Source: Acidobacteriota bacterium
GTDB lineage: Bacteria > Acidobacteriota > Thermoanaerobaculia > Multivoradales > JAHEKO01
Reading direction: 5' to 3'
NCBI GenBank assembly: GCA_029861655.1
Contig: JAOTZA010000001.1
Span: 1-35,514, forward strand
DNA: 35,514 nucleotides
Part shown: positions 1 to 35,514 of the stretch, one piece after another
Layout: each line of letters begins with the position of its first letter
How positions within the stretch are numbered: the stretch's first letter is position 1
Made by a program: the position numbers and the translations under genes
Notes under the pieces: model-generated
What the model saw: the letters and a program-made list of their open reading frames with translations, nothing else
The model's database searches: none
Told to the model about the DNA's origin: nothing

Positions 1-1170
1 CGGGGCTGGGCCATCCGGGCGACCGGCCCGAGATCGTCCTTGTTCTTTTCCGGAACCGGCGCTCCAACGACCCGCGGACCGTGGCCCGAGCCCGATGGAT
101 TCCCGATATCGTTGCCGTCACCCTCGCCTCCGTCTGTCTGGAAGCCGCCACCCGGTCTGGAGACGCCGCTTGTCGTCGAGAGCGAGGCGATGGAGCTCTT
201 GGACGTTTGTGCTCGAGAGCTCGACAAAGAGCTCCCCGGTTGCCGTGTCGTACGAGCCGTGCTCGAAGATGGGGCGAGCAATGTCGAGATCGCCAACTCC
301 CGCGGTGTGGAAGCGAGTTACCGTGGCAGGGTCGCGACCCTCTTTCTGTCGGTGGTGGATTCGGAGCCGGCACGAAGGCCGCTCTCGGAGCTCTTTTGCG
401 CACGCGAGCCGCGGAGGTTTCACCCGCGGGCGCTGGTCCGCCGTCTTGTGGATCGGTTGATCTTGGAGCGAGAAGGACGTCGCATAGAGAGGGACCGAGG
501 GGAAGTTCTGCTGGCTCCAGTGGTGGGAGCTCGGATCCTGGCGGGCCTACGGCCGCTCCTGATGGGAGCCGACTCCTCGGCCCTGGTCCGTGTCTTGACG
601 GATCGCAGCGGCCGGCTGGCCGCCCCCGGTGTGACGGTCATCGATGACGCGGGTTTGAGCGCGGGTTTGTTCAGCGCGCCCGCGGATGGCGAGGGTGTGC
701 CGACAAGGAGGCTCGTGCTCGTCGAGGAAGGGATCTACCGGAGACCGTTGCGGGCCTGGTTCGAGGAGGAGTCGGATAGCGCACCGGCGCGCCCGACCGG
801 CTGTTTGCGACGGCCCGGCTGGCGGGACCTACCGCGGCTCGGCCCCTCTCATCTCTTCTTCGAGCCGGAGCCGTCGAAACGCGCCGCCTCTCTTCTCGGG
901 GATCTCACCCGGGGGTACTACCTGACCGACGTCCTCGAACCGGGTCGATTCGATATCGAAGGAAACCGTTTTCGGTTGCCGGTCTGCGGATTCGAGGTGC
1001 GATCGGCCAAACCGGTCACCCGCGTTTCGCGGGCCGTCTTGTCGGGTCGCTTGAGTGCGGTGCTCCAGGGAGTCCGGGGAGTCGGCCGCGATCTGACTTT
1101 CTTTTCGCTGGGTTCGATGATCGGTTCGCCGAGTCTTTTGGTCTCGGGAATCGAGCTCGACGACGCTTGA
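1..1170 (+). CDS. PmbA/TldD-family metalloprotease-like protein (5' end probably outside window)
   Basis: The frame of the listed ORF 40..1170 stays open back to base 1. The C-terminal region (GYYLTDVLEPGRFDIEGNRFRLPVCGFEV...SGRLSAVLQGV...IGSPSLLVSGIEL) has the typical PmbA/TldD C-terminal pattern. About 389 codons are in the window, against roughly 440-480 aa for the family. Confidence 0.7.
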   Translation, partial: RGWAIRATGPRSSLFFSGTGAPTTRGPWPEPDGFPISLPSPSPPSVWKPPPGLETPLVVESEAMELLDVCARELDKELPGCRVVRAVLEDGASNVEIANSRGVEASYRGRVATLFLSVVDSEPARRPLSELFCAREPRRFHPRALVRRLVDRLILEREGRRIERDRGEVLLAPVVGARILAGLRPLLMGADSSALVRVLTDRSGRLAAPGVTVIDDAGLSAGLFSAPADGEGVPTRRLVLVEEGIYRRPLRAWFEEESDSAPARPTGCLRRPGWRDLPRLGPSHLFFEPEPSKRAASLLGDLTRGYYLTDVLEPGRFDIEGNRFRLPVCGFEVRSAKPVTRVSRAVLSGRLSAVLQGVRGVGRDLTFFSLGSMIGSPSLLVSGIELDDA

Positions 1171-1175
1171 TCGCC

Positions 1176-1470
1176 GAGATCGCCCGCCATCTCGGGCCGG
1201 TACTCGCCCCTCGTTCCTCGACATACTGGAAGTATGCCTCCGTCGCTCGGCGCTGCGCCCGGCCCGATCTAGCAGACGCTTTCGACGATCGACTCGGAAC
1301 CCAGCCAAGAGCGCCCGCCATCTCGGACCGGTACTCGCCCCTCGTTCCTCGACATACTAGAAGTATGCCTCCGTCGCTCGTCGCTGTGCCCGGTCCGATC
1401 TAGTAGGCGCTTTCGACGATCAACTCGGAATCCAGCCGAGATCGCCCGTCACTTCGGACCGCTGCTCGCC
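1176..1470. repeat. Intergenic tandem repeat, about 2.25 copies of a ~130-bp unit (1176-1308, 1309-1437, partial 1438-~1470)
   Basis: Direct reading gives copies 1 and 2 about 92% identical (9 substitutions and two 2-nt indels). Each copy has a 9-bp outer stem (TCGGGCCGG 1192-1200 / CCGGCCCGA 1259-1267; TCGGACCGG 1323-1331 / CCGGTCCGA 1390-1398). Each also has an inner palindrome CATACT-N3-AGTATG. The repeat lies between the convergent stops at 1170 and 1472, and no consistent reading frame runs across the copies. Confidence 0.85.
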
Positions 1471-1471
1471 G

Positions 1472-2212
1472 CTAGCCGTCGTCGGCGTCTGCGCGCTGTT
1501 TCTTGCTCTCTCTCTTTTCTCTGCGGGCGTCTCGTCGCATTTGCGCGGCGGTCTTTTGGGTCTCTTCGGTCGAGGCTTCGGTCCCAATCATGGCCTGGAC
1601 AACTCTTGCCCGGTTCGCGTAGATCCGCGGCGCCAACTCGGCAGCCGGCAAGTCGGAATAGGCCTTGAGTACGGCCTGGGGCGCGAGGTCGTTGTCGAGG
1701 ATATGGGGGTTGAACGCGGGGTCTGTCAGCCGCGGCTCGAGCCGAACTGCGTTTGCGTAGTGCTTGACCGCCGAGTTGCGGTTGCCCGTGTCCGCGTAGG
1801 CGACACCCAGGTGGTAGTGAGACCAGGCATGATCCGGGCTCGTCTTGAGCACCTGCTTGAGCGTGCGCTTCGACTTGTTGGTTTGCCCGGTCTCCTGTTG
1901 CAGCAGGGCCAGGTTATACCGTGCCGACACTGCGTCCGGCTCGAGCTCCAGGCTCCGCCGGTAGGCTTCTTCGGCTTCTTCCGGCAGGCCGGCGAGCACC
2001 AGCAGATTGGCGAGGTCGTTCCACAAGCCGGGTCGATGCGGTCGCTGTTCCACCAGCTCGCGTTGCGCGACCAGAGCTCTCTGGACATCTGCTGGAATCG
2101 CAGCGCCACTCGGCGACGGCAGGAGGGCCAGTAAAAGACAACCGGCCAGCGCTGTCGGCAGCACACGGGGCAGTGTCTTTGCGGTACCTGGTTTTTTGGC
2201 GGTGGTGATCAT
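1472..2212 (-). CDS. Secreted TPR-repeat protein
   Basis: The start is placed at ATG 2212 (MITTAKKPGTAKTLPRVLPTALAGCLLLALLPSPSGAA, signal-peptide-like), which forms an ATGA overlap with the stop of the upstream gene at 2209. It has TPR-like repeats (AEEAYRRSLELEPD..., WSHYHLGVAYADTGNRNSAVKHYANAVRLEP) and a highly charged K/R/E/D tail. Confidence 0.75.
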   Translation of the reverse strand: MITTAKKPGTAKTLPRVLPTALAGCLLLALLPSPSGAAIPADVQRALVAQRELVEQRPHRPGLWNDLANLLVLAGLPEEAEEAYRRSLELEPDAVSARYNLALLQQETGQTNKSKRTLKQVLKTSPDHAWSHYHLGVAYADTGNRNSAVKHYANAVRLEPRLTDPAFNPHILDNDLAPQAVLKAYSDLPAAELAPRIYANRARVVQAMIGTEASTEETQKTAAQMRRDARREKRESKKQRADADDG

Positions 2213-2772
2213 GGAAGCTCCTGGTCGACTCCCGCGGTATTTAGCGGTTTGGCCTTCAGGGTCGGCTTTCCGTTTGCCGAAGAGACCCGAAAGCGAACCT
2301 TTTCGCACCCGGTTCGTTTGCGCAAGGCGTTGATCTGCTGACGCAGATAATTATGAAAACTGTCGAAGTCTGTCTTGGCTTGTCGGCCGGCCGTGTTGTA
2401 GAGCTCGTTGTAGAGCGAAGTTACCGACGAAAGATCGGGGCTCGAGCCAACCACGAGGCCACCGGCTGGAAAGGTCGGCCGCTTTTCCGTTCTTGCGCTC
2501 GGCACCGTACCGACCGTCTCCATATCGCGGAGCTTGCGGTTGAAGAGCTCGCTGAGCGTGTTGAACCGCGCTTCGAGAGTGTTGAGATGGAAGCGGTCGG
2601 CAAATGTGGGCAGTCGGTGCGATCGGGCCTCTCGGATCAGTCGCTTGACCCGCTTGCGCTGCTCTTCGGGAGGCAATGGGAGCGCGCCGTTGAAGAACCG
2701 GTCGAAATCGATCTTCAGACGGCTGATTCCGCCTTCCAGTGCGTCCAGTATTCCGTTCCGATTCTCGACCAA
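2209..2772 (-). CDS. Hypothetical protein (helical, conserved-looking; function unknown)
   Basis: 187-aa ORF with a TTG start at 2772, translationally coupled (ATGA) to the TPR gene. I recognise no catalytic motif. It faintly resembles myxobacterial/acidobacterial conserved hypotheticals. Confidence 0.55.
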   Translation of the reverse strand: MVENRNGILDALEGGISRLKIDFDRFFNGALPLPPEEQRKRVKRLIREARSHRLPTFADRFHLNTLEARFNTLSELFNRKLRDMETVGTVPSARTEKRPTFPAGGLVVGSSPDLSSVTSLYNELYNTAGRQAKTDFDSFHNYLRQQINALRKRTGCEKVRFRVSSANGKPTLKAKPLNTAGVDQELP

Positions 2773-2799
2773 GCGATGATCCCCTAGAATGGACCCTCA

Positions 2800-4179
2800 A
2801 TGGTCCAAGAGGTCTCTCACAATCCGTTGCGGGAACTGCCCTCGGTCGATCTTCTCCTTGGTCGACCAGCATTTAGCACAACTCTTCTATTATACGGCAG
2901 AGACCTGGTGCGCGTCCAAATCAGATCGGAATTGGATCGGCTGCGAGCCGAGATCCGGTCCTCCAAGACCGCCATCGACTCGCTGGAGCTCGAGCATCGG
3001 GTCGACGGGCTCGCGGACCGTGTTCGCATTGGCCTGGAGGAGGCTTTTGGCGCCCCGATCCGACGCGTTTTGAACGCGACGGGGGTCTTCCTCCACACCA
3101 ATCTGGGCCGGGCGCCGCTGCCGCCGGCGGTGGCCTCGGTGCTCCCCGGCCTGCTCGACGCATCCTGCGATCTCGAGTTCGATCTGGAGAGCGGCGAGCG
3201 CGGCGACCGCAACGACAGCGTCGCGGCGCTGCTTGCCGCCTTGACCGGCGCGGAAGCAGCGGTTGTTGTCAACAACAACGCGGCGGCTCTGGTGTTGATC
3301 CTGGCCAGTTGCGCTCGCGGGCGCGAGGTGGTGGTGTCGCGTGGTGAGCTGGTCGAGATCGGCGGCTCCTTCCGTATCCCGGACATCCTGGAGGCCGCTG
3401 GGGTCGGTCTTGTCGAAGTGGGTACGACCAATAGAACTAGGCTATCCGACTACGAGCAAGCGATAGGCCGTGACACGGGTCTGCTGCTCAAGGTCCACAC
3501 CAGCAACTATCGCCAGGTAGGCTTTGTCGAGTCGGTTTCGTCCGCCGATCTTGCCGAGCTTGGAAAACGCCTTGGCTTGGCGGTCGTCGTCGACGAGGGC
3601 GCCGGTCTTCTGAGACCCCATCCGGCGCCACAACTCGCCGATCACACGAGTCTTTCCGAGGTGATCGCCGCAGGTTGCGATCTAGCTTGTGGGAGCGGCG
3701 ACAAAGTGCTTGGTGGGCCGCAGGCAGGGCTGATCGTCGGCAGTGCCGATCTCGTCGAGCGCTGCCGCCGCTACGCTCTCTACCGCGCCGTCCGGCCCGA
3801 TCGGACGACTCTGGTGACGCTCGAATCCGTACTGAGATTGCACCTCGCGGGGACCGCGCTGCCGCTCGATCGGCTGTGGCCCGATGCCGCCGAACATCGC
3901 CACCGGCTCGAGTGGGTCGGGTCGAAGCTCGGAGCAGAAATCGTGGAAGCCGAGGCGTTTGTCGGTGGCGGCGCCGCGCCGGCTCAGGCGATTCCGGGTC
4001 AAGCACTCGCTCTCCCGGAGAGCCCCGCTCTTCTCGAGGGGATGCGCAGGACCGAGCCGCCGGTGGTGGGCTATATCCGGCACGGACGGTTGGTGCTCGA
4101 TCTAAGAACCGTGGACCCGGCAGACGACGAGACCCTGGTGGGCTCGGTGCTCGAGGCACAGGCGGCCCTGGAACCGTGA
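2800..4179 (+). CDS. selA: L-seryl-tRNA(Sec) selenium transferase
   Basis: 459 aa. It has the N-terminal LRELPSVDLLL motif, the core NNNAAALVLIL...VVSRGELVEIGGSFRIPDILEAAG..VEVGTTNRT, and the PLP-lysine motif GSGDKVLGGPQAG. Confidence 0.85.
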   Translation: MVQEVSHNPLRELPSVDLLLGRPAFSTTLLLYGRDLVRVQIRSELDRLRAEIRSSKTAIDSLELEHRVDGLADRVRIGLEEAFGAPIRRVLNATGVFLHTNLGRAPLPPAVASVLPGLLDASCDLEFDLESGERGDRNDSVAALLAALTGAEAAVVVNNNAAALVLILASCARGREVVVSRGELVEIGGSFRIPDILEAAGVGLVEVGTTNRTRLSDYEQAIGRDTGLLLKVHTSNYRQVGFVESVSSADLAELGKRLGLAVVVDEGAGLLRPHPAPQLADHTSLSEVIAAGCDLACGSGDKVLGGPQAGLIVGSADLVERCRRYALYRAVRPDRTTLVTLESVLRLHLAGTALPLDRLWPDAAEHRHRLEWVGSKLGAEIVEAEAFVGGGAAPAQAIPGQALALPESPALLEGMRRTEPPVVGYIRHGRLVLDLRTVDPADDETLVGSVLEAQAALEP

Positions 4180-5495
4180 GTCGGAAGATCCTGCTCGTCG
4201 AGGACCGTGATTCGCTTCGCCGGATGCTAGCCACGGCACTTGGCCAGGAAGGGTACGACGTGGTCGCCGTCGCAGACGGCGAGAGCGGTATCGGAGAAAT
4301 CAAAGCGGTTGACTTCGACCTCGTCCTGACCGATCTCAAACTGCCCGGCGTCTCCGGGTTGGAGGTCGTCGCGGCGAGCCGTGAGGCGCAGCCGCGGATT
4401 CCGGTGATCGTCCTGACGGCTCACGGGACGGTCCAGACCGCGGTGGATGCCATGAAGAGCGGCGCCACGGACTTTCTGGAGAAGCCGGTCGAGATAGAAG
4501 AGCTCTTTTCCATCGTGGCGGGGCATCTGAGAGGCTCTGATGGACTCTCCGAGGGCGACTCGGTAGCCCTGGAGATTCCGGATGGCCCGACCATCGTCGG
4601 CCGTCACCCGCTGATGCGAGCGGCCCTCAAACTCCTGGAGCGTGTGGCGGCCACCGAGAGCACGGTGCTCTTGACCGGTGAGAGTGGTACCGGGAAGGAA
4701 CTTTTCTCGCAAGCGGTGCACGCTCTTTCGCCGCGCTCGGCGGGGCCGTTTGTGGCCGTCAACTGCGCTGCGATCCCCGAGGCGTTGCTCGAGAACGAGC
4801 TTTTCGGACATGAGAAGGGGGCTTTCACAGGTGCGCACCGTCGACAGGCGGGCCGTTTTGAGCAGGCACGCCGCGGAACCTTGTTTCTCGACGAGGTGGG
4901 TGAACTGGGTCCGGCCGTTCAGAGCAAAGTGCTGCGTGTCCTGGAGGAGCGCACGTTCGAACGCGTGGGCGGTGGAGACACCATCAAAGCGGATGTCCGT
5001 TTGGTGGCCGCCACCAATCGGCCCCTCAAACAGATGGTCGATGCGGGGGACTTCCGTTCCGACCTCTACTTCCGGCTCGAGGTCTTTCCCATTGAGCTGC
5101 CGCCGCTACGCGAGCGTCCGAGCGACGTCGCGTTGGTGGCGCGCCATTTACTTGACCGAATCTCGAGCCGCCACGGCCGCGCCGCTCTGCGACTGACCGC
5201 TGGGGCCACGCGTCTTCTTGAACAACAGCCATGGCCCGGAAACGTTCGCCAGCTCTCGAACGTGCTCGAGCGTGCCGTGATCTTGGCCGATGGCGAAACG
5301 CTCGGTTCGGCGGGGCTCAAGCCTCTGCTGAACGTTGGCCCCAACCGAGAAGAAAAGGATGGCCTGAAGAAAACCCTCGAGAAGACGGACGGGGACAAGC
5401 GAGCGGCCGCAGAGCTGCTCGGTATTAGCTACCGGACCCTGCAAAGGAGAGTCAAAGAGCACCAACTCGAGGGCTATCCCAGGTACCGATCGTGA
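4176..5495 (+). CDS. Sigma-54-dependent response regulator (NtrC/PilR-type enhancer-binding protein)
   Basis: The start is placed at GTG 4176, overlapping the selA stop (GTGA). The longer listed ORF from 3675 is a selA shadow. It has a receiver domain (ILLVEDRD...DLVLTDLKLPG), an AAA+ domain with GESGTGKE and ELFGHEKGAFTGA, and a C-terminal Fis-type HTH (AAELLGISYRTLQRRVKE). Confidence 0.9.
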   Translation: MSRKILLVEDRDSLRRMLATALGQEGYDVVAVADGESGIGEIKAVDFDLVLTDLKLPGVSGLEVVAASREAQPRIPVIVLTAHGTVQTAVDAMKSGATDFLEKPVEIEELFSIVAGHLRGSDGLSEGDSVALEIPDGPTIVGRHPLMRAALKLLERVAATESTVLLTGESGTGKELFSQAVHALSPRSAGPFVAVNCAAIPEALLENELFGHEKGAFTGAHRRQAGRFEQARRGTLFLDEVGELGPAVQSKVLRVLEERTFERVGGGDTIKADVRLVAATNRPLKQMVDAGDFRSDLYFRLEVFPIELPPLRERPSDVALVARHLLDRISSRHGRAALRLTAGATRLLEQQPWPGNVRQLSNVLERAVILADGETLGSAGLKPLLNVGPNREEKDGLKKTLEKTDGDKRAAAELLGISYRTLQRRVKEHQLEGYPRYRS

Positions 5496-5531
5496 GCGTC
5501 CGGCCGTTGATGCCCGAACACCTGCAGGTCG

Positions 5532-7385
5532 ATGAAAGCTAACGATGAAGGTTCGATCTGGTCGGGTACCTTGGCCGCCGGCCTCGGTTTGCCCGCGATC
5601 CTGACGCTCGCGGGGTATGTGCGTGGGTGTGCCGAGGTTCTCGCACAAGGATACCTGGCTCAAGGAGTTCCGTTTCTGGCGGCCAAGGCTCTGGTCAAGC
5701 CGGCGCTCGAGCTGGCGCCCGCGGGTATCGCACTGGGAGTGGCGCTGGCAACGATTTTTCTAGCCAGCGCATGGCTTTACCGCAAGACGCCTCGATTGCC
5801 GGTGTCGATACGTGCTCTTTGCTGGATCGGCATGACGGGTGCCTTGTGGAGCCTGCTACGAGGGTTGAGGCTTCCTGGAGTCGACGGTCCCGGTTGGCGA
5901 CAGGCACTCGCTCTTGCTGTAGCCGCGGCCACCGTGTGGTTTGTGATGCGTTTTGGCGCCAAGGGCTCGGGGGGAGCAAGCAGAGCACGGGCGGTGGCCT
6001 GGTTCTCGAAGGCCGCCAGCCTGGTGATGGTTCTCGCGCTGCTGCTTTGGGCTGCGACCTACCTGGCACAACGGGTTCGCAGGCCTCCGGGGCCGAACAT
6101 CATTGTCATTGCAATCGACACCTTGCGCTACGACCATCTCGGATTCGCCGGCTACGAGCGGCCGACGTCGCCCGCGCTCGATTCTCTGGCGCGCGAGAGC
6201 GTTCGCTTCGAACGGAGCTACAGTGCGGCGCCCTGGACCTCGCCGTCGATAGCCACGCTTTTGACCTCGCGGTACCCGGGTGAGCTGGGTTACAGCGACA
6301 GTGCGACGCCGGCGCGGCTCGGTGCGAGCGAATTGTTGTTACCCGAGATCTTGAGCGATCGCGGGTATGCTACGGACGCCATCGTCTCCCACACTTATGT
6401 TGCCGAGCCGGCGGGTTTTGATCAGGGATTCGACACCTTCGACTCCGAAAACGCGCTGGGTCATCATTATGTTTCGTCGCCCTCGCTTTTGTCCAAGGCG
6501 CTGGCCAAGTTGGACCAGCGAGCCGGCCGGCCCTTCTTTCTCTTCCTCCATCTCTTCGATCCGCACTTTGCCTATGTTCAGCACGACGGTCTCGACTTTG
6601 ATCCTCGTTATATGGGTCCGATCGTGAGCGATCTTGACTACTCCCGGCTCCTGGCGATGGTACCCGAGATGACGGGAGACGACATCCAACACGTCCGGGC
6701 ACTCTACGACTCAGAGATCGCGTTCACCGATCGGAACCTCGGGCTCCTCTTCGATGGCCTCGAGGAGCGAAACCTTGCCGATCGCACCATCGTCGCCCTG
6801 ACCGCAGACCACGGCGAAGCGTTTCTGGACCGCGAGGATGGCTGGATCGGCCACGGCATCACCCTCTTTGACGAACTGATTCGCGTACCTCTTCTGTTCC
6901 GCCCGCCGGGTGGGGTGCCGGATGGTGGCCGTTCCGTCACGGATCTAGTCGGTTTGGTGGATGTGGCACCGACACTACTGGCGGCGGCGGAGATAGAGCC
7001 GCCTGCGGGGTGGGCACCCGAAGGCCGGGCGCTGCTCGCATACGAAACCGGAGCCGAACCTGCCACTCCCGCTGGTCTTGCCGGGCGCGCACTCTTCGCG
7101 GAGACCATGGCCCGCGGGCGCTGGCTCCAAGCGGTGCTGTGGCAGCAGTGGAAGCTGGTCTTCGATCGCCGAGAGGAGTCCGTGAAGCTCTTCGATCTGA
7201 TCGCCGATCCGGGTGAGACGAGGGATCTTGCCGTCGAGCAGCCCGAGACCCGCGACCGCCTGACTCTCGTTCTCGAGCAGTGGGACCGGCGGCAGCAAGA
7301 GGCCAAGAGCGGGCGGCCGATCGAGGAAGCAGCCTTTACGGGTCAGGAACTCGAGCGACTCGAAGCGCTCGGCTACATCGAGTAG
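5532..7385 (+). CDS. Membrane-anchored alkaline-phosphatase-superfamily ('sulfatase-like') transferase/hydrolase, Thr nucleophile
   Basis: About 190 aa of N-terminal hydrophobic segments (roughly 4-5 TM) precede NIIVIAIDTLRYDHLG...SAAPWTSPSIATLLTS...LTADHGEAF..GHG. The CxPxR formylglycine motif is replaced by T-S-P-S-I. The protein ends in LEALGYIE. Confidence 0.8.
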   Translation: MKANDEGSIWSGTLAAGLGLPAILTLAGYVRGCAEVLAQGYLAQGVPFLAAKALVKPALELAPAGIALGVALATIFLASAWLYRKTPRLPVSIRALCWIGMTGALWSLLRGLRLPGVDGPGWRQALALAVAAATVWFVMRFGAKGSGGASRARAVAWFSKAASLVMVLALLLWAATYLAQRVRRPPGPNIIVIAIDTLRYDHLGFAGYERPTSPALDSLARESVRFERSYSAAPWTSPSIATLLTSRYPGELGYSDSATPARLGASELLLPEILSDRGYATDAIVSHTYVAEPAGFDQGFDTFDSENALGHHYVSSPSLLSKALAKLDQRAGRPFFLFLHLFDPHFAYVQHDGLDFDPRYMGPIVSDLDYSRLLAMVPEMTGDDIQHVRALYDSEIAFTDRNLGLLFDGLEERNLADRTIVALTADHGEAFLDREDGWIGHGITLFDELIRVPLLFRPPGGVPDGGRSVTDLVGLVDVAPTLLAAAEIEPPAGWAPEGRALLAYETGAEPATPAGLAGRALFAETMARGRWLQAVLWQQWKLVFDRREESVKLFDLIADPGETRDLAVEQPETRDRLTLVLEQWDRRQQEAKSGRPIEEAAFTGQELERLEALGYIE

Positions 7386-7391
7386 AAGATT

Positions 7392-9239
7392 GTGAACGCC
7401 CAACTCTGGCAACTTCTCGCACCGGTCGTTTTTGGAGCCGGCGCCGGCGGCGCGGTGGGTCTGGTGGCGGGCGTCTATTCAAGCGTTATGCGGATGGAGA
7501 TCGGCAAGGGCCTATCCTGGTTGGCTCTCGAAACGGTTCTTGATCAGGCCGAAGCCGGGCTGGCCGGGGGTGCGGTTTGCGCCATCGTGGGCTGGGTCCT
7601 GGCTCGCCGGGCGACGGAACCGTTGTCCCGAAAACGGTCCCAGGAATCCTCTCGGCCCGGCCCCTGGGTTGCTATGGGCCTCGTCGGCTTGCTCGGGGCC
7701 GGGTGGGTCCAGGAGGTTCTTTGGTCGGCGCCCGATGGACTGATGGGGCGCCTTGTGTTCTTTTTGCTGCCTGTAGCTACCGTCGTAGCGGCGCTAGCTG
7801 TCGTACTGGTGTCCGGTTGGATCATTCGGGCGATAGCGCGAGGAGACAGCCGATGGCGCCGCTTGGTGGCTGCCGGGGTTTTGGTGGTGGTTGCCGTACT
7901 GGGGCTCGGAGGCCTAGGAGCCGCTCATCGCTGGGCCTCACGCGACCGCCAGAACGTTCTTCTCGTGGTGGTCGACTGTCTGCGCGCTGATCGCCTGGGT
8001 ACCTATGGCTACGACGGCGCCACGTCTCCAGTTCTCGACCGGCTGGCCGGCGCATCGCTCCTCTTTGAGCAAGCCCACTCGACCGCGGCCTGGACCAAGC
8101 CGGCGATCGTCAGTGTCTTGACCGGTCTTTACCCGGCGCGCCATGGATCGGTCGATCCTTTCGATGTTCTTCCTCGCGTCGATGCCACGCTCCCCGAGCT
8201 TCTCGGCAACGCCGGGTACCAGACGGTCTTTCTCAATGGTGGCAACACGTTTGTCAGCCATGAGTTCGGGTTCGATGCGGTCTTTGGCGACTACGAGCTG
8301 CTCGACATGGGAGACGCTCGAGAGGTGGTGGATGCTTTTCGCGCGCGTGCGGCGGCGCTCCGCACGGGGCCGTTCTTTGCCTACCTGCACTTGATGGATG
8401 TGCATCTGCCCTATGGCACGGCCCCGCATGCCATGCGGATCTCGCAGTCGACCGCTCTGCGGGAAGAACTCCAGCCGGGCCGGATCAACGTCGGCACTGT
8501 CCGCGCCCTCAGCGAGAAAGGAGAGCTGAGCGCAATCGATCGAGAGTTGGTGGGACAGCTCTATGACGCACAGGTCCGGTTTGTGGACTCGCAGCTTGCG
8601 CGGCTCCTGGCTGTTCTCGGCGAAGCGGGTCTCGCCGACTCGACAACGGTAATCGTTACCGCCGACCACGGCGAAGAACTCTGGGAACACGGGAACTTCG
8701 AACACGGTCACACGCTCTACAACGAAATCACCCAGGTGCCGCTTCTGATCTTTGGGGCTGGAGTGCCGGCCGAGTATCGAGGGGAGCGCCGGGCGGAACC
8801 GGTGAGCCTGGTCGATCTGGCCCCGACGATTCTCGGCCTGGCTGGAGTCGCCCCCCGGGAGCGCTCGACCGACGGGCTCGGAGGACTCGACCTGCTTGTC
8901 GCGAGTCGTCGCGAGATGGCCAGACGCGGAGGAGTCTTCCTGTCGGGAACTCTCTACGGTTCCGAAAAGTTCGCGTTTCTCACCGCGGCAGGCAAGGCCA
9001 TTGTCACGTCCGGGCTCTCGGCAAAGAAGTTCTCACTCGTGGGTCCACGCTCGTTCGAGCAACGGGAATGGTACGCCGCAGCCGACACGACAGAGACCGA
9101 CAACCGGACAGCCGACGCCCCGTCTTCGATGTGGCAGAACCTCGGTGAGTACCGCGAGACCGAAGGTGCGCGGGTGGAGGAGACGGACCCCTCGGCGGCG
9201 GCGAGAGAGAAGCTCGAGGCGCTGGGATACTTGCAGTAA
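7392..9239 (+). CDS. Second membrane-anchored sulfatase-like transferase/hydrolase (tandem paralog)
   Basis: GTG start 6 nt after the previous stop. Multi-TM N-terminus, then NVLLVVVDCLRADRLG...STAAWTKPAIVSVLTG...VTADHGEEL..GHT. The nucleophile position is Thr and no CxPxR is present. The protein ends in LEALGYLQ. Confidence 0.8.
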   Translation: MNAQLWQLLAPVVFGAGAGGAVGLVAGVYSSVMRMEIGKGLSWLALETVLDQAEAGLAGGAVCAIVGWVLARRATEPLSRKRSQESSRPGPWVAMGLVGLLGAGWVQEVLWSAPDGLMGRLVFFLLPVATVVAALAVVLVSGWIIRAIARGDSRWRRLVAAGVLVVVAVLGLGGLGAAHRWASRDRQNVLLVVVDCLRADRLGTYGYDGATSPVLDRLAGASLLFEQAHSTAAWTKPAIVSVLTGLYPARHGSVDPFDVLPRVDATLPELLGNAGYQTVFLNGGNTFVSHEFGFDAVFGDYELLDMGDAREVVDAFRARAAALRTGPFFAYLHLMDVHLPYGTAPHAMRISQSTALREELQPGRINVGTVRALSEKGELSAIDRELVGQLYDAQVRFVDSQLARLLAVLGEAGLADSTTVIVTADHGEELWEHGNFEHGHTLYNEITQVPLLIFGAGVPAEYRGERRAEPVSLVDLAPTILGLAGVAPRERSTDGLGGLDLLVASRREMARRGGVFLSGTLYGSEKFAFLTAAGKAIVTSGLSAKKFSLVGPRSFEQREWYAAADTTETDNRTADAPSSMWQNLGEYRETEGARVEETDPSAAAREKLEALGYLQ

Positions 9240-10331
9240 ATGAGACGCCCTACGCTCGCCAACAAGTTGCTACTCGCAGCGATCAGCTTGGCCATCGGGT
9301 TGGGGGCCGGCGAGCTCTGGCTGCGAACCCGATCGACGGTCGAGCTCGGCTTCGACTACAGGGACGGCCAGTTTCTACGGGCGGTTCCGTTCGCGCGCGA
9401 TCTGACGTCGAACAGCTTTGGGTTTCACGACGTCGAGCCGTCGCCAAAGACTCCGGACGTCTTCCGAGTTCTTCTTGTGGGCGATTCCTATGTCGCGAGC
9501 CGCTCCGTGTCGATTCCGCAGAGCGTCGGCCGGAGACTGGAGTTTCATCTCAACAAAAACCGGGACTCCGCCGTCGATGTGACGTCGGTCGCGATGGAAG
9601 GCTGGGGTCAGGGGCAGGAACTCGCTGCCATCAAGAGATTGGGCGCCCGACTGGCGCCCGATCTGGTCGTCACCCTTTTTCTCTCGCTCAACGACGTGCG
9701 TAACAACTATCCCCCGCTGCAGGCAAAGGGCACCGAACAGCTGAGGCGGATGAAACACTTTCGGCCCGGCTGGTGGCGCTTGCACAAAAGCGACGCGCCG
9801 TTGTTCTGGTTGGAAAGCTCCGTGCTCAACCGGGTTCTTTCCCACCGGCTTGCCGTGTGGCTTTCGGGTCGGAGCGACCGGGAGATTCCCATCGATTACT
9901 TCGTCTACTCGGAGCAGGTCGACCCCGAATGGCAGCGTGCGTGGCAGGAGACAAAACGCCTGCTACTCGAGACACGGCAGCTGGCTCGGTCGTTGGGCGC
10001 CGTGTACGCGCTCGTTTCGGCCTCGACGCCGCAGGGCGTTCTCGGCCCGGATCAGGGCGTCGAGCGCCTCGTGGAGAGCTATCCGGCCATGAGGGAGCTG
10101 CCCTGGGATTTGGAGAGGGCGGACCACGAGCTCGGCCGTTTCTCGCAAGAGCATGGGATTCCGTTTCTGGCTTTGGAGCCGGCTTTTCGCCGCCTGACTC
10201 GAGAGCAAGGGGTAGAGCTTCATTGGCAGTTGGATGGGCACTGGAACATCGAGGGCAATGACCGAGCTGCCGATTTGATCGCCGCGTTTCTCCGCACTGA
10301 AGGTCTGACGCTTCGACCGGGGACACCATAG
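9240..10331 (+). CDS. SGNH/GDSL-like hydrolase or O-acyltransferase (AlgJ/AlgX-like)
   Basis: ATG lies immediately after the upstream TAA. It has an N-terminal TM anchor, block I VLLVGDSYV, and the C-terminal motif LDGHWNIEGN (DxHW-type, as in AlgJ/AlgX-family SGNH proteins). Confidence 0.65.
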   Translation: MRRPTLANKLLLAAISLAIGLGAGELWLRTRSTVELGFDYRDGQFLRAVPFARDLTSNSFGFHDVEPSPKTPDVFRVLLVGDSYVASRSVSIPQSVGRRLEFHLNKNRDSAVDVTSVAMEGWGQGQELAAIKRLGARLAPDLVVTLFLSLNDVRNNYPPLQAKGTEQLRRMKHFRPGWWRLHKSDAPLFWLESSVLNRVLSHRLAVWLSGRSDREIPIDYFVYSEQVDPEWQRAWQETKRLLLETRQLARSLGAVYALVSASTPQGVLGPDQGVERLVESYPAMRELPWDLERADHELGRFSQEHGIPFLALEPAFRRLTREQGVELHWQLDGHWNIEGNDRAADLIAAFLRTEGLTLRPGTP

Positions 10332-10350
10332 GCTCGTCGCGCCGCGCGGG

Positions 10351-12207
10351 TCACCGCTCGGACCCGGTCGTCCTGCGACGCCAAGTGGAGTTCAATACGC
10401 GTCCGAGCTCATGCGTGATCCGCTCATCTCGTGTCTGCAGAGCGGAGATGGCCTCGATGTCATCGCCGGCCAGAATCTGCGCCCGCTCGATTGCGACACG
10501 GGCTCGGCGTTCCTCTCCGTCCAACGCTTCGACCCAAGCGAGCCCCGCCCAGGCGCGCCAATCTTCCGGTCTCGCCGCGATCACCTGTTCGAACATCAAT
10601 CGAGCGGTTCCCTTCCGCCTTGCCCGGCCCATGAGCTCACCAAACTGGAGCTTGGCTTCGAGATCCTCCGGGTGCCGGTCCACAAACCCGAGCAGGCGCT
10701 CGATCTCCGGCTTGCTGTTCACGAGAGTGATTGCGTCCGCCTCCAGATTCTCGATGACGTCGTGCTCGGGATCGAGCCGCCGCACCGAGGCCAGGGTTTC
10801 GAGGCATTCCGCGTAGCGGCCGCGATAGAAGAGGGCCAACGAGTAGTTGGCCAGGCCACGAAGGTTGTCGGGCGCCCTTCGCGCGGTGTCCCCAAACAGG
10901 TCGACTTCACTTCCCCATACTGGAATGCGGGCGGAAGTTCCCGCAACAAGAGCCGCGACCAGAAGTAGGATGGTCAGCAGGAGTCGTCGGCGTCGGCTGG
11001 TCAGCTGGCCACCGTTTTCGCCCCACAATCGAGCTGCGGCCCAGCCTGCCAGAAGGGCCGGACCGATGAGAGGCAAGTACAGAAACCTCTCCGCAAAAAA
11101 CTGCATGGTCGGGACGAGGTTTGAGACCGGGAGAATACCGAAAAACCAGATTCCGATGGCGAGCGACACCATCGGATTCCGTCGCAAGGACACGACGGCT
11201 GCGGTCAGCAGACCCGCCACGACCAGCAGCGAGGCGATCTCGACAAAGCCGGGCTCGGTGGATACAGGGTAGCCCGAATAGTCCGCCAGCAACCCTCTTG
11301 GCCATACCACCAGCCACAACCCTCGCGCGGTTGCGCGGAGCTGGGTCCAAAGAAGCGCCGAGCCCGACGCGAGAGGGTCGGTGACTTGGGCCAGCGAGCC
11401 GACAACTCGACCCCGCACCGCCAGGTAGAGAAGGTCGAAAAGCAGTCCGATTCCGAGCAGAATCGCGACTGAAAGCCGTGTACTGCGGCGTCCGAGGAGG
11501 GACCGGTTTCGCAGACGAAGAGCGGTCCAGGCCACCAAGAAGACGATCGCAGGGTAGACAACACCGCTCTCCTTCGAGCTCAGCGCACCGAGGTGGCACA
11601 ACGCGAGCAGCGCCAGGCCCCACCCCGGCCAACGCCGCCAGTTGCCGCGCGCCGCTGCGGTCTGAGGCTCCGCCGACTGGTTGGCAAGCCGGATCGCGAG
11701 CGCACCGCCGAGAAGGCAGAATGTCGCGACGAGCAGATCATCGCCGCCCTTGACCCAGGCCACCCCCTCGGTCAGAAGTGGATGGGCTACCCACAGCGTT
11801 GCGGCAACGGTCGCCCCGAAACGGGCCGCCTCTCGCCCCAGCCCGGCGAGCAGGCCGACTCCAAGCCACCAAAGCAACAGCCCATTCAAGGCGTGGAGCA
11901 AGAAATTGACCAGGTGATAGCCACCCGGCCAGTCCTTCCACAGGGTGTACTCGAAAGCCCAGAGGACGTTGCGTAGCGGTCGATAGAGCCCGGGGTTTGT
12001 CTCCATCGAGGTGGCTGTCGTCCCGTCGAAGAAGAAGCGGGGTGCGTTCGCAAGACTTCGCACGGCGTCGTTGTCCGCCAGGAACATGAAGTCGTCCCAA
12101 ACGAACGGAAACGAGAGCGTGGGCAGATAGAGAAGGACCGCTAGGATCGGCGCTACGAGCGGAAGCCACCCTCGACGAGGTTTTACGATCTCGACGACTC
12201 GGCCCAT
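10351..12207 (-). CDS. GT-C fold PMT/TMTC-like glycosyltransferase with C-terminal TPR domain
   Basis: 618 aa. It has an N-terminal acidic motif in the first loop (PFVWDDFMFLADN), about 10 or more TM segments, and a C-terminal soluble TPR region (YYRGRYAECLETLASVRRLDPE..., ARLMFEQVIAARPEDWRAWAGLAWV). Confidence 0.7.
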   Translation of the reverse strand: MGRVVEIVKPRRGWLPLVAPILAVLLYLPTLSFPFVWDDFMFLADNDAVRSLANAPRFFFDGTTATSMETNPGLYRPLRNVLWAFEYTLWKDWPGGYHLVNFLLHALNGLLLWWLGVGLLAGLGREAARFGATVAATLWVAHPLLTEGVAWVKGGDDLLVATFCLLGGALAIRLANQSAEPQTAAARGNWRRWPGWGLALLALCHLGALSSKESGVVYPAIVFLVAWTALRLRNRSLLGRRSTRLSVAILLGIGLLFDLLYLAVRGRVVGSLAQVTDPLASGSALLWTQLRATARGLWLVVWPRGLLADYSGYPVSTEPGFVEIASLLVVAGLLTAAVVSLRRNPMVSLAIGIWFFGILPVSNLVPTMQFFAERFLYLPLIGPALLAGWAAARLWGENGGQLTSRRRRLLLTILLLVAALVAGTSARIPVWGSEVDLFGDTARRAPDNLRGLANYSLALFYRGRYAECLETLASVRRLDPEHDVIENLEADAITLVNSKPEIERLLGFVDRHPEDLEAKLQFGELMGRARRKGTARLMFEQVIAARPEDWRAWAGLAWVEALDGEERRARVAIERAQILAGDDIEAISALQTRDERITHELGRVLNSTWRRRTTGSER

Positions 12208-12360
12208 CGGCGGGAGTGTACTGGAGCGCTAGCGTCTCCCGGCCAGATTGTCGTCATCGCATGGCCCTTGTACCCCCTCGCGCTACGCAGAGCCAAACAC
12301 AAGAACTCCAAGCGCCATCGACAGCAGATCGCCGAGCTGGCCCGGTGGTCGGTCTCCGAC

Positions 12361-14100
12361 TCAGCCCAAATCAGACGCCGCCACCGGCAGTTCCACCACG
12401 GCCAGAGTCCCGCCGCCCTGGCGGTCTTCGAGCCGCAGCCGACCGCTGTGGAGGGTGACGATCCGATGGGCGAGCGAGAGGCCGAGACCGACACCATCGG
12501 GTCTGCCTGTCACAAAGGGCTCGAAGAGCCGCTCGCGGATCTCCTCGGGAATTCCCGCTCCGTGGTCCGCGATCTGTAAGATGACATCGTCGCCGTCACG
12601 CTCGAGGGCGACCTCCAGGGGGCCGCTTGATCTCACCTGACGCTCAGCTTCGGCCGCGTTGTGGAGCAGGTTGCGGATAGCCCGTTCCAGAAGCTGTGGA
12701 TCTCCCTGGATCGACGTCACACCCGGCGCCGAGGAGACCCTGACTTCGAGATCCGCCAGAGTCGGGTCGGCCGCGGCTCGCCGCGCCAGCGTCTCGAGAT
12801 CGAGCGCTTCCATCCGTGTGCTTCCGGGGCGCGCAAAGGTGAGAAAATCTTCGAGCACCCGCTGGAGATGATCGCTCTCGCGGCGGAGATCGGTCAGGTA
12901 CTCGCGCAGCGAATCTTCGTCTGGTTTTCTCTCGGCCAGCGCCAGATAGCCTCGAATCGTCGCCAGACCGTTGCGCATTTCGTGGGCTACGCCAGCGGCC
13001 AGCTCACTCACCTGGGTGAGGCTGACGGAGATTCTTTCCTCACGGGCTTTCTGGCGGATCTCGGTGAGATCGGCAAAGAGCATGAGGTGGCCGCGCGGCG
13101 GCGCGCCGTCTCTCTTCAAAGGATAGAGAGTCAGGCCAAGGGGTCGCGACTCGCCATGCGCCGTGATTTCGATTTCTTGTCTTTTCGCCGCTTCCGAGCT
13201 CTTGGCCGCACTCGAGATCAAGTCGAACAACTGTGGATGCGGCGCCAGGAACTCCCGTAGGGGAACGTCCGGCGCTTCCGGCGCTTCGAGGCCGAGAAGT
13301 TCGGCGCCGGCCGGGTTGAGAGCCAGGACTTCGGCTTCTCGACCGATCAGAAGAAGACCGCTCTCGAGGCTCGGCCCCAGAATCCCTTCGAGGGCGGCGA
13401 TCTCGTCGGACTCCGAGCGGCCCGCAAGGGCCTCGAGGGCCCTCTCGAAGGAGGAGACGAGAAAGGCCGTCTCGTCTTCGGAATACTCGTCACGCGGTCG
13501 AACTCTCTGGGCATGAGCCAACAACTGGTCCCAGGGTGCCAGCAGGTGACGAAGAAAGAACATCAACAGCAGGGCCAGGCTGCCGTTGGCCACCGAGACC
13601 ACCCATGTCAGTACCCACAGCCGGCTCTGCTCACCCATGAGCCGAGCGCTGTCGAGCTCGACCTGCACCAAGAGCCGCTGACTCTGCCGCAGAAACGGTG
13701 CCAGCGCCACGATCCGGCCCGCAGGCGATACGTCCGGCTCCAGCACCACGGGTTCCTCCAGAGCGCTAGCGTCGAGTTCGAAGCTCACTCCCGCGGTTCT
13801 CGACACCGTCTCGACCAGAACCTGGAGCGAGGGACCGAGGACGGCGATCCGCGCGGCGTGCGGCGCCCGCCACCGCAGCTCAGCGGCGACGGGAACGGCA
13901 CCCCCCGCGATCGATTCGGCGATTTCGCGGGCCAGCAGCTTCGCTTCCGCTCGTCTTTCGTCTGCCAGGATGTGGACGCTGTTGCGGTAGGACAAAAGCG
14001 TAAAGGTCGACAGCAGGACCATCAGCAGCAGCACGACCGGAAGGAGAATCAAGATCTCGCGGCGCAGGCCGAGTCGGAACCGCTGCGTCGGCCGGCTCAT
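12361..14100 (-). CDS. Sensor histidine kinase (2 TM, periplasmic domain, PAS, HisKA, HATPase)
   Basis: The start is placed at ATG 14100, an ATGA overlap with the prepilin peptidase stop. The 14101-14664 extension of the listed ORF overlaps pilD. It has an H-box (AAGVAHEMRNGLATIRGY), N-box (LLHNAAEA), G1 (DHGAGI) and G2 (GVGLGLS). Confidence 0.85.
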   Translation of the reverse strand: MSRPTQRFRLGLRREILILLPVVLLLMVLLSTFTLLSYRNSVHILADERRAEAKLLAREIAESIAGGAVPVAAELRWRAPHAARIAVLGPSLQVLVETVSRTAGVSFELDASALEEPVVLEPDVSPAGRIVALAPFLRQSQRLLVQVELDSARLMGEQSRLWVLTWVVSVANGSLALLLMFFLRHLLAPWDQLLAHAQRVRPRDEYSEDETAFLVSSFERALEALAGRSESDEIAALEGILGPSLESGLLLIGREAEVLALNPAGAELLGLEAPEAPDVPLREFLAPHPQLFDLISSAAKSSEAAKRQEIEITAHGESRPLGLTLYPLKRDGAPPRGHLMLFADLTEIRQKAREERISVSLTQVSELAAGVAHEMRNGLATIRGYLALAERKPDEDSLREYLTDLRRESDHLQRVLEDFLTFARPGSTRMEALDLETLARRAAADPTLADLEVRVSSAPGVTSIQGDPQLLERAIRNLLHNAAEAERQVRSSGPLEVALERDGDDVILQIADHGAGIPEEIRERLFEPFVTGRPDGVGLGLSLAHRIVTLHSGRLRLEDRQGGGTLAVVELPVAASDLG

Positions 14101-14867
14101 AGGAGACGGGAATAGAACTCGATCCAATGCCGGCCGAAGAAGAGGGCCAGGAGTGCCCCAACGGCCAGAAACACACCGAACGGTAGGCGCGACCGGGCCT
14201 CGAGCTTGCCCGGAATCATCAGGATGAGCCCCGTAAATGCCCCCAGGAGCGCGCCTGCTGCCAGCGTTACGGCGGCGCCTTTCCATCCGAGAAAGGCCCC
14301 GATCATGGCCAGCATGTTGACGTCGCCAAGACCCATTCCCTCCTCTTCGCGCAACCAGTACCAGAAGTTGATCAAGAGAATAAGCGCTCCTGCCCCGATC
14401 AGGACCCCGAGCACCGCTTCGAGGATCGTCGCATCGGGAAGGTAGGGTTGCAGGGCGAGCCCGACAAAGATCCCGGGCAGTGTGATCTTGTCGGGAAGAA
14501 GAAAATGTTCGGCGTCGATCGCCGCCAGCGCCACCAGCAGGGCGCAGAAGATCGCCGCCGCCGCCGCTTCGAAGCTTGGGCCAAAACGGGCGATGCAGGC
14601 CACAAACAGAGCGGCCGTCAGGGCTTCGATCAGTGGGTAGCGCCACGAGATGGGAGCGCTGCACCTACGGCAACGTCCGCGGAGCAGCAAGTAGCTCAGG
14701 AGTGGCAGGTTGTCGTGAGCGCGGATCGCCGAGCCACAGTAGGGGCAGCCCGATGTGGGTGACACGGTCGATCGCCCGCGAGGCAGCCGATGGATGACGA
14801 CGTTCAGAAAGCTGCCGACGATCAGGCCGAGCGCCAGGGCCGGGAGATAGAAATAGAGCTCAAACAC
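14097..14867 (-). CDS. pilD: Prepilin peptidase / N-methyltransferase (A24 family)
   Basis: It has GSFLNVVIHRLP, Cys pairs CPYCGSAI...CRRCSAPISWRYPLIE, and catalytic Asp contexts AAIDAEHFLLPD and GLGDVNMLAMIG. Confidence 0.9.
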   Translation of the reverse strand: MFELYFYLPALALGLIVGSFLNVVIHRLPRGRSTVSPTSGCPYCGSAIRAHDNLPLLSYLLLRGRCRRCSAPISWRYPLIEALTAALFVACIARFGPSFEAAAAAIFCALLVALAAIDAEHFLLPDKITLPGIFVGLALQPYLPDATILEAVLGVLIGAGALILLINFWYWLREEEGMGLGDVNMLAMIGAFLGWKGAAVTLAAGALLGAFTGLILMIPGKLEARSRLPFGVFLAVGALLALFFGRHWIEFYSRLL

Positions 14868-14910
14868 GGGTCGAATCGATTCTAGTGGACCGTAGCGAGC
14901 CGCAGGTTCT

Positions 14911-14948
14911 CAAAACACAAAAAAAGGCGCCGCGTAAGCGGCGCCTTT
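14911..14948 (-). terminator. Rho-independent terminator downstream of the pilin gene
   Basis: On the minus strand, the stem GGCGCCGC, loop TTAC and stem GCGGCGCC (14926-14945, extendable with A:T pairs) are followed by TTTTTTTGTGTTTTG. It starts 34 nt after the pilin stop. Confidence 0.8.
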
Positions 14949-14981
14949 GGTTACTGTCTCAGAAGATTCTGGGCAGTTTGC

Positions 14982-15608
14982 TTACTTGCAGGTGGGCCCG
15001 GCTTCCAAGGGCGTCCCCCCACCCTGGGCGTCGATGAACGTCTTGCCCGCCGGGTAGTGGATGAACTCGCCATCGACCCACACGATGTCGCATAGGGTTC
15101 GGAACGCCAGGTACGCGCCGATGTCGTACGTGTTGCCGTCCGCTATGCCCACCTTAGAGGTACCGCCTGGCGGGGGCTGGCCGTAGCTGCGGATGCCCAT
15201 GACATTCGCATCAAACAGGTTAGCCGCGACAGCGAAGTCGTAGTTGGTTCCCCAAGCATCGACCTGTGGGACGGCCTGGATGTACTCGGGGAGGTCGCCA
15301 CCTACGCCGCCTTGGACGAGGTCCCGCACGATATTGGGGTGCGTTTTGACGGTGATCGATGTCCAGGTGAGCGTCTCGAGGGTTACGCCCGCGGCCGCGG
15401 CGCCGACCTGGTCGGTGTACCAGTGGTACAACGCGGAACCGATGTTGCGCTCATCGGCCATGGTGCGCTTCTGCTTGGCCTTCTGGAGCGCCTCGATCAA
15501 GTTCGGGATGAGCATGGCGGCGATGATTCCGATGATCGCGACCACGATGAGGAGCTCGATCAGGGTGAAACCCTTCTGGCCCCGGCGACGGTTGAATCTT
15601 TGCATCAT
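14982..15608 (-). CDS. Type IV pilin / prepilin-type N-terminal cleavage-methylation protein
   Basis: The start is placed at ATGATG 15608, preceded by AAGGAG at a spacing of 8 nt. The leader MMQRFNRRRGQKG is followed by FTLIELLIVVAIIGIIAAMLIP (Gly-1, Phe+1, Glu+5). A C-terminal Cys pair (..TLCDIVW...GPTCK) is present. The 15609-15782 extension in the ORF track is not supported. Confidence 0.9.
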   Translation of the reverse strand: MMQRFNRRRGQKGFTLIELLIVVAIIGIIAAMLIPNLIEALQKAKQKRTMADERNIGSALYHWYTDQVGAAAAGVTLETLTWTSITVKTHPNIVRDLVQGGVGGDLPEYIQAVPQVDAWGTNYDFAVAANLFDANVMGIRSYGQPPPGGTSKVGIADGNTYDIGAYLAFRTLCDIVWVDGEFIHYPAGKTFIDAQGGGTPLEAGPTCK

Positions 15609-15677
15609 GTTTCTTTCTCCTTTGCGGTTTTCCGAAACTCTTGTCCCCTCGTCCGAGGGCATTACGGGAGAAGGTTC

Positions 15678-15694
15678 AGCAGGATGTGTGCCAA
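15678..15694 (-). promoter_or_regulatory. Sigma-54 (-24/-12) promoter for the pilin gene
   Basis: The minus strand reads TTGGCACACATCCTGCT, that is TGGCAC-N5-CTGC with correct GG/GC spacing against the consensus TGGCAC-N5-TTGC. It sits about 70 nt upstream of the pilin ATG. An NtrC-type activator is encoded in the window. Confidence 0.65.
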
Positions 15695-15778
15695 GCTCGA
15701 AAACCGACAAAACCGAATGGAAGGAGCGCTTTTTTGACCGAAACCGGACGGGATTTGCCAGCCGGGTGCCGTAGATTG

Positions 15779-17197
15779 TCACCCGGCGATCCCGCGCACC
15801 GCGGCGCGATAGATCTCTATTCCCCTGATGTAGGCCATCAGGCCGATCCGCTCGTTGGCGGCGTCCTTCTTGAAGCTGTCGGTCGAGAAGAGCGGGAAGG
15901 GTGAGAAGCCGTACGAGGGGATCCCCGCGGCGCGAAAGAACCGAGAATCGGTTCCGGTACCGGCAAGAAAGTGCGGGCCTATGGTCACCTCAGGGTAGAC
16001 CTCGAGCACCGACTCGGCGAGTCTCGAGAACACCGGATGATTGGTCGGGCTGCCGTGAAGGGCGCCGATGGGAGGGGCGACCTGATACGTCGTGCCATGG
16101 GTCAGCCAGGCCGGCATCAGGCGGCGGCGCGCCGCCGCGAAGTCCGAGCCGGGAAGTAGCAGAAAAACCGTTCGAAGGCTGAACCCTCCCTCCGGGTTTT
16201 CCTCGACCGGAAACAGGGCGAGATCGTCGCGAAACACCTTCTGAAGATAGGGCTTGATAGGACGGAACTTCTCCGGGTCGTGGAGCGCCAACCACGGATT
16301 ACTCACCGGCTCTGAGAAGAATTTCGCCGTGCGGGTAGGGCCATAGGCGCGGAGAAAGGTCTCGGTTTCATCGGTCAACCGCAGATCGAAGTTGCCCTCG
16401 CGGAGGCGGGACAGCGCGGCGCGTAGGTTCTCCAGAGAGTCCCGGTCGTCGGAACAGAACGTCACGACACCATAGCGACCTTGAGCGAACTCGATTCCCC
16501 AATACTTGATCTCGGTGTGATTGATCGGTTCGACCACACCGCCTTCGGTGAGCACGACCCAGAAACGTTCGATGAGCTCGGGGTGCTGCGCGAGGATCCA
16601 GCGAGCGCCGAGGTCGCTGCCGTGCTCCTCGCCACCGGTGGCCAGGAAGATGACCGAGCGTTTGGGTTTTCGCCCCACGCTGACCAGTGCTTCGAGAGCC
16701 GCAAGCTGCGCCGCGGCTACGCTCTTCATGTCGAAGGTGCCGCGGCCGTAGAGCCAGGGGCCGTCGATCTCCGCTTGGAAGGGGGGAAACTTCCAGGCTT
16801 CTTCGTCAACGGGAGAGACGTCGATATGGCTGTGGAGTACGAGGGCTTCCGGGTCGTCGCCCTCGAGGACCGCCCACAGGTTGGCGCTCTTCTCGCCCAA
16901 TCGCTCTATCTTCGGGTCGAGCCCCAGTCTCTCGAGCTCGGCGGCCAGAAACTCAGCGCCAGCCAGTTCGCTTCCCGTGTCACGCGAAGTGTCGATGCTC
17001 ACGTAGCGGCGAAGCAGGTCCACCTCCGGCATCGACTCGAAATCCATGTACGCCCACTCCTCGTCGGGGGCGATTACCCTCGGCCGGGCTTCGAGCCACA
17101 GGAAGACCGCCGTCGCGGTGAGGAAGACGAGGGCGATGCCGTAGAGCCAGAAGCGTGCGATCCGGCGGCGCCGGGGGTCTTCGATGCGGGTGAACAC
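15779..17197 (-). CDS. M20-family metallopeptidase with N-terminal TM anchor
   Basis: It has HSHIDVSPV, GRGTFDMKS and ATGGEEHGS motifs typical of M20 (ArgE/DapE/CPG2-like) enzymes. The start is uncertain. GTG 17197 avoids a divergent overlap with the aminotransferase gene. The ORF track's TTG 17260 is the alternative. Confidence 0.7.
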   Translation of the reverse strand: MFTRIEDPRRRRIARFWLYGIALVFLTATAVFLWLEARPRVIAPDEEWAYMDFESMPEVDLLRRYVSIDTSRDTGSELAGAEFLAAELERLGLDPKIERLGEKSANLWAVLEGDDPEALVLHSHIDVSPVDEEAWKFPPFQAEIDGPWLYGRGTFDMKSVAAAQLAALEALVSVGRKPKRSVIFLATGGEEHGSDLGARWILAQHPELIERFWVVLTEGGVVEPINHTEIKYWGIEFAQGRYGVVTFCSDDRDSLENLRAALSRLREGNFDLRLTDETETFLRAYGPTRTAKFFSEPVSNPWLALHDPEKFRPIKPYLQKVFRDDLALFPVEENPEGGFSLRTVFLLLPGSDFAAARRRLMPAWLTHGTTYQVAPPIGALHGSPTNHPVFSRLAESVLEVYPEVTIGPHFLAGTGTDSRFFRAAGIPSYGFSPFPLFSTDSFKKDAANERIGLMAYIRGIEIYRAAVRGIAG

Positions 17198-17252
17198 GGC
17201 GCGGATACTAACAGGACCACCACCGGCCGTGGGCCGGATAACATGCTGCGCG

Positions 17253-18371
17253 ATGGACAAAAACAGGATTCCGGCTTTCGAGCTGCGAGGCGCGGTCGAT
17301 GCCGTGCGCGCCGAGGTCGAAGAGGGCTGGAGGAGCCTTCTCGACCAGACCGCTTTTGTCGGCGGCCATGAGGTATCGCGATTTGAAGACGCTTTCTCCG
17401 ACTACCTCGGCGCGCCGGCGTGCGCCGGGGTCGCCAATGGTACCGACGCACTGGTTCTCTCGCTCAAGGCACTGGGAGTCGGCCCCGGGGACGAGGTGAT
17501 CGTCCCGGCGTTCTCGTTTGCGGCGAGCGCCACGACCGTCGCCTGGCTTGGCGGCAGGCCGGTCTTTGCCGATGTCGAGCCGCACACCCTCAACCTCGAC
17601 CCCCGGGACCTCGGGAATCGAGTGACCGAGCGCACTGTGGGTGTGATCGGGGTTCATCTCTACGGCCGGCCTTTCGACCAGGCGGTTCGGGCCTTTTGTG
17701 ACCGAAAAGGCCTGTGGCTGATCGAGGACGCTGCGCAGGCGCATGGCGCGAGTCTGGCGAGCCGGAGAGTGGGAGCTGTTGGGGAGCTGGCGACCTGGAG
17801 CTTCTACCCGACCAAGAATCTGGGCTGCTTTGGGGATGGTGGAGCAGTGACCGGATGCTCGGCGGAGCTCGTCGAGACCGTGCGAAGACTGCGCAATCAC
17901 GGCCAGCAAGGGCGCTATCGTCATGTCGAGCTGGGAACCAACAGCCGGCTCGATGCCTTGCAGGCTGCGGTTCTGAACCGCCGGTTACCCCGTCTTGAGG
18001 GCGCCAACGAACGCCGCCGGCAGATCGCCGCGAGCTACAGCGAGGCTCTCGGGCCGATTGCGGGTCTTACTCTGCTAGCCGATCCACCCGGCTCGATCCC
18101 CGTGTACCACCAGATGACGATTCTGACCGAACGGCGGGACGAGTTGGCGAGCTATCTCGAGACCCGGGGTGTCGGCACATCGATCCACTACCCCGAGCCG
18201 CTTCACCATCAGCCGGCGCTCGAGGCCTTCGCTCCGGGCGACGACGAGTTGCCGGTCTCGATCCGGGCCGCGCGACAAGTTCTTTGCCTACCGATGTTCC
18301 CGGAGTTGACCGACGACCAGGTGGCCATCGTCTGCTCCAGGATCTCGGACTTCTTCGCGTCGTCGGGCTGA
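17253..18371 (+). CDS. DegT/DnrJ/EryC1/StrS-family sugar aminotransferase
   Basis: The start is placed at ATG 17253 (MDKNRIPAFEL...). It has FEDAFSDYLG..ACAGVANGTDAL, the PLP-lysine context SFYPTKNLGCFGDGGAV, RNHGQ and NSRLDALQAAVL. Confidence 0.85.
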   Translation: MDKNRIPAFELRGAVDAVRAEVEEGWRSLLDQTAFVGGHEVSRFEDAFSDYLGAPACAGVANGTDALVLSLKALGVGPGDEVIVPAFSFAASATTVAWLGGRPVFADVEPHTLNLDPRDLGNRVTERTVGVIGVHLYGRPFDQAVRAFCDRKGLWLIEDAAQAHGASLASRRVGAVGELATWSFYPTKNLGCFGDGGAVTGCSAELVETVRRLRNHGQQGRYRHVELGTNSRLDALQAAVLNRRLPRLEGANERRRQIAASYSEALGPIAGLTLLADPPGSIPVYHQMTILTERRDELASYLETRGVGTSIHYPEPLHHQPALEAFAPGDDELPVSIRAARQVLCLPMFPELTDDQVAIVCSRISDFFASSG

Positions 18372-18405
18372 CCGGGACCCACAAGGCGCTGCCGCCTAGG
18401 TTCGG

Positions 18406-19278
18406 TCAGAGCCCGTAGAGCATCATCACGACTGCCGCCCCCCACAACGCCACGTTGACGAGCGATGGCCAGTCGCGCACCACGGATTCGGTCGGGTTGA
18501 GCTTCCCAGGATGTTGATAGGTCAGGTAGAGATAGCGAAAGACGCCGAATAGGACAAAGGGCATGGTGGCGAGGAGAAACCGGTGGCCGAAGCGCTCCAG
18601 AATGCCGGGAGACACCGAATAGAGCGCATACGTGATGACGCTCGATGCCGTGACGACGTTGATCATCTGGTCGAGGAACGTGTCTCCGTAGTGGTCGAGG
18701 ACCCGCCGTTGTTTGGACGCCTGGTCGGCAAGAAGGGCGAGCTCATGCCGGCGCTTCGAGAACGCCAGGAAGAGGGCCAGGAAGATGGTGCAGAGCAGGA
18801 GCCATGCCGAGAGTTCCACCCCGATGGCCGCACCGCCACCCGCTACGCGCAAGACAAACCCGGCGGCGATGCTCATCACATCGAGGATGACGACCTGCTT
18901 GAGCCACAGCGTGTAGAGCAGGTTGATGCCAAGATAGAACAACGCCACGAGCAGAAAATCGCCGCCGAGCGCCGAGGCCGCTGCCAGCGCGATAGCTGCC
19001 AAGATTGCGGCGAGGCTGCCCGCCAGCGCCAGCGAAACCCTGCCCGAGGCGACCGGCCGGTCTCGTTTGACCGGGTGGTTGCGATCGCAGTCGCGGTCGC
19101 GAATATCGTTGAAGGCGTAAACGGCGCTGGCAGCCGCGCAAAAACTCAAAAGAGCGATCGCGACCCGACCGAGAGCCCATGGATCCACCAAGCGACCGGC
19201 AAAGACGATCGGCGCCAGAACAAATACGTTCTTGACCCAGTGGGACGGGCGCATCAACTCGATCGCGGCACCTGGCAT
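18406..19278 (-). CDS. UbiA-family prenyl-phosphate phosphoribosyltransferase (decaprenyl-phosphate 5-phosphoribosyltransferase-like)
   Basis: It has RPSHWVKNVFVLAPIVFAG and NDIRDRDCDRNHPVKRDRPVASG, characteristic of the Rv3806c-like UbiA subfamily. It is a polytopic membrane protein of 290 aa. Confidence 0.7.
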   Translation of the reverse strand: MPGAAIELMRPSHWVKNVFVLAPIVFAGRLVDPWALGRVAIALLSFCAAASAVYAFNDIRDRDCDRNHPVKRDRPVASGRVSLALAGSLAAILAAIALAAASALGGDFLLVALFYLGINLLYTLWLKQVVILDVMSIAAGFVLRVAGGGAAIGVELSAWLLLCTIFLALFLAFSKRRHELALLADQASKQRRVLDHYGDTFLDQMINVVTASSVITYALYSVSPGILERFGHRFLLATMPFVLFGVFRYLYLTYQHPGKLNPTESVVRDWPSLVNVALWGAAVVMMLYGL

Positions 19279-19379
19279 GAGGGACTATCTTAGTATCCGG
19301 GAGCAGCGGCACCTGGGCGGAACCGCTGGCAGTCGGCAGACGGGCGCCGGTGAGAAAGACAGGCTAAGGTAAAGCAGCG

Positions 19380-20942
19380 ATGAGCGAGCCACCGCCGAAA
19401 CGGCGATTCCGCAGTCCCTTCCGCAAGATTCTTGTCGCCAACCGCGGCGAGATCGCGGTACGGGTATTGCGCGCCGCGCGCGAGCGCGGGATCACCGGTG
19501 CGGTCGTCTACTCCGAGCCGGACAGAGCATCACTGCCGGTGCTGTTGGCCGATGAGGCTCATCTGATCGGACCGGCGCTTGCCAGCGAGAGTTATCTGCG
19601 AGGCGAGGCGATCATCGATCTCGCGGAGCGGATCGGCGCCGACGCGATCCACCCTGGTTATGGCTTTCTTGCCGAGAATGCCTCCTTTGCCCAGATGTGT
19701 GTCGACAGTGGAGTGGCCTTCATCGGCCCGCCCGCCGGTGCGATTGCTGCGATGGGATCAAAGCTCGAGAGCCGGCGTCTCATGCAGGAGGCCGGTGTGC
19801 CGGTGATCCCCGGTGGGTACTCCCCCGTGACGAGCGTCGAAGATGCCGCCAGTCGCGCAGAGGAATTGGGCTTCCCGGTGATGGTTAAAGCCTCGGCCGG
19901 TGGTGGTGGCAAGGGACTACGGCGGGTCTCGTCTTCGGCGGAGCTTGGTTCGGCATTCCGGGGAGCGCGGTCCGAAGCGGCTGCGAGTTTTGGCGACGAC
20001 ACGGTGTATCTCGAGAAATACATCGAGCGACCGCGTCATGTCGAACTCCAGGTGCTGGCCGACCGGCACGGCCAGGTCGTCTCGTTGGGAGAGCGGGAAT
20101 GCTCGATCCAGCGACGGCACCAAAAAGTCATCGAAGAAGCGCCTTCGCCGGTGGTCGATCCCGAGTTGCGTCGGCGGATGGGCGCCGCAGCGGTGGCGGC
20201 GGCGGCAGCCGTCGGGTATGAGAATGCCGGCACCGTCGAGTTTCTGTTGGCGGCTACGGGTGAATTCTTTTTTCTCGAGATGAACACCCGTTTGCAGGTC
20301 GAGCATCCGGTGACCGAGCTGGTGACCGGTCTCGATCTCGTCCGCTGGCAGATCGCCATTGCGGAGGGCCGGCCGCTCCCGCCCGAGATCACCGATACGG
20401 AGATCGAGCCTCACGGCCATGCAATCGAAGTGCGGATCTATGCCGAGAACCCCGACATGGGTTTTGCGCCGTCACCGGGGAGGATCGAGCGGCTGCGGTT
20501 GCCACAAGGTCCCGGTGTTCGGAACGACTGTGGTGTTTACGAGGGAAGCGAAGTGTCGATCTACTACGATCCGATGATGTCCAAGCTCATCGTCCATGGC
20601 CGAGACCGCGGCCACGCGCTGGAGCGGCTGGAGCGAGCCCTGGCTGAGACCCGATTCGACGGTGTGAACACCGCGCTCGGGCTCTACCGGGAACTGATTT
20701 GCGACGACGACTTTCGTCAGGGCCGGATGGATATCGGTTTGCTCGAGCGCAAGATCGAGGCCGGCGAGTTGAGGACCCCAAGCCAATCCACCGAGGAACG
20801 GGATCTGCCGTTGATCATCGCGGCCCTTGAACACCTCGAGCGTCAGGCTCGAAGCTCGGCGGTGCCTCATCGAGATGGGCGGCGCAACCACTGGCGGGAG
20901 GCCGCTCGCATCGAAGCGGCAGGGGGCGACCGATGGAACTGA
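19380..20942 (+). CDS. Biotin carboxylase subunit (acyl-CoA carboxylase alpha, BC domain plus start of BT region)
   Basis: It has KILVANRGEIAVRVLRA, MVKASAGGGGKGLR, LEMNTRLQVEHPVTE and other motifs. At 520 aa it is about 70 aa longer than a stand-alone AccC. Confidence 0.85.
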   Translation: MSEPPPKRRFRSPFRKILVANRGEIAVRVLRAARERGITGAVVYSEPDRASLPVLLADEAHLIGPALASESYLRGEAIIDLAERIGADAIHPGYGFLAENASFAQMCVDSGVAFIGPPAGAIAAMGSKLESRRLMQEAGVPVIPGGYSPVTSVEDAASRAEELGFPVMVKASAGGGGKGLRRVSSSAELGSAFRGARSEAAASFGDDTVYLEKYIERPRHVELQVLADRHGQVVSLGERECSIQRRHQKVIEEAPSPVVDPELRRRMGAAAVAAAAAVGYENAGTVEFLLAATGEFFFLEMNTRLQVEHPVTELVTGLDLVRWQIAIAEGRPLPPEITDTEIEPHGHAIEVRIYAENPDMGFAPSPGRIERLRLPQGPGVRNDCGVYEGSEVSIYYDPMMSKLIVHGRDRGHALERLERALAETRFDGVNTALGLYRELICDDDFRQGRMDIGLLERKIEAGELRTPSQSTEERDLPLIIAALEHLERQARSSAVPHRDGRRNHWREAARIEAAGGDRWN

Positions 20943-21436
20943 TCGTCCGCAGACGCGGCGAGGAGGAACACATCCGGCTCGAGAGGCGTGGCTCTGGCTT
21001 TCTCGTCCGCGTGGCGGATCGCAGCTACGAAGTCGATTGCACGGAGACCTCCGCCTCCGCGCGCAGCTTGCTTGTTGGCGCCTGTCAGCACGACGTGTCG
21101 GTGCGACATCTCGGCGACGGCGAGTACGAGGTCGATACCGGGACTGGGCTCGAGCGAATTCAGGTGCTGGGCCGGTTGGAGCATCTCGCGGAAACAGCGC
21201 ATGGCGCAAAGGCGACGTTGGGCGCTGTGCGGGTCACCGCATACATGCCGGGCCGGGTGATCGCGCTTCTTGCGGAGGAGGGCGCCCGTGTCCAGGCGGG
21301 CGATGGCGTGCTTGTCCTCGAAGCGATGAAGATGGAGAACGAGATTCGAGCCGACCGCAGTGGCGTGATCAAGAGATTCTTGGTCGATGTCGGCCAGCCG
21401 GTCGAGGGTGGGGAACCTCTTTACGAGTTCGAGTAG
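20933..21436 (+). CDS. Biotin carboxyl carrier (biotinyl/lipoyl domain) protein with N-terminal BT-like beta region
   Basis: It carries the biotinylation motif VLEAMKMENEI near the C-terminus. Its ATG lies inside the last codons of the BC gene (ATGGAACTGA, a 10-nt overlap). Confidence 0.8.
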   Translation: MELIVRRRGEEEHIRLERRGSGFLVRVADRSYEVDCTETSASARSLLVGACQHDVSVRHLGDGEYEVDTGTGLERIQVLGRLEHLAETAHGAKATLGAVRVTAYMPGRVIALLAEEGARVQAGDGVLVLEAMKMENEIRADRSGVIKRFLVDVGQPVEGGEPLYEFE

Positions 21437-22503
21437 CCTGAGGACCTCAGAACATCCTCGACCCGGATGTCCCGCAGGCACTTGTGGTGAAGCAACGGGC
21501 ACCTTCGCCTGAAGCAGGGTGAGCACCAACGGGAGGTCCAGAGAACCTCGTGCCCGGCGCCCACAGTGGCCGATTCACCAACATCGCCCACATCACCCAC
21601 ATTACTCACATCGCCCAATGGCGCTGTGCGGCGAGGATCCGTAGGACCAAAGATAGCCACACAACGTGTGCCGACGGCAGCAGCGAGATGCATGGGTCCG
21701 GAGTCGTTGGTCACCAGCAGCGAGAGCCGTTCGAGCACCGCCGCCAACACAGCGAGGTCCAGTCCGGCACCCAGGATTGGCAGGTCCAGCCCGCTGGCAT
21801 CCGCGATCGAGCGCGCCAGTTCGGTTTCGCCGGGGCCGACGATGAGGACAGGGTCTGGACCCTTATCGGTGGCTGCCAGACGCCGCGCGAGTTCGGCGAA
21901 CCGGTCGGGTGGCCAGCGCTTGCTGGGGCCGAATGCGGTGCCGGCGAAGAGACCGACAAGGTCGCCGTGCTGGGCCAGCCCGCTGGCTGCGAGCGCTTGT
22001 CGAGCCGCCAAGCGGTTCTCTTTCCCCGGCTCGAGGCGCGGCGTGTTGTCTCCGACCGGATCGATGCGCATCGCTGTGAGGAGCGGATCGTAGTCGTTTA
22101 GTTGATGGTACTGGCTTGGCAAGCGGTTGTCGTGGGATGACTTGCGTTTCTTGGGCTGTCTCGGTTTTGCCACGGCGGGTCGCAGGAGGGGGTGCCGGAA
22201 ATCGCCCGAATATCCCCAGCGGCGCGGGATTCCTGCGCGCTGCGCGAGCCAGGCCGCGCGAAACGAATTGGGGAGAATCACGACTTCGTCCGGCCCCAGC
22301 TGCTTGATCTTCTCTATGGTTTCTCGGTTGCTTGCCCCGCGGCTCATGGAGCTCGCGAGCTGGGGGATGAGCCGGAGTAGCGGAATCAGGTTCGTCCGGG
22401 CGAGGCCGTGGATCTCACGCCCTGAGGCGGCGAGGCTCGCGAGAACCGGTTGTGCCATCACCGTGTCGCCGACCCAGTTGGGCAGGATGACGAGTGTCTT
22501 CAA
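21421..22503 (-). CDS. Glycosyltransferase family 9 (LPS heptosyltransferase, WaaF/RfaF-like)
   Basis: It has LVILPNWVGDTVMAQPVL, NDSGPMHLAAAVGTRCVAIFGPTDP and a C-terminal CSPC...C pattern. The TTG start overlaps the upstream stop (TTGA). Confidence 0.8.
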   Translation of the reverse strand: MKTLVILPNWVGDTVMAQPVLASLAASGREIHGLARTNLIPLLRLIPQLASSMSRGASNRETIEKIKQLGPDEVVILPNSFRAAWLAQRAGIPRRWGYSGDFRHPLLRPAVAKPRQPKKRKSSHDNRLPSQYHQLNDYDPLLTAMRIDPVGDNTPRLEPGKENRLAARQALAASGLAQHGDLVGLFAGTAFGPSKRWPPDRFAELARRLAATDKGPDPVLIVGPGETELARSIADASGLDLPILGAGLDLAVLAAVLERLSLLVTNDSGPMHLAAAVGTRCVAIFGPTDPRRTAPLGDVSNVGDVGDVGESATVGAGHEVLWTSRWCSPCFRRRCPLLHHKCLRDIRVEDVLRSSGYSNS

Positions 22504-23174
22504 CGCTGTCTCGCTTTCGCCAGGCCGAGGGTTGACCAGGGGTACTGCTCGGGTCGCGCCAGAATCTCCGCTTCGATCGCAACGACGAACCGCCGGGTGA
22601 GACTTTCTTTGTCGTCGCCTCCGAAGATCGGTACGATCGGCGGTCGAACAACGACTCTGAAGCGTCGCCGTCGTTCCAGAAAAGCAAAAACCGGAAGCGC
22701 CGCGTACGCCTGGTCGAGAGCCCTTGCAGCGGCAAGTGTCGATGCTTTGAAGGGGCGGCCAAGGAAAGGCAACTCTATAGAATGGTCTGCCGCATGCCCG
22801 GACTGCGGCTGGTCGAGCCGGGTCAGATCATGTGGGGTGTCCGAACCACCCTTGTACAGATCGAGCACGGTAGAAACGAGTTCGAAGAGGCCTAGGGAGG
22901 CGCTCAACAGGACCACGCCGCCTCCCGTTCTTTGAGCTTGCTCGATCCTCTCCCAGCCTTCGAACTCGAGCCTCGAACAGAGCCGAACCGGGTCCACGCG
23001 GTCCAGCGCGCGCCGCTCGTCCGCGACACGAGCTTGATGGGAAAAAGAGCGCGAGAGAAGCCGATGTCGAGCCGCGGTCGAGAGATCGGGCAGAGCGGCT
23101 TCGAGGCGTTTGGCGGCGGCTCGGCGAACGGCCCGGGGGGCTGCTCTCGTGATCCGTGCCAGGTGGGCCTTCAT
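22500..23174 (-). CDS. Short LpxL/HtrB-like lipid A acyltransferase homolog (possibly degenerate)
   Basis: 224 aa with ATGA coupling to lpxK. It resembles the middle and C-terminal parts of Lip_A_acyltrans proteins. It lacks the N-terminal anchor, and the expected H(F/L)GNWE position reads SLGLFE. Confidence 0.5.
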   Translation of the reverse strand: MKAHLARITRAAPRAVRRAAAKRLEAALPDLSTAARHRLLSRSFSHQARVADERRALDRVDPVRLCSRLEFEGWERIEQAQRTGGGVVLLSASLGLFELVSTVLDLYKGGSDTPHDLTRLDQPQSGHAADHSIELPFLGRPFKASTLAAARALDQAYAALPVFAFLERRRRFRVVVRPPIVPIFGGDDKESLTRRFVVAIEAEILARPEQYPWSTLGLAKARQR

Positions 23175-24259
23175 GAGGCTTCCGTGTCAAGCTGCGCGAG
23201 ACTCGAGCCGAGCCAGCTCCAGAAAGCCTCTTCGGGTCGCGCCCGCAGCGGCAACTCCGCCAGTGGTGTCTCGAGGCGCCCCAAGAGCTTGACGTGGTCC
23301 TTGCCGGTCGTCACGACCCAGGCGGCTCCGGACTCACGCCACGCCCGTTCGATTTGGCGCAGACTCTCGTCAGGGTAGGAATGATGGTCGGGAAACGCGA
23401 GAGACCCGACGAGTTCGTAGGGGAGGCTTGCGAGAGCCTTGGCCACTCTTCCGGGGCGCGCGATACCGGTCACCAGAAAAACGCTGGCCCCCTCCGGGAC
23501 CGGCTCCTGCCTCTTGTGTGTCGGTGGCAGTACCGTCGTGTAGCTCGAAAAGCTTCGGCCGGTGAAACCGTACTGGGCGAGTCCAGCCGTCAACTCCTCG
23601 GGCCGCCAGTCGGCGGCGTTCTCGTCGGGCCGCCTGCCGGCGGCTTGGGTAGGCCGCTCGGGGAGAGACCAGACGATCGCATTTGCATGGCGCACCGAGG
23701 TGAGTGGCTCGCGCAGCCTCCCGGAAGGCGGCAACCGTCCACCCGCCATCGGATCATCCGGAGGGAAGACCAGGATGTCGATGTCTCGCGCCAGGCGCAC
23801 GTGCGAGAAACCATCATCTAGGAGGAAGACGTCAGGTGTCGTCGGCAGACGTTCGAGTGCCAACTGCCCGGCTCGGTAGCGATCCGCTGCTACCACGACA
23901 CTGACGCCCTGAAGCTCGCCGGCCAGCAGGACCGGTTCGTCCCCAGCCGCCAGCGGCCCCAGAAGAGGGCCGGAACCGGTGCTGACCACCCGGACTCCGC
24001 TGCCGCGGCTGCCGTAGCCGCGAGACAGGATCGCCACCTGCCGGCCCTGGTCGCGGAGCCGGGCGGCGATCGACGCGGTCAACGGCGTTTTGCCAGTGCC
24101 TCCCCAGTGAAGATTGCCGACGCTGATGACCGGCCTTGGCAGGCGAGAGGCACGGCGTCGGTACCAGGCGCGACGCAACCGGTGACCGCCGCCGTAAAGC
24201 CGCTGCCAGGGCGACATGGAAGGTGCCGGCACTTTGTAGGCTGTGGCTTCCGAGTTCAT
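23171..24259 (-). CDS. lpxK: Tetraacyldisaccharide 4'-kinase
   Basis: It has the P-loop context ISVGNLHWGGTGKTP and AILSRGYG. The start is placed at ATG 24259, an ATGA overlap with the waaA stop. The 24260-24442 extension overlaps waaA. Confidence 0.9.
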   Translation of the reverse strand: MNSEATAYKVPAPSMSPWQRLYGGGHRLRRAWYRRRASRLPRPVISVGNLHWGGTGKTPLTASIAARLRDQGRQVAILSRGYGSRGSGVRVVSTGSGPLLGPLAAGDEPVLLAGELQGVSVVVAADRYRAGQLALERLPTTPDVFLLDDGFSHVRLARDIDILVFPPDDPMAGGRLPPSGRLREPLTSVRHANAIVWSLPERPTQAAGRRPDENAADWRPEELTAGLAQYGFTGRSFSSYTTVLPPTHKRQEPVPEGASVFLVTGIARPGRVAKALASLPYELVGSLAFPDHHSYPDESLRQIERAWRESGAAWVVTTGKDHVKLLGRLETPLAELPLRARPEEAFWSWLGSSLAQLDTEAS

Positions 24260-25557
24260 CCCGTATTCTCCGGACGGGGCCTCAGGTATCGCAGCAAGAT
24301 CTCGGAAGTGCGGACCGTTGCGCCGCGATGACGAGCCAGGAGCTCGAGCCCGCGTTGGCCGACGTTTGATCCGGTCGTAGGATCGCTCAAAACTCGCCGC
24401 CAGCCGTTCGCCAGACCCGCGGCGTCTTCGACTCTCAGCCATGCTCGCGCTTCGTCGAAGGTCGCCGCTATCTCTCGAAAGTTCTCCATCGATGGGCCCA
24501 CGACTACCGGAACGCCGAAGCGGGCGGCTTCGAGAGGGTTGTGTCCGCCGGTCGCCACCAGCGTGCCGCCAATGAAAGCCGAGGTTGCCAACCGGTACAC
24601 CGAGGCCAACTCTCCCATGCTGTCGAGCAAGACGACCTGCGGGCTTTTGGCGGCTTCCGTCGCTCGAGGTCGCGCGATTTCGGACCGCCGGAGTAGTCGT
24701 AGCCCGCGCCGTTCGACGAGGTCGCCGATCGAATCCCAGCGTTCGGGGTGCCGTGGCGCCAGAATCAGCAGGGCGTCGACCTCCGAGCTGACATCGGCGA
24801 TGGCGTCCAGAACCAGCTCTTCCTCGCCTCGCATCGTGGAGCCTGCGACCAGAATCGGCCGGCCGCCGGCCACCTGGAGTAGTTCGCCTTCCAGATCGCC
24901 GAGTTTCGCGGGCTCGGTGCTTTCGAACTTGAGATTGCCGGTCACGGTGATGCGGTTTGGCTCGACTCCCAGAGCCCTCAGACGATCGCGGTCTGTTTTC
25001 CCCTGGACAGCGAAGTGGTCGACGGGTGACAGAACGGGCCCGAGAAAACGGCGCAGGCGCACCATCCTGTGGAAGCTCCGATCACTCACTCTGCCGTTGA
25101 TCACGATAACGGGCATACCGCGTTTGCGACACTGGCGCAGAATCAGCGGCCAGAGATCGCCTTCGGCCAGAACGAGCGCTCTGGGCTTGTAGCGGGCAAA
25201 GAACCGCCGGATTGCGAAGCCGAGCTCGAAAGGGAGATAGGTCCGATCCGCAAGCGGGAAACTCGTTTGGGCCAGAGCTTGGCCGGTCGGCGTCACCGTC
25301 GTCACCACCAACCTGTCGCCCATTGCGAGTTCGGGCCATTCGCCGCGCAAGGCCGCCGCGACACCGACCTCGCCGACCGAAACGGCATGTATCCACAGGG
25401 ACGAGCCTTGCCCGGAAGGTGTTGTCGCCGGGTAGAGGCCGAGTCGTGGCTTGAGGCTACGCTGGTAGTGCTTGCCCCGGCTGAGGAGAAGAAACGGTGC
25501 CGCGGCCAGGCTGAACAGGGAGACGGCGATCTGGTAGAGGATCCACATCCGTGACAC
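24256..25557 (-). CDS. waaA: 3-deoxy-D-manno-octulosonic acid (Kdo) transferase
   Basis: It has an N-terminal anchor, LWIHAVSVGEV, and a C-terminal GT-B half (GGTLVATGGHNPLEAA..GVPVVVGP). The start is GTG 25557 or ATG 25548. Confidence 0.9.
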   Translation of the reverse strand: MSRMWILYQIAVSLFSLAAAPFLLLSRGKHYQRSLKPRLGLYPATTPSGQGSSLWIHAVSVGEVGVAAALRGEWPELAMGDRLVVTTVTPTGQALAQTSFPLADRTYLPFELGFAIRRFFARYKPRALVLAEGDLWPLILRQCRKRGMPVIVINGRVSDRSFHRMVRLRRFLGPVLSPVDHFAVQGKTDRDRLRALGVEPNRITVTGNLKFESTEPAKLGDLEGELLQVAGGRPILVAGSTMRGEEELVLDAIADVSSEVDALLILAPRHPERWDSIGDLVERRGLRLLRRSEIARPRATEAAKSPQVVLLDSMGELASVYRLATSAFIGGTLVATGGHNPLEAARFGVPVVVGPSMENFREIAATFDEARAWLRVEDAAGLANGWRRVLSDPTTGSNVGQRGLELLARHRGATVRTSEILLRYLRPRPENTG

Positions 25558-25632
25558 TACGAGCCGGGCGGCGTGCCAGTATAATCCTTTGGCGACAGGA
25601 CGTTAGAGGCGGGCCAGCTGCTAGACGATCCG

Positions 25633-26295
25633 ATGGGCCCGACCGTAAGAATCTTCGGGGAACAGATGCCGCACCTTGTCCACACCACCACCAAACCCGT
25701 TTCCGAGCAGCCGGCCGGCGACCGCGATCTTCTGCTGGCCATTCAACGAGGCGATGAGGAGGCCTTTGCCGAACTTCTCGACCGAAAGACCGGGCCGCTT
25801 CTGGCCCTCACCCATCGGATGGTTTGGGATCGTGAGGAGGCTCGAGATCTCGTCCAAGTGACCTTCCTGAGGGTTTGGGAGCACCGCCACAAGTTCGACG
25901 AACGCTTTAGCCCCAATACCTGGCTCTATAGAATCGCCACCAACCTGGCGATCGATTTTCTACGCGCTAAGCGCACCCGTTTGTCGAAGCTCGAGCCCGT
26001 GCGCCAGCATCTCTACCGGGTCGTCAAGCAACCCGACACGAATCTGGAGGAGATCCTCGAGCGAGACATCCTCTCGGTGCTCCAGGATCTGACATCGGCG
26101 CTGACCGAACGTCAGAGACTCGCCTTTGTTCTGGGGCAGATCGAGGGGTTGAGTACGCGGGAAGTGGCTTCGATTCTGGAGTGCCGGGAATCGACGGTGC
26201 GAAATCATCTCTTTGCGGCGCGCAAGGTCCTGCAGGGTGAACTGCTGCGGCGGTTCCCCGAATACGCCGGCCGCCGGAGGACCGGGAAGCAATGA
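25633..26295 (+). CDS. ECF-type RNA polymerase sigma factor (sigma-70 family group 4)
   Basis: Region 2 is DLVQVTFLRVWEHRHKFDERFSPNTWLYRIATNLAIDFLR. Region 4 is LTERQRLAFVLGQIEGLSTREVASILECRESTVRNHLFAARKVL. An alternative start is ATG 25666. Confidence 0.85.
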   Translation: MGPTVRIFGEQMPHLVHTTTKPVSEQPAGDRDLLLAIQRGDEEAFAELLDRKTGPLLALTHRMVWDREEARDLVQVTFLRVWEHRHKFDERFSPNTWLYRIATNLAIDFLRAKRTRLSKLEPVRQHLYRVVKQPDTNLEEILERDILSVLQDLTSALTERQRLAFVLGQIEGLSTREVASILECRESTVRNHLFAARKVLQGELLRRFPEYAGRRRTGKQ

Positions 26296-26807
26296 CGGCG
26301 TGTCCCGACTGGCAGAGAATCGCGCGCAGCGCGGACCGGTTCCTCGCCGAGGATTGCGCCGATCGCCGGAGGACCTTGCGACACATGGAAGCCTGTCCGA
26401 GTTGCCGCCGGTCGGCGCTCGAGTTGGATCCGACACTGGCGGTCGCGAATCTCCCCGCTGTCGAGGTCTCCAAGTCGGAAATCGAAGCGGTCAAGAGGCA
26501 GGTCCAGGCAATGCGGCGAGTCCGCGCCATCGAAGTCGGAAAACGCCGTCCGGTTCTGTCGCACGTGGCAGTCGTGATGCTGATGGTGGGGCTCGGACTC
26601 TTCCTGCCCGGCAGGGTCATTGACCCTGCCGGTTCTGTCGCCCAAGGCGGCGTGGGTGGCGGAGTCCTTTTTGACGAGGCAAGCCGGGAAGCCGCTTCAT
26701 CACTCGCGCTTGTCGAATCGATCACTCCTTCCACCGCCAGGATCTACCAACTCGATCAAGCAGATTTTCCGATCGTGATGATCGTCGACGAATCGATCGA
26801 TCTCTAG
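26292..26807 (+). CDS. Anti-sigma factor (zf-HC2 type, single TM)
   Basis: It has an ATGA overlap with the sigma gene. The H-x3-C-x2-C motif (HMEACPSC) lies in the N-terminal cytoplasmic part. One TM segment (VLSHVAVVMLMVGLGLFL) is followed by a short extracytoplasmic tail. Confidence 0.75.
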   Translation: MTACPDWQRIARSADRFLAEDCADRRRTLRHMEACPSCRRSALELDPTLAVANLPAVEVSKSEIEAVKRQVQAMRRVRAIEVGKRRPVLSHVAVVMLMVGLGLFLPGRVIDPAGSVAQGGVGGGVLFDEASREAASSLALVESITPSTARIYQLDQADFPIVMIVDESIDL

Positions 26808-26820
26808 ACGTGGTGATCTG

Positions 26821-27537
26821 TTGCCGAGGCCGCAGAGTTTTCTTGCTGTTTGCATCTTTGGCGCTTCTGCAGTGTGGCCTGTTTTATTGGCCGCCCAGAG
26901 CGAGAGTGGTAGAGAAGAAGTGGTGGTACATGCAGTGACGCTTCGACATCAACAGGCGGCCGAGGCGGTGGCGCTGGTCTACCCCATGCTCACCGACGCG
27001 GGCACGGTCGAATTACAGCCGGGCGGTAATACCCTGGTCCTGCGCGACGTGAGTTCATCGGTGGATCGCATACTGCCGTGTCTGCGCCGATTCGACCAGC
27101 CTTCGAGGAGTTTGCGGATCGCGGTTCAGATCGTCAGTGCCGGAGCCGCAGAGGCAGGAAAAGGGCCGGAACCTCAACTCTCGCCTGACGTTTTGGCGCG
27201 GCTACGGGAGCTTCTCCGTTATCGGAGCTACTCGCTTCTCGGCCGGGCCGAGTTGGAAGTGCCGGAAGGCCACGCCACAGCCTACGCAGTGGGTGAGGAA
27301 TATCAAGTCGATTTCCGTCTTGGCAAGCTGCTCGACGGGAGACGGCTCAACCTTCAGGGCTTCCGGGTCTTGCGTCAGGCGGATGACGGCGATCTCAAGC
27401 CGCTCATCCACACCAATCTCAACCTGAGCCTGGACCAGCCGCTGGTGTTGGGTCTGGCCAAGACCGAATCGAGCGACCGCGCCCTGATGGTTGTTCTCCA
27501 ATTCCTCGACATGAAGACGCGAACGGCGAGGAGGTAG
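26821..27537 (+). CDS. Small secreted secretin-like protein (one Secretin_N/N1-like domain plus a compact secretin-core-like region)
   Basis: 238 aa with a TTG start and a signal peptide (FLAVCIFGASAVWPVLLAAQSE). By eye it aligns with the large secretin in this window. NTLVLRDVSSSVDRILPCLRRFDQP matches NAIILRDTADKVKVAERIIDTIDKA. LLGRAELEVPEGHATAYAVGEE matches LLASPQVRISDGETASLTIGDS. Confidence 0.6.
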   Translation: MPRPQSFLAVCIFGASAVWPVLLAAQSESGREEVVVHAVTLRHQQAAEAVALVYPMLTDAGTVELQPGGNTLVLRDVSSSVDRILPCLRRFDQPSRSLRIAVQIVSAGAAEAGKGPEPQLSPDVLARLRELLRYRSYSLLGRAELEVPEGHATAYAVGEEYQVDFRLGKLLDGRRLNLQGFRVLRQADDGDLKPLIHTNLNLSLDQPLVLGLAKTESSDRALMVVLQFLDMKTRTARR

Positions 27538-27540
27538 CCG

Positions 27541-28758
27541 GTGGAGTTCGTCTGCACTCTCGGTACCCCGCAGGGCCGGGTGATCGAGGAGGTCCACGAG
27601 GCAGGTTCGGAGGAGGCGGCGCGCAAGGAACTCGTTCGCCAGGGGTATCACGTCTTCAAGATCCGTCGCGGCGGGGCGCTCGGGTCGTTTTCCCTTCCGC
27701 GTTTTGGGCGCCGCGGACGACGCATCTCGGAAGAGACACTCTTGCTTTTCAACCAGGAACTCGCGGCGCTGCTGCGGGCAGGGCTACCCATTCTCCAGGC
27801 GCTCGAGATCATGCTGCGACGTCAGCGAGAACCCCTCTTCCACGAGGTGCTGACTCAGGTGCGTTCGAAGGTGGAAAATGGCGCCGATCTTTCGGATGCG
27901 TTCGAAGATTTTGCCGATCTTCTTCCGCGGATCTATCCGCAAACCCTCAAGGCCGGTGAACGGAGTGGCGAACTCGAGCAGGTTATCCGTCGTTTTGTTC
28001 GCTATCAATCGCTGGTTACGTCAACTCGCCGCAAGGTGGTTTCTGCACTCGTCTATCCGGCGCTCTTGGTCGCCCTCTCGTTGGCCCTGATCGGCGTGAT
28101 GACCGTTTTTGTGGTTCCCAAGTTCAGTGATTTCTTCTCCAACATGGAGTCGGATCTGCCGTTGATCACGCGGGTCACGGTGGCGGTGTCGGCTTTCTTG
28201 GGCGACAACTGGCTATGGATGTCACTGGCGGCCCTGGCGGTCGTGATCGGCGCGACGTCTCTGAGCCGTTCGCGCCGCGGCGCGCAGATGCTCGGAGCCT
28301 TGAGGCTCAGGCTGCCGCTTCTTGGGAATCTCTTTCAGAAAATGGCTCTCTCCGAGTTCAGTCGTGCCCTCTCAACGCTACTCTCCGGCGGCATTCCGCT
28401 GGTATCGGCCCTCGAGAGCTCGGTCGAGGCGGTCAGTAACGTGCACATTCGCAGGCAACTGGAGCCGACGGTGGCAGCGGTCCGAGAAGGCAATGCGCTT
28501 CACGCCTCCCTCGAAGCCAGCGGAGTGGTCCCGGAGGTTGTGATTGAGATGGCTACCGTCGGGGAAGAGACGGGAGACCTCGATACGATGCTCACCAACG
28601 CCTCCGAGTTCCTGGATGAGGAGGTCGAAACAAGCTTGCAGCGGATCCTGACATTGCTAGAACCCCTGCTACTCGTGATGATGGGTGTCATCGTGGCGAT
28701 CCTATTGGTTTCCATCTACCTTCCTCTCTTTAGCGCCTTGGGGCAGGTGCGGTCTTGA
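27541..28758 (+). CDS. pilC: GspF/PilC-family inner-membrane platform protein
   Basis: 405 aa. GTG start with AGGAGG 7 nt upstream. It has two GspF-type repeats (FNQELAALLRAGLPILQALEIM...; FSRALSTLLSGGIPLVSALES...) and three TM segments. Confidence 0.9.
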   Translation: MEFVCTLGTPQGRVIEEVHEAGSEEAARKELVRQGYHVFKIRRGGALGSFSLPRFGRRGRRISEETLLLFNQELAALLRAGLPILQALEIMLRRQREPLFHEVLTQVRSKVENGADLSDAFEDFADLLPRIYPQTLKAGERSGELEQVIRRFVRYQSLVTSTRRKVVSALVYPALLVALSLALIGVMTVFVVPKFSDFFSNMESDLPLITRVTVAVSAFLGDNWLWMSLAALAVVIGATSLSRSRRGAQMLGALRLRLPLLGNLFQKMALSEFSRALSTLLSGGIPLVSALESSVEAVSNVHIRRQLEPTVAAVREGNALHASLEASGVVPEVVIEMATVGEETGDLDTMLTNASEFLDEEVETSLQRILTLLEPLLLVMMGVIVAILLVSIYLPLFSALGQVRS

Positions 28759-28794
28759 AGAGAGGCAAACTGGAAAGCGGGCCGGAGGCTGACC

Positions 28795-30429
28795 ATGGAT
28801 GAGCCCTTGACCACCGTGTGGAATGGTTCGGAGCCGCCGAAGGCGGACCCGGAGGAAGAGCGCCGGAGCGCCCGGCGGCTGGCGGAGTCGTGCGGGCTCG
28901 AATTCGTGGAGATGGACGATTTTCGGATCGACAACGATCTCTTCCGCTCGGTGCCGTTCGAGTTGATGCTGCGGTACGAGTTTCTTCCCGAGCGCCAGGA
29001 GGACGACCGCTTGTCGCTGGTCATGGCCGATCCTTCGGACATCACCAAGCTCGATGAGCTCGAGCTACTGATCGGCCAGCCGCTGGAGGTCAAGGTCGGT
29101 GCCCGCGGCGTGATCGAAGAGATCCTGGAGAAGTCTGAGAGCGCTCAGCGCGTGCTCGACGAGGCCACCGAGGACTTCCGCATCCAGCTTGTTCAGGACG
29201 ACGGCAACAGCGACGAAGTGCTGTCCATAGACCGTATCAGCGCGGACTCGAGCCCGATCATCAAGTTGGTCGACTCGACAGTGCTCAACGCCATCCAGAG
29301 ACGCGCGAGTGATATCCACATCGAGACCCGAGACAGCGAGGTGGTTGTCAAGTACCGAATCGATGGCGTCCTGTACCAGGCGATGGAGCCGATCGACAAG
29401 GCGCATCACCAGACCATCGTCAGCCGAATCAAAGTGATGTCAGAGCTCGATATCGCCGAGAAACGTGTGCCCCAGGACGGTCGTTTCAAGGTGCGCTACC
29501 AGGGCCGCACCATCGACTTCCGTGTTTCGATCATGCCTTCTGTGCACGGGGAAGATTGCGTCGTCCGTATTCTCGACAAAGAGTCGATCAGCGAGGAGTT
29601 CAAGAACCTTCGTCTGACAGTTCTCGGTTTGGATGACGACACGGTTCACAAGTTCCGAAAGTTCATTCGTGAGCCCTACGGGATGGTGCTGGTGACCGGG
29701 CCGACCGGGTCGGGTAAGACAACGACACTCTACGCCTGTCTTTCCGAGATCCAGTCCTCGGAGGACAAGATCATCACGATCGAAGATCCGGTCGAGTACC
29801 AGCTCAAGGGGATCACCCAGATCCCTGTCAACGAGAAGAAGGGTCTCACCTTCGCCCGTGGCCTACGTTCGATCCTTCGTCACGACCCGGACAAGATCAT
29901 GGTGGGTGAGATCCGCGATCAGGAGACCGCGGCGATCGCCGTTCAATCAGCCCTCACCGGTCACTTGGTCTTCACAACGGTCCATGCGAACAACGTCGTT
30001 GACGTACTGGGCCGGTTTCTCAACATGAAGGTGGATCTGTACAATTTTGTCTCGGCGCTCAACTGTGTTCTGGCGCAGCGCCTGGTGCGGAGAATCTGCG
30101 AGCATTGCAGGGCAGCCGTGGTGGTTTCCGACCAGCTGCTCGAGGAGAGCGGCTTGACACGGGAGCAATGTGAGGACGTGGACTTTTTCGAAGGACGTGG
30201 TTGTGTCGAATGCAGTGGAACCGGATTCCACGGCCGCACGGCCATTTCCGAGCTACTGGACCTTTCGGACCGGATTCGAGAGTTGATCCTCGAGCGCCGG
30301 CCGGCGTCGGAGATCAAGCGGGCAGCAGGTGAGGAAGGGATGATCTTTCTGCGGGAATCGGCCCTGAAGAGAGTGTTCGACGGAGTAACTACACTACGTG
30401 AGATCAATAAAGTTACCTTCGTGGATTAG
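28795..30429 (+). CDS. pilB: GspE/PilB-family secretion/pilus extension ATPase
   Basis: It has a T2SSE_N-like N-terminus, Walker A VTGPTGSGKTTT, Asp box IITIEDPVEY, Walker B IMVGEIRD, His box LTGHLVFTTVHAN, and the tetracysteine CEHC...CVEC. Confidence 0.9.
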   Translation: MDEPLTTVWNGSEPPKADPEEERRSARRLAESCGLEFVEMDDFRIDNDLFRSVPFELMLRYEFLPERQEDDRLSLVMADPSDITKLDELELLIGQPLEVKVGARGVIEEILEKSESAQRVLDEATEDFRIQLVQDDGNSDEVLSIDRISADSSPIIKLVDSTVLNAIQRRASDIHIETRDSEVVVKYRIDGVLYQAMEPIDKAHHQTIVSRIKVMSELDIAEKRVPQDGRFKVRYQGRTIDFRVSIMPSVHGEDCVVRILDKESISEEFKNLRLTVLGLDDDTVHKFRKFIREPYGMVLVTGPTGSGKTTTLYACLSEIQSSEDKIITIEDPVEYQLKGITQIPVNEKKGLTFARGLRSILRHDPDKIMVGEIRDQETAAIAVQSALTGHLVFTTVHANNVVDVLGRFLNMKVDLYNFVSALNCVLAQRLVRRICEHCRAAVVVSDQLLEESGLTREQCEDVDFFEGRGCVECSGTGFHGRTAISELLDLSDRIRELILERRPASEIKRAAGEEGMIFLRESALKRVFDGVTTLREINKVTFVD

Positions 30430-31366
30430 GGGATTGGCGGGTCTAAAACCCTCCGCCGTGCCACCTCACGTGTTTGCGGTCGATGGCGACCGTCTTCGCT
30501 ACGCCCGGTTCCACCCGGACAGGCGGGGGCTCGAGCTGCGCGAGTACTGGAGTGAGGATCTCGAGCCCGGTCTGTTCCCCGAGGGGCAACTCGCCGGTCC
30601 GGCCCGCGACGCTCACCGTCTCGACGAAGCGCTGAAAGCCCTGCTCGAACGATCGAGCCTGACCGTGCACGAGGCCTCCCTCGTACTGCCGGATCGTTGG
30701 CTGCGATTGGCTTCGACCGAAGCCGCTGACGTGCCCCGCAAGGGGCGAGATCGGGCTGAGGTTATTCGGTTCAAGCTGAAACGACTGGTGCCCTTTCGGG
30801 TCGAGGATCTGCGCGTCGCGGATCTCGAGGCTGCCGGGACGGACGACAGCGGGGCGCGCCTGCTGCTTGGCTTTGCTTCCGAGGCTCTGCTCACTCAACT
30901 CGAGGATGTCTTTGCCGGAAACGGGGTCAGAATCGGCCAACTCTCCAACGAAGGTCTGTCGCTTCTTGTCGCCTTGCAAGGTGCGCTTGCCGGTCAGGAG
31001 ACCGGAGTTCTGCTCCACGCCACCAACGAGAGCTACAGCGTGATCGTGGCGCGGCGTGGTGCGCCGATTCTCCATCGGTTCAAGTCGCTAACCCAGACGG
31101 AACCGAATTGGGACCTGGTGGTGCGCGACCTCAAGCTCACTCGTCGATTCGTCGTGTCACAATCGCAAGTTGTGCCCTTGGCCGAGGTCACTTTTGTCGG
31201 TTCTCCCGAGGTGGAGGCGGGCTGGAGCCGAGCGGTGGAGAGGGCGTTCGAAGTGCCCGTGCGCAGCGTGGCGAGCGAGTGGGAGGAGATACCCGGAACG
31301 GTGGAGGGTGTTTCGCCCGTGCAGGCGGCGCCCCTTCTGGGCGCGGCCGCCCGGACGATCAGGTAA
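30398..31366 (+). CDS. pilM: PilM-like (actin-fold, GspL-cytoplasmic-domain-like) assembly protein
   Basis: Its position is immediately upstream of the PilN-like gene. The pattern is typical of PilM-family proteins (LVLPDRWLRL..., FKLKRLVPFRVEDL, LLGFASEALLTQLEDVFAGNGVRIGQL, VLLHATNESYSVIV). The start is ambiguous: GTG 30398 (32-nt overlap with pilB) or TTG 30434. Confidence 0.65.
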   Translation: MRSIKLPSWIRGLAGLKPSAVPPHVFAVDGDRLRYARFHPDRRGLELREYWSEDLEPGLFPEGQLAGPARDAHRLDEALKALLERSSLTVHEASLVLPDRWLRLASTEAADVPRKGRDRAEVIRFKLKRLVPFRVEDLRVADLEAAGTDDSGARLLLGFASEALLTQLEDVFAGNGVRIGQLSNEGLSLLVALQGALAGQETGVLLHATNESYSVIVARRGAPILHRFKSLTQTEPNWDLVVRDLKLTRRFVVSQSQVVPLAEVTFVGSPEVEAGWSRAVERAFEVPVRSVASEWEEIPGTVEGVSPVQAAPLLGAAARTIR

Positions 31367-31371
31367 TCGGC

Positions 31372-32034
31372 ATGAACCGCAATGATCTAAATCTTTCACG
31401 GCGACCGTTTGCCAACCTGCGCCCGCTCAAGCGGGTCTCGCTGCTGCTCTGGTTGGCTGGCGGCCTGATGCTGGTGCTCAACGTACGGAATTACTGGAGT
31501 CACTTCAGCGGCGAGAACCAGGCACGCTCCCGAATGTTGGAGATCGAGCGTGAGCTCGGCGCCGAGAAAGACGCCGTAGGAGAGCTTAGGCGTGAGGTCG
31601 GTGGGCTCAATCTCGAGACGCTCAACGAGCGCAGCCGGTTTGTCAATGAGAAAATCGAGCAACGCACTTTTTCGTGGAGCTCGCTCTTCGATCGATTGAC
31701 CGAGGCGCTGCCCAACGACGTGCGCCTATCGAGCTTGACGCCCAAGTTCGACAGGAAGAGAAGATCAGGACGCGCGGGAGAGAACCTCGGGATGGGGGAA
31801 GTGGGCTTGGAGATTTCGGGGGCCGCCAAGAATGATGAGGCTTTGCTTGCGCTTGTGGACGCTTTCTTCGAACACGGTTCCTTCAGAGAGCCGGATTTGC
31901 AGAGCGAAGACAGAGGAGACGATGGTCTCCTGGAGTTCGAGCTTTCCGTGATCTACCGGCCAGGAGCCAGTGCCGAGACCGACCCTGAGCCGCCCGGCGG
32001 CGTATCGCCGGCCAGCGCGGAGGCCGCGCCTTGA
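31372..32034 (+). CDS. pilN: PilN-like bitopic assembly protein
   Basis: The start is placed at ATG 31372. The listed ORF from 31108 overlaps pilM. It has the N-terminal LNLSRRPF motif (the INLLP-type PilM-binding peptide), one TM segment, a coiled-coil, and a C-terminal ferredoxin-like region. Confidence 0.7.
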   Translation: MNRNDLNLSRRPFANLRPLKRVSLLLWLAGGLMLVLNVRNYWSHFSGENQARSRMLEIERELGAEKDAVGELRREVGGLNLETLNERSRFVNEKIEQRTFSWSSLFDRLTEALPNDVRLSSLTPKFDRKRRSGRAGENLGMGEVGLEISGAAKNDEALLALVDAFFEHGSFREPDLQSEDRGDDGLLEFELSVIYRPGASAETDPEPPGGVSPASAEAAP

Positions 32035-32639
32035 GTTTCGAGCCGGGCGTCTGGGGGCGTAACGCAAGGATCTGGGTCCCGGGACTGGTTTTCTTGCTGT
32101 TGAACGGCGCTCTATTGCTGGCCTACCGGGTTGCTCTCGCAGAAGAAGCCGATATGGGGCGGGCAAGGCTCGCCAGGCGTGCGGACGAACTGGACGCGCT
32201 CCGGGAGGAGAGGCGCTCTCTCGCGGATGTGCTGGAGCGAGCGGCGGAAATCGAGAAAGGCTTGGATGATTTCTACACCCTGCGCCTCGCGACGGAGAAT
32301 GTTGCCCTCACAAGGATCATCGCCGAGGTCAAAGATCTGTCGCGCCGGGCCGGGTTGGTGCCGGCGCAGATCGACTACGCCAAGGAGACCTTCAAAGAGG
32401 AAGACTTGTTGCGTCGCTCGATCGAGTTTCCGGTCGATGGGGACTATGCGGCGCTTCGCCGGCTGGTCAACTTTCTCGAACTCTCGGACTCGTTTTTGGT
32501 GCTGGAGAGTGTCGGTCTGCGCGGCGAGAACGAAAACACGCTGGCGCTCAACATCTCGCTACAGATTGCGACGTTTTTTGCGACCGGATCCACACACTCG
32601 CGAGGCGTCCGGGGCGAGGCCGCGGAGACGACCGAATGA
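32031..32639 (+). CDS. pilO: PilO/GspM-like bitopic assembly protein
   Basis: It has a TTGA overlap with pilN. One TM segment (IWVPGLVFLLLNGALLLAY) is followed by a coiled-coil and a C-terminal domain ending ...LALNISLQIATFF, typical of PilO/GspM. Confidence 0.65.
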   Translation: MSFEPGVWGRNARIWVPGLVFLLLNGALLLAYRVALAEEADMGRARLARRADELDALREERRSLADVLERAAEIEKGLDDFYTLRLATENVALTRIIAEVKDLSRRAGLVPAQIDYAKETFKEEDLLRRSIEFPVDGDYAALRRLVNFLELSDSFLVLESVGLRGENENTLALNISLQIATFFATGSTHSRGVRGEAAETTE

Positions 32640-33193
32640 GCGGTGAACGGCGTCGGGGAATTCTCCTGGTGGCTCTGGCTGCGCTCCTCGCGTTTGCAGC
32701 CGTGCGTTTTGGTGGAGCGCTGCTCTCGGGCCGTGGTGGCACAGGGTTCTCTCCTCCGGACAGCCCCGCAGACAATCAATCGAGAATCGATCTTCCGCAG
32801 TTCGTAGAGCTGCGTTTGGGTGAGCTTGAGAACAAACCAGCAGAATTCAATCCTGGTCGCGATCCGTTTGGTTTTTATACCCCGCCGCCCCCGCCGCCCC
32901 CTCCGGCGCCCCCGCGCCAAAAAGCTCCAACAGGCCGACCGCAACCAAAACCGGCGAGCACGACTCCTCAAAAACCCAAGCCGCCACCTGTTACGGTTAC
33001 GTTTCTGGGCAGTTTTGGGCCTGTGGACAGACGAATAGCAGTGTTCACGGACGGCAATGATCTCTACAATGCGCGAGTGGGTGACGTCGTCAAGGAGCAT
33101 TTTGTCGTCGACAACATCGGTTTTGAGTCCTCTGATTTGAAATACGTCAACTTTCCCGAGGAGCCACCGGCACGATTGGCGGTCGGCGGTTGA
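32636..33193 (+). CDS. PilP/GspC-like secretin-contacting protein (TM-anchored, poly-proline linker, C-terminal beta domain)
   Basis: It has an ATGA overlap with pilO, an N-terminal TM anchor with no lipobox, a linker PPPPPPPPAPP...KPKPPP, and the C-terminal VTFLGSFGPVDRRIAVFTDGNDLYNARVGDVVKEHFVVDNI resembling the PilP/GspC HR domain. Confidence 0.55.
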   Translation: MSGERRRGILLVALAALLAFAAVRFGGALLSGRGGTGFSPPDSPADNQSRIDLPQFVELRLGELENKPAEFNPGRDPFGFYTPPPPPPPPAPPRQKAPTGRPQPKPASTTPQKPKPPPVTVTFLGSFGPVDRRIAVFTDGNDLYNARVGDVVKEHFVVDNIGFESSDLKYVNFPEEPPARLAVGG

Positions 33194-33195
33194 GA

Positions 33196-35514
33196 ATGAC
33201 TCGAGAGATCCATGGAGTGGTTGTGAGAAAGAAGACAACGGTCTCTGTCCTGTGCCTACTGGGGCTTCTCGTCCTCGTCGGTTGCTCGGGCCATCAAGCC
33301 CTGCGCGCGGCACGCCAAGCCGAGCTGGTTGGCGACTGGGATCAGGCGGTCCTCAAGTATCTCGAGCTCTCCAATCGCTATCCGGACAGAGTGGAGTACC
33401 GGACCGGTCTGTTGCGCTCCAAGATCCGCGCCTCGCAGGGCCATTTTGAGAAGGGCAAGAAGTTTGTGGAGGCCGGCGCTCTCGAGCGTGGGTTTGCGGA
33501 GTACCAGCAGGCCGTGCAGCTCGATACCACCAACCAGTATGCGCAGATCGAGATGGAGAAACTGCGGGAAGTTCTGTTGCGGGACGAAGAGAGTCGCGCG
33601 GCGCCGGGTAATTTGAAGGACATCAAGGCGCGCAACCGAGGTGCGCGAGCGCAGCCGCCGGAGTTGAACCCCCGTTCGATCGAGCCGATCTCGCTCGAGT
33701 TCCCTAAACCGGTATCAGTCTTCGATATCTACAAGGCTCTCGGCCGCGCCTTCGGAATCAACGTGCTATTCGACCCCAAGTTGCGAGATCAGCAGATCGC
33801 GATCGAGCTGCGCGACGTCGTGGCGCAGGATGCCCTCGAGATCCTCATGCGTACCGCGAGCCACTTCTACAAGGTGGTCGACGAGCATTCGATCATCGTC
33901 GTCGAGGACAACCCGCAAAATCGCCGCAACTATGAGGATCTGGTCATCCAGACCTTCTTTCTATCCAACGCCGAGACGAAGGATGTTCTGACCATGCTAC
34001 GAAGCCTGGTGGGGGCGAAGAATATTGCTTCCTCGGATCAGCTCAACGCGATCATCCTGCGGGATACGGCCGACAAGGTGAAAGTCGCGGAGCGGATCAT
34101 CGACACCATCGACAAAGCGCGTGGCGAGGTCGTTGTCGACGTGGAGCTGCTGCAGATCAACACCAGTGTGCTCCAGGATCTCGGTGTGCGGCTCTCCGAG
34201 TACTCGGTGACGCAGCGACTCGATCAGCCCGAAGGTGGGATTAGGGTTTCCGACCTCGAGTTCATCAACCAGGGTAACTGGTTTCTGAATATACCCAGTT
34301 TTGTCTACAACTTCATGAAGACAAGCTCCGAAGCCGAGCTGTTGGCCAGCCCACAGGTGCGGATCAGCGACGGCGAGACCGCCTCGCTGACGATTGGCGA
34401 CAGCGTGCCGATTCCGGTCACTAGTTTCAATACCTCCCAGACAGTGGGTGGCAATATCGTTCCGCTGACTTCCTTCCAGTACCGAGACGTCGGTATCCGG
34501 GTCGAGATCGAGCCGCGGATTCATCACAACCGAGAGGTGACCTTGAAGATCACCGTCGAGGTGAGCAACCTCGGTGAGTCGATTCAGGCTGGAACTCAAG
34601 AACAGCCGGTCATCGGTACGCGGAATTTCGAATCGACGATCCGGCTCAAGAACGGTGAGACAAACTTTCTCGCGGGTCTTATCCGGACCGATGAGTCGCG
34701 CGACCAGGTCGGAGTCCCGGGTCTCTCCGACGTGCCAGTGCTGGGGCGGCTCTTTTCCAACAAAGGAACCGACAGGAGACGGACGGATCTCGTGCTGACC
34801 CTGACGCCGCACATCATCCGGACCGCCGATATCTCCGAGGAAGATCTGCTTCCAATCTGGGTCGGGACGGAAGCCAACATCACCTTCCGTGGCGGTAGTC
34901 CTCGCGTTGAATCAGAGGTGGAAGGCCCCTTCGAGCGCGAGGACGAGACCGACGCCGAACGGATTCGCGAAATGATCCGACGCAGGATCCAGAACCTTCC
35001 CAGAGGATTGCAGAATGAGGACACCGAGGAAGAGGATAAAGCGCCACCGGGGGTCGATCTGACGCCGGCGGCAGCGCCCTCCGATCCGTTCCGAAGCGAT
35101 GATGACGGAGAAGATGAGGACGATGACGGGGACCGAGCCTCGCTCGAACCGACATCGTTGATTTTTGTGCCCAGCGACAGAGGGATCTCCGACGAGATCT
35201 CGGTGGCGTCACTCAGCGCCGCTGCCGATGGCGAGGCGGTTTTGACCACGCCGGTGCGACTCCGACTGGCGCCGGCGAGTCTTCAGATCGGGCTTGGTGA
35301 CGAGCTCGATGTCACGCTCGAGATCCAGTCGGACGAAGCGGTTGCGCATCTGCCGGTAACTCTGGGTTTCGACCCGCGGGTGCTATCCGTGGTGCAGGTT
35401 TCGGGCGGTGATTTCCTTGACTCCCAACGCTCCGAGATCCTCGCCGATACTTCGGCCGCCGGGCGGCTTGTTCTGGGTGCCAGCCAGCTCGGAGAGGGCG
35501 GCGGTGTCATCGGC
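33196..35514 (+). CDS. Secretin (GspD/PilQ family) lipoprotein with N-terminal TPR-like module and C-terminal cohesin-like domain; 3' end outside window
   Basis: This ORF is not in the supplied track because it has no stop. My translation gives 773 open codons to base 35514. The likely true start is GTG 33223 (GGAG 7 nt upstream), giving VRKKTTVSVLCLLGLLVLVGC (lipobox LVGC). The secretin core includes LLASPQVRISDGETASLTIGDSVPIP, GIRVEIEPRIHHNREVTLKITVEVS, and GETNFLAGLIRTDES...VPGLSDVPVLGRLFS...DLVLTLTPHII. After the core come an acidic linker and LQIGLGDELDVTLEIQSDEAVAHLPVTLGFDPRVLSVVQVSGGDFL. Confidence 0.85.
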   Translation, partial: MTREIHGVVVRKKTTVSVLCLLGLLVLVGCSGHQALRAARQAELVGDWDQAVLKYLELSNRYPDRVEYRTGLLRSKIRASQGHFEKGKKFVEAGALERGFAEYQQAVQLDTTNQYAQIEMEKLREVLLRDEESRAAPGNLKDIKARNRGARAQPPELNPRSIEPISLEFPKPVSVFDIYKALGRAFGINVLFDPKLRDQQIAIELRDVVAQDALEILMRTASHFYKVVDEHSIIVVEDNPQNRRNYEDLVIQTFFLSNAETKDVLTMLRSLVGAKNIASSDQLNAIILRDTADKVKVAERIIDTIDKARGEVVVDVELLQINTSVLQDLGVRLSEYSVTQRLDQPEGGIRVSDLEFINQGNWFLNIPSFVYNFMKTSSEAELLASPQVRISDGETASLTIGDSVPIPVTSFNTSQTVGGNIVPLTSFQYRDVGIRVEIEPRIHHNREVTLKITVEVSNLGESIQAGTQEQPVIGTRNFESTIRLKNGETNFLAGLIRTDESRDQVGVPGLSDVPVLGRLFSNKGTDRRRTDLVLTLTPHIIRTADISEEDLLPIWVGTEANITFRGGSPRVESEVEGPFEREDETDAERIREMIRRRIQNLPRGLQNEDTEEEDKAPPGVDLTPAAAPSDPFRSDDDGEDEDDDGDRASLEPTSLIFVPSDRGISDEISVASLSAAADGEAVLTTPVRLRLAPASLQIGLGDELDVTLEIQSDEAVAHLPVTLGFDPRVLSVVQVSGGDFLDSQRSEILADTSAAGRLVLGASQLGEGGGVIG

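What the first reader, a model, noticed from the sequence alone, without database searches (positions are those of the whole stretch)
1171..1471. Tandemly duplicated ~130-bp structured element between convergent genes, with a compensatory base-pair change
The whole 300-bp convergent intergenic region is built from 2.25 head-to-tail copies of one unit (1176-1308, 1309-1437, 1438-~1470).

Each full copy can form a 9-bp GC-rich stem enclosing about 58 nt, and the two copies differ at exactly paired positions. Copy 1 has TCGGGCCGG (1192-1200) paired with CCGGCCCGA (1259-1267). Copy 2 has TCGGACCGG (1323-1331) paired with CCGGTCCGA (1390-1398). So G1196:C1263 becomes A1327:T1394, and pairing is preserved.

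Inside the stem is a 6+6 palindrome, CATACT-GGA-AGTATG (copy 1) and CATACT-AGA-AGTATG (copy 2), where the only change is in the loop or spacer. This pattern is expected for a selected RNA or DNA structure, such as an sRNA, a 3'-UTR element, a REP/MITE-like unit, or a protein-binding palindrome. It is not expected for a neutral duplication. With only 9 substitutions in total, one covarying pair is suggestive but not proof. No frame is conserved across the copies, so a peptide is unlikely.
Basis: seen in the sequence. Interest (0 to 1): 0.6.

Follow-up and report, generated by a model that had tools for sequence, protein, structure and literature searches.

The report
Tandem relic of hairpin mini-transposon
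The 300-base repeat between the two genes is a locally amplified, worn copy of a small non-coding jumping element that is widespread in Acidobacteriota and some other phyla. It is an ordinary kind of element, but it carries an unusually well-conserved hairpin that folds on one strand only, and the role of that hairpin is unknown.

Summary
**Observation.** It holds. Positions 1173-1470 are 2.3 head-to-tail copies of a 131-bp unit. The G1196:C1263 to A1327:T1394 compensatory change is real.

**Structure.**
- The 9-bp stem is only part of a roughly 124-nt rod-like hairpin.
- Across 34 copies from 30 genomes, 93.9% of cells pair, and 29 of 35 pairs show double changes.
- The fold belongs to the window's minus strand: 162 G.U cells against 22 A.C cells, plus conserved tandem G.A loops.

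**It is not locus-specific.**
- There are about 9 copies in this genome.
- Copies occur in 28 of 36 genomes of the same family.
- Copies also occur in MAGs (metagenome-assembled genomes) labelled Desulfuromonadales, Thermodesulfobacteriota and Binatia.
- The sister species has only 13 nt at this site.

**What complete members look like.**
- They are 175-176 bp.
- Their 17-18-bp inverted ends are those of an IS1380-family insertion sequence found in a relative.
- They are flanked by 4-bp duplications of CTAG, often a gene's TAG stop codon.

[quoted passage not shown] The window's copies have lost the transposase-binding ends and were amplified locally, so they are probably immobile relics. Orientation is random with respect to neighbouring genes, which argues against a host 3'-UTR or small-RNA role.

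**Earlier work.** This scan has found CTAG-targeting MITEs of this kind before on other genomes.

The parts
1173..1470 (.). Tandem array of 2.3 units of 131 bp (1173-1303, 1304-1434, 1435-1471). It is an insertion relative to the sister species.
   Evidence: TRF and alignment of the units. In G001 the orthologous site has 13 nt between the two stop codons.
1173..1296 (-). Hairpin core, copy 1. A 124-nt rod-like fold-back read on the minus strand.
   Evidence: Covariance model match of 131.6 bits. The minus strand folds at -62.5 kcal/mol (z = -2.5) and the plus strand at -44.2 kcal/mol (z = -0.3).
1304..1427 (-). Hairpin core, copy 2.
   Evidence: Covariance model match of 126 bits. It differs from copy 1 at 11 positions. 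One pair of changes is compensatory (1196/1263), and two single changes keep pairing on the minus strand.
1435..1471 (-). Partial third unit, covering only one arm of the hairpin. It ends at CTAG.
   Evidence: Alignment A1 and sequence reading.
1192..1200 (.). It is one helix of the rod (alignment A6 columns 31-37 with 107-113).
   Evidence: These pairs covary across the family; for example, columns 35/109 show GC 20, CG 7, UG 3, GU 2, AU 1.
1259..1267 (.). Right arm of that stem.
1222..1236 (.). Apical hairpin CATACT-GGA-AGTATG.
   Evidence: The helix covaries in the family (A-U to G-C in 14 of 34 copies; C-G to U-A).
1189..1192 (-). One side of the conserved 2x2 loop. It reads AGAU on the minus strand and faces 1267-1270. 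This is inferred to be a tandem G.A pair.
   Evidence: The four letters on each side are 92-100% conserved in 90 distinct copies. On the plus strand the same positions would be C.U/U.C mismatches.
1267..1270 (-). Other side of the AGAU/AGAU loop.
1168..1170 (+). TGA stop codon of the PmbA/TldD-family gene, 2 nt before the array. The base of the palindrome (TGATC...GATCG) reaches into it.
1472..1475 (.). CTAG at the right edge of the array. Its TAG, read on the minus strand, is the stop codon of the TPR gene. CTAG is the family's target site.

Best explanation
**What it is.** The 300-bp block is an insertion made of 2.3 tandem copies of the hairpin core of a palindromic miniature transposon (MITE) family.

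**Shown for the family.**
- Complete members are 175-176 bp.
- They end in 17-18-bp inverted repeats, CC(C/T)G(C/G)ATTATTCATGAG. These are the ends of an IS1380-family insertion sequence.
- They are flanked by 4-bp duplications of CTAG (YTAR), a rare tetranucleotide that is often the TAG stop of the neighbouring gene.

**Inferred mechanism.** The IS1380 transposase moves these elements in trans.

**Inferred for the window.** The window's copies have lost those ends. They were multiplied in place by slippage or unequal exchange, so they are most likely immobile relics.

**Shown for the core.** The core is a rod-like fold-back with 35-37 Watson-Crick or G.U pairs. These are interrupted by three to four conserved 2x2 purine loops, read here as tandem G.A pairs. 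The structure is kept by compensatory change across three phyla and is much better on one strand, the window's minus strand.

**Inferred role of the core.** Selection acts on a single-stranded form of the element and at the level of the element's own spread, not for the benefit of the flanking genes. My preferred mechanism is a fold-back of one DNA strand that brings the two ends together as a transposase substrate. An RNA role is the main alternative. Neither has been tested.
For: **Dispersed family.**
- Six strong and about four weak or partial copies in the window's own genome.
- Matches in 38 of 61 relatives, including 28 of 36 genomes of the same family, with up to 30 copies per genome. 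Many sit at contig ends.

**It is an insertion.** The sister genome G001 has 13 nt between the same two genes.

**Link to an insertion sequence.**
- In G025, two 1633-bp insertion sequences encode an IS1380-family transposase (NF033539, 378 bits; PF13701).
- They are bounded by CTAG|CCTGGATAATTCACGAG ... CCTCATGAATAATGCAGG|CTAG.
- These are the same ends as the long-form elements.

**Target duplication.**
- Of 66 distinct long-form copies, 24 have CTAG on both sides.
- Non-palindromic direct repeats also occur: CTAA/CTAA three times, TTAG/TTAG once, ATAG/ATAG once.

**Structure.**
- 93.9% paired cells, 29 of 35 pairs with double changes, 0 of 500 shuffles reaching the observed values.
- Orthologous copies within one genus differ by four double compensatory changes.

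**Strand specificity.**
- 162 G.U cells against 22 A.C cells.
- 17 columns with recurrent G.U against 2 with recurrent A.C.
- The minus-sense strand is more stable in 85 of 88 copies.

**No tie to host transcription.** Co-directional contexts split 41 against 39 for the two orientations. Convergent contexts number 50 and divergent 20, as expected for insertion at stop codons.

**Cross-phylum spread with the same ends**.

**Arrays arise locally.** Tandem arrays recur elsewhere (7 units in G018; 2 units at several loci) and their units are not separated by CTAG.
Against: - The window's own copies have no IS1380-type ends and only one CTAG edge. Their membership therefore rests on the core.
- No IS1380 transposase was found in this genome (86% complete), nor in G001, G017 or G030, although G017 and G030 hold 25 and 28 copies. 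Only 8 of 41 genomes of the family have one, and only the G025 copies share the ends.
- Short forms without recognisable conserved ends are numerous in some genera, for example G027. A DDE transposase that reads terminal repeats does not explain them.
- A DDE transposase has no known need for a strand-specific internal hairpin, so the proposed role of the core is conjecture.
- No transcript data could be obtained.
Confidence: 0.78

Rival explanations
1. The unit is a structured RNA that serves the host, either a small RNA gene family or a 3'-UTR element. Under this reading it stabilises or insulates the neighbouring convergent transcripts, and the hairpin is selected for that role.
For: - Covariation is very strong.
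- G.U pairs make up about 14% of cells, which is typical of structured RNAs.
- The purine-rich internal loops are conserved.
- In the window, the structured strand is the sense strand downstream of the TPR gene.
Against: - Orientation relative to neighbouring genes is random, 41 against 39.
- No conserved promoter or terminator is evident in the copies read.
- There is no Rfam match.
- The element is absent at the orthologous site in the sister species.
- Family members carry transposon ends and target duplications.
- The distribution across phyla is patchy.
Confidence: 0.1
2. The hairpin core itself is the mobile unit. It is recognised as folded single-stranded DNA by a hairpin-reading enzyme, such as a RAYT-like HUH tyrosine transposase or a tyrosine recombinase, and is cut at the CTAG tag, as REP/REPIN elements are. 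The IS1380-type ends are a later addition on one subfamily.
For: - The structure is strand-specific and has conserved non-canonical loops.
- Short forms have variable, still palindromic tips bounded by TAG/CTAG and no conserved terminal repeat, yet reach about 15 copies in G027.
- Y1 transposase genes (PF01797) are present in G000, G001, G017, G030 and G033.
- There is a possible replication-strand bias: the structured strand lies on the leading-strand template in 17 of 21 copies.
Against: - None of 10 Y1-transposase loci has a copy within about 1.5 kb.
- G028 has 10 copies and no PF01797 hit, though it is only 81% complete.
- The tag is CTAG, not GTAG or CGTC.
- Non-palindromic 4-bp direct repeats flank long forms, which is the signature of a DDE-type staggered cut.
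- The strand bias rests on dnaA as a proxy for the replication origin and on non-independent copies.
Confidence: 0.1
3. The block is a neutral local duplication whose apparent structure is a coincidence.
For: Within the window alone there is only one compensatory pair among 11 substitutions.
Against: The family-wide covariation, the dispersed copies and the cross-phylum conservation all contradict this reading.
Confidence: 0.01

Closest known systems
MITEs derived from IS1380-family insertion sequences. This scan noted such elements on other genomes (e1-3521266, e1-982507). I found none described in the papers I searched.
   Same: - Small and non-coding.
- 17-18-bp terminal inverted repeats identical to those of an IS1380-family insertion sequence.
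- 4-bp target duplication at CTAG/YTAR.
- Multi-copy and intergenic, often lying on a TAG stop codon.
   Different: - The window's copies lack the terminal repeats and are tandemly amplified.
- The interior is not derived from the insertion sequence. It is a separate, strongly conserved, strand-specific hairpin.
Long palindromic intergenic repeats of proteobacteria: ERIC/IRU (about 127 bp) and Correia/NEMIS elements of Neisseria (from my own knowledge and the review PMC10969869).
   Same: - Imperfect palindromes of 100-180 bp in intergenic space, in either orientation.
- They fold into long hairpins when transcribed.
- The number of copies varies between relatives.
   Different: - There is no sequence relation.
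- The target is CTAG, not TA.
- Here the structure is clearly better on one strand, and its conserved letters lie in purine-purine loops.
REP/BIME/REPIN elements with RAYT tyrosine transposases, including the 'GTAG- and CGTC-tagged palindromic repeats' of PMC3733652.
   Same: - Hairpin-forming extragenic repeats marked by a tetranucleotide.
- They form tandem clusters.
- Compensatory changes keep the hairpin.
- The active form is single-stranded.
   Different: - The tag is CTAG.
- The unit is 124 nt or longer, not 20-40 nt.
- Resident RAYT-like genes are not flanked by the element.
- One subfamily carries ends typical of a DDE transposon.
BrickBuilt MITE of Porphyromonas gingivalis (PMC4596501; title and abstract only).
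   Same: It is a MITE that contains a tandem repeat array (a minisatellite).
   Different: - It comes from a different organism and has no sequence relation to this family.
- There the minisatellite lies inside an intact MITE, whereas here the whole hairpin core is the repeated unit and the MITE ends are missing.

Membership tests
MITE mobilised by an IS1380-family transposase | Terminal inverted repeats shared with an autonomous insertion sequence. | tested here: inconclusive
   - Met for the family: long forms share 17-18 nt with the G025 IS1380 copies.
- Not met for the window's own copies, which lack these ends.
MITE mobilised by an IS1380-family transposase | Short direct target-site duplication. 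| tested here: met
   - 24 of 66 long forms have CTAG on both sides.
- Non-palindromic direct repeats CTAA/CTAA (three times), TTAG/TTAG and ATAG/ATAG point to a 4-bp duplication.
- The window array has CTAG at one edge only.
MITE mobilised by an IS1380-family transposase | Small, non-coding, multi-copy and dispersed. | tested here: met
   - The core is 124 nt and the full element 175-176 nt.
- Single-base indels between copies exclude a reading frame.
- There are about 9 copies in G000 and up to 30 in relatives.
MITE mobilised by an IS1380-family transposase | Presence/absence polymorphism at orthologous sites. | tested here: met
   G001 has 13 nt where the window has 301 nt.
MITE mobilised by an IS1380-family transposase | A matching transposase available in the same genome. 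| tested here: not met
   No PF13701 hit in G000 (86% complete), G001, G017 or G030. This is compatible with relic copies or with insertion sequences lost from MAG assemblies.
MITE mobilised by an IS1380-family transposase | Demonstrated mobilisation by that transposase. | not testable with these tools
   This needs a mobilisation assay.
REP/REPIN with RAYT | The RAYT (Y1 transposase) gene is flanked by its cognate repeats. | tested here: not met
   Ten PF01797 loci in G000, G001, G017, G030 and G033 have no covariance-model match within the fetched flanks.
REP/REPIN with RAYT | A GTAG or CGTC tag next to a 20-40-nt palindrome. | tested here: not met
   The boundaries are CTAG/TAG and the unit is 124 nt or longer.
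Any curated RNA family (Rfam 15) | A covariance-model match. | tested here: not met
   Only chance-level matches (E above 4) on the window copies and on a long-form copy.
Integron attC sites | RYYYAAC/GTTRRRY core sites, arrangement in cassette arrays, and an adjacent integrase. | tested here: not met
   No such core sites are seen in the consensus. The copies sit singly between ordinary genes. An integrase was not searched for.

The most novel reading that the evidence does not exclude
The conserved 124-nt core may be a functional single-stranded module in its own right, not a passive filler. Its features are a rod with regularly placed tandem G.A loops, a fold on one strand only, and conservation across at least three phyla. 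One possibility is that it is the recognition substrate of a hairpin-reading enzyme that moves 'CTAG-tagged' elements lacking terminal repeats, which would be a new REP-like superfamily. Another is that it is an RNA carried by the transposon, with a role in the element's spread or in its tolerance by the host.
Probability: 0.2. Interest if true: 0.65.

Novelty: new member of a known kind. Interest (0 to 1): 0.38.

Why it matters
**For annotation.**
- This block should not be called a regulatory RNA of the pmbA-like or TPR genes.
- The family explains many contig breaks and many 'structured' intergenic regions in Thermoanaerobaculia genomes assembled from metagenomes.
- It also explains some altered gene ends.

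**For biology.**
- The family offers 300 or more copies in 38 of 61 sampled relatives, and further copies in other phyla.
- Across these copies a transposon's interior, not only its ends, is under clear structural selection on one strand.
- That makes an old question testable: do fold-back MITEs move as single-stranded hairpins, or do they act as RNA?

Tried and rejected
**Rfam.** Searches on the window region and on a long-form copy gave nothing.

**Partner transposases tested and rejected.**
- RAYT / IS200-like genes exist but are not next to copies.
- IS630 (DDE_3), which I suspected from the CTAG/TA target, is absent from G017, G030, G033 and G011. The two G013 copies do not share the ends.

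**Solo ends.** Solo terminal repeats in G017 were examined as possible ends of a larger element. They lie next to ordinary genes (Mur ligase, deacetylase, VWD) and are remnants.

**Core inside the insertion sequence.** It is not there.

**Gene calling.** A simple GC3-based gene caller failed on this genome. I replaced it with a self-trained codon model. Stop codons are exact but start positions are approximate.

**Second empty site.** The comparison for the C315 copy was too diverged to read at base resolution.

**Replication-strand bias.** The count of 17 against 4 rests on dnaA as a proxy for the origin and on few, related copies. I treat it as unresolved.

**Orientation relative to genes.** The first sample leaned one way (27:17) and the second the other (14:22). 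I conclude there is no bias.

**Literature.** Three searches found no description of this family.

Full report
**1. The observation**

The sequence is as described.
- Tandem Repeats Finder reports one array at 1173-1470: period 131, 2.3 copies, 89% matches, no indels.
- The three units align without gaps.
- The two 9-bp stems, the G1196:C1263 to A1327:T1394 change and the CATACT-NGA-AGTATG palindromes are at the stated coordinates.
- Copies 1 and 2 differ at 11 positions, not 9.
- The array fills the gap between a PmbA/TldD-family gene on the + strand (stop TGA at 1168-1170) and a TPR gene on the - strand (stop at 1472-1474).

**2. The structure is larger than reported and sits on the other strand**

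nhmmer found diverged copies elsewhere in the same genome: C315, C451, C181, C281, and a half copy on C48.

RNAalifold on six own-genome copies shows that the whole unit is one long imperfect hairpin.
- Read on the window's + strand the consensus fold is -23.7 kcal/mol with 34 pairs.
- Read on the - strand it is -50.4 kcal/mol with 37 pairs.
- Copy 1 alone folds at -44.2 kcal/mol (z = -0.3) on the + strand and at -62.5 kcal/mol (z = -2.5) on the - strand.

I then aligned 34 copies from 30 genomes with MAFFT, so the alignment was not fitted to any structure.
- RNAalifold predicts 35 pairs, and 29 of them show double changes.
- 93.9% of cells are standard pairs. Shuffles give 73.2% and slid partners give 27-44%.
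- 214 cells carry double changes, against 65 in shuffles.
- No shuffle out of 500 reached the observed value on any measure.

**3. Strand specificity**

In that alignment, and counting on the window's minus strand:
- 162 cells are G.U and 22 are A.C.
- 17 pair columns have three or more G.U, and 2 have three or more A.C.
- On the opposite strand the paired fraction would therefore fall to about 82%. This figure is derived.
- The minus-sense strand is the more stable one in 85 of 88 copies with RNA parameters (mean -58.9 against -46.0 kcal/mol), and in 84 of 88 copies with DNA parameters.

The consensus of 90 distinct copies shows that the letters conserved at 90% or more are not in the helices, which covary freely. 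They lie in small symmetric loops: AGAU facing AGAU, CG(C)AG facing CGAG, and nGAG facing CGAn.
- I read these as tandem G.A pairs closed by Watson-Crick pairs.
- This is an inference from the sequence, not a measurement.
- On the other strand the same positions would be pyrimidine-pyrimidine mismatches.

A simple deamination bias on an exposed strand would predict the opposite asymmetry. I therefore take the asymmetry as selection on a single-stranded form of minus-sense polarity.

**4. It is a dispersed element and an insertion at this site**

A covariance model built on the minus-sense alignment gives these results.
- Six strong copies plus a few weak ones in the window's genome.
- Matches in 38 of 61 relatives, including 28 of 36 genomes of the same family, with up to 30 per genome. 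Many matches lie at contig ends.
- The sister genome G001 has the same two genes with only 13 nt between their stop codons (TAA CGAACGGCCCTTC TCA), against 301 nt in the window.

**5. Ends, target site and the partner insertion sequence**

Reading the flanks of about 80 copies showed that many carry extra outer arms.
- In the window's + orientation they begin CTAG|CCCGCATTATTCATGAG... and end ...CTCATGAATAATGCGGG|CTAG.
- The terminal TAG is very often the stop codon of the neighbouring gene, at either end.

Notes from this scan on other genomes suggested IS1380-type ends for CTAG-targeting MITEs, so I tested that here.
- PF13701 transposases occur in 8 of 41 genomes of the family.
- In G025, two 1633-bp insertion sequences are bounded by CTAG|CCTGGATAATTCACGAG ... 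CCTCATGAATAATGCAGG|CTAG.
- Their 447-aa product matches the NCBIfam IS1380-family transposase model at 378 bits, against a cut-off of 180.
- Beyond the 17-18-nt ends, the insertion sequence and the small element are unrelated. No IS1380 locus contains the hairpin core.

Among 66 distinct long-form copies:
- The distance between tips is 175-176 bp.
- 24 have CTAG on both sides.
- The non-palindromic direct repeats CTAA/CTAA (three times), TTAG/TTAG and ATAG/ATAG show a 4-bp duplication of YTAR.

CTAG is four-fold under-represented in this genome: 2789 observed against about 11,555 expected. That helps explain why stop codons are frequent landing sites.

**6. The window's own copies**

- They belong by sequence to the long-form subfamily. 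Their closest relative is C315, at 82% identity.
- They lack the IS1380-type ends. The genome holds only one copy with recognisable ends (C315) and no IS1380 transposase, in an 86%-complete assembly.
- The right edge of the array is a CTAG, which is also the TPR gene's stop codon. The left edge is 2 nt after the TGA of the pmbA-like gene.
- Tandem arrays of the core recur in other lineages: seven 135-nt units in G018, and two units at loci in G027 and G011. Their units are not separated by CTAG.
- I infer that the arrays arise by local amplification and not by repeated insertion.
- I therefore read the window array as a decayed, locally amplified and probably immobile relic.

**7. Not tied to host transcription**

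I trained a codon-usage gene caller on this genome. Stop codons are exact; start positions are approximate. I applied it to two samples.

| Sample | Copies | Plus-sense vs minus-sense, co-directional contexts |
|---|---|---|
| First | 83 | 27 vs 17 |
| Second (other genomes) | 118 | 14 vs 22 |
| Pooled | 201 | 41 vs 39 |

- Convergent gene pairs (50) outnumber divergent ones (20). This fits insertion at stop codons or selection against promoter regions.
- The lack of orientation bias argues against a cis role of the minus-sense hairpin in host mRNAs.
- Using dnaA as a proxy for the origin in five nearly closed genomes, the structured strand lies on the leading-strand template in 17 of 21 copies. 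The sample is small and not independent, so I leave this open.

**8. Range**

- The covariance model confirmed copies, at 49-106 bits, in MAGs labelled Thermoanaerobaculia/Acidobacteriota, Candidatus Multivoradales (the record of G001), Desulfuromonadales, Thermodesulfobacteriota, Deltaproteobacteria and Candidatus Binatia.
- Eleven single hits in other phyla had no model match and are chance.
- The copies outside Acidobacteriota carry the same IS1380-type ends.
- Labels on MAG records are not always reliable. Even so, the GC content of the Desulfuromonadales copies (0.54-0.59, against 0.65-0.72 for most others) points to genuinely different hosts.

**9. What remains unexplained**

- Short forms whose tips vary in sequence but are still palindromic, bounded by TAG/CTAG, are numerous in some genera, for example G027. 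A transposase that reads terminal repeats does not explain them.
- Three orthologous copies within one genus differ by four double compensatory changes. The possible causes are selection in place, replacement by another family member, or arm-to-arm template switching.
- Resident Y1 (RAYT-like) transposase genes are not flanked by the element.
- The purpose of the strand-specific core is therefore open. My preferred reading is a single-stranded fold-back that juxtaposes the two ends for transposition. An RNA role is the main alternative.

**10. Comparison with what is known, and verdict**

- No Rfam family matches.
- Three literature searches found no description of this family.
- In kind it is a MITE, comparable to ERIC and Correia elements in form and to REPINs in its hairpin logic.
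- This scan has already reported CTAG-targeting MITEs with IS1380-type ends, and an 'unknown conserved hairpin core', on other genomes.
  - the partner insertion sequence;
  - the 4-bp duplication;
  - the full rod structure with its conserved purine loops;
  - the strand asymmetry;
  - the lack of orientation bias;
  - the cross-phylum range.
- Verdict: a real feature, a new member of a known kind, and of moderate interest.

Noticed in passing
L002 (G000:C315) about 1466-1655; the start codon is near L002 1648: The one long-form copy in this genome sits just upstream of a membrane-protein gene. The gene's apparent ATG lies inside the element's terminal repeat (GTGAGTGATGCAGGCTAAAG). The G001 ortholog has a different N-terminus, so the insertion may have supplied a new start codon.
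   Followed up: partly
L080 (G018:C1:3221030-3221950): An array of seven near-identical 135-nt units of the same hairpin core. The interior units have a chimeric 3' arm, and only the last unit has the normal arm.
   Followed up: partly
L050, L054, L105 (G034, G018, G027; one genus): Copies lie at the same gene end (a protein ending ...FWFGPRF*) in three species. The palindrome reaches into the last codons and the stop codon of that gene. The three copies differ by four double compensatory changes.
   Followed up: partly
whole genome G000: CTAG is four-fold under-represented: 2789 observed against about 11,555 expected at 62.8% GC.
   Followed up: no
G000:C230:1781-2110 (-) and G000:C199:1400-1717 (-): Two Y1 (IS200/RAYT-like, PF01797) transposase genes in open frames of 295 and 256 aa. 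Their own flanking repeats were not examined.
   Followed up: no
G001, G018, G025, G011, G015 (positions): With dnaA as a proxy for the origin, the structured strand of the element lies on the leading-strand template in 17 of 21 copies. This is the opposite of what is known for IS200/IS605-type single-strand transposons.
   Followed up: partly
L133-L138 (G017): Solo 45-nt ends of the long-form element, without the core, lie next to ordinary genes. These look like deletion remnants.
   Followed up: yes
L003 (G000:C48:2780-2860): A half copy, consisting of one arm only, abuts the stop codon of a convergent gene on the other strand.
   Followed up: no

What the first reader, a model, noticed from the sequence alone, without database searches (positions are those of the whole stretch)
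25633..35514. ECF-sigma-headed type IV-filament machine with hybrid T4P/T2SS composition and two secretin-family genes
Ten co-directional genes are packed with overlaps or very short gaps, so they read as one transcription unit.
- ATGA at 26292.
- 13 nt gap before 26821.
- 3 nt gap before 27541.
- 36 nt gap before 28795.
- Overlap or 4 nt at pilB/pilM.
- 5 nt gap before 31372.
- TTGA at 32031.
- ATGA at 32636.
- 2 nt gap before 33196.

The content does not fit a textbook T4aP or T2SS locus.
- The platform gene (pilC/gspF) precedes the ATPase.
- PilM and PilN are separate genes, as in T4aP. PilN keeps the LNLSRRPF PilM-binding peptide.
- The secretin-contacting protein is TM-anchored and proline-rich, like GspC, rather than a PilP lipoprotein.
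- There are two secretin-family ORFs, one of 238 aa and one of more than 770 aa.
- No pilin or pseudopilin, prepilin peptidase or PilT-type retraction ATPase lies in the unit. The only pilin and pilD in the window sit 11 kb away in a separate sigma-54 locus.
- The whole unit is headed by an ECF sigma/anti-sigma pair.

Taken together this looks like a distinct, probably uncharacterised variant of the type IV filament superfamily.
Basis: partly seen in the sequence, partly recalled or inferred. Interest (0 to 1): 0.75.

Follow-up and report, generated by a model that had tools for sequence, protein, structure and literature searches.

The report
ECF-sigma-driven type IV filament operon
This is a real, uncharacterised 13-gene operon, conserved across one class of Acidobacteriota, that builds a pilus- or secretion-type envelope machine under its own stress-type sigma factor and carries an unusual extra "mini-secretin" gene.

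Summary
The window cuts the unit short. On the source contig and in relatives, three prepilin-type genes follow the secretin, so "no pseudopilin" is an artefact.

The 13-gene order is identical in about 20 Thermoanaerobaculia MAGs: ECF sigma, zinc-type anti-sigma, mini-secretin, platform, ATPase, PilM, PilN, PilO/GspM, Pro-rich membrane protein, secretin, three prepilins.

An ECF-type promoter (TAGACG-N16-CGTA) lies just upstream of the sigma gene in every locus that holds that region. It overlaps the ATG at 25633, so the sigma gene most likely starts at 25666. In several lineages the same motif recurs before the ATPase gene, which ties the sigma factor to the machine.

The composition is mixed:
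- PilM is a true PilM by fold, and PilN is a separate gene.
- Platform, ATPase, secretin and prepilins score best against Gsp models, but all fall below the curated cut-offs for both T2SS and T4aP.
- The 238-aa protein is a shortened secretin paralogue.

Verdict: a new, lineage-specific variant of a known kind. Function is unproven, and whether the genome also holds a separate T4aP set could not be tested.

The parts
25622..25647 (+). ECF-type promoter motif TAGACG-N16-CGTA (-35/-10). It overlaps the ATG at 25633.
   Evidence: Exact motif upstream of the ECF gene in all loci holding that region. Across 24 non-redundant loci (302.7 kb) there are 22 hits, all on the + strand: 16 here, 6 in the gspF-gspE spacer, 0 elsewhere. 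Shuffles give a mean of 0.73. It is the only exact hit in the window.
25666..26295 (+). ECF sigma factor, revised start (the longest ORF starts at 25633).
   Evidence: Sigma70_r2 3.1e-17, Sigma70_r4_2 5.8e-13, TIGR02937 88 bits against a cut-off of 42.9. The conserved MPxLVH start with a GGGGA Shine-Dalgarno lies 19-23 nt after the -10 in all loci.
26292..26807 (+). Zinc-type (ZAS) single-pass anti-sigma factor with an invariant C-terminal tail.
   Evidence: H31-x3-C35-x2-C38 is invariant in 13 orthologues. One TM segment, a variable periplasmic linker, and an invariant end ARIYQL..VVMVVDESIDV. Weak NCBIfam anti-sigma hit, 4e-4. ATGA overlap with the sigma gene.
26821..27537 (+). Mini-secretin: signal peptide, N3-type secretin N-domain, and a shortened secretin-like beta domain.
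   Evidence: AF2 model pLDDT 86.6. Foldseek best hits are whole secretins: pIV 2.6e-7, then InvG, PilQ, GspD. The profile hits M. xanthus PilQ N3 at 1.9e-9. hhalign against the large secretin gives E 9.4e-4, probability 22%, over N3 plus core, without the VPGLSDVPVLGRLF motif. The family has 198 clusters at 50% identity with E<=1e-30.
27541..28758 (+). Inner-membrane platform protein (GspF/PilC).
   Evidence: T2SSF 7.3e-53, two stretches. GspF 320.9 bits (cut-off 424) against PilC 276.9 bits (cut-off 700).
28795..30429 (+). Assembly ATPase (GspE/PilB type) with an N-terminal MshEN domain.
   Evidence: T2SSE 8.5e-128, MshEN 2.4e-17. GspE 536.6 bits against PilB 529.5 bits, both below their cut-offs. 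PDB: Geobacter PilB 420 bits, Vibrio GspE 352 bits. About 80% identical across loci where the other genes are 40-60%.
30398..31366 (+). PilM-type cytoplasmic actin-like protein (alternative start 30434).
   Evidence: No Pfam hit. Profile against Thermus PilM 2ych: 1.1e-4. AF2 pLDDT 85.7, pTM 0.86. Foldseek: PilM 5eoy 1.9e-19, 3jc8_Ma and 2ych TM 0.72; GspL-cyto 1e-10, TM 0.48.
31372..32034 (+). PilN, with the N-terminal peptide MNRNDLNLSRRPF.
   Evidence: PF05137 5e-5, 23.7 bits against a cut-off of 22.8. Conserved position in all loci.
32031..32639 (+). PilO/GspM-family bitopic protein.
   Evidence: NCBIfam GspM_XpsM 4.5e-5. Of 13 orthologues, 7 hit PF04350 PilO (best 1.1e-4) and 6 hit T2SSM_b.
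32636..33193 (+). TM-anchored, proline-rich protein with a conserved ~70-aa C-terminal beta domain. It sits in the PilP/GspC position, but its identity is unproven.
   Evidence: No Cys or lipobox, a PPPP linker, and a conserved C-terminal block. No Pfam or PDB match, even at profile level.
33196..35514 (+). Lipoprotein secretin, cut by the window end (831 aa in full): lipobox Cys30, TPR-like helices, N0-like domain, one N3 domain, secretin core, acidic linker, C-terminal cohesin domain.
   Evidence: Secretin 2.8e-42, Secretin_N 1.5e-8. Cohesin 2e-7 on the full length. Cys30 invariant. TPR-consensus hits ~1e-4 and a weak PilQ-N0 hit. GspD 169.5 bits against PilQ 123.7 bits, both below cut-off.
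14097..14867 (-). Prepilin peptidase PilD, the only one seen. It presumably processes the operon's prepilins (inference).
   Evidence: A24_N_bact 2.1e-34, Peptidase_A24 3.9e-19. No peptidase gene occurs in the 13-gene unit in any locus.

Best explanation
Window 25622-35514 holds the promoter and the first ten genes of a 13-gene operon conserved in Thermoanaerobaculia (Acidobacteriota). It encodes a complete type IV filament (TFF) machine under its own ECF sigma/anti-sigma pair.

Shown here:
- The gene content and its order.
- An ECF-type promoter, TAGACG-N16-CGTA, directly upstream of the sigma gene in every locus that holds that region.
- The same motif before the ATPase gene in several lineages.

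Inferred mechanism:
1. An envelope signal inactivates the membrane ZAS anti-sigma factor.
2. The freed sigma transcribes its own operon and with it the whole machine.
3. PilD, encoded 11 kb upstream, processes three GspG-like prepilins encoded just past the window end.
4. The GspE/PilB ATPase and GspF/PilC platform polymerise them.
5. PilM-PilN-PilO and the Pro-rich protein align the platform with a self-lipidated, TPR-bearing secretin. The mini-secretin paralogue acts as an accessory to that channel.

No retraction ATPase is linked, and the filament genes are three short GspG-like paralogues, one of which lacks Glu5. I therefore think the machine most likely makes a short non-retractile endopilus, that is, T2SS-like secretion or surface display.

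Architecturally it is a T4aP-style scaffold carrying T2SS-like filament and core proteins. It is not a clean member of either family.
For: - Ten ORFs with overlaps or gaps of 36 nt or less, and no terminator signal above chance (8 found, 9.0 expected).
- Three prepilin-type genes lie downstream: G|YTLAE, G|FTLLE (best hit GspG, 7.6e-14) and G|YNLVV. In the close relative L002 the unit then ends before a dUTPase gene.
- The order is identical in every locus long enough, among 23 Thermoanaerobaculia loci.
- Promoter motif: 22 hits in 302.7 kb, of which 16 lie before the sigma gene, 6 before gspE and 0 elsewhere. Shuffles give a mean of 0.73.
- The ZAS motif is invariant.
- PilM fold, PilN, PilO/GspM.
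- Secretin architecture.
- Mini-secretin.
- No second ATPase, platform or secretin within 10 kb in any locus or in the 35.5-kb window.
- Best NCBIfam hits are GspF, GspE, GspD, GspG and GspM.
Against: - Function is not shown. No substrate gene is linked.
- All Gsp scores are below the curated cut-offs, and GspE and PilB are practically tied at 536.6 and 529.5 bits.
- In the PDB the ATPase is closer to Geobacter and Myxococcus PilB than to Vibrio GspE.
- The secretin has only N0 plus one N domain, as in PilQ.
- A sigma-54/PilSR-controlled PilA and PilD lie 10-11 kb upstream, and the neighbouring genes between are in conserved synteny. The machine could therefore be the cell's T4aP apparatus.
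- Whether the genomes hold another PilB/PilC/PilQ/PilT set could not be tested.
- Co-transcription is inferred from sequence only.
- The promoter pattern, and in particular the looser -10 (CGT[AT]), was defined on these same loci.
Confidence: 0.55

Rival explanations
1. It is the organism's ordinary T4aP assembly machine (PilB, PilC, PilMNOP, PilQ). It assembles the sigma-54/PilSR-controlled PilA encoded 10 kb upstream. The three downstream prepilins are minor or priming pilins, and PilT lies elsewhere in the genome.
For: - A true PilM fold and a separate PilN with the PilM-binding peptide.
- PilO Pfam hits in 7 of 13 orthologues.
- The ATPase is closest to PilB structures in the PDB: 405-420 bits against 340-352 for GspE.
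- The secretin has N0 plus a single N domain.
- pilA, pilD and pilS lack their own pilB/pilC/pilMNOPQ, and the neighbouring genes between them and this cluster are in conserved synteny.
- T4aP genes are typically spread over several loci (PMC6668835).
Against: - Best curated-model hits are Gsp, not Pil, for platform, ATPase, secretin, prepilins and the PilO/GspM protein.
- The secretin has no AMIN domain.
- There is no lipoprotein PilP.
- No PilT lies within 10 kb in more than 20 loci.
- Only three small GspG-like paralogues are present, not the usual minor-pilin set with PilY1.
- Regulation differs: an ECF sigma here against sigma-54 for PilA.
Confidence: 0.3
2. It is a canonical T2SS that is merely divergent in sequence.
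For: - Organised as a single locus with no retraction ATPase.
- Top NCBIfam hits are GspE, GspF, GspD, GspG and GspM.
- T2SS have been predicted in many non-proteobacterial phyla (PMC6668835).
Against: - GspL is replaced by separate PilM and PilN.
- No recognisable GspC.
- No GspH/I/J/K set.
- The secretin lacks the N1-N2 domains.
- Every Gsp equivalog cut-off is missed.
- The platform gene precedes the ATPase gene.
Confidence: 0.08
3. The ECF sigma/anti-sigma pair is an unrelated neighbour, transcriptionally insulated from the machine genes.
For: Only adjacency is directly observed. No expression data exist.
Against: - The pair is present at the same place in all 17 loci that include that region.
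- No terminator signal.
- The gap to the next gene is 13 nt.
- The sigma gene's own promoter motif recurs in the gspF-gspE spacer in 6 lineages with the exact N16 spacer. Spacer-15 or TGGACG variants were seen by eye in 4 more.
Confidence: 0.05

Closest known systems
Type IVa pilus machine (M. xanthus / T. thermophilus / P. aeruginosa PilB-PilC-PilMNOP-PilQ)
   Same: - Separate PilM (actin-like) and PilN, plus a PilO-family protein.
- PilB-like ATPase with an MshEN-type N-terminus.
- Secretin with N0 plus one N domain.
- The TPR-lipoprotein module resembles the PilF/PilW/Tgl pilotins (my own knowledge).
   Different: - No linked PilT and no AMIN domains.
- No lipoprotein PilP.
- Filament genes are three short GspG-like paralogues.
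- All genes sit in one operon driven by an ECF sigma.
- Extra mini-secretin gene and a cohesin domain on the secretin.
- The PilB and PilQ curated cut-offs are not reached.
Type II secretion system (GspC-M)
   Same: - A single locus with no retraction ATPase.
- Best HMM hits for GspE, GspF, GspD, GspG and GspM.
- One prepilin lacks Glu5, like GspK.
   Different: - PilM plus PilN in place of GspL.
- No recognisable GspC, and no H/I/J/K set.
- Short secretin vestibule.
- F-before-E gene order.
- Below all Gsp equivalog cut-offs.
'Generic' or chimeric TFF systems and the Bacteroidetes (Cytophaga) 'T2SS' of Denise et al. 2019 (PMC6668835)
   Same: These are systems with the key TFF components that do not fit the specific models. 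Some have components matching profiles of different types. The Bacteroidetes secretion system branches with T4aP rather than T2SS.
   Different: MacSyFinder was not run here, so placement is untested. That paper does not mention a sigma factor (a term search for 'sigma' found none). I saw no mini-secretin or cohesin-bearing secretin in the passages I read.
Cell-surface signalling (FecA/FoxA - FecR/FoxR - ECF sigma), PMC11637429
   Same: An ECF sigma, a membrane anti-sigma and an outer-membrane protein with a secretin/TonB-type (STN) periplasmic domain are encoded together. In cell-surface signalling the STN domain binds the anti-sigma's periplasmic C-terminus.
   Different: Here the anti-sigma is ZAS-type, with only about 60 periplasmic residues and no FecR or STN domain. 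The outer-membrane partner would be a secretin or mini-secretin, not a TonB-dependent transducer. The interaction is purely hypothetical.
Slk secretin plug proteins of P. aeruginosa (PMC13392014)
   Same: They are small periplasmic proteins that act on the secretin channel. The authors speculate that other types of plug exist in bacteria that lack Slk.
   Different: No sequence relation was tested. The mini-secretin is itself a secretin paralogue.

Membership tests
T2SS (Gsp) | GspE, GspF and GspD reach the curated equivalog scores | tested here: not met
   TIGR02533 536.6 against 630.25; TIGR02120 320.9 against 424; TIGR02517 169.5 against 351.35.
T2SS (Gsp) | GspL: one protein with a cytoplasmic actin-like domain, a TM segment and a periplasmic domain | tested here: not met
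   Two genes. The PilM model matches PilM at 1.9e-19 (TM 0.72) and GspL-cyto at 1e-10 (TM 0.48). PilN is separate.
T2SS (Gsp) | GspC (HR domain plus PDZ or coiled coil) | tested here: inconclusive
   The Pro-rich TM protein sits in the right position but has no Pfam or PDB hit, even with profiles. No structure model was made.
T2SS (Gsp) | Major pseudopilin GspG plus minor pseudopilins GspH, I, J and K | tested here: not met
   Only three prepilins, and they are paralogues of each other. The best hit is GspG, but at 51.9 and 29 bits against a cut-off of 88.85. The third lacks Glu5.
T2SS (Gsp) | Secretes folded periplasmic proteins | not testable with these tools
   No substrate gene is linked, and there is no experiment.
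T4aP | PilB and PilQ reach the curated scores | tested here: not met
   TIGR02538 529.5 against 675.65; TIGR02515 123.7 against 284.35.
T4aP | Separate PilM, PilN and PilO alignment proteins | tested here: met
   PilM fold; PilN PF05137 above its cut-off; PilO PF04350 in 7 of 13 orthologues, best 1.1e-4.
T4aP | PilP lipoprotein | tested here: not met
   No Cys or lipobox, an N-terminal TM helix, and no PilP hit.
T4aP | PilT retraction ATPase | tested here: inconclusive
   None within 10 kb in any locus, nor in the window. The rest of the genomes could not be scanned.
ECF sigma / ZAS anti-sigma pair | Sigma regions 2 and 4 only; anti-sigma with HxxxCxxC; co-transcribed; autoregulated ECF-type promoter | tested here: met
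   Pfam and TIGR02937. H31/C35/C38 invariant. ATGA overlap. TAGACG-N16-CGTA conserved upstream. Promoter activity itself is not testable here.
Secretin (PF00263), for the 238-aa protein | Full secretin C-domain recognised by PF00263 | tested here: not met
   No PF00263 hit. Only remote similarity: hhalign E 9.4e-4 with probability 22%, and Foldseek 2.6e-7 to pIV. The domain is about half length and lacks the VPGLSDVPVLGRLF motif.
Secretin (PF00263), for the large ORF | Secretin core plus N-domains | tested here: met
   PF00263 144.6 bits and PF03958 35.2 bits, both above cut-off.

The most novel reading that the evidence does not exclude
The operon is a self-monitoring secretin machine.

The gate-less mini-secretin co-assembles with, or caps, the large lipoprotein secretin, forming a two-component channel or a built-in plug.

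The anti-sigma factor's invariant C-terminal tail (VVMVVDESIDV) docks by beta-strand addition onto an STN-type N-domain, or onto the cohesin domain, of these outer-membrane proteins. Assembly state or substrate engagement of the channel then directly controls release of the ECF sigma. This would be a secretin-based analogue of TonB-dependent cell-surface signalling.
Probability: 0.12. Interest if true: 0.8.

Novelty: new variant of a known kind. Interest (0 to 1): 0.5.

Why it matters
TFF machines are classified mostly from Proteobacteria. This is a well-conserved, complete, single-operon system from a poorly studied class of Acidobacteriota. It mixes a T4aP scaffold with T2SS-like parts and adds three features I found no description of:
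- an in-operon ECF sigma/anti-sigma pair whose promoter motif recurs inside the machine genes;
- a shortened secretin paralogue;
- a secretin with a pilotin-like TPR lipoprotein head and a cohesin tail.

It offers a compact case for studying how T2SS-like and T4aP-like systems relate, how secretin channels are regulated or sealed, and how envelope machines are wired to ECF signalling. It does not by itself resolve a long-standing question, and many unclassified 'generic' TFF systems are already known.

Tried and rejected
- Fetching the 33 kb of the contig upstream of the window. Two look-ups by exact protein failed, probably because the called starts differ.
- First genome scan with the 27-sequence alignment. 
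- tblastn of the ATPase against plasmids, to collect labelled references for a tree. It gave only about 50%-identical 'GspE/PulE family' genes from Burkholderiaceae chromids, with no usable T4aP references, so I did not attempt a phylogeny.
- Profile searches of the Pro-rich protein and the PilO/GspM protein against PDB sequences found nothing. Pfam on all Pro-rich orthologues also found nothing.
I redid it with database homologues.
- Rfam on the window: no hit.
- Terminator and sigma-70 scans: nothing above chance.
- Looked for a second copy of the ECF promoter in front of the mini-secretin gene. There is no conserved copy. The TAGACG at 26805-26810 in the window overlaps the stop codon and has no -10 partner.
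- Cluster look-up to get the taxonomy of distant mini-secretin relatives returned no organism names.
- Literature searches for secretin plus cohesin, ECF plus T2SS in one operon, and Thermoanaerobaculia plus T2SS/T4P found no description of this system.

Full report
**Observation**

Pfam and NCBIfam give the following:
- an ECF sigma factor;
- a weak anti-sigma hit;
- a 238-aa protein with only a Secretin_N domain (27.1 bits, cut-off 28.2);
- a GspF/PilC platform;
- a GspE/PilB ATPase with an MshEN domain;
- an ORF without hits;
- PilN;
- a weak GspM hit;
- a Pro-rich ORF without hits;
- a secretin.

Elsewhere the window holds a PilR-like sigma-54 regulator, a PilS-like kinase, PilD and a pilin. 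LPS genes (waaA, lpxK, an acyltransferase and a heptosyltransferase) lie divergently just upstream of the cluster.

**The unit is longer than the window**

The exact protein look-up places the window on ENA contig k141_868288 (69,940 bp), which extends 1,364 bp further. The full secretin is 831 aa and ends in a cohesin domain (PF00963, 2e-7).

Three prepilin-type genes follow it with overlapping starts:
- 154 aa, cleavage motif G|YTLAE;
- 144 aa, G|FTLLE, best NCBIfam hit GspG at 7.6e-14;
- a third, cut by the contig end, with G|YNLVV and no Glu5.

In the close relative on a 3.99-Mb contig the third gene is 266 aa and is followed by a dUTPase gene, so the unit has 13 genes. The three prepilins are paralogues of each other. 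The claim 'no pseudopilin in the unit' is therefore an artefact of the window edge.

**Conservation**

The 238-aa protein has at least 331 database relatives. Those that carry an organism name are named Thermoanaerobaculia. A profile search finds 198 clusters at 50% identity with E<=1e-30, nearly all 220-290 aa and matched over their full length.

A scan of one genome per species returned 23 loci. All are MAGs labelled Thermoanaerobaculia, Ca. Multivoradales, Acidobacteriota/Acidobacteria, or in one case 'uncultured bacterium'.

tblastn with the 13 proteins plus WaaA shows the same order in every locus long enough: waaA(-) | ECF, anti-sigma, mini-secretin, F, E, PilM, PilN, PilO/GspM, Pro-rich, secretin, three prepilins. 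No locus, and not the window either, holds a second ATPase (PilT-like), platform or secretin within 10 kb.

**Regulation**

Aligning the waaA-ECF spacers revealed a bipartite motif, TAGACG-N16-CGTA, directly before the sigma gene in every locus that holds that region. In the window it lies at 25622-25647 and overlaps the ATG at 25633. The conserved start is the ATG at 25666 (MPHLVH), preceded by GGGGA. In the loci I checked the -10 lies 19-23 nt before the start codon. By my own knowledge of Bacillus sigma-W-type sites, the motif has the form of an ECF promoter (xxxAC -35, CGTA -10).

With the -10 relaxed to CGT[AT], 24 non-redundant loci (302.7 kb, both strands) give 22 hits, all on the coding strand. 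Sixteen lie before the sigma gene, six lie in the gspF-gspE spacer, and none lie elsewhere. Shuffles give a mean of 0.73. Four more loci carry spacer-15 or TGGACG versions at the F-E position, by inspection. The pattern was derived from these same loci, so the statistic is generous. The F-E copies were nevertheless not what the pattern was built on.

Terminator-like sites are not above chance.

The anti-sigma factor has an invariant H-x3-C-x2-C (ZAS) motif, one TM segment, a variable periplasmic linker and an invariant extreme C-terminus, ARIYQL..VVMVVDESIDV.

Together these results make an insulated, unrelated ECF pair unlikely. They support an autoregulated ECF operon that includes the machine. 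Transcription itself remains inferred.

**Components**

*PilM.* There are no family hits, but the orthologue profile finds Thermus PilM (1.1e-4). A confident AF2 model (pLDDT 85.7, pTM 0.86) matches PilM structures over their full length: 5eoy at 1.9e-19, and 3jc8_Ma and 2ych at TM 0.72. The cytoplasmic domain of GspL scores much worse (1e-10, TM 0.48). The PilM/PilN split is therefore real.

*PilO/GspM.* Seven of 13 orthologues hit PilO and six hit T2SSM_b.

*Pro-rich protein.* It has a TM anchor, no Cys, a PPPP linker and a conserved ~70-aa C-terminal block. It matches nothing. Calling it PilP- or GspC-like rests on position and topology only.

*Secretin.* It has an invariant lipobox Cys30, TPR-like helices, an N0-like domain, one N3 domain, the secretin core, an acidic linker and a cohesin domain.

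*ATPase.* GspE 536.6 bits against PilB 529.5 bits in NCBIfam, both below cut-off. In the PDB it is closer to Geobacter and Myxococcus PilB (405-420 bits) than to Vibrio GspE (340-352).

*Platform and secretin.* Both prefer the Gsp models but miss all the cut-offs.

**Mini-secretin**

The AF2 model (pLDDT 86.6) shows an N-domain followed by a beta-rich domain. Foldseek's best hits are whole secretins (pIV 2.6e-7, then InvG, PilQ, GspD). N-domain-only structures score about 1e-2.

The family profile aligns to the last N domain and first core strand of M. xanthus PilQ (1.9e-9). hhalign against the operon's large secretin aligns N3 plus the core up to LGLAKTESS/AGLIRTDES, at E 9.4e-4 but with a probability of only 22%. 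The core is roughly half the usual length and lacks the VPGLSDVPVLGRLF motif.

I read it as a shortened secretin paralogue. It is not a PF00263 member, and its role is unknown.

**Interpretation**

The system is a complete TFF machine with a T4aP-style alignment scaffold (PilM, N, O; a secretin with a short vestibule). Its platform, secretin core and filament proteins are T2SS-leaning, no retraction ATPase is linked, and it lies in a single locus. It fails the curated membership thresholds of both T2SS and T4aP.

Denise et al. (PMC6668835) describe hundreds of 'generic' TFF systems, including chimeric ones, and a Bacteroidetes secretion system that branches with T4aP. A mixed system is therefore not unprecedented.

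I found no description of this operon, of an in-operon ECF pair for a TFF machine, of a mini-secretin, or of a cohesin-bearing secretin.

My preferred mechanism is an ECF-induced, non-retractile endopilus machine, meaning T2SS-like secretion or display. The main rival is that this is simply the lineage's T4aP assembly machine, serving the sigma-54-controlled PilA encoded 10 kb upstream. I could not scan the rest of the genomes to decide between them.

**Leads from the literature**

- In cell-surface signalling, secretin/TonB-type (STN) domains bind the periplasmic end of anti-sigma factors (PMC11637429). This suggests a testable role for the invariant anti-sigma tail.
- Periplasmic Slk proteins plug PilQ in P. 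aeruginosa, and their authors expect other plug types in bacteria that lack Slk (PMC13392014). This suggests one possible role for the mini-secretin.
[quoted passage not shown] The location of the cohesin domain therefore depends on which type this secretin resembles.

All three are hypotheses.

**Verdict**

I rate this a new, lineage-specific variant of a known kind, of moderate interest.

Noticed in passing
window 15693-15678 (-), pilin 15608-14982 (-), PilD 14867-14097 (-): A near-consensus sigma-54 promoter (TGGCAC-N5-CTGCT) lies about 70 nt upstream of the real pilin start (ATG 15608, MMQRFNRRRGQKG|FTLIELL, 208 aa). The longest ORF (266 aa) overcalls the gene. This pilin also scores best against GspG (49.8 bits).
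   Followed up: partly
window 25578-25585 (+), between waaA and the ECF promoter: A conserved AGTATAAT element occurs in almost all related loci, 40-150 nt upstream of the ECF-type promoter. It could be a housekeeping -10 for the sigma operon or, read on the other strand (TATACT), one for the divergent waaA. Sequences between it and the ECF promoter look partly palindromic.
   Followed up: no
gspF-gspE spacer in L007, L008, L013, L018, L024, L026 (and variants in L016, L017, L019, L020): A second copy of the ECF-type promoter motif lies in front of the ATPase gene wherever the spacer is long (100-350 nt). It is absent from the window and its nearest relatives, where the spacer is 36-70 nt.
   Followed up: yes
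window 28795-30429 and its orthologues: The ATPase is about 77-94% identical across loci where the other machine proteins are 35-60% identical. This is an unusually strong constraint relative to its partners.
   Followed up: no
window 26740-26807 (C-terminus of the anti-sigma factor): The last ~25 residues (ARIYQL..VVMVVDESIDV-COOH) are nearly invariant, while the rest of the periplasmic part is not conserved. This suggests a docking peptide.
   Followed up: partly
protein P0370: A 664-aa database protein matches the mini-secretin profile's N-domain in nine separate stretches. It appears to be a protein made of tandem secretin-N-type domains.
   Followed up: no
window 12361-14664 (-) versus 14097-14867 (-); 2800-4179 (+) versus 3675-5495 (+): The longest ORFs of the PilS-like kinase and the sigma-54 response regulator overlap their upstream neighbours (PilD and SelA) by several hundred nt. 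Their true starts must lie further downstream. The window also holds SelA and two tandem sulfatase paralogues (5532-7385 and 7392-9239).
   Followed up: no

What the first reader, a model, noticed from the sequence alone, without database searches (positions are those of the whole stretch)
26821..27537. 238-aa 'mini-secretin': signal peptide, one N1-like domain and a strongly shortened secretin core
This small ORF shares collinear similarity with the large secretin at 33196-35514 that can be followed by eye.
- N1 domain: VVHAVTLRHQQAAEAVALVYPMLTDAGTVELQPGGNTLVLRDVSSSVDRILPCLRRFDQP against VIQTFFLSNAETKDVLTMLRSLVGAKNIASSDQLNAIILRDTADKVKVAERIIDTIDKA.
- Start of core: SLRIAVQIV against EVVVDVELL.
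- Gate-region motif: LLGRAELEVPEGHATAYAVGEE against LLASPQVRISDGETASLTIGDS.
- Terminal strand: ALMVVLQF against DLVLTLTP.

Secretins I know of are roughly 400 aa or longer. A 238-aa protein that keeps the landmarks in order is unusual. It could be a minimal pore subunit, a partner that co-assembles with or caps the large secretin, or a decoy/pilot. Its position as the first machine gene, directly after the anti-sigma factor, suggests a dedicated role.
Basis: seen in the sequence. Interest (0 to 1): 0.7.

Follow-up and report, generated by a model that had tools for sequence, protein, structure and literature searches.

The report
Secretin-derived periplasmic partner of anti-sigma factor
This small exported protein carries a real secretin N-domain and a possibly secretin-derived β-domain, but it is most likely a periplasmic sensing partner of the neighbouring anti-sigma factor that controls a pilus/secretion machine, not a miniature outer-membrane pore.

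Summary
The 238-aa ORF is real and belongs to a conserved family of about 240-aa proteins in Thermoanaerobaculia (about 400 clusters at 50% identity).

**Secretin-like parts**
- Residues ~30-96 are a genuine secretin N1/N3-type domain.
- The next strand matches the first strand of the secretin core.
- Residues ~110-230 do not match the Secretin family (PF00263, 0 of 50 members) or any PDB sequence.
- Modelled alone, this part does not retrieve secretins by fold.
A secretin-derived, hairpin-deleted core is therefore plausible but unproven.

**Context**
- All 21 related loci keep the order ECF sigma, anti-sigma, this gene, PilC/B/M/N/O, PilP-like, lipoprotein secretin.
- A conserved ECF-type promoter precedes the sigma gene.
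- In orthologous operons (at least 8 clusters plus P0199 and P0237) the β-domain has no N-domain. It is fused to the periplasmic end of the anti-sigma factor, roughly 20-85 residues after its membrane helix.
- Unfused anti-sigma factors carry a conserved ~35-residue C-terminal tail. The fusions have lost it or let it degenerate.

**Verdict**
It is probably the periplasmic sensor or co-regulator of the anti-sigma factor, not a pore.

The parts
26821..27537 (+). The 238-aa ORF: a periplasmic protein with a signal peptide, a secretin N1/N3-type domain and a beta-domain.
   Evidence: The AF2 model has mean pLDDT 88.3.
26821..26898 (+). Predicted signal peptide (residues 1-26, probable cleavage after ...LLAA). 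It is not a lipoprotein.
   Evidence: Read directly from the sequence. Modelled as a low-confidence helix 5-26. The family consensus is 'L.AQ', and the Cys at position 11 is not conserved.
26920..27108 (+). Secretin_N (PF03958) N1/N3-type alpha/beta domain, residues 34-96.
   Evidence: The model has strands 34-40, 62-65 and 71-77 and helices 46-56 and 78-91.
27109..27144 (+). Strand beta1 (SLRIAVQIVSAG). It aligns with the first strand of the secretin core, which follows the last N-domain.
   Evidence: The fused variants keep it.
27109..27510 (+). Beta-domain, residues 97-230: 8 strands and 1 helix. It has no Pfam family and is possibly a hairpin-deleted secretin core. In orthologous operons this is the module fused to the anti-sigma factor.
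26292..26807 (+). Anti-sigma factor: an H-x3-C-x2-C zinc motif, one TM helix, and a start codon overlapping the stop of the sigma gene.
   Evidence: (sequence), weak HMM hits, alignment.
26703..26804 (+). Conserved C-terminal periplasmic tail of the anti-sigma factor (LALVESITPSTARIYQLDQADFPIVMIVDESIDL). It is the candidate docking site for the 238-aa protein.
   Evidence: it is the only conserved periplasmic segment in 18 unfused anti-sigma factors. It is absent or degenerate in the fused variants.
25666..26295 (+). ECF sigma factor. The probable true start is the ATG at 25666. The listed ORF starts at 25633, inside the promoter.
25621..25647 (+). Conserved ECF-type promoter motif, CTAGAC-N17-CGTA.
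   Evidence: 1 match in the window against 0.05 expected; the same position in 17 loci. A second copy lies between pilC and pilB in L012, L014, L015 and L016.
27541..28758 (+). PilC/GspF platform protein.
   Evidence: PF00482, E 7e-53.
28795..30429 (+). PilB/GspE ATPase with an MshEN N-terminal domain.
30398..33193 (+). PilM-like (30398-31366), PilN (31372-32034), PilO-like (32031-32639) and a PilP-position protein (32636-33193).
   Evidence: the PilN hit; the others are assigned by position; synteny.
33196..35514 (+). Large lipoprotein secretin: LVGC lipobox, TPR region, N-domain, Secretin core and a C-terminal extension. It runs off the end of the window.
   Evidence: The full-length orthologue is 823 aa in L001.

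Best explanation
The ORF encodes a soluble periplasmic protein. It is the third component of an ECF sigma / anti-sigma module that sits at the head of, and drives, a type IV filament operon (a T2SS/T4P hybrid).

**Shown**
- It has a signal peptide.
- It has a secretin N1/N3-type domain followed by a strand homologous to the first secretin-core strand.
- It has a conserved 8-stranded beta-domain with no known family.
- Its gene always follows the sigma and anti-sigma genes and precedes the machine genes.
- In orthologous operons the beta-domain is the periplasmic domain of the anti-sigma factor itself.

**Inferred**
- In the window's version the beta-domain is held on the anti-sigma factor non-covalently.
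- Most likely the N-domain binds the conserved ~35-residue C-terminal tail of the anti-sigma factor. The argument is that the N-domain is missing from every fused variant, and in those variants the tail is absent or degenerate.
- The beta-domain senses a periplasmic cue linked to the machine or its secretin.
- That cue changes the stability or conformation of the anti-sigma factor, for example by exposing its C-terminus to a site-1 protease, as with RseB/RseA and FoxA/FoxR.
- The released sigma factor then acts on the CTAGAC-N17-CGTA promoter.

**Origin**
The protein is probably descended from a secretin, but it does not work as a pore.
For: **Reality and conservation**
- establish the ORF and the family.

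**Secretin-type N-domain and first strand**
-.

**Synteny**
- All 21 GTDB loci keep sigma, anti-sigma, this gene, PilC, PilB, PilM, PilN, PilO, PilP-like and secretin in that order.
- The gap to the anti-sigma gene is 13 bp.

**Fusions**
- Of 267 family proteins, 3 are anti-sigma plus beta-domain without the N-domain.
- A search with P0221 finds 8 full-length fused clusters at 41-56% identity from NCBI, JGI, ENA and Logan.
- Their loci are the orthologous operon, with LpxK and KdtA upstream, the same machine genes and a secretin 61% identical, and with no separate copy of the gene.
- The tether from the TM helix to beta1 is about 20-45 residues in P0221 and P0268-P0273, and up to about 85 in P0199/P0274.

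**Anti-sigma tail**
- It is conserved in the 18 unfused proteins and lost or degenerate in the fusions.

**Promoter**
- A conserved ECF-type promoter lies upstream of the sigma gene, and in four loci a second copy lies before pilB.

**Precedent from the literature**
- Anti-sigma FoxR/PupR periplasmic regions consist of an antiparallel beta-subdomain plus a secretin-N-like STN domain.
- That STN domain pairs with a homologous domain of an outer-membrane partner, and the partner protects the anti-sigma factor from proteolysis (PMC11637429).
Against: - No binding, localisation or expression data exist, and no multimer prediction could be run.
- The fusions may represent only one or two evolutionary events, so co-loss of the N-domain and the tail is weak statistically.
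- The identification of the anti-sigma factor rests on the zinc motif, topology and position. The HMM hits are below threshold.
- The N-domain could instead dock on the secretin's N-ring.
- The full-length model's top 31 structural matches are all secretins, so a structural role in the secretin complex is not excluded.
- A regulatory role and a structural role are not mutually exclusive.
Confidence: 0.55

Rival explanations
1. It is a true mini-secretin. The protein oligomerises through its N-domain and a shortened secretin core into a ring. The ring would form a small channel, or stack on, cap or co-assemble with the large secretin as a structural subunit.
For: - The full-length AF2 model's top 31 PDB matches are all secretins (E 2e-7 to 2e-5, best f1 pIV). 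Structures containing only N-domains reach about 1e-2.
- The N-domain and first-strand homology are solid.
- The collinear motif chain to the secretin core scores 51.2 against 36.8 +/- 5.8.
- The gene is conserved as the first gene before the machine genes.
Against: - No PF00263 match in 0 of 50 members.
- The C-terminal profile finds nothing among PDB sequences.
- The C-terminal model alone finds no secretin in the PDB or BFVD.
- The top 150 profile hits in 1.84 billion representatives are all short family members, with no bridge to long secretins.
- The core has about 134 residues where canonical secretins have about 240, and I infer that the lip, gate and S-domain regions are absent.
- The strands are rich in charged residues.
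- Orthologous operons tether this domain to the inner-membrane anti-sigma factor and dispense with the N-domain.
Confidence: 0.15
2. It is a periplasmic structural adaptor of the machine with no signalling role. Its N-domain would add an extra ring under the secretin, or link the secretin to the PilMNOP platform, much as BfpG/TcpQ hoop the T4b secretin. On this reading the anti-sigma fusions are incidental membrane anchoring.
For: - Secretin N-domains are ring-building, self-associating modules. BfpG, a small periplasmic protein with an N0-like fold, binds BfpB 17:17 (PMC12531336).
- The large secretin here has only N0 and one N-domain.
- Synteny with the machine genes is strict.
Against: - The fused variants lose precisely the N-domain, the supposed ring builder, yet the secretin's periplasmic part is unchanged at 61% identity.
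- Fusion specifically to the anti-sigma factor, at least 8 clusters, is hard to call incidental.
- The gene sits on the regulator side of the operon.
Confidence: 0.15
3. It is a pilotin or chaperone that escorts secretin monomers to the outer membrane, or a periplasmic plug that seals the secretin before the platform docks.
For: - Small periplasmic proteins that bind secretins exist, for example pilotins and the SlkA/SlkB plugs (PMC13392014).
- A secretin-like N-domain plus first strand could pair with an unassembled protomer.
Against: - It is not a lipoprotein.
- The large secretin is itself a lipoprotein with a fused TPR region, which may make a pilotin unnecessary.
- There is no similarity to known pilotins or to Slk proteins.
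- A version fused to the anti-sigma factor could not escort anything to the outer membrane.
Confidence: 0.07

Closest known systems
Secretins (PilQ, GspD, pIV): the N1/N3 domain (PF03958) and the start of the secretin core
   Same: - Residues 30-108 are homologous to the last N-domain plus the first core strand of PilQ-type secretins.
- Weak collinear motifs continue through the rest of the core.
- The full-length model retrieves only secretins.
   Different: - No PF00263 match.
- The core is about 110 residues shorter.
- The C-terminal fold is not recognised as secretin-like.
- It has no N0 domain and no S-domain, is not a lipoprotein, and has no indication of outer-membrane insertion.
- The beta-domain occurs fused to an inner-membrane anti-sigma factor.
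Cell-surface signalling anti-sigma factors (FecR, PupR, FoxR) with their TonB-dependent transducers
   Same: - An ECF sigma factor and a single-pass anti-sigma factor.
- The periplasmic module combines an antiparallel beta-domain with a secretin-N-like domain.
- The module pairs with a homologous domain of an outer-membrane protein, and the partner protects the anti-sigma factor from proteolysis (PMC11637429).
   Different: - The secretin-like domain here is N1/N3-type (PF03958), not STN. It precedes the beta-domain and lies on a separate polypeptide.
- There is no FecR or STN Pfam match.
- The associated outer-membrane protein is a secretin of a type IV filament machine, not a TonB-dependent transducer.
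RseB (of rpoE-rseA-rseB) and CnrX (of cnrYXH): periplasmic third components of ECF modules
   Same: - The gene order is sigma, anti-sigma, periplasmic beta-rich protein.
- The proposed role is to bind the periplasmic part of the anti-sigma factor and gate its proteolysis. The comparison rests on my own knowledge of these systems.
   Different: - There is no sequence or fold similarity.
- The regulon here appears to be the adjacent filament machine, not a general envelope-stress regulon.
BfpG/TcpQ, small secretin-domain-like partners of T4b secretins
   Same: - A small exported protein, not a lipoprotein, built on a secretin N-type fold and encoded with its secretin (PMC12531336).
   Different: - BfpG is a single N0-like domain that hoops the N3 ring.
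- The protein here has an N1/N3-type domain plus a 134-residue beta-domain, and is linked to an anti-sigma factor.

Membership tests
Secretin (PF00263, outer-membrane channel family) | Significant match to the Secretin C-domain profile. | tested here: not met
   No PF00263 hit for the ORF or for any of 50 family members at E up to 10. The C-terminal profile has no hit among PDB sequences.
Secretin (PF00263, outer-membrane channel family) | At least one Secretin_N (PF03958) periplasmic domain immediately before the core. | tested here: met
   The window copy scores 27.1 bits against a cut-off of 28.2 (E 4.8e-06). All 50 members match, best E 6.4e-11. The profile matches PilQ at E 8e-09, including the first core strand.
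Secretin (PF00263, outer-membrane channel family) | Double-walled beta-sandwich core fold with gate hairpins and a lip. | tested here: inconclusive
   The full-length model's top 31 PDB hits are secretins, but at TM 0.40-0.48 and rmsd about 20 A. The C-terminal model alone (pLDDT 87.9) gives no secretin hit in the PDB or BFVD. Relaxed-gap hhalign chains the motifs collinearly at p about 0.01.
Secretin (PF00263, outer-membrane channel family) | Outer-membrane location as an SDS- and heat-resistant 12-17-mer. | not testable with these tools
   No multimer prediction or experiment was available. Indirectly against it, orthologous operons tether the beta-domain to the TM helix of the anti-sigma factor, by about 20-45 residues in most variants.
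Periplasmic co-regulator of an ECF sigma/anti-sigma pair (works like RseB, CnrX) | Encoded in the same operon immediately after the sigma and anti-sigma genes. | tested here: met
   True in 21 of 21 loci. The intergenic gap is 13 bp. A conserved ECF-type promoter lies upstream.
Periplasmic co-regulator of an ECF sigma/anti-sigma pair (works like RseB, CnrX) | Physical association with the periplasmic part of the anti-sigma factor. | tested here: inconclusive
   The evidence is of the gene-fusion kind only: at least 8 fused clusters in orthologous operons, plus a conserved anti-sigma tail that the fusions have lost. Binding itself was not testable.
Periplasmic co-regulator of an ECF sigma/anti-sigma pair (works like RseB, CnrX) | Homology to RseB/MucB or CnrX. 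| tested here: not met
   No such Pfam or NCBIfam hit and no such fold match.
Cell-surface signalling (FecR/PupR-type) module | FecR (PF04773) or STN (PF07660) domains and a TonB-dependent transducer partner. | tested here: not met
   No FecR or STN hits. None of the operon genes scanned is a TonB-dependent receptor. Only the logic is shared, namely a secretin-N-like domain in the anti-sigma periplasmic module.
BfpG/TcpQ-type secretin partner | A single N0-like domain that binds the secretin N3 ring 1:1. | tested here: inconclusive
   By profile the domain here is N1/N3-type, and a large extra beta-domain is present. BfpG itself did not appear among the fold hits, although the BfpB chain of 9u5s did. 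Binding was not testable.

The most novel reading that the evidence does not exclude
The protein is a degenerate secretin protomer used as a molecular mimic. Its secretin-derived N-domain or beta-domain would pair with the cognate secretin, either unassembled protomers or the periplasmic face of the ring. That would report the secretin's assembly or occupancy state to the ECF sigma factor through the anti-sigma factor. The result would be a cell-surface-signalling-like pathway built on a secretin instead of a TonB-dependent transducer, with the machine autoregulating its own operon.
Probability: 0.25. Interest if true: 0.8.

Novelty: new variant of a known kind. Interest (0 to 1): 0.55.

Why it matters
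**What would be new**
- If the main reading holds, this is a previously undescribed way of wiring a type IV filament or secretion machine to an ECF sigma factor.
- The link is a dedicated periplasmic protein, or in sister lineages a domain of the anti-sigma factor, that appears to be carved out of a secretin.

**Why that is useful**
- It would extend the cell-surface-signalling principle beyond TonB-dependent transducers. In that principle, homologous secretin-N-like domains pair between an outer-membrane protein and an anti-sigma factor.
- It gives a concrete, testable case of assembly-state feedback for secretin machines.

**Annotation**
- The work defines a beta-domain with no Pfam family, present in about 400 clusters at 50% identity in Thermoanaerobaculia.
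- It cautions against annotating this family as a secretin.

Tried and rejected
**C-terminal half as a recognisable secretin domain**
- Direct HMM detection failed with Pfam, NCBIfam and PDB sequence searches.
- A C-terminal-only profile against 1.84 billion representative proteins returned only short family members among the 150 hits shown. The weak tail of the 400 hits could not be inspected.
- The C-terminal-only AF2 model gave no secretin and nothing at E < 1e-3 against the PDB or BFVD.
- Standard hhalign of the C-terminal half against a secretin-core profile gave E 0.05, indistinguishable from block shuffles. One run of the shuffles timed out.

**Ideas rejected**
- Lipoprotein or pilotin: the Cys is not conserved and has no lipobox context.
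- Homology to SlkA/B plugs, RseB or the FecR beta-subdomain: no hits.
- Fusions as assembly artefacts: they form 8 independent clusters from four data sources, on contigs up to 29 kb, with intact operons.

**Searches that led nowhere**
- The first attempt to fetch related loci with the 50-sequence alignment failed for lack of conserved stretches. A 14-sequence alignment worked.
- Literature searches for 'mini-secretin', 'truncated secretin' and similar terms found no precedent.

Full report
**Observation**

The ORF at 26821-27537 (+) is present as described. It has a TTG start 13 bp after the stop of the preceding gene and encodes 238 aa. Its N-terminus is hydrophobic and ends ...LLAA/QSE, which reads as a type I signal peptide. 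The Cys at position 11 is not conserved in relatives, so it is not a lipoprotein. The ORF is a real gene. A word-indexed search found 331 homologues of about 220-280 aa, conserved over the full length and named, where named at all, 'hypothetical' or 'secretin N-terminal domain-containing protein' from Thermoanaerobaculia. A profile of the C-terminal half alone found 400 clusters at 50% identity, 229 of them at E < 1e-10. The large ORF at 33196-35514 is a true secretin (PF00263 E 2.8e-42).

**What is secretin-like**

Residues ~30-96 are a Secretin_N (PF03958) domain.
- The window copy scores 27.1 bits, just under Pfam's cut-off of 28.2.
- All 50 aligned members match, best E 6.4e-11.
- TIGR02517 GspD matches residues 21-107.
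- The family profile matches the N-domain that immediately precedes the core in PilQ of Neisseria and Myxococcus at E 8e-09. That alignment runs on through the first core strand, '...ieariveA' against 'levqivrA'.

**What is not demonstrably secretin-like**

Residues ~110-230 fail every direct test.
- None of the 50 members hits PF00263.
- The C-terminal profile hits no PDB sequence.
- Its top 150 hits in 1.84 billion representatives are all short family members.

AF2 models are confident for the full length (pLDDT 88.3) and for the C-terminal half alone (pLDDT 87.9). They show one helix and eight strands. The full-length model retrieves only secretins as its top 31 PDB hits (E 2e-7 to 2e-5, best f1 pIV). 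Those matches have TM 0.40-0.48 and rmsd about 20 A, while entries containing only N-domains reach about 1e-2. The C-terminal model alone retrieves no secretin and nothing at E < 1e-3 in the PDB or BFVD.

- GLAKTESSDR against GLIRTDESRD in the large secretin;
- the final strand, RALMVVLQF, which I compared by eye with RNLMVFLRP of GspD-type secretins.

That alignment scores 51.2. Arbitrary block shuffles give 33.4 +/- 4.1, with 0 of 60 reaching it. Permutations of intact secondary-structure elements give 36.8 +/- 5.8, with 1 of 90 reaching it. Reversed decoys give 28-30.

I read this as suggestive evidence, p about 0.01, that the beta-domain descends from a secretin core that lost its long hairpins. 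It is not proof.

**Context**

All 21 species-representative loci that encode a relative keep the same gene order:
- ECF sigma factor
- anti-sigma factor
- this gene
- PilC/GspF
- PilB/GspE (with an MshEN domain)
- PilM
- PilN
- PilO
- a PilP-position protein
- the secretin

In L001 and L024 three pseudopilin genes follow the secretin. Upstream of the sigma gene lies a conserved motif, CTAGAC-N17-CGTA. It occurs once in the window, at 25621-25647, against 0.05 expected. It sits at the same position in 17 loci, and in four loci a second copy lies between pilC and pilB. It looks like an autoregulated ECF promoter driving the cluster. That is inference from conservation and from the general form of ECF promoters.

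**The decisive lead**

Among 267 family proteins, three have an anti-sigma N-terminus joined directly to the beta-domain, with no Secretin_N domain. A search with one of them, P0221, found eight full-length clusters of this architecture at 41-56% identity, from NCBI, JGI, ENA and Logan. Their contigs carry the orthologous operon: LpxK and KdtA upstream as in the window, then the ECF sigma factor, the fusion, T2SSF, T2SSE, the platform genes, a secretin 61% identical to the L001 orthologue, and pilins. None carries a separate copy of the gene.

In these proteins beta1 begins about 20-45 residues after the TM helix in P0221 and P0268-P0273. The spacing reaches about 85 residues in P0199/P0274 and more in P0237. 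Two of them lack the helix of the beta-domain. A domain tethered to the inner membrane by the short linkers cannot be an outer-membrane pore. The fusion is classical evidence that the beta-domain works with the anti-sigma factor.

The 18 unfused anti-sigma factors vary in their periplasmic part except for a strongly conserved C-terminal tail of about 35 residues...P.IE.LDRP.ARIYQL.EEDLSVVMIVDESLDV. That tail is missing in the P0221-type fusions and degenerate in P0199, P0274 and P0237. The N-domain is missing from all the fusions as well. This suggests that the N-domain and the tail form the non-covalent link that the fusion replaces.

**Mechanism proposed**

Shown:
- an exported two-domain protein;
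- strict linkage to an ECF module and to a type IV filament machine;
- the beta-domain serving as the periplasmic domain of the anti-sigma factor in sister lineages.

Inferred:
- the protein docks on the anti-sigma tail;
- its beta-domain perceives a periplasmic state linked to the machine or the secretin;
- that controls anti-sigma stability and so the release of the sigma factor onto the operon's own promoter.

The nearest functional analogues are FoxR/PupR-type cell-surface signalling and, from my own knowledge, RseB/RseA. In the former, a secretin-N-like STN domain of the anti-sigma factor pairs with the homologous domain of an outer-membrane protein, which protects the anti-sigma factor from proteolysis (PMC11637429). 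BfpG/TcpQ show that small proteins with a secretin-domain fold can be dedicated secretin partners (PMC12531336).

**Rivals**

A genuine mini-secretin ring, a purely structural adaptor, and a pilotin or plug are less likely for the reasons above, but they are not excluded. No multimer prediction or experiment was available. The most novel reading still open is that the protein is a degenerate secretin protomer acting as a molecular mimic that reports secretin assembly to the sigma factor.

**Verdict**

The family is uncharacterised and its C-terminal domain has no Pfam family. The arrangement is a new variant of known ECF/anti-sigma signalling logic attached to a secretin machine. Interest is moderate, 0.55.

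Noticed in passing
window 25621-25647, with 25578-25585: A conserved ECF-type promoter motif, CTAGAC-N17-CGTA, overlaps the ATG at 25633. The sigma factor therefore probably starts at the ATG at 25666. A conserved housekeeping-type AGTATAAT box lies about 40 bp upstream. In L012, L014, L015 and L016 a second copy of the ECF motif sits between pilC and pilB.
   Followed up: partly
window 26703-26804: The last ~34 residues of the anti-sigma factor (…ARIYQLDQADFPIVMIVDESIDL) are the only conserved periplasmic segment across 18 loci, and they always end the protein. This could be a docking strand pair or a C-terminal recognition signal for a protease.
   Followed up: partly
window 33196-35514; L001 16471-18942; L024 15458-17386: The large secretin is a lipoprotein (lipobox LVGC or LASC). 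It has an N-terminal TPR region, possibly a built-in pilotin-like part, and a C-terminal extension of about 190-260 aa with a weak cohesin-like hit. The extension is absent from the 642-aa orthologue in operons of the fused anti-sigma type.
   Followed up: partly
L001 18939-20643; L024 17418-19114: Three prepilin-type genes with N_methyl signals follow the secretin, just beyond the end of the window. The first resembles a GspG-type pseudopilin by eye, so the machine looks like a T2SS/T4P hybrid with a PilMNOP platform. No PilT homologue is in the cluster.
   Followed up: no
window 28795-30429: The PilB/GspE ATPase carries an N-terminal MshEN domain (E 2.4e-17), a domain known elsewhere to bind c-di-GMP. 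That hints at a second regulatory input.
   Followed up: no
window 32636-33193: The 185-aa protein at the PilP position has a signal anchor, a proline-rich linker and a small C-terminal beta-domain, but no Pfam or NCBIfam match.
   Followed up: no
window 23171-25557 (- strand): LpxK-like and KdtA-like LPS core genes are divergently transcribed from the sigma gene. The loci of the fused variant conserve this neighbourhood (L024-L026). The conserved sequence GGATCCACAT suggests that the KdtA-like gene starts at the ATG whose complement is at 25546-25548, rather than at the listed GTG at 25557.
   Followed up: no
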